From Coleofasciculus chthonoplastes F2-STO-03 (GTDB taxonomy: Bacteria > Cyanobacteriota > Cyanobacteriia > Cyanobacteriales > Coleofasciculaceae): 39,171 nt of DNA. The notes beneath the pieces were generated by a model, which was not told the DNA's origin, ran no database searches, and saw nothing but the letters and a program-made list of their open reading frames with translations. Position 1 is the stretch's first letter, and each line of letters opens with the position of its first letter. Made by a program: the position numbers and the translations under genes. Positions 1-39,171 of the stretch are shown in pieces. The stretch covers positions 1 through 39,171 of the forward strand of contig JAVJWO010000015.1 of assembly GCA_040222015.1 (NCBI GenBank). The letters are read 5' to 3'.

Positions 1-31
1 GGGGGGTTGGGAGAGGGGCTGGGGGTGAGGG
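1..31. repeat. Partial G-rich dispersed repeat (TGGGAGAGGGGCTGGGGGTGAGGG)
   Basis: The same sequence occurs at ~19367-19390, where its hairpin partner TCCCCTCTCCC is also present. Confidence 0.7.
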
Positions 32-77
32 CTGGAGACAGGTAGGGACAAAAACCACACATAACTTTACATAAATT

Positions 78-124
78 GTCTTGACAAACCGTCTTTGCCT
101 GATTTATACCTGTTTGTATACAAA
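78..124 (+). promoter_or_regulatory. Putative sigma70-type promoter/operator, copy 1
   Basis: GTCTTGACA-N12-CTGATTTATA followed by the perfect palindrome TTTGTATACAAA (113-124). The same layout recurs at 1734-1779. Confidence 0.55.
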
Positions 125-217
125 GTGAGAACCAAGTTCCAGGCTATACGCTTGTTTCCGCTTTACCCGAAGCGCGATCGCACGCCAACACCAATCTGTA
201 TCCCAGAGGCATCAGTT

Positions 218-433
218 ATGTTATCCCATTCTACTACCCCGAATATTGATGAACTCCTGCAACGCTTGGAGACAATCCTGCTTCAGGCGTGGAGTGAGAC
301 AGGTTTTGGACATATAGAAGTGAGTAGCGAACGATTTAAGGAGGATAAAATACGTGTAGTGCTTCAGGGTTCAACCCATTACCGTTATGTGATTACGAAT
401 CAGGAAGTTGAACAGAAGATGAACGGAATATGA
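218..433 (+). CDS. Small hypothetical protein (71 aa), copy 1
   Basis: ATG at 218. Near-identical to 1191-1406; DNA similarity starts only ~30 bp upstream of the ATG, which argues against the longer TTG start at 95. Confidence 0.75.
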   Translation: MLSHSTTPNIDELLQRLETILLQAWSETGFGHIEVSSERFKEDKIRVVLQGSTHYRYVITNQEVEQKMNGI

Positions 434-444
434 ATAGTGGCAAA

Positions 445-474
445 GGTGCGTTACGCTTCGCTAACGCACCCTAC
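445..474. repeat. REP-like palindrome, family GTAGGGTGCGTTA...TAACGCACC
   Basis: Hairpin ending in CTAC. Related copies at 1506-1557, 7859-7888, 23278-23307, 23541-23563 and 24687-24716. Confidence 0.85.
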
Positions 475-543
475 ACTATTTAAATTCAGAAAGACGTTAT
501 GATAATAAACGGAATAACTCCGACTTTTAAGGAGAAAGCTACT

Positions 544-987
544 ATGTCAAGTAAAACTAGCCACCCAATGGGAAAAGTTTTCACAACTCTGACGATTGTG
601 AATCGAGCCGACCAAATTAGAGCGGAAGATGGGACAATTAGCCCCGAACAAATTCGGTCAATTACACTGGAAAATGTATTAGTAGATACAGGAGCCACAA
701 CCTTGTGTTTGCCACAAGACGCCATTGTCAAACTCGGATTGAAAATCCTCAAAGAAGTAGACGTGGCTACAGCAATGGGCATTGGCAAAGCCCGAATTTT
801 TCAAGATGCCAAACTATCAATGTTTGGTCGGGAAGGAACCTTTGAGTGTTTGGAATTACCCGGCGGTGGCGATGCGCTTTTAGGCGTGATCCCGTTAGAA
901 TCGTTGGGGTTAGAAATAGACATACAAAATCAAACACTGAAGCCTTTACCAATCAGTCCAACAGAAACCTATTTGACGATATTGTAG
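544..987 (+). CDS. Clan AA (retropepsin-like) aspartyl protease
   Basis: LVDTGAT catalytic motif and C-terminal ALLGVIPLE motif. AAGGAG RBS before ATG 544. Confidence 0.85.
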   Translation: MSSKTSHPMGKVFTTLTIVNRADQIRAEDGTISPEQIRSITLENVLVDTGATTLCLPQDAIVKLGLKILKEVDVATAMGIGKARIFQDAKLSMFGREGTFECLELPGGGDALLGVIPLESLGLEIDIQNQTLKPLPISPTETYLTIL

Positions 988-1190
988 AGAACGAGAAAGG
1001 GCGCATACCGTCATTGGAGTCAACACGTCTCTACAATCAAGATTCAGTTCCTGTTGATTGGGAAACGATAAAAGTTGATAGCTTTATGATACCTTTTGAT
1101 ACCTTCCGGTGGGTTTTTCTGGAGAACGATTCGGTTTAATGGATTCAGTTGGACTTACCAACACCAGTTTGTATGGCAGAGGCATTAGTT

Positions 1191-1406
1191 ATGTTATCCC
1201 AATCGACTACCCCGAATATCGATGAACTCCTGCAACGCTTGGAGACAATCCTGCTTCAGGCGTGGAGTGAGACAGGTTTTGGACATATAGAAGTCAGTAG
1301 CGAACGATTTAAGGAGGATAAAATACGGGTGATTCTTCAGGGTTCAACCCACTATCGTTATGTGATTACGAATCAGGAAGTTGAACAGAAGATGAACGGA
1401 AGGTGA
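1191..1406 (+). CDS. Small hypothetical protein (71 aa), copy 2
   Basis: Differs from copy 1 at only 3 residues (H/Q, V/I, I/R); most nucleotide differences are synonymous. Confidence 0.75.
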   Translation: MLSQSTTPNIDELLQRLETILLQAWSETGFGHIEVSSERFKEDKIRVILQGSTHYRYVITNQEVEQKMNGR

Positions 1407-1505
1407 ACGGTACGTTTACTCGATTGTCATCACTGCGTTATACTTCCTTCGCTAAGTCGAGTCTGTCATTAAAGCACGCGATCGCACTCTATTTGCACTC
1501 TATTT

Positions 1506-1557
1506 GTAGGGTGCGTTAGCGTTCGCGCAGCGTTCCCGCAGGGTAGCGTAACGCACC
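1506..1557. repeat. REP-like palindrome with expanded loop
   Basis: GTAGGGTGCGTTAGC...GCGTAACGCACC. Confidence 0.8.
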
Positions 1558-1733
1558 TTAACTCATACTGGGAGGAAATTTATTTCTGGGTTGCCAAGTC
1601 AGTAATATTTCTCTTAATTCTGACTTTTCACGGTATCTGGCGCAACGTTTGTCGGGGCGGGTTTTCAGACTTCCCGTGAAAAGTCAGCGCCTCGCAGGGG
1701 GGAATGAGGGGGGAGAAAAAGTGTGCATTTTTG

Positions 1734-1779
1734 GTCTTGACAGAGAACCGGGGACTGATTTATATATATTTTATACAAA
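1734..1779 (+). promoter_or_regulatory. Putative promoter/operator, copy 2, upstream of the HTH-exporter operon
   Basis: GTCTTGACA-N12-CTGATTTATA...TATACAAA, with the same spacing as 78-124. Confidence 0.55.
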
Positions 1780-1848
1780 CTTATACATTGTGAAAAACCG
1801 GATAATCCTTGTGACCAATCCCTGCCCATCCCCAATGCAAGTATAGAG

Positions 1849-2466
1849 ATGTCAAACCACCAATTCCCACCCAACCTGGGTCAACGCCGCACTCCGGGTA
1901 AGTCTAGCGGTCAATACCTGACCCCCTTTCAGCGCAAACGACTGCAAAAAAGTCTGCAAGAGGACTTACCAAAACACTATCGCCAGCGCCTGCAAATCAT
2001 GCTGTTAGCCGACGAGGGTAAAACCCAAGCCCAAATTTGTCAGGCGTTGAACTGTTCCCCCATCACCGCCCGACATTGGATGCTGATTGCCCGTAGCGGT
2101 GAGGCGCATAATTGGCAATCCCATCCCATTGGACGTCCTAAAGCCGTGAATGAAGAGTATCTGCAACGCTTACAAGAATTAGTCACTCAGAGTCCCCGCG
2201 ACATAGGCTATTCCTTTCGCAACTGGACCGCCCAGAAGTTAAGCCAACACCTGGCTAGAGAATTTGGCATTGAAGTGAGCGATCGCCATATTAATCGATT
2301 ATTGAAAAAAATGGGACTCTCGACTCGCCCCAAACCCCCTCAATCCGACACTCCCACCCATCCAGAGGAGGATTCAGATAAGCGGATTGTGATTAGCAAC
2401 CTCACCCCCAGCCATACCCCTGAAACCCAGGATGTGTGGCAATTTAATCCGATTAACATGAGTTGA
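1849..2466 (+). CDS. Helix-turn-helix protein resembling the IS630-family transposase DNA-binding region, no DDE domain; likely cluster regulator
   Basis: RLQIMLLADEGKT..I..ALNCS..TARHW, GRP, and W-T...L..HL...FGIEVSDRHINRLLKKMGL motifs. Ends 14 bp before the exporter ATG. Confidence 0.75.
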   Translation: MSNHQFPPNLGQRRTPGKSSGQYLTPFQRKRLQKSLQEDLPKHYRQRLQIMLLADEGKTQAQICQALNCSPITARHWMLIARSGEAHNWQSHPIGRPKAVNEEYLQRLQELVTQSPRDIGYSFRNWTAQKLSQHLAREFGIEVSDRHINRLLKKMGLSTRPKPPQSDTPTHPEEDSDKRIVISNLTPSHTPETQDVWQFNPINMS

Positions 2467-2480
2467 GGTGCACACCCATT

Positions 2481-5189
2481 ATGGTACAAACTCCACCCCG
2501 AATTTCCCGTCAACACCTTAGTGATTGTCTCGGACATGATTTTAGCGAGTCGCAATTCAGCAATTGTCTGAAACAGATTAAAATCCTTGAACCCAAACTC
2601 GGTCAATTTTGGCAATCGGATCAATCTGAAGCCGGACTTTACCTAATTATCACGGGCAAAGTTAGACTCATTGACGCTAACGGTGAACTGATTACCACCC
2701 TGAAACCAAAAGACACCTTTGGCGAAGTCACGTTTTTTCCCGATGAACCCTTTCACCCCTACTCCGCTAGGGCATCCCGTCATCTCCAATTATCCTACAT
2801 TCCCCCAACCCTCCTCTTTTCCCTCGTCCAAAACCATCCTCATATTCGGGATCATCTTTATCATCGGGCAAAGGTGAGGAATTCTCAGTTTAGTTCCGGG
2901 GATAATTTAGCCGTAACCCCAGTTATTCCAGAGGACACGGACACCCCAGAGGAATTAACAAACGGGCAGCAAACCATCAGCAAAGCCGACTTTCCCAATC
3001 CTACCCAGAAAGTCGGTCATCTCTGGCAGCGCATCACCCGCCGCTATCCCTTTTATGCCCAACAAAGTGCCTCGGATTGTGGGGCGGCTTGCTTAGTTAT
3101 GGTGGGTCGGTATTGGGGGAAAAAATTAAGTGTGAATCGCCTCAGAGATATCGCCAATGTTAACCGCAATGGTGCATCTCTACGGGGACTATCCGCCGCC
3201 GCTGAAAGTATTGGCTTTTCCACGCGACCCGTAAAAGCCAGTTTAGACCAACTCGCCCAACAACCGCTTCCGGCAATTGTTCACTGGGACGGAAATCATT
3301 ATATCGTTGTCTATGAAATTACGGCAAATCAGGTGATTGTCGCCGACCCAGCTATTGGTCAACGCAGTCTGACTCCGGAGGAATTTAACGCCAGTTGGAC
3401 AAGTTTTTCCCTCCTCTTGCAACCCACCGCTTTATTACAGGAAACCGAGGAGGCGACGACTCCCTTCTGGCAATTCTTTGAGTTAGTTAAACCCCACGGA
3501 TTTGTCCTCCTGGAAGTCTTCATTGCTTCCCTGCTGATTCAAATCTTCGGATTAATTACGCCCCTATTCACCCAACTCCTATTAGACCGAGTAGTTGTCC
3601 AAGGAAGCAACCTCACCTTAACCGCTGTTGGTTTAGGAATGCTAATTTTTGGTCTGTTCCGCGTCGCCATGACTGGATTGCGGCAATATTTATTAGACCA
3701 TACCGCGAATAAGGTTAACTTAGCCCTAATTGTCGGCTTTATTCGCCATACCTTCCGCCTCCCCCTTTCTTTCTTCGAGTCTCGTTATGTGGGGGATATT
3801 ATGTCACGGGTGCAAGAAAACCAGAAAATTCAGCGTTTTCTTACGGGTGAAGCCCTATCCATTTTACTTGACTTACTTACGGTTTTTGTGTATGTGGGGT
3901 TAATGTTCTGGTATAGCTGGAAAATGGCGCTATTGGCATTAGTGATTGTCCCGCCGTTTGTCCTACTGGCATTAATTGCCACCCCCTTCCTACGCCGCAT
4001 TTCCAGAGAGATATTTAATGCCTTTGCGGTAGAAAATAGCTATCTAATTGAATCCCTCACCGGAGTTCGCACCGTCAAATCAATGGCGGTAGAACAAACC
4101 GTGCGTTGGCGCTGGGAGGAACATCTACTGCAATCGGTGAAAAAGATGTTTTCGGGGCAGATTATTAGCAATCGCCTGCAAATTTTTAGCTCAACTCTAG
4201 AAACGGTGGTGACGACGGGGTTACTCTGGTTTGGCGCGTCGTTAGTGATTCAAAATGAACTGACGATTGGGCAATTAGTGGCATTTAATATGTTAATCGG
4301 CAACGTAATTACGCCCTTTGAACGATTAACCGTACTCTGGAATCAGTTACAGGAAGTGATTATTGCCGTTGAGCGAATTAATGATGTCATTGATACCGAA
4401 CCGGAAGAAAATTTACAAGCATCGGTGCGGCAAAGTTTACCGGAGTTAAAGGGAGAGATTCAGTTTGATCAGGTGACGTTTCGGTATCACCCCGAAAGCG
4501 ATATTAATGTCCTAGAAAACTTGAGCTTTACGGTAAACCCCGGTCAAACCGTCGCCCTAGTTGGACGCAGTGGTTCAGGAAAAACCACGATATCTAAATT
4601 AATTTTAGGACTGTATCCAACTACAGATGGGAAGGTGTTAATTGATGGGCAAGATATCACCAGTTTATCCCTCCAATCCCTGCGCCAACAAATCGGGGTT
4701 GTAGACCAAGATACCTTCTTATTTGGTAGCACCATCCGGGAGAATATTAGCATTGGTCATCCCTCAGCCACCCTGGACGAAATCATCACCGCCGCCCAAC
4801 AAGCCGGGGCGGATGAGTTCATCAAAAAGCTACCCATGGGGTATGAAACCCAGATAGGGGAAGGGGGTGGAATGTTATCAGGAGGACAAAGACAACGACT
4901 CGCGATCGCGCGGGCGTTATTAGGTAATCCCCGCTTACTTATTTTAGATGAAGCCACGTCTCATTTAGACGCTGAATCTGAACGAATTATTCAGACCAAT
5001 TTCAACACAATTCTCCAAGGACGAACCACGTTAATTATTGCCCACCGCCTGTCCACAGTTCGCAAAGCGGATTTAATTCTCGTGTTAGATAAAGGGGTTT
5101 TAGTCGAAAGTGGCACGCATCACCAATTAATGGCAAAACGCGGTCATTATTATTACCTGAATCAGCAACAAATGGATCGGACAGAATAA
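2481..5189 (+). CDS. Peptidase-containing type I secretion ABC transporter (cNMP-binding + C39 peptidase + TMD + ATPase; LanT/HlyB-like)
   Basis: cNMP-like LYLIITGKVRL..FGE. C39 triad motifs QQSASDCGAAC, HYIV and DPA. Walker A GRSGSGKT, signature LSGGQRQR, ILDEATSHLD, IAHRLST. Confidence 0.95.
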   Translation: MVQTPPRISRQHLSDCLGHDFSESQFSNCLKQIKILEPKLGQFWQSDQSEAGLYLIITGKVRLIDANGELITTLKPKDTFGEVTFFPDEPFHPYSARASRHLQLSYIPPTLLFSLVQNHPHIRDHLYHRAKVRNSQFSSGDNLAVTPVIPEDTDTPEELTNGQQTISKADFPNPTQKVGHLWQRITRRYPFYAQQSASDCGAACLVMVGRYWGKKLSVNRLRDIANVNRNGASLRGLSAAAESIGFSTRPVKASLDQLAQQPLPAIVHWDGNHYIVVYEITANQVIVADPAIGQRSLTPEEFNASWTSFSLLLQPTALLQETEEATTPFWQFFELVKPHGFVLLEVFIASLLIQIFGLITPLFTQLLLDRVVVQGSNLTLTAVGLGMLIFGLFRVAMTGLRQYLLDHTANKVNLALIVGFIRHTFRLPLSFFESRYVGDIMSRVQENQKIQRFLTGEALSILLDLLTVFVYVGLMFWYSWKMALLALVIVPPFVLLALIATPFLRRISREIFNAFAVENSYLIESLTGVRTVKSMAVEQTVRWRWEEHLLQSVKKMFSGQIISNRLQIFSSTLETVVTTGLLWFGASLVIQNELTIGQLVAFNMLIGNVITPFERLTVLWNQLQEVIIAVERINDVIDTEPEENLQASVRQSLPELKGEIQFDQVTFRYHPESDINVLENLSFTVNPGQTVALVGRSGSGKTTISKLILGLYPTTDGKVLIDGQDITSLSLQSLRQQIGVVDQDTFLFGSTIRENISIGHPSATLDEIITAAQQAGADEFIKKLPMGYETQIGEGGGMLSGGQRQRLAIARALLGNPRLLILDEATSHLDAESERIIQTNFNTILQGRTTLIIAHRLSTVRKADLILVLDKGVLVESGTHHQLMAKRGHYYYLNQQQMDRTE

Positions 5190-5231
5190 TTTGTCATTTG
5201 TCATTTGTCATTTGTCATTTGTCATTTGTTA
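5190..5231. repeat. STRR heptamer tandem repeat (TTTGTCA)x5 plus one imperfect copy
   Basis: Read directly. Similar arrays at ~20467-20508, ~23233-23260 and ~23583-23612. Confidence 0.9.
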
Positions 5232-5265
5232 TTCGTCAGACGCTTCAAAAGCACGTCTCTACATT

Positions 5266-6777
5266 ATGAACTCCAATCATACTCCCACCCCTCTCTTGAC
5301 CTCTGCGCCAACCTCTGCGGAACTCTGCGTTTCCCAAAAAAATCCCCCCTCTGACTGGTCCTATGCAACAAAAGAACTGCTGGATACCTTACCCCAAGTT
5401 TGGACAAGGGGACTGTTATATTTCTTAATTTTGTTTGCCGCGATCGCACTTCCTTGGGCAATGTTAACTGAAGTCGAAGAAACCGGAAGTGCTAGAGGGC
5501 GATTAGAACCCAAAGAACCCACCGTCAAACTGGAATCCTCTGTCGGCGGTACAATTATCAACCTCCCCGTTACTGAAGGAAACCGCGTCAAAAATGGACA
5601 AACATTACTCGCCCTCGAATCCGACATCGTGCGGTCAGAAATTGAGCAACTTCGTAGTCAATTAGACGGTCAAAAAAATCGCCTAAATCAGTTAGCCGTC
5701 CTCAAAAATCAGTTAGACCTTGCCCTCCATACCCAGCAGCGGCAGAACCAATCCCAAGAACTAGAAAAACAGTCTCAAATTGAACAAGCCCGACAAAACT
5801 TTAATGCCCTTGAGAGTACCTACACCCTGGAAAAAGCGGAAAAACTGGCTCAAGTAAACCAAGCAAAACAAGCCATTGCCTCCAGTCAAGCTGCCTACAA
5901 TCAAGCCCAAGTTAATTTAATCGAGGCAAAAGATAAAGTTCAACGCTACCGTAAAGCCTTTGAAGCCGGCGCCATTTCCACCGACCGCTTTACCGAATCA
6001 CAAAACCTGGTTAAAGTCAACATAGAACGCTTAGTTCAAGCCGAATCAGACATCTCCCAAGCCCGGTTACGGCTCAAAGAACAACAAGGCAGTTATGACC
6101 GAATTCTCCATCAAACTCAAGCCGAAATTGAGCAGGCAAAACTACGCCTACAGGAGCAAGAAAAAAGCTATGATACCCTAGTTCATTCCGGCAAACTAGC
6201 AGTTCTGAGAATTCAGGAACAACTCAAGAACCTAGAAACTCAGATGACCACACTCCAAACTGAAATCAAGCAAAGCGAAAGCCAAATTGCCGCCAAAGAC
6301 ATTGAACTCAAGCAGCGAGTCTTCAAAGCACCAGAAAGCGGCACCGTCTTTGGTTTACCAGATAAAGGAGTCGGGGCGGTGGTACAACCCGGAGAATTAA
6401 TTGCCGAGATTGCGCCCCAGGGTTCCACCTTAATTCTTAAAGCCCAAATGCCCACGGCTGAAAGTGGGGCGTTACAGGAAGGAATGGAGGTTAAGCTCAA
6501 ATTTGATGCCTATCCATTCCAGGATTATGGTGTGGTGGAGGGCAAACTAATTCGCAAATCGCCTACCTCTAAAGTCACCGAAACCGCTCAGGGTCAAGTG
6601 ACCAATTTTGAGTTAGAAATTGAGCTAAATCAGACCTGTATTGCTACCAAAAATCAATGTTTAGAGTTGAAACCAGGGGATACAGCCACGGCTGAAGTTA
6701 TCGTGCGGCGGCGAAAGATTATTGACTTTATTATTGACCCATTTAAGAAGTTACAAAAAGGAGGATTAGAACTTTGA
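5266..6777 (+). CDS. HlyD-family membrane fusion protein
   Basis: N-terminal TM helix, ARGRLEP, long coiled coil, VFKAPESGTV, KFDAYPFQDYG, LKPGDTATAEV. The ORF-track start at 5191 lies in the STRR array, so ATG 5266 is used. Confidence 0.93.
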   Translation: MNSNHTPTPLLTSAPTSAELCVSQKNPPSDWSYATKELLDTLPQVWTRGLLYFLILFAAIALPWAMLTEVEETGSARGRLEPKEPTVKLESSVGGTIINLPVTEGNRVKNGQTLLALESDIVRSEIEQLRSQLDGQKNRLNQLAVLKNQLDLALHTQQRQNQSQELEKQSQIEQARQNFNALESTYTLEKAEKLAQVNQAKQAIASSQAAYNQAQVNLIEAKDKVQRYRKAFEAGAISTDRFTESQNLVKVNIERLVQAESDISQARLRLKEQQGSYDRILHQTQAEIEQAKLRLQEQEKSYDTLVHSGKLAVLRIQEQLKNLETQMTTLQTEIKQSESQIAAKDIELKQRVFKAPESGTVFGLPDKGVGAVVQPGELIAEIAPQGSTLILKAQMPTAESGALQEGMEVKLKFDAYPFQDYGVVEGKLIRKSPTSKVTETAQGQVTNFELEIELNQTCIATKNQCLELKPGDTATAEVIVRRRKIIDFIIDPFKKLQKGGLEL

Positions 6778-6845
6778 TGTTCGCTCGCTCGTTCGCTCGT
6801 AGTAGGCACTTTAGTGCCATAAAACCTAACCCCCCAGCGAGTCTG

Positions 6846-6889
6846 AAAGCCTCTCTCCTTGCAGGAGAGAGGTTTGGAGAGAGGTTTTC
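6846..6889. repeat. Dispersed hairpin repeat AAAGCCTCTCTCCTTGCAGGAGAGAGGTTTGGAGAGAGGTTTTC
   Basis: Reverse-complement copy with one mismatch at 13115-13158. Confidence 0.9.
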
Positions 6890-6968
6890 CATAACCCGTG
6901 AAACGTAAGAAAACAATAGGGGTAGAAAGAAACTCCCCAGAAAACTCTAATTATTTAGGAGAAAAATC

Positions 6969-7712
6969 ATGTCACAAGCCATCACAATTACCAACCAAGA
7001 CATCCTGCATCACCTCAAACTCGCTTGTCAGATTCCCACAATTATCGAAGGAATTATCACCCGCAAAGTTATTAACTCAGCGGCGACTGAAGCCAGTATC
7101 CAAGTCGAAACCGCCGAATTACAACAAGCAGCAGATCAAATGCGGTTCATGAATAAACTGCTCAATGCGGATGACACCTGGGCGTGGCTGCAAAAATTCG
7201 CCCTTTCTCTGGATGATTTTGAAGAGATGGTTTATATCAATGTCCTTTCCGGAAAATTAGCCCAGCATTTGTTTGGTGATAAAGTGGAACCCTGGTTTTA
7301 TGAACATCAATTAGACTATGCAGCGGCGGTGATGTATGAAGTGGTTTTGGATGATGAAGATTTAGCCCTAGAGTTGTTTTATGAACTTCAGGAAGCAGAA
7401 ACCAGTTTTGCGGAGATTGCTCAGGAGTATATTCAGGAGGAAGAATTACGGCGCAAGGGAGGATATTTAGGATTGGTTAAACGCCAGCAAATGAAACCAG
7501 AGATTTCGGCGAAAGTGTTTGCGGCGACGCCAGGGGAGGTGTTGAAGCCAATTGTCACGTCTAAGGGGGTGCATTTGATTAAGGTTGAGGAGATTATTCA
7601 GCCGGAGTTGGATGACAAGCTGCGTTATCAGATTCTTTTGGAGTTGTTTGAAGGGTGGTTAAAGCGACAGGTTGAGGAGGTGGAGGTGGTGACGGCTATG
7701 GGCGAATCTTAG
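6969..7712 (+). CDS. PpiC/parvulin-type peptidyl-prolyl isomerase (T1SS-associated foldase)
   Basis: SFAEIAQEY..GGYLG..PEISAKVFA..PIVTSKGVHLIKVEE. AGGAG RBS. Confidence 0.88.
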   Translation: MSQAITITNQDILHHLKLACQIPTIIEGIITRKVINSAATEASIQVETAELQQAADQMRFMNKLLNADDTWAWLQKFALSLDDFEEMVYINVLSGKLAQHLFGDKVEPWFYEHQLDYAAAVMYEVVLDDEDLALELFYELQEAETSFAEIAQEYIQEEELRRKGGYLGLVKRQQMKPEISAKVFAATPGEVLKPIVTSKGVHLIKVEEIIQPELDDKLRYQILLELFEGWLKRQVEEVEVVTAMGES

Positions 7713-7730
7713 TTAACTTAACCGTTTACT

Positions 7731-7780
7731 GGGCGGTTGAAACCGCAGCTACACAAACGAAACCCGCCTGCGCGGGTTTC
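7731..7780. repeat. Two-hairpin dispersed repeat (family A)
   Basis: GGCGGTTGAAACCGC-AGCTACACAAAC-GAAACCCGCCTGCGCGGGTTTC. Relatives at 28151-28206 (reverse) and 36771-36826. Confidence 0.8.
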
Positions 7781-7858
7781 AAAGTAGGTATAAAAATCCA
7801 CAAAATATAGTATTTAGGTATGAGTTTAATTGTATTAATTTACCCCTAGCCTCTATCT

Positions 7859-7888
7859 GTAGGGTGCGTTACGCTTCGCTAACGCACC
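7859..7888. repeat. REP-like palindrome
   Basis: GTAGGGTGCGTTACGCTTCGCTAACGCACC. Confidence 0.85.
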
Positions 7889-8041
7889 ATTGGCACTGTT
7901 TTAACAGGTTCAAACCTTACCTGATAGATGATGAGGGTACAATGTCAATAGAGTTTTTTCAGCGTGATCGAGGTAAAAATCCCAAAGGAATCGTTGCTAT
8001 TGATTTACGAAGGTGGGAACCATGATTAAGAACGAACACGA

Positions 8042-8069
8042 GTAGAGACGTAGCATGCTACGTCTCTAC
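8042..8069. repeat. Perfect palindrome, family GTAGAGACG...CGTCTCTAC
   Basis: GTAGAGACGTAGCATGCTACGTCTCTAC. Relatives at 26617-26644, 28836-28859 and 36689-36712. Confidence 0.9.
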
Positions 8070-8169
8070 AAATTTGGGCGTGTTGATTACCAGCAATCTT
8101 GACGCTTACCGTGAAGGTAATGCAAATGCTAGTTCAGCTTATTAACTTATAAAAAAATCTATTGCCTAT

Positions 8170-8562
8170 TTAATTATTATCTAATAATTCTAGCTGATTT
8201 TCGGATATTCTCAACCTTAAAAAAGATGCAACTTGAGATGCGATATCCCTATCATTCCGAGATATATATAGCCAGACTTGTCCTTGATTATGCTTCGGAA
8301 TATAACTAAGTAATTTCAACCTCTGCACTCTGACAACTAATGCTGTTCTTAACCAGCTTTTATTGAGTGTAACTGAGTCAATGTATTGAATGGGAATTAT
8401 CACCTCTTTTATTCCAGATTTAAGAATACCAAAAAGGTTATCTTTAATCTCAAACTCTAAGGTTAAGGCATCCTCATCAACTCGCACGATTCCTTGAGCT
8501 TTGGCAAAGCCTTCATACACATTGGCAAATGAGAAGGGGAGGATAATAGACGGTATTGTCAT
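8170..8562 (-). CDS. Hypothetical protein (130 aa), possibly PH-like beta fold
   Basis: Clean ORF with alternating beta-strand patterns and a C-terminal amphipathic helix. Directly downstream of the precursor genes. Confidence 0.7.
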   Translation of the reverse strand: MTIPSIILPFSFANVYEGFAKAQGIVRVDEDALTLEFEIKDNLFGILKSGIKEVIIPIQYIDSVTLNKSWLRTALVVRVQRLKLLSYIPKHNQGQVWLYISRNDRDIASQVASFLRLRISENQLELLDNN

Positions 8563-8629
8563 TTTATGGACTATTTAAAATGGCTTCATAATTATTATAA
8601 ACATTATTGCTTGCTCGAACTATGCCCAT

Positions 8630-8668
8630 AAATAAAATGCCTGCCTCGAAAACAAGTCAAAGGCAGGC
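8630..8668 (-). terminator. Likely intrinsic terminator downstream of precursor 1
   Basis: GCCTGCCT-loop-AGGCAGGC stem followed by a U-rich tract on the minus strand. Confidence 0.6.
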
Positions 8669-8749
8669 GCAGACTGAACAAATCTAGATTTGATTAACTC
8701 CCATGTTTAGGAGAAAGTGATTAAAAAATTTAGGCAAGAGTTTGCTTAC

Positions 8750-8938
8750 TTACCACCAACTTTTTTTAGCACCGTAGATCGTAAGAGCAGTGCCAGCTAT
8801 AAAGCTAACACACAAAGGAGAGGAACCACCGTGCGTCATAGTCAGCTCATCATTCGTTAGCTCATTGAGATAGCTTTCGGAATCCCCAAATAATTCGGAA
8901 CCCGTGGGACGCAGGTTAGAGATTTGAATCGTAGCCAT
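8750..8938 (-). CDS. RiPP precursor peptide A1 (38-aa double-glycine leader + 24-aa core SSPLCVSFIAGTALTIYGAKKSWW)
   Basis: Leader ELTNDELTMTHGG fits the C39 cleavage consensus and is homologous to the A2 leader. GGAGG RBS upstream of ATG 8938. Confidence 0.9.
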   Translation of the reverse strand: MATIQISNLRPTGSELFGDSESYLNELTNDELTMTHGGSSPLCVSFIAGTALTIYGAKKSWW

Positions 8939-9231
8939 TGATTGATTTTCCTCCAATTCATGTTCGTCTTGATTGTCGATACTATTGAATCAATATCGAC
9001 ACTTATATTTAATCAAATATAAAACCTATAAACAACCTTGTGTACTGATTTTAAAAGACCTTATTTTTAATTTTTAAATGGCTGATCAATGAGTAAAACA
9101 AGCAGGGCGATAGCTCTGGTGAGCTAAAAATAGTTATTTCAATGCAAAATCCTCTAGAATTAACTCAATATTTTATTTTTTTTGTCTTATTTTATTGAAG
9201 TATATATAAAATCTATTTGAGGGTTTAGCTG

Positions 9232-9271
9232 CAAAAAATAAAATAGCCTCCTGAAAAATCAGGTGGCTATT
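9232..9271 (-). terminator. Intrinsic terminator downstream of precursor 2
   Basis: AATAGCCTCCTGA-AAAA-TCAGGTGGCTATT stem followed by a poly-U tract on the minus strand. Confidence 0.75.
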
Positions 9272-9299
9272 CAAAAGTATAAATTATTTTGTCAAGTTA

Positions 9300-9497
9300 T
9301 TAGAAATGACGCTCCCACCATCGACCGAGTTCAAATGCTGAATATGCTACCGATACTGAAACCGCAATACAGGCAGGAGTAGATCCCCCTTGTATCATGT
9401 TCAACTGTTCTCCATTCAACTCATTAAGATAAGTTTCTGAATCAGTGAAAAATTCGGAACCAACAGGATTGAGATTGCCAATTTTGATTGTAGCCAT
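9300..9497 (-). CDS. RiPP precursor peptide A2 (38-aa double-glycine leader + 27-aa core STPACIAVSVSVAYSAFELGRWWERHF)
   Basis: Leader GSEFFTDSETYLNELNGEQLNMIQGG aligns without gaps to A1. Ser/Thr-rich core with a single Cys at position 5. Confidence 0.9.
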   Translation of the reverse strand: MATIKIGNLNPVGSEFFTDSETYLNELNGEQLNMIQGGSTPACIAVSVSVAYSAFELGRWWERHF

Positions 9498-9756
9498 TGA
9501 TAGTTATCCGTTAAACTGCGAACTCGTTTTTGTTTACATTAATAATTTAATAAATTCACGTCATGATAGCAAGTGAACTTCGCCTAAAAAAAGGACATAT
9601 AAATAAATATATGTTCTCGATTGTATACACCCCCAATACATCCTATAGCATTTTAATGCTTGAATTTATAGTTTCCTTTTACAAACAAGTTACATTTAAG
9701 TAAAAATAGTAAATATTTTGTCTTAAATTATAGACTTGATCAGATGAGATACGTGG

Positions 9757-9783
9757 GTAGGGGCGCAAGGATGGTGCCCCTAC
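9757..9783. repeat. REP-like palindrome GTAGGGGCGC...GTGCCCCTAC
   Basis: GTAG/CTAC-bounded hairpin. Relative at ~14971-14995. Confidence 0.75.
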
Positions 9784-9857
9784 AGTTGAATGTACTATCA
9801 GCGATTGAGAACCGCTATATTATAAACACTATAAAATCAACTAGACTCTATCTCCCA

Positions 9858-9979
9858 ACAAAAAACCTGCCCCTAACAATTTAGAGACAGGCTTTCAACC
9901 TAATCCAATACCGATTTAAGTTGGAAAGACAACTGTGTCTGAATTTTTACAAAACTGCCTCCAATTGAATTAGAGGCAG
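9858..9979 (-). terminator. Two tandem hairpins (probable terminators) after the second PpiC gene
   Basis: CTGCCTC..GAGGCAG (9955-9979) and CCTGCCCCTAA..TTAGAGACAGG (9866-9891), each followed by U-runs on the minus strand. Confidence 0.6.
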
Positions 9980-10001
9980 AATTGACGCCTACTTAATGTT
10001 T

Positions 10002-10754
10002 CTATTTAGCCAATGCGTTAGACTGATATCCCCCTTGTAACCAACCCTGAAACAGAAACTCCAACACCTGTTCCCTGACTTCAGCCAACTCCGCCGGAAA
10101 CCACTTCTCAACTTGAAGAATGTGATACCCTAGCTTCGTTTGAACTGGATCAATCACCTCACCCTCTACAGCCTCAGATACAGCTTGGGCAATCTCCGGT
10201 AGCAATTCTGCCAAAAATCGCACCCCGACAAAACCGCCATTTTCCTGAGACTGCTTCCCCTTCGAGTGTTCCAACGCTAAGACACAAAACGACACCTTCC
10301 CCTCGCGAAGCGCCTGGGTAATTTTCACCGCCTCTGTCAAATCCCGTACCAGAATCTGAGACAGCGCCACCCGTTTATAATTATCGCGATCGCTCATATA
10401 ATGACTATCAATCGCCTCACCAAACAGATGTTCTCTCAATTTCTGCCTCAGCAGCGATATCCGCACTCCCTGGGACCAATCTTCTACAGAAATGCGCTGT
10501 TGTGCTAACCAGGCTAAGGTTTCCGATGTTCCCAGCAGTTTGTTCTCCTGGCGAAATGCATCCCCCGCCGCTTGTAACTCTTCCTCAGATACCGTAATCC
10601 CTAATTGCTGACAAACCGCCACAATTAACGCATTCTGTTCCGCCGCTGCTGCAATTTCGGCGATGTGGTAAGAATGGCGTAAATAGGCAAGGATATCTTT
10701 ATCTGTTGCTGGAGTAATTTCGGGTAATGTGAATTGTTCTAGTGTTTCTGGCAT
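10002..10754 (-). CDS. Second PpiC/parvulin-type peptidyl-prolyl isomerase
   Basis: ALSQILV..SFCVLALEHS..ENGGFVG..LLPEIAQAV..PVQTKLGYHILQVE. AGAGG RBS. Confidence 0.88.
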   Translation of the reverse strand: MPETLEQFTLPEITPATDKDILAYLRHSYHIAEIAAAAEQNALIVAVCQQLGITVSEEELQAAGDAFRQENKLLGTSETLAWLAQQRISVEDWSQGVRISLLRQKLREHLFGEAIDSHYMSDRDNYKRVALSQILVRDLTEAVKITQALREGKVSFCVLALEHSKGKQSQENGGFVGVRFLAELLPEIAQAVSEAVEGEVIDPVQTKLGYHILQVEKWFPAELAEVREQVLEFLFQGWLQGGYQSNALAK

Positions 10755-10903
10755 GATTTTCCTCTTTTTTCATGAGTCATTGGTGGTAGAAGCGAAGCAT
10801 CTATCCAGATTCTTCACTCCGCTGTCGCTGCGTTCAGAATGACATCTTATGACAGGGGAAAGTATGCATTTTTCACCCAATCGGTTGTCATCTTTTTGTG
10901 AAT

Positions 10904-11908
10904 CTAATCTGGATAAATTAAGCGTTCTGGTGAAATATCGGAGACAGAAAGCCGATGGCGATGTAAATCCCCATAAAGATTGAGATAATCAATTTCTTCA
11001 GGGGTTAACTTGCCCTTTTGCACACCGGATATCGCCGCATCAATTTCCTCCCGACACCGCAATCCGGTCAAACAAACATCAACACAGTTCTGACTCAACG
11101 AATAGCGATATAAATCGGGTACAGACGGTTGCCAACATCCTTCCGGTAACCCCGCCGGCGCATCCCAAAGCGCACCAGAATGAGACCCGGTAGACTTAAA
11201 GGTAACAACGCCCGGACGGTTATGATCTCGGATATCTAAGCGATTAAACACCTGATTTTGGGCAGAACGGTGTGCCAGATTATGTCTCACCATCACGACA
11301 TCTAATAAGGGACTATTTGACCACTGCTGCGCCAGGTTCATATCGTGGAAGGATGCGCCAATATACCGCACCGCCCCCATTTTCTTCAGCCGTTCCGATA
11401 TGCCAAAAAATCGTTCAATTGTGCGCTGATAAACGGAATTGGCGCCGCGCAAATCGGGGGAAAGCTGCAAGCAATTCTTAAACGATTGCCCATCATTCGC
11501 ACCAATCCATCCCCAGAACAATACATCAATATAGTCGATTTTTAGTTCCACAAACTGATCCAATAAAGCCGCCAGTGCGACTTCGGGATTCTTCATATAT
11601 GTCACTGTTGCCAGTACGACGTTCTCCCGCACCGATGATTTTCGCCCACATAATTGGCGTAGGGCATCCGCCATGGAACTATAAATATGGTGGTGTAAGT
11701 CGCTGGAATAGAAAAAGTAGTTAATTCCTTGGTCAAAGGCGTAGAGTGTATCCTGGCTCGAAATTCCACCACCCCCACCTAATCCTAAACAACTAACAGT
11801 TAAATCAGTCCGTCCTAAGGGGCGGTAAAATGAAAAGTCAGAGTCGGGTAAATCAGGAATTTTAACGGCGGGTTTGATAACTGAGGGAGCAATGTCTGTG
11901 ATTTGCAT
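10904..11908 (-). CDS. Aldo/keto reductase-fold protein with non-canonical active site
   Basis: YRPLGRTDLTVSCLGLG, GINYF, LKIDYIDV, GAVRYIGASFH and C-terminal GLRCREEIDA motifs typical of the AKR barrel. Confidence 0.85.
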   Translation of the reverse strand: MQITDIAPSVIKPAVKIPDLPDSDFSFYRPLGRTDLTVSCLGLGGGGGISSQDTLYAFDQGINYFFYSSDLHHHIYSSMADALRQLCGRKSSVRENVVLATVTYMKNPEVALAALLDQFVELKIDYIDVLFWGWIGANDGQSFKNCLQLSPDLRGANSVYQRTIERFFGISERLKKMGAVRYIGASFHDMNLAQQWSNSPLLDVVMVRHNLAHRSAQNQVFNRLDIRDHNRPGVVTFKSTGSHSGALWDAPAGLPEGCWQPSVPDLYRYSLSQNCVDVCLTGLRCREEIDAAISGVQKGKLTPEEIDYLNLYGDLHRHRLSVSDISPERLIYPD

Positions 11909-11974
11909 GATGTTAAGAGGAATGGCGCTAGTTTGTAGTAGGCACGAAGCGTGCCAGAAGCGCTAAAGCGCTTA

Positions 11975-13066
11975 CTACGAACCCAGTAAAGGGGTATAAT
12001 TATCGTCAGAATTGGCATTGAGATAGGCACGGTTGATGTCAATTCCAAACAGAGAAAACTGTTGGAGAATTGCCTGCATCCGCCCCTCTGGGGAGTTATC
12101 GCCGTTTTGCCAAGCTTCTAGTAACCCATTGGCAACCAGTTGACAGCGGTTCATGCCAAAACTTTCTTGTGTGCCAAATTTGGTATCGGGTTCTTCGGCT
12201 AACCCTAATCCGGGGGCGAGGACTTTGGTAAATAGGGGAACTTGTGGTTTAAAATGGGCTTGATTTTCCGCATAGATAACCTGAAGCACTTGGCGAACCG
12301 TGGGGTAATTGGGTTTATCGAAGTAGAAAACTCCTGAATCATAACGTCCGTAGTCGGCGGGGTTATACAGGACTTTAAAGCTAAAGGGTAGGTTAATTGC
12401 GTTAAACTGTTGGGTTAAACTATCCATGACCGAAACCGCCCCGTCTGGGGTGAGGTTAAAGTAAATTCGCACGGTTTCTGAGGGATGATTTAAGCTTGGT
12501 TCACTCTGGGTTCCGGCGTTACTCACTGCCATGTAAAATCCGTTTTGGATCAGATTTTTGGGCATCCGAATCGCTACGGTATCCCCAATAGCTGCGGCTT
12601 GGTTGGGGTGGAGATGGCGTTGGGGTTCAATATGCAGCTTTAAACTACCTTTGCTGACGACAATTGTGTTATCTGATTCTTGTTTGAGGACGAACCAACC
12701 GGGGTCAAAGTAACCGGTTCCTTGATTGTGATCGTGTAATTGTTGATAGAAGTTTAAGTCTAATCCTAAAAGGGTATTGTTTTCTAGGTCTAGGGGTATG
12801 GCTGGGTTATCGGTATTCAGGGCGAGGCTATTTTCTAGGGATTGATTGTAGTAGATCCCGTAGAGAAATCCCCGCAGTTGCAGACTCCAGTACCGTTGTT
12901 GGATGTCTGGGGGCATTTTCTGGAGACGGTTAATTATTTCTTGGGGTAGTTCAAAGGGTTTGTAGTTGGGATGATGGATGGAAAAGTTGGCTTGGAGTTC
13001 TATGGTGTTGGCGATGTTTTGTAAGGTGTCGAGGAGGGAATGGGTGGGGATGTTTAGGAGTTGCAT
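11975..13066 (-). CDS. HopA1-family protein; putative phosphoSer/Thr lyase (LanY-like)
   Basis: VRIYFNL, FSFKVL, RYDSGVFY, GLAEEP and SFGMNRC motifs. Adjacent to an APH kinase. Confidence 0.88.
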   Translation of the reverse strand: MQLLNIPTHSLLDTLQNIANTIELQANFSIHHPNYKPFELPQEIINRLQKMPPDIQQRYWSLQLRGFLYGIYYNQSLENSLALNTDNPAIPLDLENNTLLGLDLNFYQQLHDHNQGTGYFDPGWFVLKQESDNTIVVSKGSLKLHIEPQRHLHPNQAAAIGDTVAIRMPKNLIQNGFYMAVSNAGTQSEPSLNHPSETVRIYFNLTPDGAVSVMDSLTQQFNAINLPFSFKVLYNPADYGRYDSGVFYFDKPNYPTVRQVLQVIYAENQAHFKPQVPLFTKVLAPGLGLAEEPDTKFGTQESFGMNRCQLVANGLLEAWQNGDNSPEGRMQAILQQFSLFGIDINRAYLNANSDDNYTPLLGS

Positions 13067-13101
13067 GGTTTGTTTTTTAACGCAGAGAACAAGACTTACT
13101 T

Positions 13102-14283
13102 TTAACAGAATCTAGAAAACCTCTCTCCAAACCTCTCTCCTGCGAGGAGAGAGGCTTTGAATTTTCCCCCTTCCGTGCCAAAAATAGTGGGTATGGATTG
13201 TTGGGGACGACAGAGTAGGGTTTTGGCAACTTGCAGCATGGCGATTCCTGAGTTGCCAAAGGATTTTTGGTATTGAATTGTTGCTTGAATTTGTTGAATT
13301 AAGGCTAAACCTGCAAATTGGATGATTTGGAGTAAGAGGGTGGGGCGGTGTGTTAAAATTTCCGGGAAGTTGTGGAAATAGGCTTGGGTTAAGCTGGCAA
13401 TTGAGGGTTGGAGTTGGTCGAGGGGAGTTGTGGCTAATCGCAGGGATTCTTCGAGACTCAGGGCGTTGCTAATCACCAAACTATCCAGCCAAATTTGGAT
13501 ATAGCTAGCGATGAGAGTTCCTACGTCAAAGGCTGGATCTCCCCAACGAGAACGTTCCCAGTCAATCAATCGTACTATGCGATCGCGCGATTGTTCCCAG
13601 TGGTTGGAAAGCAGGATATTATTGAGTTTTAGGTCATTGTGGGTGAGACAACTGGGGGTGAAGGTTTTGCCGAGTTGTGCGATCGCGTTTCCTAAACTGT
13701 CGTATCGTTGATAGAGGGCAAAGAATTTGAGTCCATCGACTGGAACGAGTCCAAAGATTTCTGGAGTGATTCGTTCTAATCCGCTAATCAGGTTGGGTAC
13801 GGTTTCGGGGAGGGAGTGAGAATGTTGTGAGAAAAAGTGCCGATAGTCGTCCCGGTTAAACGTGGCGCGATGAATAGCCGCCAGAGTGGTACCAATAGAC
13901 GCCGCGATCGCACTCGGGAAGATTGTCTCTTCGGCGTAGAATTCCATTACGTCGCGGTACTCGTCTAAGTAGCGGAATATGATGATTGATTCCCCCGGAT
14001 CAAAATGCAGTACCTGGGGTAGATAGGGGTGAAGGGTAGTGAGTTCCCGAAAGTGCTGTACAAACTCCTGAATGCGCCATTCTTGTCCAAATTCTCCGGC
14101 TGTTTTCCCGTCCTGATTATACCGTTCTTGCTTAACTAGGAGTTTTTTCCCGTCGGGTAAGGTGACTAAAAGGTTAAAGTTTTTCGCCGCAACGGGTTTA
14201 ATGATGAGCTGATTTTGGTTTTCTGGGGGACATAGCCCCAGTCGGATTAAATAGTTGGGGAGGTTAATTGAGCTTAATTGCAT
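13102..14283 (-). CDS. Aminoglycoside-phosphotransferase-family kinase; putative peptide Ser/Thr kinase (LanK-like)
   Basis: KNFNLLV, LLVKQE, Brenner motif HNDLKLNNILL and LIDWE..WGDPAFD. Confidence 0.9.
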   Translation of the reverse strand: MQLSSINLPNYLIRLGLCPPENQNQLIIKPVAAKNFNLLVTLPDGKKLLVKQERYNQDGKTAGEFGQEWRIQEFVQHFRELTTLHPYLPQVLHFDPGESIIIFRYLDEYRDVMEFYAEETIFPSAIAASIGTTLAAIHRATFNRDDYRHFFSQHSHSLPETVPNLISGLERITPEIFGLVPVDGLKFFALYQRYDSLGNAIAQLGKTFTPSCLTHNDLKLNNILLSNHWEQSRDRIVRLIDWERSRWGDPAFDVGTLIASYIQIWLDSLVISNALSLEESLRLATTPLDQLQPSIASLTQAYFHNFPEILTHRPTLLLQIIQFAGLALIQQIQATIQYQKSFGNSGIAMLQVAKTLLCRPQQSIPTIFGTEGGKFKASLLAGERFGERFSRFC

Positions 14284-14666
14284 CGTTGAATCAGTCTGAA
14301 TTAGATGAGTTCAGTGGTTGTCTTAGGTTTCATTTTATTTTCAATCCGGGGTTTGTGAAGGGTTGGCGGATGAATTAATTGGCGTAAACTTATAAAATTT
14401 TGTCTTTTGCCAGAATCCAGAGATGTCGCCACAAATCAATAAACAGGGCAGGAACGCCAGCCGATGAAGGGGGTGTCAGAGTTGCCTTTGGAGACGCTAT
14501 CTGTTCTTTAATTTAAAAAATTATGTCTGATTAACTGCTGCGTTATCGGCAATAGAATTAGCGCTTGACTTTTGCGGTCGTTTCAGGTAATTTTATATCT
14601 TATGAAAATATGCCGTCCTATAAACCCCGATTAACCCTCAACCCGTAACTCTCAACCCGTAACTCC

Positions 14667-15190
14667 GTAGGGTGGGTTAGGCGGTACTTAATTGACAAAA
14701 CAAACCATTTAATTAAATATCCGCCGTAACCCACCGAGTTATCCTTGGCAACGGGTGAACTAACAACGAGGGCGAGTCGATAAAATTAATAGATTTTTCC
14801 CTGAAAGATAGCGGGGGCGTAGGGGGGCTCTTGCAGTAATCAATCCAAGAAACCAACCCTTTAATAAAATATCTGCCGTAACCCACCGAGTTATCCTTTG
14901 CAACGGGTGAACCAACGATGAGGGCGAGTCGATAAAATTAATAGATTTTTCCCTGAAAGATAGCGGGGGCGTAGGGGCGCAAGGTTTGCGCCCACACAAT
15001 TAATACCTTTCCCCTGAAAGATAGCCAGTATGGGGGCTCTTGCGGTAATCAATCCAAGAAACAAACCCTTTAATAAAATATCCGCCGTAACCCACCGAGT
15101 TATCCATTGCAACAGGTGAACCAACGAGGAGGGCGAGTCGATAAAATTAATGGATTTCCCCTTAATGATAGTGCAGCGACTCGCCCCTAC
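14667..15190. repeat. Composite REP/BIME-like element with three imperfect internal copies of a ~130-150 bp unit
   Basis: CCGTAACCCACCGAGTTATCC at 14724, 14876 and 15085. The element starts with GTAG (14667) and ends with CTAC (15190). Confidence 0.85.
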
Positions 15191-15262
15191 AAACAGGACA
15201 CAGGACATAATAAAATAAATATCAGGTTAGGAATCACCTAAATCTCACATCTAGAGGGTGCT

Positions 15263-18200
15263 ATGATGACCATAAATCAAAGCTTACAACGTCTGATACA
15301 GGGAAGCGCGATCGCACTATTCCTCTTCATCCCCTGTAACCCTGTCCTCGCCCAGATTACACCCGATTCCACATTAGGCGCTGAAGGTTCCTCAATCCTA
15401 CCCAATGGAGTGGTTATCGATGGAGTAACCGCCGATTTAATCAAGGATGGCGCCAGCCGAGGTTCGGCATTATTCCATAGCTTTTTAGAGTTTAATATTA
15501 ATCAAGGGCAACGGGTTTATTTTGCCAACCCTGACGGAATTGAAGCCATTTTCAGTCGGGTGACGGGAACTGATCCCTCGGACATTTTGGGGACATTAGG
15601 CGTCAACGGTGCAGCCGATTTAATTTTCATCAATCCCAATGGAATTCTTTTTGGTGAAAATGCTCAATTAGACATTCGGGGTTCCTTTATCGGGAGTACA
15701 GCCAATGGGGTGATATTTGAGAATGGCACTATCTTTAGTGCGACTAATCCAGAAGCGCCGCCATTGTTAACCATTAATGTTCCCTTGGGTTTGCAATATG
15801 GAAATCAGAATTCAGCCGCGATTACGAATTCTGGGAGTTTACAAGTCGGTAAAAATTTAACCTTAGTGGGCGGAACAATTACCAGTTTAGGACAATTAGC
15901 CGCCCCCGCCGGACATTTGGAGATAGCCGCCGTAAATGGGGATGCAATCGTGCGGGATGGGTTGGCGCAGTCGGCTATTTTATTCGCGAATAATCATTTA
16001 ATTTTAGAAGAAAGTCAGTTAGTCACCGCTGGAGATTTAATCCTGTTGTCGGGGGATACGGTGCGGGTGCGGGATAGTGTCGAAATTCCGTTTATCGCCC
16101 ATGCAGGTGGGAATCTTTATATTCAAGGAAATCAAAGCATTGATATTCTGGCATTGAATCATCCAGGAACGCCGTTTCAGAGTGGTGGGGCTTTGAGTTT
16201 AGTTAGTGATGGGGTCATTTCTGGAGATGCTCATTTTGCCAGTGGGGGTCAGTTTGCAATTCTGAATTTGGCGGGGGAACCGGGTGATTTTGTCAGTTAC
16301 TATGACCCGATTATTAGTGTAGATGGAGATGTGATTATTGGGGATTATACAGGCGCTTCACTGTTAATCGAAGCCACCGGAAGCATCAAGACAGGAAATA
16401 TCACAATTACTCAAGCTGATATATCTTTAAATGATACGAATGACCCCACTGACTCAGATATTGCTATATTGACAAGTGAGCCAGCCTTAATTATGCGATC
16501 GGGAGTTGATACTTTAAAGTATCCGGTAACTCCCCCAATTTCACCCCAGCCACCACAGCCACCACCAACCAACTCCACATTCGAGTATGAAAATGATTTT
16601 GAAGGAGCAGTTGGTTCAGAATGGTCTAATACCAAAACAGACCAAACACCCGACGAAGGCACAATCGATACAACTTTCCTGGGACTATTTGGTCAAGAAA
16701 CGGTAAGCTTAACACTTAATGATCTTCCCTCACCTGCCAATGTGACAGGCTCTTTTGATCTATTTATTATTGGCTCATGGGATGGTAATGACACCTCAGC
16801 GATTAGTGGACCAGATGTTTGGCAGTTAAGGATTGATGATAATGTGTGGGTAAATGCAACGTTTAGTAATGTCAACAGTAAACAGTCATTTCCTGATGAT
16901 TATCTTCAAGGAGAACATCCGTCCCATCAATCGGCTGATCACATAGACGAATTGGGATATACGTCTTCAACTATCCCTGATTTAACCTTCGGTGACTCAA
17001 TCTACACGATAGAGTTTTCTCTTGAACACACATCAAACTCTCTACAAATCGATTTTTCTAAATTACCACCCGGAGAAGTGCTTGAAAATGAAAACTGGGG
17101 GATAGATGATATCGAGGTAGTTGCGGAAGTTTCCTCAACGCCCCCAGTCACACCACCGGATAATAGCTCAACTTTACCCTCTTTCACGACTTCTGTAAAA
17201 CCGTCAGATGCCAGTATCACCACAGTTAATATTGAAACTTTAGGAGGACGAGTTATCTTAGACGCAACCAGTGATATTAATCTGATTGGAGGAATTACCT
17301 CCAATGGTGGCGAGATTAGTATTCATAGTGATAGTGCAGTCAATGCCACGGGAGTGATTATCGATTCCACGAATAATGAAGGAACGGGTAATAGTGGTAA
17401 TATTGACGTTACAGCACAATCAGTTTCTCTCGCTGATGGTGCCCGATTACTTTCTAGAGTAGTTGGTAACAATCAGGGAGGAAATATCACGGTAAAGGCT
17501 TCTGAGTCAGTTAACCTGACTGATTCATTACCGGAGGGAAATTCAACAGGTTTGTTTGCTACCTCTGATGGGAGTGGTGAACCAGGAAATGTTTTCGTAG
17601 AAACTCCAGAGTTAAATCTTCAAGGAAGAGCGAGAATATTAACGGAAGCTTACGATATAGGAAATGCTGGAGAATTAAGGATTGAAACTGACCGTTTAAG
17701 CCTTCAGGGTGGTGCTAGAGTATCAGCTTTAACCTCGGGTCAAGGTAAAGGAGGAAATATAATCGTCGAGGCTACGGAGTCTGTTCAATTAATCGGTAGT
17801 GATGGAACATTTCCCAGCGCCCTGACGACTAATGCCCTGACCAATGGACTGTTTAAGCCAGGAGATGCCGGAAATTTAACTATTAATACCAATCAGTTAA
17901 TTGTGCAAGATGGGGCAATCGTAACCGCTTCCACAACCACAACTGGTGAGGGAGGAGATTTAACCGTAAATGCCTCAACAGTGCAACTCAGTGGAACAGG
18001 TATCTTGAACAACGGTGATGAAATTCCTACTGGTTTATTTACTGATACCAGTAACATTGGTAATGCTGGAGATTTAACCATTAACACCACGAACTTGATT
18101 GTGGAAGATGGCGCGATAGCCTCAGCGTCTACCTTTGGTCAAGATAGTCAGGGAAGTCAAGGAGGAAACTTAATCGTGAACGCTGTTTCCGTTGAACTCC

Positions 18201-19201
18201 GGGGACGTTCCGATAGAGGTTTATCTAGTGGTTTGTATGCTCAAACCTTTGGGACTGGTCAAGCCGGAAACTTGACAATTAACACACAAGATTTAATTGT
18301 ACAGGAACAAGCCAGAGTTACCGTAGCGGCTGGGGGGGCGACACAAGTAAGAGTTCCGGCAATTCCCGCCGTTCTGTTAGATATTTTATCTAATCTTGAG
18401 ATTCCACCGATTAGTCAAGCCACAGGGGATGCTGGGAATATAGGAATCACAGCAAACAAAATAATATTAGATCAGCAGGGAACTATTATCGCTGAAACTG
18501 AAGCAACCGAGGGTGGTAATATTACCCTCAATGTTAACGATATACTACTCCTACGCCATAACAGTTCAATTTCCACCACCGCCGGAACTGCTCAAGCCGG
18601 AGGAAATGGAGGCAATATCCGGATTAATTCTCCCTTTATTGTCGGGCTTCCCTGGGAAAATAGCGATATTACCGCCAATGCATTCTTTGGTAATGGGGGA
18701 AGAGTGGATATCACCACCAACAAGATTTATGGACTGGAATTTCGCCCTCGCCTGACGCCCCTTTCTGACATTACCGCCAGTTCCGAATTTGGTGAACAAG
18801 GAGTCGTGGAACTCAACACCTTAGAAATTGACCCCAATACCGGATTACTGCAATTACCTCCCCCAGCTTCTCCCCCAGAATTTGTCAATTTCTGTCAAGG
18901 GGATTCTGACCAAACTCCCAGCCATTTTATCATCAGTGGACGCGGCGGAGTTCCTCCCACAATTTCCCAAGTAACGGGAACAGATAACGTGTGGGAAGAT
19001 TTACGTCCATTGACTCCCAGTAGCAATAGTCGCCCCGCCAAAATTGAACCCGTAACCCAGACTCGTTCAACGCCAATAATTGAAGCCCAAGGCTGGATAA
19101 AGTTACCCGATGGAACCATTGTTCTCACCGCCGAAGCGCCCAATGTTACGCCGAATACGGGTTGGCAAAATCCGATACATTGTCAGAGTGCTTTTGAGTA
19201 A
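15263..19201 (+). CDS. Filamentous-haemagglutinin N-terminal (TPS) domain exoprotein
   Basis: Signal peptide ending VLA-QITPD. LFHSFLEFNI, SRVTG, NPNGILFG. GNAG-L-I-T beta-helical repeats. C-terminal IEAQGWIKLPDGTIVLTA motif. Confidence 0.92.
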   Translation: MMTINQSLQRLIQGSAIALFLFIPCNPVLAQITPDSTLGAEGSSILPNGVVIDGVTADLIKDGASRGSALFHSFLEFNINQGQRVYFANPDGIEAIFSRVTGTDPSDILGTLGVNGAADLIFINPNGILFGENAQLDIRGSFIGSTANGVIFENGTIFSATNPEAPPLLTINVPLGLQYGNQNSAAITNSGSLQVGKNLTLVGGTITSLGQLAAPAGHLEIAAVNGDAIVRDGLAQSAILFANNHLILEESQLVTAGDLILLSGDTVRVRDSVEIPFIAHAGGNLYIQGNQSIDILALNHPGTPFQSGGALSLVSDGVISGDAHFASGGQFAILNLAGEPGDFVSYYDPIISVDGDVIIGDYTGASLLIEATGSIKTGNITITQADISLNDTNDPTDSDIAILTSEPALIMRSGVDTLKYPVTPPISPQPPQPPPTNSTFEYENDFEGAVGSEWSNTKTDQTPDEGTIDTTFLGLFGQETVSLTLNDLPSPANVTGSFDLFIIGSWDGNDTSAISGPDVWQLRIDDNVWVNATFSNVNSKQSFPDDYLQGEHPSHQSADHIDELGYTSSTIPDLTFGDSIYTIEFSLEHTSNSLQIDFSKLPPGEVLENENWGIDDIEVVAEVSSTPPVTPPDNSSTLPSFTTSVKPSDASITTVNIETLGGRVILDATSDINLIGGITSNGGEISIHSDSAVNATGVIIDSTNNEGTGNSGNIDVTAQSVSLADGARLLSRVVGNNQGGNITVKASESVNLTDSLPEGNSTGLFATSDGSGEPGNVFVETPELNLQGRARILTEAYDIGNAGELRIETDRLSLQGGARVSALTSGQGKGGNIIVEATESVQLIGSDGTFPSALTTNALTNGLFKPGDAGNLTINTNQLIVQDGAIVTASTTTTGEGGDLTVNASTVQLSGTGILNNGDEIPTGLFTDTSNIGNAGDLTINTTNLIVEDGAIASASTFGQDSQGSQGGNLIVNAVSVELRGRSDRGLSSGLYAQTFGTGQAGNLTINTQDLIVQEQARVTVAAGGATQVRVPAIPAVLLDILSNLEIPPISQATGDAGNIGITANKIILDQQGTIIAETEATEGGNITLNVNDILLLRHNSSISTTAGTAQAGGNGGNIRINSPFIVGLPWENSDITANAFFGNGGRVDITTNKIYGLEFRPRLTPLSDITASSEFGEQGVVELNTLEIDPNTGLLQLPPPASPPEFVNFCQGDSDQTPSHFIISGRGGVPPTISQVTGTDNVWEDLRPLTPSSNSRPAKIEPVTQTRSTPIIEAQGWIKLPDGTIVLTAEAPNVTPNTGWQNPIHCQSAFE

Positions 19202-19317
19202 TGAATGGGGGATAATAATTAGTGATGAGATTGAGTTGGTGAGGCGCGAGGTTATAGCAGTTTCCAAGTACGTGAGGGACAGCCAAATATAGGGGAAATG
19301 CCACTGACTGATTTGCT

Positions 19318-19510
19318 GGTGGGCAATGCCCACCCTACGGTATATCTTGCTCCCCTCTCCCCGGCGTGGGAGAGGGGCTGGGGGTGAGGGGTTGAGCTTA
19401 AGTTGACACGGATGAAGGCTTGCGCCCTGATGGACTTCATCTTATGAGCAACGCTATATATTTTTTAATGCAGAGGTTGACGCAGAGGGCGCAGAGGTTC
19501 GCAGAGAGAT
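19318..19510. repeat. Cluster of dispersed repeats upstream of the Rpn gene
   Basis: GGTGGGCAATGCCCACCCTAC hairpin, TCCCCTCTCCC..GGGAGAGGGG hairpin and a (CGCAGAGG) array. The last has an inverted relative at ~23460-23510. Confidence 0.75.
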
Positions 19511-19568
19511 GGAGATGTGGGGAGGTGAAGGGTTGATAGTTCTGAAATAACCCGGAGGTGGATGACTG

Positions 19569-20405
19569 ATGACATTTATTAATCCGAAAACTGATTTTGC
19601 CTTTAAGAAGATTTTTGGCTCCAAGAAAAGTAAAGAAATTTTGATTAGTTTCTTGAATGCCATTCTGTATCAGGAACAGGAGATGATTCAAGACTTAGAA
19701 ATCCTTGACCCGTATCAATCGCCTCGCATCCAGGGGATTAAGGATTCCTGTTTAGAGGTTAAAGCCGTCATCACTGGAAACAAAACCGTCATCATTGAAA
19801 TGCAGGTACTCAACGTTTTAGGCTTTGAGAAACGAGTCCTGTATAATGCCGCCAAAGCCTTTTCCATTCAACTGGGCGTCGGGGAAGATTACAACTTGTT
19901 TAATCCGGTGATTGCCTTAACCATTACCGACTTTGAGATGTTCTCCAATAGCGCCAAAGTCATCTCTCGCTATTGCCTTAAGGAAAAGGAAGAGTTAACG
20001 GATTATACCGATGATATTGAATTAGTCTTTGTCGAATTACCCAAATTCAATAAAACCTTGGAGGAATCAGAAACCTTAACCGATAAATGGCTCTACTTCC
20101 TCAAATTCGCCAACACCTTAAAAGACGTGCCGCCGCCAATGGCAACGATTCCCGCCATGAAACAGGCATTTACCATCGCCAGACAGAGTAAACTCACTAA
20201 GCGAGAGTTAGAAGCCTTGGAAAAGCGAGAGATTTTTATTCAAGATAGTCAGAATGCGATTCGTAAAGCCAAACTAGACGGAAAAGAGGAAGGTATGCAG
20301 GAAAAAGCGATTGCCATTGCCCGCCAACTTCTCGACGTTTTAGACATTGAAACAATCAGTCAAAAAACTGGATTAAGTATTACCGAGATTCAAGACTTAA
20401 CCTAA
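19569..20405 (+). CDS. Rpn family recombination-promoting nuclease / putative transposase (PD-(D/E)XK-like)
   Basis: INPKTDFAFKKIFG, IIEMQ, FVELPKF, DKWLYFLK and C-terminal GKEEG..IAIARQLL..ISQKTGLS. GGAGG RBS. Confidence 0.9.
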   Translation: MTFINPKTDFAFKKIFGSKKSKEILISFLNAILYQEQEMIQDLEILDPYQSPRIQGIKDSCLEVKAVITGNKTVIIEMQVLNVLGFEKRVLYNAAKAFSIQLGVGEDYNLFNPVIALTITDFEMFSNSAKVISRYCLKEKEELTDYTDDIELVFVELPKFNKTLEESETLTDKWLYFLKFANTLKDVPPPMATIPAMKQAFTIARQSKLTKRELEALEKREIFIQDSQNAIRKAKLDGKEEGMQEKAIAIARQLLDVLDIETISQKTGLSITEIQDLT

Positions 20406-20495
20406 ATGTCACTGACTAGTATGTTGGTGGGTTGAGCGAAGTCGAAACCCACCCTACGGCTTCCCAAACAACGAATAACAAAGGACAAATGACGA

Positions 20496-23231
20496 ATGAC
20501 AAATAACAATCGCCATCTACTAATTGGATTTATTCTCGGATTATTCCTATTCATCAGTATCCCCCCTGTCTTATCCCAAATTAATCCAATTACCCCTCCA
20601 ATCCAATCCGCCGCACAATCTATAGCCCAAGGGAGAACATTCTACGCCGCCAAAGACTATCAACAAGCCATTCACCTCTGGCGACAAGCCGCCCAACGCT
20701 ATGAAACCCAAGGGGATACCCTGCATCAAGCCCAAGCCTTGAGTTATTTGTCCTTAGCCTATCAGAAACTGCACCACTGGACAGACGCCGACACCGCAAT
20801 CACAGCCAGTCTGACTCTATTAGATACCGTAGCAGAATCAACAGAGCGATCGCGCCTCTATGCTCAAGCCCTGAATCACCGAGGTCGTCTAGAATTAGCC
20901 TTAGGGCGGGCGGAATCTGCATTAGCCACCTGGAAGCAAGCAACGCAAATCTATCAACAACTCAATGATGACATCGGCGTGACAGGTAGCCGATTCAACC
21001 AAGCCCAAGCCATGGAAGCCTTAGGATTCTATCGTCGCGCCTGTCAGATTTCCCTACAAGCCTTTCAGGTAGACAATCATTGCAACTTATCTGAGTCAGG
21101 CGAATTAGACGCCGCCGTTAACACCTTTAAACAGCAATCTCAACCCGCGTTTACCGTTGTCGGGTTACGCAACTTAGGAAATGTTCTCCGCCTAGTTGGA
21201 CACTGGCAAGAATCCCAAACTATCTTACACCAAGCCTTAGACCTAGCCAAACAAATCGACTCCCCATCCCAACAAAGTGCCACATTACTCAGTTTAGGCA
21301 AAACCCAATACGCTATATATCGCCAAGACAAAGACTTATGGGAGAGAAGTAATATCACCCAGAATCGCGACAATGCCAAAGAATGGGCAAGGGCGGCATT
21401 AAACACCTATCAGCAAGCCGCCGCCATCAACACCGACTCCACCACCTTACCCTTAGAAGCCCAACTGCATCACCTCCGTTTATTAATCGAGTTTCAGCAG
21501 TGGTTACAAACCCTAGCAAAAACCGATAAAACCGCAAACCCAGCCGAATTTACCTCTCAAATTCAATCCCAAGTCCAGACATTACTCCAGAGTCCCCTTG
21601 CCAACTTAGAAGACAGTAAAATCGCCATATATAGCCAACTATCCTTTGCCCAAACTCTACTGAAATTACCCCAGTATGACCCAAACTTTAGTCATGCCCT
21701 TGATTATACCCAAGCCGCATTAAATCAAGCCCAATCCCTGGACAACAAACGGGCAGAATCTGAAGCCCTGGGGACATTAGCTCACATTTATGAACAAACT
21801 CAAAACTGGTCAGATGCCCAAGACTTAACCCATCAAGCCCTCGGTTTAGCCCAATCCCTTAACACCGAAGACTTAGCCTATAAATGGTTATGGCAATCCG
21901 GACGAATATATTGGAAACAGCAGCAAAAAGAAAACGCCATTCACGCCTATAACACCTCAATCAACGTCCTCAATTCCGTGCGACGAAATTTATTAGCCAT
22001 CAACCCCGGCGTGCAATTTTCCTTTTTAGACGATGTGCGCCCCATTTATCAACAATTCCTGGAAATCTTATTACAACCCGACGCCAATCTTGACCATCTC
22101 CGCCAAGCCACACGTATCAGCGAAGCCCTACAACTAGCTGAACTCGAAGACTTTCTCCGCTGTAGTTTTACCAACTTAGTCCCGATTGACCAAAATCAAA
22201 ACCCACCCGCTGCGATTATTTATCCCATTTTACTGAAAAACCGCCTCGAAGTTCTGATTAAATTGCCCCAATCTGAATCATCTCCAGAAAAAGTTTATCG
22301 GTATACCCCCCAAGTTTCCGCCCAAGACTTTAGCCAAACCCTCTACGACTTACGCCAACAATTAGATGACCCCCGAAATCCAGTAGACAGCCTAATTTTA
22401 CCCCCAGCCCAAAAACTCTATAACTGGCTACTAAAATCAGCCCAGACTGACTTACCCCAAACAGGAACCCTAGTCTTTGTTCTCGATAGCACCCTGCAAA
22501 ATCTCCCCATTGCCATTCTCCACGATAGTCAGCATTACTTAGTCGAAACCTATAACATTGCCATCAGCCTCGGCTCACAATTACCCAACCTCAACCCCTT
22601 ATCCCCAACCCATTGGCAAGGGCTACTAGCCGGAATTAACAAAAAAGCCGAGAGTTACCCACCCAAACTACCCGCCTTATCCAGTGTCTGGAACGAACTG
22701 CATCAGATTCATAATACTGTCCCCAGCCAACTTCTAGAAAATGAACAATTTACCCAAACCAACTTCCGCAACCAACTGATTAACCATCCATTTTCCGTGA
22801 TTCATCTAGCCACCCACGGCGAATTTAGTTCAGATGCAACCCAAACCGTCATCTACGCTTGGGACAAAAAAATACCCGTAGAAAAATTTGGTCAACTGCT
22901 GCAACAGAGACAACAAACCCGCCGCGAACCCATTCAATTATTAGTCCTCAGCGCCTGTCAAACAGCATCAGGTGATAGACGCGCCGCCCTAGGATTAGCC
23001 GGAGTCGCCTTAAGAGCAAATGCCAGTAGTACCGTCGCCAGTCTTTGGCGAGTCAGCGATAACTCAACCGCCCAATTAATGGACAACTTTTACCAGCAAT
23101 TAAATCAAGGCATTCCCAAAGCCGAAGCCCTAGCCAACGTGCAACGAAAATTCATCAATAATCCCGATAATCCATCCCATAAACATCCTTACTATTGGGC
23201 AGCATTCATTCTAGCCGGAAACTGGTTTTAA
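20496..23231 (+). CDS. Exported TPR + CHAT (caspase-like) domain protein
   Basis: Signal peptide and many TPRs. IHLATHGEF and LLVLSACQTA (His/Cys dyad intact), ASLWRVSD, HPYYWAAFILAGNW. Confidence 0.93.
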   Translation: MTNNNRHLLIGFILGLFLFISIPPVLSQINPITPPIQSAAQSIAQGRTFYAAKDYQQAIHLWRQAAQRYETQGDTLHQAQALSYLSLAYQKLHHWTDADTAITASLTLLDTVAESTERSRLYAQALNHRGRLELALGRAESALATWKQATQIYQQLNDDIGVTGSRFNQAQAMEALGFYRRACQISLQAFQVDNHCNLSESGELDAAVNTFKQQSQPAFTVVGLRNLGNVLRLVGHWQESQTILHQALDLAKQIDSPSQQSATLLSLGKTQYAIYRQDKDLWERSNITQNRDNAKEWARAALNTYQQAAAINTDSTTLPLEAQLHHLRLLIEFQQWLQTLAKTDKTANPAEFTSQIQSQVQTLLQSPLANLEDSKIAIYSQLSFAQTLLKLPQYDPNFSHALDYTQAALNQAQSLDNKRAESEALGTLAHIYEQTQNWSDAQDLTHQALGLAQSLNTEDLAYKWLWQSGRIYWKQQQKENAIHAYNTSINVLNSVRRNLLAINPGVQFSFLDDVRPIYQQFLEILLQPDANLDHLRQATRISEALQLAELEDFLRCSFTNLVPIDQNQNPPAAIIYPILLKNRLEVLIKLPQSESSPEKVYRYTPQVSAQDFSQTLYDLRQQLDDPRNPVDSLILPPAQKLYNWLLKSAQTDLPQTGTLVFVLDSTLQNLPIAILHDSQHYLVETYNIAISLGSQLPNLNPLSPTHWQGLLAGINKKAESYPPKLPALSSVWNELHQIHNTVPSQLLENEQFTQTNFRNQLINHPFSVIHLATHGEFSSDATQTVIYAWDKKIPVEKFGQLLQQRQQTRREPIQLLVLSACQTASGDRRAALGLAGVALRANASSTVASLWRVSDNSTAQLMDNFYQQLNQGIPKAEALANVQRKFINNPDNPSHKHPYYWAAFILAGNWF

Positions 23232-23611
23232 TCGTCATTTGTCATTCGTCATTCGTCTTTTTGTTTATAGCCAAATTGCAGGGTGCGTTAGCAAAGCGTA
23301 ACGCACCACTAGAGTTGTAAGTTGAGTTTCGACTTTGCTCAACCCAACGGAATCTAAGGCTAAGGTTCCCTTACTACAAACATAACACCTCTGCAAAAAC
23401 CAATATCATTCCCACTTTTCTCCGAATCCTACAAAAAATTGACCCAAATCCTTCAACCCCCTCTGCGAACCTCTGCGCGAACCTCTGCGCTCCTCTGCGT
23501 TAAAAAATATAATACTCATGCCAACCTAAAATTAATAGATGGTGCGTTACTAACGCACCCTACGTTTAAAGCGTTTGAATCAATAACAAATGACAAATGA
23601 CTAATGACAAA

Positions 23612-24589
23612 TCAACTTAATCGCTGCATCGCTTTTTCTATGTTATCAATCCGCTGTTCATCCCCAATTGCCTCATATCCCGCCTTAGCGTCTTGATACC
23701 AACGCCGCGCCTCTTCATAATTATTATCCATTTCATAAACTTCCCCTAAAAACTGGGCAACTTGCGGAATCAATTCAGCATGATTTAACTGCTGATAATT
23801 GCTGTAGGCAGCCATTAACACCTCAACAGCTTGCGGTAATTTTTCCTGCGCCACAAAGGATCTCGCCAGTCCAATTTGCGCCTGGGCAAGTCCCGCAATA
23901 TCTTGACGACTGCTTGCCAAATCTAGGGATTCTTGATAAACTAATTCAGAGAGTATGGGCAGCTCCAATTGATTATATAAACTCCCCAGACTCTGATAAA
24001 CCTCCAAACTCAGGCTATTCTTATCAATCGCGTCTGTTAGCGTTTGAATCGCGGCTGTCATCAAGTCATAATCTTGGTAAACTTCGGCAAGTTGCAAAGC
24101 CATTTCATCTGCACTCAGATTCTGCTGACGAATCTCTTCCACCTCAGCCATCACCGATTCAGCTTGGCTAGGTGTCATCAGTCTAAACATCGATTTCCCC
24201 GCCTTTCCATCCGCCTCAACCATCAATTCATAATTAATCCCGGCGGTTAATGGGGATTGAGTCGCCGGATAGGGAATTTCGGTGTCTCGCACATTCGGTA
24301 ATTCCCAGACGGTTTCCCCCGATCGCAACAAACGAACAGTATACTCTTGACTATCGGCTAACGGTGTCCAAGATAGGGTAGGTTGAGGATTTAGCAGCGA
24401 ACCTCTAGGAGGAATGATAACCCGAATATCCGTCAAACCACTGCGACGAGGGAAACGACAAGGACCATTTTCTGGGCAGATTGGCTTGGGGTTTTGGGTA
24501 TCCGCGATCGCACGTTGCCAGACAATACTCTCGATTCCCGTTGTTAAGCTAAATGCGACGAGTAAGGACAAGAATACCTTAGTCTTCAT
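23612..24589 (-). CDS. Exported protein with beta-sandwich (Fn3/DUF928-like) domain and C-terminal TPRs
   Basis: Signal peptide MKTKVFLSLLVAFSL..AIA, PTLSW..YTVRL..W..L.AG..Y motif and TPR helices. Confidence 0.75.
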   Translation of the reverse strand: MKTKVFLSLLVAFSLTTGIESIVWQRAIADTQNPKPICPENGPCRFPRRSGLTDIRVIIPPRGSLLNPQPTLSWTPLADSQEYTVRLLRSGETVWELPNVRDTEIPYPATQSPLTAGINYELMVEADGKAGKSMFRLMTPSQAESVMAEVEEIRQQNLSADEMALQLAEVYQDYDLMTAAIQTLTDAIDKNSLSLEVYQSLGSLYNQLELPILSELVYQESLDLASSRQDIAGLAQAQIGLARSFVAQEKLPQAVEVLMAAYSNYQQLNHAELIPQVAQFLGEVYEMDNNYEEARRWYQDAKAGYEAIGDEQRIDNIEKAMQRLS

Positions 24590-24737
24590 ATTAACACAAA
24601 AGCAGGGTAGCAGCACAAGACATTAATATCATTGTATAGACATTAACGATAACATTTCTAGCCATATAGCTTGCATGAACAAAATCGTAGGGTGCGTTAG
24701 CGCAGCGTAACGCACCGTTCCGTTGTTCTTCAGAGAA

Positions 24738-26459
24738 TTACTGTGCATTTAAATAATCTAATGCATCCGCTTGCCATACCTGTACTTCAGGTAATCCTCT
24801 CGACTCAGCTTGACGACAATTTTTCCAATATATCAACGCCTTTGTATTATCCACCTGATTTTGCCAAACTTGGGCGAGAAGACAGTGTGGCGCTGCTTGT
24901 TTATTATCTAGCTTAATCGCTTTTTGTAAATAGTTCTCGGCATCTTGATCGCGATTTTGTTCCAGACGCGCCCAACCTAGATTTTTGTAGAGTACGGATT
25001 GAAGGCTATTTTTTTCTGCTTCATCTAAATCAAGAGTTTCTGTTCGCTGTAAAGCCTTGACTAGAAGGTTAACAGCTACGTCGTAATTACGCTGTTGCCA
25101 AATTTGCAGACGGGCAAAATTATTCGTAGCATCAATACCGACATAACCGTTATCTTGCATAGCACGTTTATATTCAGCCAGCGCCTGCTCAAAGTTTTCG
25201 TCATCCTCGTAAAGTATTCCTAAATTGTAGTGAATCGTTGCCCTCGTTTCAGCATCTGGCTTTAGATTTAAGGCTTGATTAAATTGTTCTTTAGCACATT
25301 GAAAGTCTTCTTGATACTTACAAACCAATCCCAAATCACTACGAGAAATTGCATGATTGGGATTAATCTTAATTGCCCGTTCTAAGTTTGTTCTGGCTTC
25401 ATTGATTCGATTGTATATCAATGCATTTCGTCCTCGCTCAAAATAATACTGAAATTCGGAATAGTGCCGTAACTCATACCCTCCTATCCCTAATAAGCCT
25501 AAAATTAGCATAAAAACTACAGTCATTCCATGAGGCGATCGCACCCAACACCCCAAACCCCGCAACCACAGACTGACTCTAGTTAACCCCTGCGCGATCG
25601 CTTTCACATCTTGGGGACGATTTACCACCGCATCTGCCATCAAATCATCGATAAACTCGGCTAAAGGTTTAGAGATTTGCGGTGCTTTGTCTTGCCAAAT
25701 CAACTGACCTGTATTATGATTAATAGGTAGACAACTAGGCGGTTTATTAGTAAGTAAATGAACCAACGTGCGTCCCAAGGCATAAAAGTCGGATTGGGGC
25801 AAACATTTACCCTGCCTTTGTTCCGGTGCAGTGTATCCTTCAGATATAATCTTAGTTAATTCAACATCTCCCCGAAGTTTAGCTAAATACGTCCCGGTAA
25901 TCTCCCGCACACTGCCAAAATCAATCAATACCAATCTGCCATCCGGCTTCAGGATAATATTACTGGGTTTAATATCCCGATGAAAAAATTGGTTTTGGTG
26001 CAAGTAATCAATAATCTCCAGAAGTTGTCTCAACCAGTTGAGGGCTAACGCTTGAGAAATCGCCCCATATTGTTTTGCCCACGCTTCTAAATTTTGTCCC
26101 TCTATTTTTTCCAGAACTAGGCAGTGTAATTCTGTGGTACTTTTAACAGAAACTATAAAATACCCATCACTTTCAACCTGGGGAATTCCTGGATGGTTTA
26201 AAAGTTCCAGCGTCAATGCTTCCCGTTCAAAGAGTTCGACTAATTTGGCATGATTATCTTTAAGAACCTTCATCACCTTCCGGGTTCCCTGATCATCCAC
26301 CTCAAAGACATCGGTATATTTCCGCGAATCTAATCGGCGTAGGGGTTGAATTAACCGATATCGGTCATGAATTAGTAGTGGAGTGCCGCAGGTTTGGCAA
26401 CACTCCAATCCATCGGGATTTTGACGCTGTTTACAGTGGGGATTAATACAGTAAATCAC
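24738..26459 (-). CDS. Membrane Ser/Thr protein kinase with 4-Cys prefix and C-terminal TPRs
   Basis: YCINPHC..CQTCG prefix, HPGIP, HRDIKPSN, LIDFG, GYTAPEQ, SDFYALG, one TM helix and TPRs. GTG start chosen because the ORF-track start at 26516 falls inside a repeat. Confidence 0.92.
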   Translation of the reverse strand: MIYCINPHCKQRQNPDGLECCQTCGTPLLIHDRYRLIQPLRRLDSRKYTDVFEVDDQGTRKVMKVLKDNHAKLVELFEREALTLELLNHPGIPQVESDGYFIVSVKSTTELHCLVLEKIEGQNLEAWAKQYGAISQALALNWLRQLLEIIDYLHQNQFFHRDIKPSNIILKPDGRLVLIDFGSVREITGTYLAKLRGDVELTKIISEGYTAPEQRQGKCLPQSDFYALGRTLVHLLTNKPPSCLPINHNTGQLIWQDKAPQISKPLAEFIDDLMADAVVNRPQDVKAIAQGLTRVSLWLRGLGCWVRSPHGMTVVFMLILGLLGIGGYELRHYSEFQYYFERGRNALIYNRINEARTNLERAIKINPNHAISRSDLGLVCKYQEDFQCAKEQFNQALNLKPDAETRATIHYNLGILYEDDENFEQALAEYKRAMQDNGYVGIDATNNFARLQIWQQRNYDVAVNLLVKALQRTETLDLDEAEKNSLQSVLYKNLGWARLEQNRDQDAENYLQKAIKLDNKQAAPHCLLAQVWQNQVDNTKALIYWKNCRQAESRGLPEVQVWQADALDYLNAQ

Positions 26460-26499
26460 ATGATTATTTAGCTGAGTTTTTACCGTATGTGGCACCTCT

Positions 26500-26644
26500 G
26501 TAGGGGCGGGTTTCACTACTATCTTTTCGGTTGCACCTAGATCTAACTAAACCTGCCCAGACGCGCCATGGCGCCTCTCTACTCAGGTTTCTAGATTTCC
26601 CGTGAAAAGTCAACCTGTAGAGACGTTGCATGCAACGTCTCTAC
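26500..26644. repeat. Cluster of REP-like elements
   Basis: GTAGGGGCGGGTTT..AAACCTGCCC (26500-26558), AGACGCGCCATGGCGCCTCTCTAC and GTAGAGACGTTGCATGCAACGTCTCTAC (26617-26644). Confidence 0.85.
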
Positions 26645-27939
26645 AAATCATTCCGTTTGTAGGTTTTAACATATTTTCTAATAATCGGTTGTAAAGTAAA
26701 AAAAGGTTCACTCGTCTTCTTCCCATCCCCCCCAGTCTTCTCAATCAAAGAACGCCCCCGCAAAGAGTCCAGTACCTCTAATAATTCCGAAAACGAGATA
26801 GAATTATTTTTTTGTAACGTTCTCAGAGATAGAGGCTTATCTTGACTCGCTAAACTCTGTATAATTTCCTGCTCTAAATCCGATAACTTCTCAAACTGTC
26901 GATCTAAGTTTTCCCGAAATATATCATCAACTAAAATAGTTTGCAGGTTGGTGAATTCCACCACATCCCCATTAAAATACTCTTTAATCGTCGTTGCAAC
27001 TAACTTTAAAGCTAAAGGATTACCTTGATAATCCCGAATCAAACTATCCCATTTTTCCTCACCCGTTAACCCATTATCGGCTAAAATTTGGCGGGCGGCG
27101 GCGTCGGGTAAGGGGTTCAGTGGTAAGGAATGAACAGAGGGACGAGTTGTTTCTAATCGCCGGATATCTCTCAGGGTTTCTTGAGAACAAAGTAATAAAC
27201 AACTTTGATGGGAGGTTTCACCAAGTTGTCTCAGAAGTAACCCGTATTCCTCATAATCGGGACTATAGCGTCCAAATCTATCACCACTTCGCACAATTGT
27301 CTCCACATCATCAAGGATAAATAGACAACGGTGTTGGCTAAGATAATCGCGCAACTGGGAGAATCTCTCATTCAAGTCTGTGGGTAAATCCGATGCTTCC
27401 TGATTTCCCAAAGCGATAAGCCAATCCCCTAAAAGACTGTCCAGGGGTAGCGGATTCCTAAGCGATCGCCAGATAATAAACTCAAACTCCTCCTCTATAT
27501 CCTGCGCCAGGTTCACCGCCAACGTAGTTTTGCCAATTCCTGCCATTCCCAGGATGGCGACTAAGCGCGAGTTATCCTGAACAATCCATTGCTTCAGCCT
27601 CTCCTGTTCCTCTTGACGCCCATACATCACCGAGACATCCGGCGCTTCTCCCCAATCTCGACGCCGAGAGGACTGAGTTTGACGAGTTTGATAAGCAGAA
27701 ATGAGACGCTGTTTCAATTCCACTAACTTACCCGGACCCGTTCCCGTAATCTCAAACTTGCGATAAACTTCACCCAATCGCTTCCGCAAGGCGATGGGAG
27801 TGATCCCCAGAGATCGGGCAATCTCATCCTGAGTTGACTTGCCTGTCAGGACTAACGACAACGCCTCCAGTTCAGTGTCAGACACACCGCGTTCATCGGT
27901 CAAAGTTTTCAGGAATTCAGGGGGAATCGGGGAAGTCAA
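26641..27939 (-). CDS. HTH + NB-ARC (STAND) ATPase without a C-terminal repeat domain
   Basis: N-terminal LuxR-like HTH, DWGEAPDV..YGR, Walker A GMAGIGKT, WRSLRN, Walker B LFILDD, GNPLALKLVA and winged helix ending FTLQP. Confidence 0.9.
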   Translation of the reverse strand: MTSPIPPEFLKTLTDERGVSDTELEALSLVLTGKSTQDEIARSLGITPIALRKRLGEVYRKFEITGTGPGKLVELKQRLISAYQTRQTQSSRRRDWGEAPDVSVMYGRQEEQERLKQWIVQDNSRLVAILGMAGIGKTTLAVNLAQDIEEEFEFIIWRSLRNPLPLDSLLGDWLIALGNQEASDLPTDLNERFSQLRDYLSQHRCLFILDDVETIVRSGDRFGRYSPDYEEYGLLLRQLGETSHQSCLLLCSQETLRDIRRLETTRPSVHSLPLNPLPDAAARQILADNGLTGEEKWDSLIRDYQGNPLALKLVATTIKEYFNGDVVEFTNLQTILVDDIFRENLDRQFEKLSDLEQEIIQSLASQDKPLSLRTLQKNNSISFSELLEVLDSLRGRSLIEKTGGDGKKTSEPFFTLQPIIRKYVKTYKRNDL

Positions 27940-28079
27940 TGTTTTTGGTTCTCACGTCAGTCTGTACTTCTCATTATAGACTGTGAGACGGACAGTTTGA
28001 TCCATTCGTCGTTCGTTCGTCGTTCGTAGTTGAGGAACTTTAGCCTTCTCCAACTATCAAGGGAAGCATCTCTAGTCTT

Positions 28080-28206
28080 AGTCCATTTTAATGGACTTTA
28101 GCTATAAGCCCGGAGTTTGAACTCCGGGTTCCGGGCGGGTATCTCCCTTTGTAATCCAGTCCGCGCAGGCGGACTTTGCTTGTGTAGCTGTGACTTCTAG
28201 TCGCCC
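28080..28206. repeat. Two adjacent two-hairpin dispersed repeats (family B at 28080-28128, family A reversed at 28151-28206)
   Basis: AGTCCATT-TT-AATGGACT..CCCGGAGTT-TG-AACTCCGGG and AGTCCGCGCAGGCGGACT..TGTGTAGC. Confidence 0.75.
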
Positions 28207-28358
28207 TTTATATTTTATATAAGGTGAGAATTAATTCAGAATTTTATCTGCCACAATTGGGTCTTTGGATAAATTTTTGTCCCTAAACACCACTCAACTA
28301 CCAAAAACCCAACTGTGAGGCTTCGTTAACCCTATCACAGAGGCTAACCCTGCATTGA

Positions 28359-28751
28359 TCATCTAGGAGAAGAACGCAACGATGGAGCCGCAGCCGCGCC
28401 ATAATTCACTCGGCAACCAATATTAAAGATACTGACGCCACATTCTAGGGGAACTACGTCACCGTTCCGCATGGCACTACAGCTCACATAACCATCATTG
28501 TTGGTATCTTTCATCATGCACTCAATGGGTTCTGCACCAGCACGATCAGACCAAGAATTCATCCCCATCCCAGCAACAATGTGATGCCAGAAGAAAACCA
28601 GCAGGAAGAAACCCAGAAAAACTGAAACAATTGCTGTCGTGATCAATCCAGCTCTAAATTTCCAACTTTGCAGAAAATTACCTGACTGAGTTGGAGCTGC
28701 GTCTGGGGTAGACGTAGATTCATTAATTGGTTTATCTTGCGTTTCGGTCAT
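28359..28751 (-). CDS. Hypothetical single-pass membrane protein with Cys-rich C-terminal domain
   Basis: ATG start, one TM helix, and four Cys in ECMMKDTNNDGYVSCSA..ECG..GC. Confidence 0.8.
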   Translation of the reverse strand: MTETQDKPINESTSTPDAAPTQSGNFLQSWKFRAGLITTAIVSVFLGFFLLVFFWHHIVAGMGMNSWSDRAGAEPIECMMKDTNNDGYVSCSAMRNGDVVPLECGVSIFNIGCRVNYGAAAAPSLRSSPR

Positions 28752-29132
28752 AGGAGTACGTAATCTCTTGTGATTTTAAGATAATCGCTTATGGATCTAT
28801 TCTGATTGTAACGATCGCGCCTTCCCCCTGCTTCCAGACGCGCCATGGCGCGTCTCTACATTACTTCCCCTGCTCTCCCTTTATTCAGCAGCCCCTACTT
28901 CAGCCCTAGCCGTACCGACAGGCACTGGGGCTGGACGCGATCGGATTGCTGCCTATTGACATAACCCTGATTCTATGAAACCGATTCAACTCCTTCCGTG
29001 AATCCCGTCTGATTACCTTAAATTATCACTGCATAACCCAAAATTGATTAAGTTTAACAACATTTAAGTTGCAAAACATTGTAAAATTTTCATAAAGTTA
29101 ATCTACCGATACAATTATTTAAGGTACTCAGC

Positions 29133-31346
29133 ATGACTGCAACAACCCCAAAAACTACGTCACCCGTTCCAGCCTTTTGCGAAGGCATCCAATATTTTGG
29201 GCAAGCCTTACCGGGTTTGGAGACGTATGGTGGAAAACCTGCCATTGCTGAGGGCAACGTTGCAATTGCATCTCCATCTGACCCGGCGGCTGTCTTCCAA
29301 ACCCTCCTAGCGGCTGATGCCCTGCGTTACCTAATCCTGCAAGTCACTGCATCCAAAGCATCCGGTCATCCCGGCGGATTTGCCAGCGTCGCCGAAGGCA
29401 TCGCCGCATTAATCATGCTGGGCTACAAAAATATTATTACCGAAGTGGGACACCATGCCCCCGGCTTTTACAGCACCATGTTCTTAGACCGTTCCCTAGA
29501 GGACATGGGGATTACCACCGTGCAACAAATGCGGGAACGGTTCCGGGAAATGCATGGACTCCTCGGACACCTATCCGGTCAAATTCCTGGACTCCTCAAC
29601 CCGGCTGGACCCTTGGGACAAGGGCAGCATTTCGCCATGGCGGGGGCGTTACTCCACCGGGATACCCTCTTCCCCGTGACAATTGGCGATGGGGGAATTG
29701 GTGAACCATACATAATGAGTAGTTTTGGTCACTTCCACACCGCCTATCCCGACGTCACCAACTTCCTGCCCATCTTAGTTTGGAATGGATACTCCCAGGA
29801 ACACCACAGCATGGTATCCACCAAATCCAACGACGAGATGATTGAATACTGGGAAGGCAATGGATTTCAAGAAATTATCCTCGTCAATGCCAAAGACTTT
29901 GACGACGCCAATCAACCCGGTGAATACGTCGATAGCACCGCCTTTTCCTGGGAAAAACGCTTGGAATTTACCCAAGCCGTATTAGAAGCGACAGACAAAG
30001 CCGCTAAATCTGCCCTTGGGGGTAAGCTGACTGTACTGATTATCAAACAGCTTAAAGGCGCGGGTGTCCATGCGCGAGGTGCTAAAGCCCACAACCTCTA
30101 CGCCTACCATACCCTAGACAATGAAGAGATTGTCCAAGCCTTGAAACAGCGTGCCTTACCTCCAGAAGCTTGGCAACTGGTACGCACCAACTCTGAACGC
30201 GCCGCTGGGGGTCCAGCGTCCCATCAGGTGGTGACGGAGAAAGAATTATCCCTACCAGATTTAGGGAAATTACCCTTAAACGAATTTGAAATTAAGGGTG
30301 ATAAACAAGTCGCAACAACAGCGATGGGGGCGTTAGTTGCCCATGTGGGGAAACAAGACCCTAACTTTATCATTTCTAACGCTGATGGCAATGCCGCCTC
30401 TGGGATTAATAACGTTAACGTGGCGCTGAAGATTCTCCATCCTACCGTTGATGAACTTTATTATCAGGGACCTAAGGGTCAGGTGTACGAACCCTTAAGT
30501 GAGGATGCTTGTGCTGGGTTAGCCGCAAGTTTAGCCTTGTTTGGTTCCCGTACTCTCTGGTGTTCCTATGAATCCTTCGCGGTGAATGGGTTACCGATAT
30601 GGCAAACGGTTACCCAAGCCATGGCAGAATTGCGCCGTCCAACACCTGCTACAGTTACCTTATTTACTGCTGGGGCATTAGAACAAGGGCGCAATGGGTG
30701 GACTCACCAGCGTCCAGAGATTGAAAATTACTTTGCTGCGATGATGCGGAATGGTAATGTGTTTCCTTTGTTTCCCTGTGATGCTAATAGTATCCAGGTG
30801 TGTTATGACTGGGCGCTGACGATGAAGAATAAGGGGATTACGATTACAGCGAGTAAGTCACCTTTACCGGTATTAACTACATTTGAACAAACCCGTCAAG
30901 CGTTAAAAGATGGGGGTGTGGTACTCCATGAAAGCGAAGGGAGTCAGAAAGTCGTGTTTGCCGTGATTGGCGATATGCCACTGATTCCCGTATTAGATGC
31001 AGCGGTGCATCTGGAAAATCAAGGGATTGGCGTGCGAGTTGTTTCCGTGATTAGTCCCCGACGTTTGTATCGTCCCCATGATGTAGCGTGGGAAACTTGT
31101 ACAGATCCTGATAGCCACTTTTTAAGTGATCAAGGGTTTGAGGAGTTCTTTGGTGGCGATGCGTTGATTGGCGTAACCGGGGGTGCCAGTGCCATGCTGG
31201 AACCGTTGATGTTACGGAGTACCGTTAAGCGCGATATTTTTGCCTGGAAGCGCGGGGAAACCGCATCGAGTGCGGGTGAAATTATGGCATTTAATGGGTT
31301 AACGGCTGAGAATTTGGCGAAGCGGGCGACTGAGTTGGTTGGCTAG
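29133..31346 (+). CDS. Phosphoketolase / transketolase-family ThDP-dependent enzyme
   Basis: SGHPGG, GHHAPG, GPLGQG, ThDP motif GDGG..E..N, EPLSE, SYESF and NGWTHQRP. Confidence 0.88.
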   Translation: MTATTPKTTSPVPAFCEGIQYFGQALPGLETYGGKPAIAEGNVAIASPSDPAAVFQTLLAADALRYLILQVTASKASGHPGGFASVAEGIAALIMLGYKNIITEVGHHAPGFYSTMFLDRSLEDMGITTVQQMRERFREMHGLLGHLSGQIPGLLNPAGPLGQGQHFAMAGALLHRDTLFPVTIGDGGIGEPYIMSSFGHFHTAYPDVTNFLPILVWNGYSQEHHSMVSTKSNDEMIEYWEGNGFQEIILVNAKDFDDANQPGEYVDSTAFSWEKRLEFTQAVLEATDKAAKSALGGKLTVLIIKQLKGAGVHARGAKAHNLYAYHTLDNEEIVQALKQRALPPEAWQLVRTNSERAAGGPASHQVVTEKELSLPDLGKLPLNEFEIKGDKQVATTAMGALVAHVGKQDPNFIISNADGNAASGINNVNVALKILHPTVDELYYQGPKGQVYEPLSEDACAGLAASLALFGSRTLWCSYESFAVNGLPIWQTVTQAMAELRRPTPATVTLFTAGALEQGRNGWTHQRPEIENYFAAMMRNGNVFPLFPCDANSIQVCYDWALTMKNKGITITASKSPLPVLTTFEQTRQALKDGGVVLHESEGSQKVVFAVIGDMPLIPVLDAAVHLENQGIGVRVVSVISPRRLYRPHDVAWETCTDPDSHFLSDQGFEEFFGGDALIGVTGGASAMLEPLMLRSTVKRDIFAWKRGETASSAGEIMAFNGLTAENLAKRATELVG

Positions 31347-31372
31347 AATTGAGGTGATTTGATTAGTTTTGT

Positions 31373-31410
31373 CCCTACCTGGGTTTTTCCTGGGTGGGGG
31401 TAATTTTACT
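31373..31410 (+). terminator. Possible intrinsic terminator
   Basis: CCCTACCTGGG..CCTGGGTGGGG imperfect stem followed by TAATTTT. Confidence 0.45.
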
Positions 31411-31555
31411 TACAAAAGTTGTTGGTGAGTATTTATACTTATCAAGCATGATGTTAGATGTGCTATAAATAAGATAATAGTTTTTGGGGAATTAATTACA
31501 AACGTAATTAACTTAATTATAATTTCAGATTACACAGACTAAATTTTTGCAGATC

Positions 31556-33268
31556 ATGGACAAAATTACACGAACCATACTTGAAAATTTCGTCACTGAA
31601 AATGAACTCGAATGCCTTGAGCAATCTAAGCAATTTGAATACTTTGTAAACTATGTTGTTATATCCAAATTGCACAGAAGTAGCTTTGAGCTTGATTCTT
31701 TAGACACAGGTGATGGTGGCGATGGATCAATTGATGGACTTGCCATTATCGCCAATAGCAGGCTGATTACGGATGTTCAAGAGCTTGAAGATATAGTTAA
31801 TGATAGTGGCTATTTAGATTGTGATATAGCATTTATTCAATCAAAAATATCCTCAAGGTTTGAAGGATCGGAAATAGGTTCATTTATATTCGGTGTTAAG
31901 GACTTTATTGCCGATGAACCAAAGCTTGTACAAAATGATAACTTGAAAAAGTTAAAAGAAATTTGGGAAGCTGTTATCAGTAAGTCTTCCTATATGATTC
32001 ATCGTCGCCCAAATTGTAAACTCTATTATGCTACCACAGGCAAGTGGGTTAACGATCAAAATCTTCTAGCCGTGAGTTCATCCGGTGTTCGTGAAATAGA
32101 AGATAGTGGATTGTTTGAGTATGTTTCATTTGAACATTATGGAGCCATCGAATTACAAAAACTATATCATGAAACTCGCAATAAATTGTCGAGTAATATC
32201 ACCTTTCAAAATAGAATTACCTTGCCAGATATTGATGGTGTTAAAGAAGCGTTTTTGGGGATTCTACCTTTCAATGAATTCCTGAAATTAATTCAAGATA
32301 GTAATGAATCTATGTACAACATTTTTTATGATAATGTACGAGATTTTCAAGGTGATAATGAAGTAAATTCAAAGATAAAGAGAACGTTGAGTGAAAGAAA
32401 ATATGACTTATTTTGTGTTCTAAATAATGGAGTTACAATTGTAGCAACGTCTCTTACACCTGCTGGTAATAGATTCACTTTAAGGGATTACCAAGTGGTA
32501 AATGGCTGTCAAACAAGTCATGTCTTACATCAATCGAAAGGCATGGAAAATATAGATCGAGTTAATGTACCTGTAAAAGTGATTGTAACCGAAGATGAGG
32601 ATATTAAAAACCAGATAACTCTTGCAACAAATAGCCAGACTGAAGTTAAGCCAGAACAATTAGCATCTCTAACTTTTTTTCAAAAAAAGCTTGAACTATA
32701 CTATAACTCAATCAAGGGAGAAGTAGAGCTTTATTATGAGCGGAGATCGCAACAGTATCATGCAACACCTGGGGTTAAAAAAACTCAAATTATTTCAATT
32801 CCAATTCAGATAAAAACATTTGCTGCTGCATTTCTAAATGCTCCACATCTTGTCTCTGGCTACTATGGAACAATTGCCAAAAGATTTCAAGGCAAGATTT
32901 TTGAAAGCAATCATAAATATGCTCCCTACTATGCAAGTGCTTTGTGCTACTACAGACTAGAAAGTCTATTCCGCAACAATGTTATTGACACAAAATACAA
33001 AAAGATTCGGTTTCATATGATTATGCTTGCAAGAATGTTATCTATGAATTCGATTGATATTCCCCCATTGAATAGCAGTAAAATAGATAAAAAATCAGAA
33101 TATTTCATATCAATCCTAAATAATGAGAGCGAATATAATATATTGTTTGAAAAAACAGTAAATATCTTTAAAGTATCTGGACTTGACCTCTCGAAAAGGC
33201 AGTTTAAGGCAGAGAATGAGACGGATCTATTAATCACTACACTTAGGCAGTTTCTTGAGCAAAACTAA
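31556..33268 (+). CDS. AIPR family (abortive infection phage resistance) protein
   Basis: DGSIDG and IQSK N-terminal motifs. NVRDFQG, NNGVTI, QVVNGCQT and ATNSQT. Visibly AT-rich. Confidence 0.88.
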   Translation: MDKITRTILENFVTENELECLEQSKQFEYFVNYVVISKLHRSSFELDSLDTGDGGDGSIDGLAIIANSRLITDVQELEDIVNDSGYLDCDIAFIQSKISSRFEGSEIGSFIFGVKDFIADEPKLVQNDNLKKLKEIWEAVISKSSYMIHRRPNCKLYYATTGKWVNDQNLLAVSSSGVREIEDSGLFEYVSFEHYGAIELQKLYHETRNKLSSNITFQNRITLPDIDGVKEAFLGILPFNEFLKLIQDSNESMYNIFYDNVRDFQGDNEVNSKIKRTLSERKYDLFCVLNNGVTIVATSLTPAGNRFTLRDYQVVNGCQTSHVLHQSKGMENIDRVNVPVKVIVTEDEDIKNQITLATNSQTEVKPEQLASLTFFQKKLELYYNSIKGEVELYYERRSQQYHATPGVKKTQIISIPIQIKTFAAAFLNAPHLVSGYYGTIAKRFQGKIFESNHKYAPYYASALCYYRLESLFRNNVIDTKYKKIRFHMIMLARMLSMNSIDIPPLNSSKIDKKSEYFISILNNESEYNILFEKTVNIFKVSGLDLSKRQFKAENETDLLITTLRQFLEQN

Positions 33269-33311
33269 TAATTGAAGTTAAATATAATTTAGTTTCAGAG
33301 AGGCTATAGAT

Positions 33312-33689
33312 ATGACTTTGGTATCAAATAGGAAAGCGGCAATCATCCGTACAGAAAGGGGATTGACTATCGTAGGTACACGCATCACTCTCTATGATGT
33401 GATGGATTTTTTGAAGGCTCACTATCCCCCTAAGTTGATCCGCGATAAATTTAACCTTACGGATGAGCAAATTAATGCAGCATTGTCTTATCTTGAAACC
33501 AATCGCACTGAAGTAGAAGCTGAATATCAAGACGTTCTGCAAACCAGGGAAGAAATTCGCCACTATTGGCAAGAGCGCAACCGCGAACACTTTACCCGAA
33601 TTGCCACAATGCCCCGTAAACCAGGTCAAGAAGCTTTATGGGCAAAGCTAGAGGAGCAAAAAGCCAAACGCGCCTCAAAATCGCCATGA
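33312..33689 (+). CDS. DUF433-type antitoxin-like protein
   Basis: GLTIVGTRITLYDV..LTDEQINAALSY. ATGA overlap with the next gene. Confidence 0.85.
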   Translation: MTLVSNRKAAIIRTERGLTIVGTRITLYDVMDFLKAHYPPKLIRDKFNLTDEQINAALSYLETNRTEVEAEYQDVLQTREEIRHYWQERNREHFTRIATMPRKPGQEALWAKLEEQKAKRASKSP

Positions 33690-33940
33690 ATTTTCTGGTA
33701 GACTACAATCTTGATGGATATGCCCTGGTTTTTCTTGGGATCTTAACCAAAGGGGGCTGGCTGGAGTTTCTGTCTATCCAGTTTGTAACGTTTACAGAAG
33801 CTGGATTGTCAATGAATAGTAGCGATCGCCTTGTCTGGAGTTATGCTCAAGCCAACCAAATGATGATTCTCACAGCGAACCGGAATTTAGATTGCGATAT
33901 AATAACTCAATCTGCTTACTCTGAAAGAGATGTTATCTAA
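33686..33940 (+). pseudogene. PIN-like (DUF5615-type) toxin, apparently C-terminally truncated
   Basis: FLVDYNL..GL....SDRLVWSYAQ...MILTANR motifs. Only 84 aa, and it runs into the ATPase start. Confidence 0.6.
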
Positions 33941-35060
33941 ATTACGAGTTCAGCACTATAAGAGCCTCTTTGATACCGAGGTTGATTTAGCGCCACTGAC
34001 TGTCTTCATTGGACCTAACGGTTCGGGAAAGTCAAATATTTGTGAAGCTTTAGTGATCTGGTCTGATTTTTTTCAAAGGCTGATAAAAAACAACAATAAT
34101 ATAATACCAATTACAGGAGTTTTCGATGAGTCTTTACTGACTGTCAGCAAAAATCAACAAAGTGTTGAATCTAAATTCTGGCAAGGAAAATCAGATTATC
34201 TTTCATTAAGCGTAACTACCCTTGATAAAATAGAAAATAATCGTAATAAAAATATTGTAGATATGTCATTTAATGTTGACTATAATAAGCTCGATATTGC
34301 GATAAATATGACTGGAATAAATGCTAGTGTAACATCTCGAACTACAAATGAATTAAGAAATTTTGTAATTGGTGATTATCAATACCCAGATTCTCCCCTT
34401 GGTCAGGCATTAAAAAAGGTTATTATTTACGATTTTGCTCCAGTTAATTTATCTAGCGATATCCTATCAACTGGCAGCATGGAAAGAACAGGGCAGGGAA
34501 TTGCCTATGCTCTCGTTGATATTTTGCACACTAATCGTAAAAATTTTGATGAATTAGAGGAGCGTTTAACGCGACTGGTTCCTAACATACAAAGAATATC
34601 ATTGCCTCGTGGAAAAAACCAAACTTTTTCACTAGAATTGATTGACCGATATTCAGAACACCACATACCTGCCTCTGACATATCAGATGGAACCCTGAGA
34701 ATTCTAGCGTTCCTAACAGCGTTGTATCAAGAAGACACTCCAAGTATCATTTGTTTTGAGGAAATAGAGAATGGAGTTCATCCCTGGCTGCTGCACAAAA
34801 TGATAGAACTATTAAAAATTGTTTCAACAGAGGGGATTACGGGTAAACCTGTGCAGATTTTAATCACAACGCATTCTCCTGTGCTGCTCAATTATGTCGA
34901 ACCGGAGCAAGTCCGTGCTGTTGAACTCGATCACGAAGGTAAAACTCAAGTCCATAATTTGCCTACCGATTCTGTGCGCTTCCAAAAAGCCCTGGAAGCT
35001 TACGATGGAGCGTTAGGAGAACTTTGGTTTACGAATGTGTTTGGAGGTAATCCGGAATGA
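33930..35060 (+). CDS. AAA_21/ABC-type ATPase
   Basis: YKSL, Walker A GPNGSGKS, ISDGTLR, Walker B/D-loop FEEIENGVHP and QILITTHSP. Confidence 0.9.
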   Translation: MLSKLRVQHYKSLFDTEVDLAPLTVFIGPNGSGKSNICEALVIWSDFFQRLIKNNNNIIPITGVFDESLLTVSKNQQSVESKFWQGKSDYLSLSVTTLDKIENNRNKNIVDMSFNVDYNKLDIAINMTGINASVTSRTTNELRNFVIGDYQYPDSPLGQALKKVIIYDFAPVNLSSDILSTGSMERTGQGIAYALVDILHTNRKNFDELEERLTRLVPNIQRISLPRGKNQTFSLELIDRYSEHHIPASDISDGTLRILAFLTALYQEDTPSIICFEEIENGVHPWLLHKMIELLKIVSTEGITGKPVQILITTHSPVLLNYVEPEQVRAVELDHEGKTQVHNLPTDSVRFQKALEAYDGALGELWFTNVFGGNPE

Positions 35061-35815
35061 ATCGTCCGATTCGTATTGGGCTAATTGCTGAAGGTGAAGC
35101 CGAACTCGGACTGAGTATTCCTTATATTAAACCAGAAGACGGTGGCAAAGTTATTGAAAGGACAAAAGAGGGATCGCTCCACACTTTAATTCGGCGAGAG
35201 CTAAAAAATATTGGATTATCTGATTGTGATTTTGTTCACCGACATCCATCATTGAAGGAGATAGGCGTAAAGTTACGAACTGGACATTCCGTTCTAGATC
35301 GAAAATATTTAGCCCAGCTAGTTATTGCATGGAAACCAGAGGAAATCGATATGATCCTGATTGTGGTTGATGCGGATGATAAATTATCTCAAAGACAGGA
35401 TAACTTAGAGCGTGCTTTAAGTACAATTCGCGATAATCACTTAGATGTAAACGATCAACCAATCAGCGATCGCAGTACCGGAGGTTTAGCGATTAAAAAT
35501 TTTGAGACATGGTTGCTAGCTGACACTCAGACTGTGGCAACGGTGTTAGGTGTGGAGATTCAACCTCTTGAGAATTTAGAAGATTTGGACGATACGAAAG
35601 ATCGTTTAGATCAAGCGATTGCCGAATCCACCTATCTCTCCGCAGAAAGTAGAAATCAACGTCCGCTTCAAATCCGATGGAACTTAGCTAATCAGATTAA
35701 TTTAGATACTATTAAAACTTGTTGTCCGACTGGATATTCTACTTTTGCACAACATTTAATAGCAGTAGCCAAAACGGTTAGGGATGTGAACACAAATCCG
35801 GAGCCAGAAAGGTGA
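35057..35815 (+). CDS. DUF4276/RloB-like TOPRIM-type protein
   Basis: IAEGEAE, VVDAD and FETWLLAD motifs. ATGA-coupled to the ATPase. Confidence 0.7.
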   Translation: MNRPIRIGLIAEGEAELGLSIPYIKPEDGGKVIERTKEGSLHTLIRRELKNIGLSDCDFVHRHPSLKEIGVKLRTGHSVLDRKYLAQLVIAWKPEEIDMILIVVDADDKLSQRQDNLERALSTIRDNHLDVNDQPISDRSTGGLAIKNFETWLLADTQTVATVLGVEIQPLENLEDLDDTKDRLDQAIAESTYLSAESRNQRPLQIRWNLANQINLDTIKTCCPTGYSTFAQHLIAVAKTVRDVNTNPEPER

Positions 35816-36006
35816 GCAGTTGCCCACCTTTATTTTTGTTAAGAATCACGCGACGCGATCGCGTTGCTGCGTAGAATCGCTGGTTATTATGATGCTTATG
35901 CTCACGGCGAAGATATCCAAGCCGAGTTAGAGATTTATTGACCCAACAGCGATATTAACAATGACCCTCGAATAATTAAAAAACAGCTTCTTTCCTCAAC
36001 TGCCCT

Positions 36007-36603
36007 ATGACTATACAACTTACAGAACAGCAAAACCCAGTTAACGACCAGTATTTTATCTTACCCTGTCGTTATAATTGGCAGCAATTCAAGGCAATTC
36101 AAGCCGTGATGCAAGAGGTTCCTGGATTAAAACTAACTTATCTTGATGGGTGTGTGGAGTTCATGACGACAGGTGAAGACCATGAAATGATTAAAAAATT
36201 TCTAGCGATTCTCCTAGAAGCCTACTTATTTGAAAAGGGGATTCAATTTATCCCCATTGGCAATGCCACTCGTGAAGCAGAAACGAAAGGGGCTTCCTTT
36301 GCTCCCGATGAATCTTACTATATTGGCACAAAAAAAGAACATCCTGATCTGGCAATTGAAGTGGCTCTCACCAGTGGCGGAACGGATAAACTCAAAAAGT
36401 ACAAGCGGTTTAAAATTCCTGAAGTTTGGTTTTGGCAAAAGAATAAGATTTTAATCTACCGTTTTCGGCAAAATGACTATGAGCAAGTTGAGCGCAGTGA
36501 GTTTCTACCTAAATTGGATTTAGAGTTGCTGGTGCGCTGTGTGTTAATGTCTGATATAGTTGAGGCGAGAATGGCGTTTATTAATGGGATACGACAGTCG
36601 TAA
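36007..36603 (+). CDS. Uma2 family endonuclease-like protein
   Basis: TYLDG..E.M...HE, APDESY, PDLAIEV and K...Y....IPEVW motifs. Confidence 0.9.
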   Translation: MTIQLTEQQNPVNDQYFILPCRYNWQQFKAIQAVMQEVPGLKLTYLDGCVEFMTTGEDHEMIKKFLAILLEAYLFEKGIQFIPIGNATREAETKGASFAPDESYYIGTKKEHPDLAIEVALTSGGTDKLKKYKRFKIPEVWFWQKNKILIYRFRQNDYEQVERSEFLPKLDLELLVRCVLMSDIVEARMAFINGIRQS

Positions 36604-36659
36604 TTTCCTGGTTAATATATTGAATATTGACACGTTTGCGGAAATAATGACTGGAAGTA

Positions 36660-36982
36660 GACACATCGATTAGGACAAACGAACTGTTGTAGAGACGTTG
36701 CATGCAACGTCTGGAACAAAATGATGTGTCCTAACCGCTATGGCAGTTGCTATATTACCCCCTTTGGTCACGGCGATTGAAATCGCTGCTACACAAACAA
36801 AGTCCGCCTGCGCGGACTGGGTTATAACGGGGGTAGCTAACCCGGATTTATTATGACATTGCGGTTTCCGTGATCACGGTTATGGAATTGCGCTATGGCT
36901 TACAACTCAACCCTCAACGCGCCCAGAAAATTGAACCCGTTTTAACGGGTTTTAGCTTTTAGCCCTAACTTTAGTTAAGGGC
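36660..36982. repeat. Repeat-rich intergenic region (REP palindrome 36689-36712, family A 36771-36826, family B 36934-36982)
   Basis: Hairpins read directly from the sequence. Confidence 0.75.
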
Positions 36983-37037
36983 TTAAGTTAACTACTCTAG
37001 CTATACGATTATGGCGAAGACAGCGCAACTACAAACA

Positions 37038-38846
37038 TTAAATCCCATGGCTTTTGCCAATTACCCAATGACGACGAAAGAAACGAGCCAGCGCTGATTC
37101 TTCTAGGGGTAAGTAAATCGGGCGCCCGTGGGGACAGGTGCGGGGGTGGCGAGTCATTTTCCATTGATTTAATAATGTCTGCATCTGGTCTAAATTTAAG
37201 GGTGTGCCATTACGAATTGCACTGCGACAAGCTGTGGCAACTTGTGCGTTTTGTAAGTCTCCACCTAAACTGAGTTCTAATAGGGCATCAGCACAGTCAT
37301 CTCGCTGATGTAGTAGGGCGGGTGCGTTGCGAACAGCCCACATTTGATCACCAAAGGGTTCTATTTCTAAGCCAATCCGTTGCAGTTGTTCGAGTTGAAC
37401 GGGAGTTAAATGATTGAGAATTACGGGGGGTTCTAGGGGAACCAGTTGCCAGCGATCGCACAATTGTTCGTACAAGACTCGCTCATGAGCAATATGCTGC
37501 TCAATTAACCACATTCCTGTATCATGTTCTGCCAGAATATACATGTTACGTACTTGGGCAACGGCTTTTAATTCCACTAAGCCAATATCGGAAGGATTAC
37601 GCTCCTGTTTTGGTGACTCATCCAGGTGATAAACGCCCTTTTTTGCCGAGGCTGTCAGTAATTTGCCGACGCGATGGGATTGAGAGGCGGTGTCAAAATT
37701 TTCCGCCCCAATCCGCAGGGCTTGTTCAATGGCTTGGCTAATCTGTTCTTGCCAATAGGAAAGGGAATGCAGATAAATCTCGGCTTTGGCGGGATGACGA
37801 TTCCAATCAATTTGACTGGGGCAAATTTGTAGGTGAATAAAACAAATCGGATAGCGATCGCGCGGTAAGGTTTTCGCCATGGCGGTTAGAATCGTCTGTT
37901 CCAATTCTGGCGATCGCACTAATCGTCCATTGGTGGCTACTTTAACCCAATCTGGGCGGCGACGGTGACAGCGATCGGGTAATCCCAAAACCAAGGAGAG
38001 TTTTGAGTTTTGACCCTTCGCTTCGCTCAAGGGCATGGTTTGCCGAAAGTAGGGGCGGGTTTCACTACTATCCTTTTTTGTCACCTTGATGTTAGTAAAC
38101 CCGCCCTCACCTCCCCATCTCCCCATCTCCCCTGCACCTTGGCTCCCCTCCTCTGGTGTGGGAACATCTAGGGTTAATTGCTGCAAATCATGCACGCGCA
38201 CTTGTTTGAGGAGTTGCGGGATGATCTGTTGAGCCGTTTTACCCGGACTAATTGTAAACCAGGAGCGATCGCAGTGCTGAACTTGCCAGGTAACTGAGGG
38301 ATGGCAAAGGGCTATATTCTGTATCGTGGCTTGGATTAGGCGTTGTTGTTGGCTTCTCGACGGTAATCCCTGACGACGCAGACGCCACTTGCCAAATAGA
38401 TTCGAGACAGTCACCACTGTACCTGGCGCGATCGCAACGGCTTCTGTTTCTTCTGCTTCCCCCTGGGTATTATACGTACAGCGCCATCCCTCAAAACCTG
38501 TCAGTCGGCTGCATATCTCTAATTCGGCTAACGCTGCGATACTATGCAGGGCTTCACCGCGAAATCCCAAACTGGTAATCTTGTATAAATCATCGCGACT
38601 TTGAATTTTGCTGGTGCTGTGTGCCGATGCAGCTTTTTGTAAATCTGTCAAGTCCATACCCGTGCCATTATCTGCCACGCGCACGCGCCACAAATCAAAC
38701 CATACAGCCACAGCGATGCGCGTCGCCCCAGCATCCAAAGCATTTTCCACTAATTCTCGTACCACGGCGGCTAAGGAATCAATCACCTCGCCAGCCGCAA
38801 TTAAGTTAACAACCTCCATTGGTAGGGTTTGAATAGAACCAGTCAT
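37038..38846 (-). CDS. mutL: DNA mismatch repair endonuclease MutL
   Basis: IAAGEVI, ELVENALDAGA, DNGTGM, HSTSKI, GFRGEAL, DWNRHPAK, EQHIAHE, ACRSAI and CPHGRP. ATG 38846 chosen. Confidence 0.97.
   Translation of the reverse strand: MTGSIQTLPMEVVNLIAAGEVIDSLAAVVRELVENALDAGATRIAVAVWFDLWRVRVADNGTGMDLTDLQKAASAHSTSKIQSRDDLYKITSLGFRGEALHSIAALAELEICSRLTGFEGWRCTYNTQGEAEETEAVAIAPGTVVTVSNLFGKWRLRRQGLPSRSQQQRLIQATIQNIALCHPSVTWQVQHCDRSWFTISPGKTAQQIIPQLLKQVRVHDLQQLTLDVPTPEEGSQGAGEMGRWGGEGGFTNIKVTKKDSSETRPYFRQTMPLSEAKGQNSKLSLVLGLPDRCHRRRPDWVKVATNGRLVRSPELEQTILTAMAKTLPRDRYPICFIHLQICPSQIDWNRHPAKAEIYLHSLSYWQEQISQAIEQALRIGAENFDTASQSHRVGKLLTASAKKGVYHLDESPKQERNPSDIGLVELKAVAQVRNMYILAEHDTGMWLIEQHIAHERVLYEQLCDRWQLVPLEPPVILNHLTPVQLEQLQRIGLEIEPFGDQMWAVRNAPALLHQRDDCADALLELSLGGDLQNAQVATACRSAIRNGTPLNLDQMQTLLNQWKMTRHPRTCPHGRPIYLPLEESALARFFRRHWVIGKSHGI
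38049..38106. repeat. REP-like element inside mutL
   Basis: GTAGGGGCGGGTTTCACTACTATC..AAACCCGCCC. The first 24 nt are identical to the intergenic copy at 26500. Confidence 0.85.
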
Positions 38847-39171
38847 AGTTTGCAGTAGGAGCGGGGTTAGCACTGTTGCGTTTCGCTGTTGATGATAACG
38901 TTTTCTCAAAACCAGCCCTGTAAACACTGATTTCACGGAGGCGTTAGTTATCAATGGACAAAAGATGATTAGATTATCGGGAAAATTATTAACTTTTCTG
39001 TGTTAATCTGTGTCATTTAATCGTGAGACTTCGGTTCTTCAGTACTTATTATGCTAAATTGTTAGTTGAAATATTCAAAGCCTTTATATAACAAAAGGTT
39101 TGGGCGTTATCTGGATGTTTTTCTCAATTTTGAATAGCTGAGGCGCTACAATTATTATGGGGCTTGGTTTT

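Follow-up and report, generated by a model that had tools for sequence, protein, structure and literature searches.

A cyanobacterial LanK/LanY-type lanthipeptide locus with a remodeled aldo/keto reductase-fold protein as candidate dehydroamino-acid reductase

Gene organization of the locus

The window, that is, the whole 39,171-nucleotide stretch of contig JAVJWO010000015.1 from Coleofasciculus chthonoplastes F2-STO-03, carries two converging gene groups between positions 1849 and 14283. The minus strand encodes a LanK-type Ser/Thr kinase of the APH family (13102-14283, 393 aa; PF01636, E 7e-15), a LanY-type phosphoSer/Thr lyase with a HopA1 domain (11975-13066, 363 aa; PF17914, E 4e-59), an aldo/keto reductase (AKR)-fold protein (10904-11908, 334 aa; PF00248, E 4e-6), a PpiC/SurA-type peptidyl-prolyl isomerase or chaperone (10002-10754; PF00639, E 6e-14) and two precursor peptides, A1 (9300-9497) and A2 (8750-8938). 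The leaders of both precursors are 38 residues long; they end in GG, as the initial annotation had it, and are followed by cores of 27 (A1) and 24 (A2) residues. The plus strand encodes an export operon headed by an HTH protein (1849-2466; PF13565/PF13592, with NF033545 below cut-off), followed by a transporter with cNMP-binding, C39 and ABC domains (2463-5189; PF00027, PF03412, PF00664 and PF00005), an HlyD-type membrane fusion protein (5266-6777; PF13437, with TIGR01843 just below cut-off) and a second PpiC/SurA-type protein (6969-7712; PF00639, E 2e-14).

Every previously named gene lies where it had been reported. One gene had been overlooked, a 130-aa minus-strand ORF behind A2 (8170-8562) with no Pfam match and no assigned family. 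It is found in only two other loci, both close relatives, its look-alikes in the atlas are unnamed hypothetical proteins, and it is possibly accessory to the cluster rather than a core part. The kinase, HopA1, AKR and PpiC genes and the same leader family recur together in dozens of genomes, so the arrangement is not a matter of chance.

A scan of 18 window proteins (spanning 499-27939) bears out the reported absence of a flavoprotein decarboxylase, a methyltransferase and a luciferase-like reductase, and LanC and YcaO are likewise absent among them. Elsewhere in the genome there are two matches each to PF02441 and PF05147, all on other contigs (C159 and C89 for PF05147). A Ser/Thr kinase-TPR gene at 24738-26516 was considered as LanX and rejected, being a eukaryote-type Pkinase 10 kb away. 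Promoter and terminator scans of the sequence gave chance-level counts (15 versus 14.8 and 6 versus 7.7, respectively), and a repeat search returned short intergenic repeats only. Four RNA-labeled runs contain a relative at ~94-95% identity as contigs; their records of up to 109 kb suggest DNA, and they carry no transcription information. The HopA1 protein is 93-95% identical to that of named Coleofasciculus assemblies.

Export operon and PpiC proteins

The HTH protein resembles IS630 transposases in their N-terminal part. We rejected the idea of a live transposase, since the protein has no DDE domain and keeps a fixed position in 39 of the 42 loci that carry a close transporter; it is likely a regulator. 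The transporter, whose start is probably ATG 2481, retains C206 with H279 and D295 in its C39 domain, which is consistent with the proposed C39 export. The domain would cut after GG, and the peptides would leave via HlyD with the PpiC proteins assisting. A longer HlyD frame from TTG-5191 reads through a short tandem repeat. The minus-strand PpiC protein matches the TIGR04500 peptide-maturation family below cut-off and is 32% identical to the plus-strand one; at least one PpiC gene occurs in 53/54 AKR-bearing loci. Cyanobacterial bacteriocin groups I and II similarly combine a long C39-ABC transporter carrying CAP_ED with HlyD and SurA/rotamase proteins, whereas the accessible part of that report mentions neither a phosphotransferase (0 occurrences) nor a modification set of the present kind (Wang et al., 2011, PMC3140520).

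An intact LanK/LanY-type dehydratase pair

The kinase matches NF038156 (LxmK) at E 9e-29, but its 100.7 bits fall far short of the cut-off of 315; by its sequence it is a remote LanK and no LxmK equivalog. K51, H215-x-D217-x-K219-x-x-N222 and D241-W-E243 are present and are conserved in ~90 relatives. The lyase matches LxmY (PDB 9dk1_B, E 1e-8), and its R200/K231/R241/Y248 have the same spacing as R187/K219/R229/Y236 of CaoY. A separate kinase and HopA1-type lyase with intact catalytic residues, the hallmark of class V, thus favor the earlier assignment as a putative LanK/LanY-type dehydratase. By analogy with CaoKY, LxmKY and RosKY, the kinase would phosphorylate Ser/Thr of the core and the lyase would eliminate the phosphate.

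Lyases that adjoin an AKR gene keep R-K-R-Y in all 53 fully aligned cases; the 21 altered lyases all lack an AKR.

Precursor cores and the ring motif

A1 and A2 are 48% identical, and a profile of their leader recovers ~240 relatives. The A1 core opens with S-T-P-A-C and has additional Ser residues at its positions 9, 11 and 15; the A2 core opens with S-S-P-L-C and has additional Ser/Thr at its positions 7, 12, 15 and 22. Both thus start S-[ST]-P-x-C and carry the (S/T)2-X2-C motif from which class V precursors form (methyl)lanthionine. Neither has a C-terminal Cys, in line with the annotated lack of AviCys. Across the family, [ST][ST]xxC occurs in 26/49 Cys-containing cores versus 2.8 in shuffles (maximum 10 of 5000), and in 21/40 Cys cores dereplicated at 40% identity versus 2.4 by shuffling; the loci are related, and the shuffle figures overstate significance. 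The accessible parts of two reports describe non-enzymatic ring closure that depends on Dha-Dhb-X-X-Cys (PMC12291118; PMC11186320). Together with the motif enrichment, they lend weight to the single N-terminal lanthionine that had been predicted: Cys5 would add to Dha1 of the Dha-Dhx-Pro-Xxx-Cys start with no cyclase, as in rosin and triantimycin.

The ring motif also bears on whether the peptides are modified at all. A1 and A2 could be unmodified class II bacteriocins that leave via C39 while the kinase, HopA1 and AKR serve something else; A1 has weak matches to class IIb bacteriocin leaders (TIGR03949/TIGR03893), and precursor-less kinase/HopA1 pairs do exist in cyanobacteria (18/43 AKR-less loci). 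However, 17 of these 18 pairs have an altered lyase site, precursors lie near 72/75 intact lyases, and the enrichment of the ring motif makes sense only with dehydration, which leaves this reading very improbable.

Lanthionine formation is not typical of the family. Every one of the 136 cores in AKR-bearing loci contains Ser/Thr, 95 contain no Cys, and 26/52 such loci have no Cys core at all. The label 'lanthipeptide' therefore suits the window locus and fails for the family, most members of which are Cys-free. In 61 dereplicated Cys-free cores of AKR loci, adjacent Ser/Thr pairs are depleted (44 versus 104±8), a depletion that is not seen for Val/Ile pairs, nor for Ser/Thr pairs in 23 cores of AKR-less loci (29 versus 32±4). 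An apparent Ser/Thr enrichment in AKR-locus cores (raw p 1e-7) was discarded, as it disappears on dereplication (0.214 versus 0.190, p 0.07).

The AKR-fold protein accompanies dehydratases

The initial annotation left the AKR-fold protein, the least ordinary gene of the cluster, without a role. Among 59 AKR-selected cyanobacterial loci that we fetched, the AKR gene lies by LanK/LanY (HopA1) in 53 and by LanM in 5 (called above the TIGR03897 cut-off), and one locus is broken. The gap between AKR and HopA1 is under 240 bases in 50/54, and the two are fused in P0188 and L078 (the latter could reflect a lost stop codon). A metagenome search with the single protein P0188 as query, whose result set retains near-duplicates, placed distant homologues in 79 loci, mostly short contigs, 26 of them by LanB and 2 by HopA1. 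Where 2 kb is available on both sides, LanB or HopA1 adjoins in 12/16 loci and the other 4 contain no dehydratase. A Pfam scan of 81 of the 112 neighboring frames in 12 distant loci added one more LanC and otherwise returned kinases, sigma-54 activators and transport genes.

A quick tree groups the cluster AKRs in a single clade, separate from six ordinary AKRs of the window genome (SH-aLRT 100); LanM partners appear in three places, with eight label changes. None of ten ordinary AKRs of the window genome shares a contig with a dehydratase match. The gene is optional, since it accompanies just 15/91 HopA1 matches in a sample of 401 genomes and a paralogous cluster in the window genome lacks it. 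This gene context ties the AKR to dehydration but does not tell which reaction it performs.

A remodeled AKR active site

A single-sequence fold of the protein reached pLDDT 36.5, and an alignment-based AF2 model (pLDDT 93) was used instead. The model adopts a predicted (beta/alpha)8 AKR fold, superposing on AKR barrels with Z 24.9 and rmsd 3.0 over 255 residues, and gives Z 23-25 at 16-23% identity against known AKRs (AKR11, Kv-beta, L-galactose dehydrogenase). Canonical AKRs use an Asp-Tyr-Lys-His catalytic tetrad. When its sequence and profile are aligned with Kv-beta2, IolS and AKR11C1, the basis on which the tetrad was judged, F66, V102 and W132/G133 fall at the Asp, Lys and His positions, and the Tyr position is ambiguous. 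The protein thus shares the fold of the superfamily and differs from it in three tetrad residues. A replacement set of D70, H72, Y76, Y104, H188 and R208 is invariant, the first four in the AKR of 57/57 loci, and includes a new D-x-H-x-x-x-Y motif. The presence of D-x-H-W-x-x-Y in all 79 metagenome matches is circular, one search pattern having held the motif, and was not counted. A GLG motif, S186, F237 and G282 align with cofactor-site positions and suggest a candidate NAD(P)H site. Prediction of a complex of the AKR with NADP and precursor A1 scored 0.00 and was weighed neither way.

Without the usual tetrad, the protein might be no redox enzyme at all. A precedent for an AKR acting on C=C is steroid 5-beta-reductase AKR1D1, whose tetrad is also altered. 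We propose that the AKR passes hydride from NAD(P)H to the remaining Dha/Dhb, in the place that LanJ enzymes take elsewhere, giving D-Ala/D-Abu; the direction and D-stereochemistry of this step are assumed by analogy with LanJ, and we hold the proposal at about even odds. The products, earlier expected to be merely dehydrated, may well have had dehydro residues reduced, and are predicted to be hydrophobic peptides of 24 and 27 residues that carry a single N-terminal lanthionine and probably D-residues. The calculated masses of the unmodified cores are 3068.50 Da (A1) and 2585.34 Da (A2); loss of all five (A1) or six (A2) H2O would bring them to 2978.44 and 2477.27 Da, and reduction of the three and four residues that lie outside the ring to 2984.49 and 2485.33 Da.

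Several other roles have to be weighed. The AKR may perform other dehydro-residue chemistry (water or thiol addition, or aid in cyclization), or none, as a scaffold or chaperone for the dehydrated peptide or the dehydratase, with the rest of the pathway unchanged. The replaced tetrad residues with a different invariant set point this way, a helper role agrees with the lyase fusion, and the share of [ST][ST]xxC cores is higher in loci with an AKR (20/92) than in those without (1/31). Yet three unrelated dehydratase folds as partners make a shared protein interface doubtful, half of the AKR loci have no Cys core on which a general cyclase could act, and LanB and LanM loci already possess cyclase domains. 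We consider such a role unlikely, albeit the chief competitor of reduction to D-residues.

AKRs normally reduce ketones, and in epilancin ElxO reduces an N-terminal pyruvyl group to lactyl. An AKR that similarly converts the pyruvyl or 2-oxobutyryl arising once the leader has gone into lactyl or hydroxybutyryl would suit the Ser with which both window cores start. The SDR/lactate link appears in the accessible part of PMC7268733. In AKR loci, however, Ser/Thr is the first residue of only 19/136 cores, 12 of them with a Cys5 that would lock residue 1 into a lanthionine cap, so that an uncapped Ser/Thr start is found in just 5/52 loci (a count that a second trimming protease could alter). The carbonyl-reducing tetrad is missing, and cleavage by the exporter would leave little time in the cytoplasm; keto-cap reduction is improbable on these grounds. 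Equally improbable is self-protection, in which the AKR would shield the producer by quenching electrophilic dehydro peptides or side products, while mature products stay dehydrated as first proposed. AKRs often detoxify electrophiles, and an optional gene that accompanies any dehydratase would agree with this; against it, the tight operon position, the lyase fusion and the non-random Ser/Thr spacing point to the maturing core. Reduction of Dha/Dhb remains our preferred role for the AKR.

Relation to known families

Class Va lanthipeptides (cacaoidin, lexapeptide, pristinin A3, triantimycins, rosins) share with the window cluster the LanK/LanY dehydratase and an (S/T)2-X2-C ring closed without LanC, and several contain D-amino acids derived from dehydro residues. 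In contrast, the 18 scanned proteins include no LanD or LanX, and with no C-terminal Cys there is no Avi(Me)Cys; an F420-dependent LanJC and a methyltransferase are missing as well, and a C39 exporter, PpiC and the AKR-fold gene are present instead. Class Vb has a LanC cyclase in the cluster, whereas here the PF05147 matches lie on other contigs; YcaO and TfuA of the thioamitides have no Pfam match among the scanned proteins.

Three classes of dehydroamino-acid reductase, LanJA (Zn/NADPH), LanJB (flavin) and LanJC (F420H2), are described in the accessible parts of PMC11519912 and PMC7268733 and recur there across lanthipeptide classes. As far as these sources go, LanJ genes resemble the AKR gene in being optional oxidoreductase genes beside dehydratases of more than one class, and their loci resemble AKR loci in having Ser/Thr-rich, often Cys-poor cores. 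Unlike the Zn-dehydrogenase, flavin reductase and luciferase-like folds of LanJ, the candidate reductase here is a PF00248 AKR TIM barrel. A literature search that reached few subscription journals turned up no AKR reported to act on dehydroamino acids. NpnA of Nostoc is a Cys-free precedent of LanJ type.

The novelty of the cluster type had been overstated, since related cyanobacterial loci, whose existence the initial annotation allowed for, were described in 2021 and 2022, and the window cluster belongs to one of these groups, Family 1A. Family 1A, with 183 cyanobacterial clusters (Eyles et al., 2021, PMC8153245), and the type-B putative LanA (Liang et al., 2022, PMC9486802) share with the window cluster a HopA1/phosphotransferase pair, a conserved GG leader, variable cores and several precursors. 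One Family 1 peptide in dataset 2 of PMC8153245 is letter for letter the L081 peptide recovered by our leader profile, and dataset 1 already has co-occurrence columns for PpiC and aldo/keto reductase. In its accessible main text, that study assigns no function to the AKR and describes no conservation of Ser/Thr/Cys, whereas we find a [ST][ST]xxC subfamily and an AKR clade common to LanM and LanB loci. The same literature search found no characterized product of Family 1A or of a cyanobacterial LanKY.

Implications

Taken as a whole, the pathway of LanK/LanY dehydration, cyclase-free lanthionine formation, AKR reduction to D-Ala/D-Abu and C39 export seems to us as probable as its failure in some part. 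Somewhat more tentatively, falling just short of even, we suggest that the AKR represents a fourth, AKR-fold class of dehydroamino-acid reductase, with its carbonyl-reducing tetrad rebuilt to reduce the C=C of Dha/Dhb, and that this class has moved repeatedly between LanB, LanM and LanK/LanY systems, both in cyanobacteria and in other phyla. The two amphipathic products, a 24-mer and a 27-mer, might, speculatively, form a two-component membrane-active antimicrobial.

Given the size of the family, its product class is a testable question and the AKR is the gene to probe. Should the AKR not be a reductase, the locus would be an ordinary new member of an already listed family. If it is one, a single soluble NAD(P)H enzyme would install D-Ala/D-Abu behind three different dehydratases, which would be a new reaction for a remodeled AKR site and a useful peptide-engineering tool, free of any need for F420 or a special host. 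Its gene would also mark D-amino-acid RiPPs where current annotation reads just 'aldo/keto reductase'. With a fourth reductase class, many cyanobacterial Family 1A clusters would yield linear Cys-free peptides with regularly spaced D-residues, and the window locus would be a lanthionine-capped version of them.

The locus encodes a predicted LanK/LanY-type dehydratase

The ORF listing and family scans recover every gene of the initial annotation, which had read the locus as a class V lanthipeptide-like cluster. On the minus strand lie genes for the APH kinase, HopA1-domain protein, aldo-keto-reductase-fold protein (AKR), PpiC and two precursors. The plus strand encodes the HTH protein, the cNMP/C39/ABC transporter, whose C39 residues C206, H279 and D295 are retained, HlyD and a second PpiC. 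A previously unnoticed 130-aa ORF (8170-8562) has no family match, and its homologues occur in only two other fetched loci. Each precursor carries a 38-residue leader with Gly-Gly at its end, followed by a core of 27 residues (starting S-T-P-A-C) in one and of 24 residues (S-S-P-L-C) in the other. A decarboxylase and a methyltransferase, whose absence the initial annotation had noted, are missing from the 18 window proteins scanned, as are a luciferase-like reductase, LanC and YcaO; the genome's LanC-like and flavoprotein genes sit on other contigs.

Proteins from Coleofasciculus assemblies share 93-95% identity with the HopA1-domain protein, which places the host among filamentous cyanobacteria of this type. 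The protein also matches PDB 9dk1_B (E 1e-8), the LxmY of the lexapeptide dehydratase (PMC12141560). Its R200, K231, R241 and Y248 match, to within one residue, the spacing of CaoY, where R187, K219 and R229 are required and Y236 is conserved (PMC9486802). The kinase retains K51, an H-x-D-x-K-x-x-N loop and D-W-E, but its score of 100.7 bits with the LxmK model lies below the cut-off of 315. Catalytic residues in both proteins thus support the proposed assignment as a putative split Ser/Thr dehydratase.

Among 97 fetched HopA1 loci, related GG-leader precursors lie near 72 of the 75 lyases that keep all of R-K-R-Y; of the 21 altered lyases that could be fully aligned, 17 lack such precursors. 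That the precursors are unmodified bacteriocins is very improbable. We further note 17 kinase/HopA1 loci whose lyase has Gln or Glu in place of the Lys and which contain neither family precursor nor exporter (L054, L055, L057, L058, L060, L061, L063, L065, L109, L110, L113-L115, L118, L122, L123 and L125), apparently a second, non-RiPP use of the pair. Some HopA1 rows of a 2021 dataset have thioesterase, AMP-binding, enolase, chorismate-binding or prenyltransferase genes instead (PMC8153245). Beside other altered lyases, family leaders are fused to poly-Arg cores (L059 4378; L126 15447; L127 13465; L128 4165), and these peptides might be phosphorylated instead of dehydrated.

Precursor family and prior descriptions

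A leader profile seeded with five precursors recovered about 240 peptides from the fetched loci. Among the 49 distinct cores with Cys, 26 have the motif [ST][ST]xxC, where 5000 shuffles give 2.8; after dereplication at 40% identity the motif is present in 21 of 40, where shuffling gives 2.4. Such rings close non-enzymatically given a Dha-Dhb-X-X-Cys sequence, AviCys closure being assigned to LanX (PMC12291118), and cyclase-free, sequence-dependent closure is also supported elsewhere (PMC11186320), so the lack of a cyclase is no obstacle. Enrichment and published chemistry together make the N-terminal lanthionine proposed earlier likely, joining Ser1 to Cys5 in both window peptides. In a distinct AKR-less subfamily, 4-9 nearly identical precursors lie in tandem, their cores rich in Tyr, Gly and Asp (L062, L064, L066, L067, L112, L116, L117, L119 and L120).

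The window locus is a member of Family 1A, described as 570 peptides in 183 clusters, restricted to cyanobacteria, with a conserved double-glycine leader, variable cores and no assigned product (PMC8153245). One leader-profile peptide is identical to an entry in dataset 2 of that survey; its dataset 1 tabulates co-occurrence with PpiC and with aldo/keto reductase, and its main text gives the AKR no role. Type-B precursors of cyanobacteria, with zero members characterised (PMC9486802), distant cyanobacterial pairs (PMC7794033) and a CAP_ED/C39, HlyD and SurA module (PMC3140520) have also been reported. The cluster type is therefore already known in silico, a possibility that the initial annotation had raised. 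The locus resembles the N-terminal half of the class Va lanthipeptide pathway, yet is not class Va, and falls outside class Vb. The literature searched, with most subscription journals outside its scope, yielded neither an AKR with reported activity on dehydroamino acids nor a characterised cyanobacterial LanKY product.

Genomic surroundings

A dispersed short repeat forms the kinase's final codons (13124-13160), has matches on many contigs and recurs behind HlyD (6842-6878); a 7-base tandem repeat separates transporter and HlyD (5189-5237). Just upstream of the cluster, a clan AA aspartic protease gene (499-987) lies between two near-identical short ORFs (95-433 and 1149-1406). An adjoining signalling/adhesion island (15263-27939) encodes TPS-domain filamentous, PD-(D/E)XK, CHAT-TPR, TPR and Pkinase-TPR proteins and an HTH-STAND NTPase. 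Elsewhere in the genome, of which the window is contig C15, a paralogous kinase/HopA1 and HTH/C39/HlyD/PpiC cluster on contig C64 (L001 2916-16695; 62-75% identity) has three family precursors, no AKR and a similar flanking STAND/HTH pair; behind its HopA1 lies an insert, read by eye as a Nif11-like precursor and radical-SAM-like gene cassette, adjoining a PpiC remnant.

The AKR-fold protein accompanies dehydratases

The AKR has at least 120 close cyanobacterial homologues among the matches listed (73-96% identity). Its alignment-based model (pLDDT 93) superposes on AKR barrels, with Z reaching 24.9 and an rmsd of 3.0 across 255 residues at 20% identity. The AKR catalytic tetrad includes Asp, Lys and His; in alignments with AKRs of solved structure, F66, V102 and W132/G133 occupy these positions. 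D70, H72, Y76, Y104, H188, R208 and N210 are invariant across 57-58 aligned loci.

A 401-genome sample of the class contains 19 copies of the AKR, spread over 16 genomes, and 91 HopA1 matches in 62; HopA1 adjoins 15 of the AKRs. Adding a second sample, drawn from the order, brought the set to 58 fetched loci plus the window, with one fragment at a contig edge omitted and one duplicate counted once. HopA1 lies within the stretch in 53 of these 59 loci, LanM adjoins the AKR in five (at least four with NHLP precursors), and one locus is broken but keeps a family precursor. For comparison, the loci of the 43 best-scoring of 76 AKR-less HopA1 matches were fetched. The AKR accompanies none of 21 altered lyases, and none of the genome's 10 ordinary AKRs shares a contig with a dehydratase match. 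One cyanobacterial locus encodes a 709-aa HopA1-AKR fusion, which might reflect a lost stop. The LanM loci L045 (6521-17278), L046 (3670-19944) and L102 have many NHLP precursors, their listed cores without Cys; L046 has three LanM genes and L045 a microviridin-type ATP-grasp gene.

Searching 1.8 billion representatives with a profile brought up distant AKR relatives, one of them another HopA1-AKR fusion (P0188). Their 79 metagenome loci, many on contigs below 2 kb and with near-duplicates retained, include LanB in 26, LanC in 12 and HopA1 in 2; of the 16 flanked by 2 kb on either side, 12 have a dehydratase. In the other four and in several shorter loci the neighbours of the AKR are kinases, sigma-54 activators and transporters, by scans of 81 of 112 frames, so dedication to dehydratases is incomplete in the distant group. 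A quick tree built from 64 rows joins these AKRs, near and distant, into a single clade that excludes ordinary AKRs; LanM partners appear in three places, and LanK/LanY partners within the LanB group. On this tree the AKR gene was retained while its partner dehydratase was swapped. Distant members are also fused to JmjC/cupin (P0250), HEAT repeats (P0224, P0232, P0242, P0251, P0257, P0261) or an ABC ATPase (P0204). A LanB/AKR locus, L136, encodes an HExxH membrane protease-HlyD fusion (16069-18456; daptide-type model, below cut-off). The GG-leader precursor beside LanB/LanC and AKR in L143 (9193-9522, minus strand), its long core rich in Ser and carrying two C-terminal Cys, is a good test substrate.

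A possible reductase of dehydrated residues

The Dha/Dhb product is the sole thing common to LanB, LanM and LanK/LanY. N-terminal keto reductases come after dehydratases across classes; such a role for the AKR is nevertheless unlikely, because a Ser/Thr left uncapped at the N-terminus is expected for only 7 of 136 cores (5 of 52 loci). Zn-, flavin- and F420-type LanJ reductases likewise come after dehydratases across classes (PMC11519912, PMC7268733), and the AKR may hold their place, reducing Dha/Dhb to D-Ala/D-Abu, a step for which we judge the chances about even. Ser/Thr occurs in all 136 cores of AKR loci, 95 of which lack Cys. In Cys-free cores, with relatives non-independent, adjacent Ser/Thr number 44 against 104±8 and i+5 pairs 138 against 94±8, and AKR-less loci show no such avoidance of adjacency; the higher Ser/Thr content overall falls short of significance (p 0.07). 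Other chemistry, or none, is a less probable reading, within which a cyclase role fits badly because 26 of 52 loci lack a Cys core; self-protection by the AKR is about as unlikely as keto reduction.
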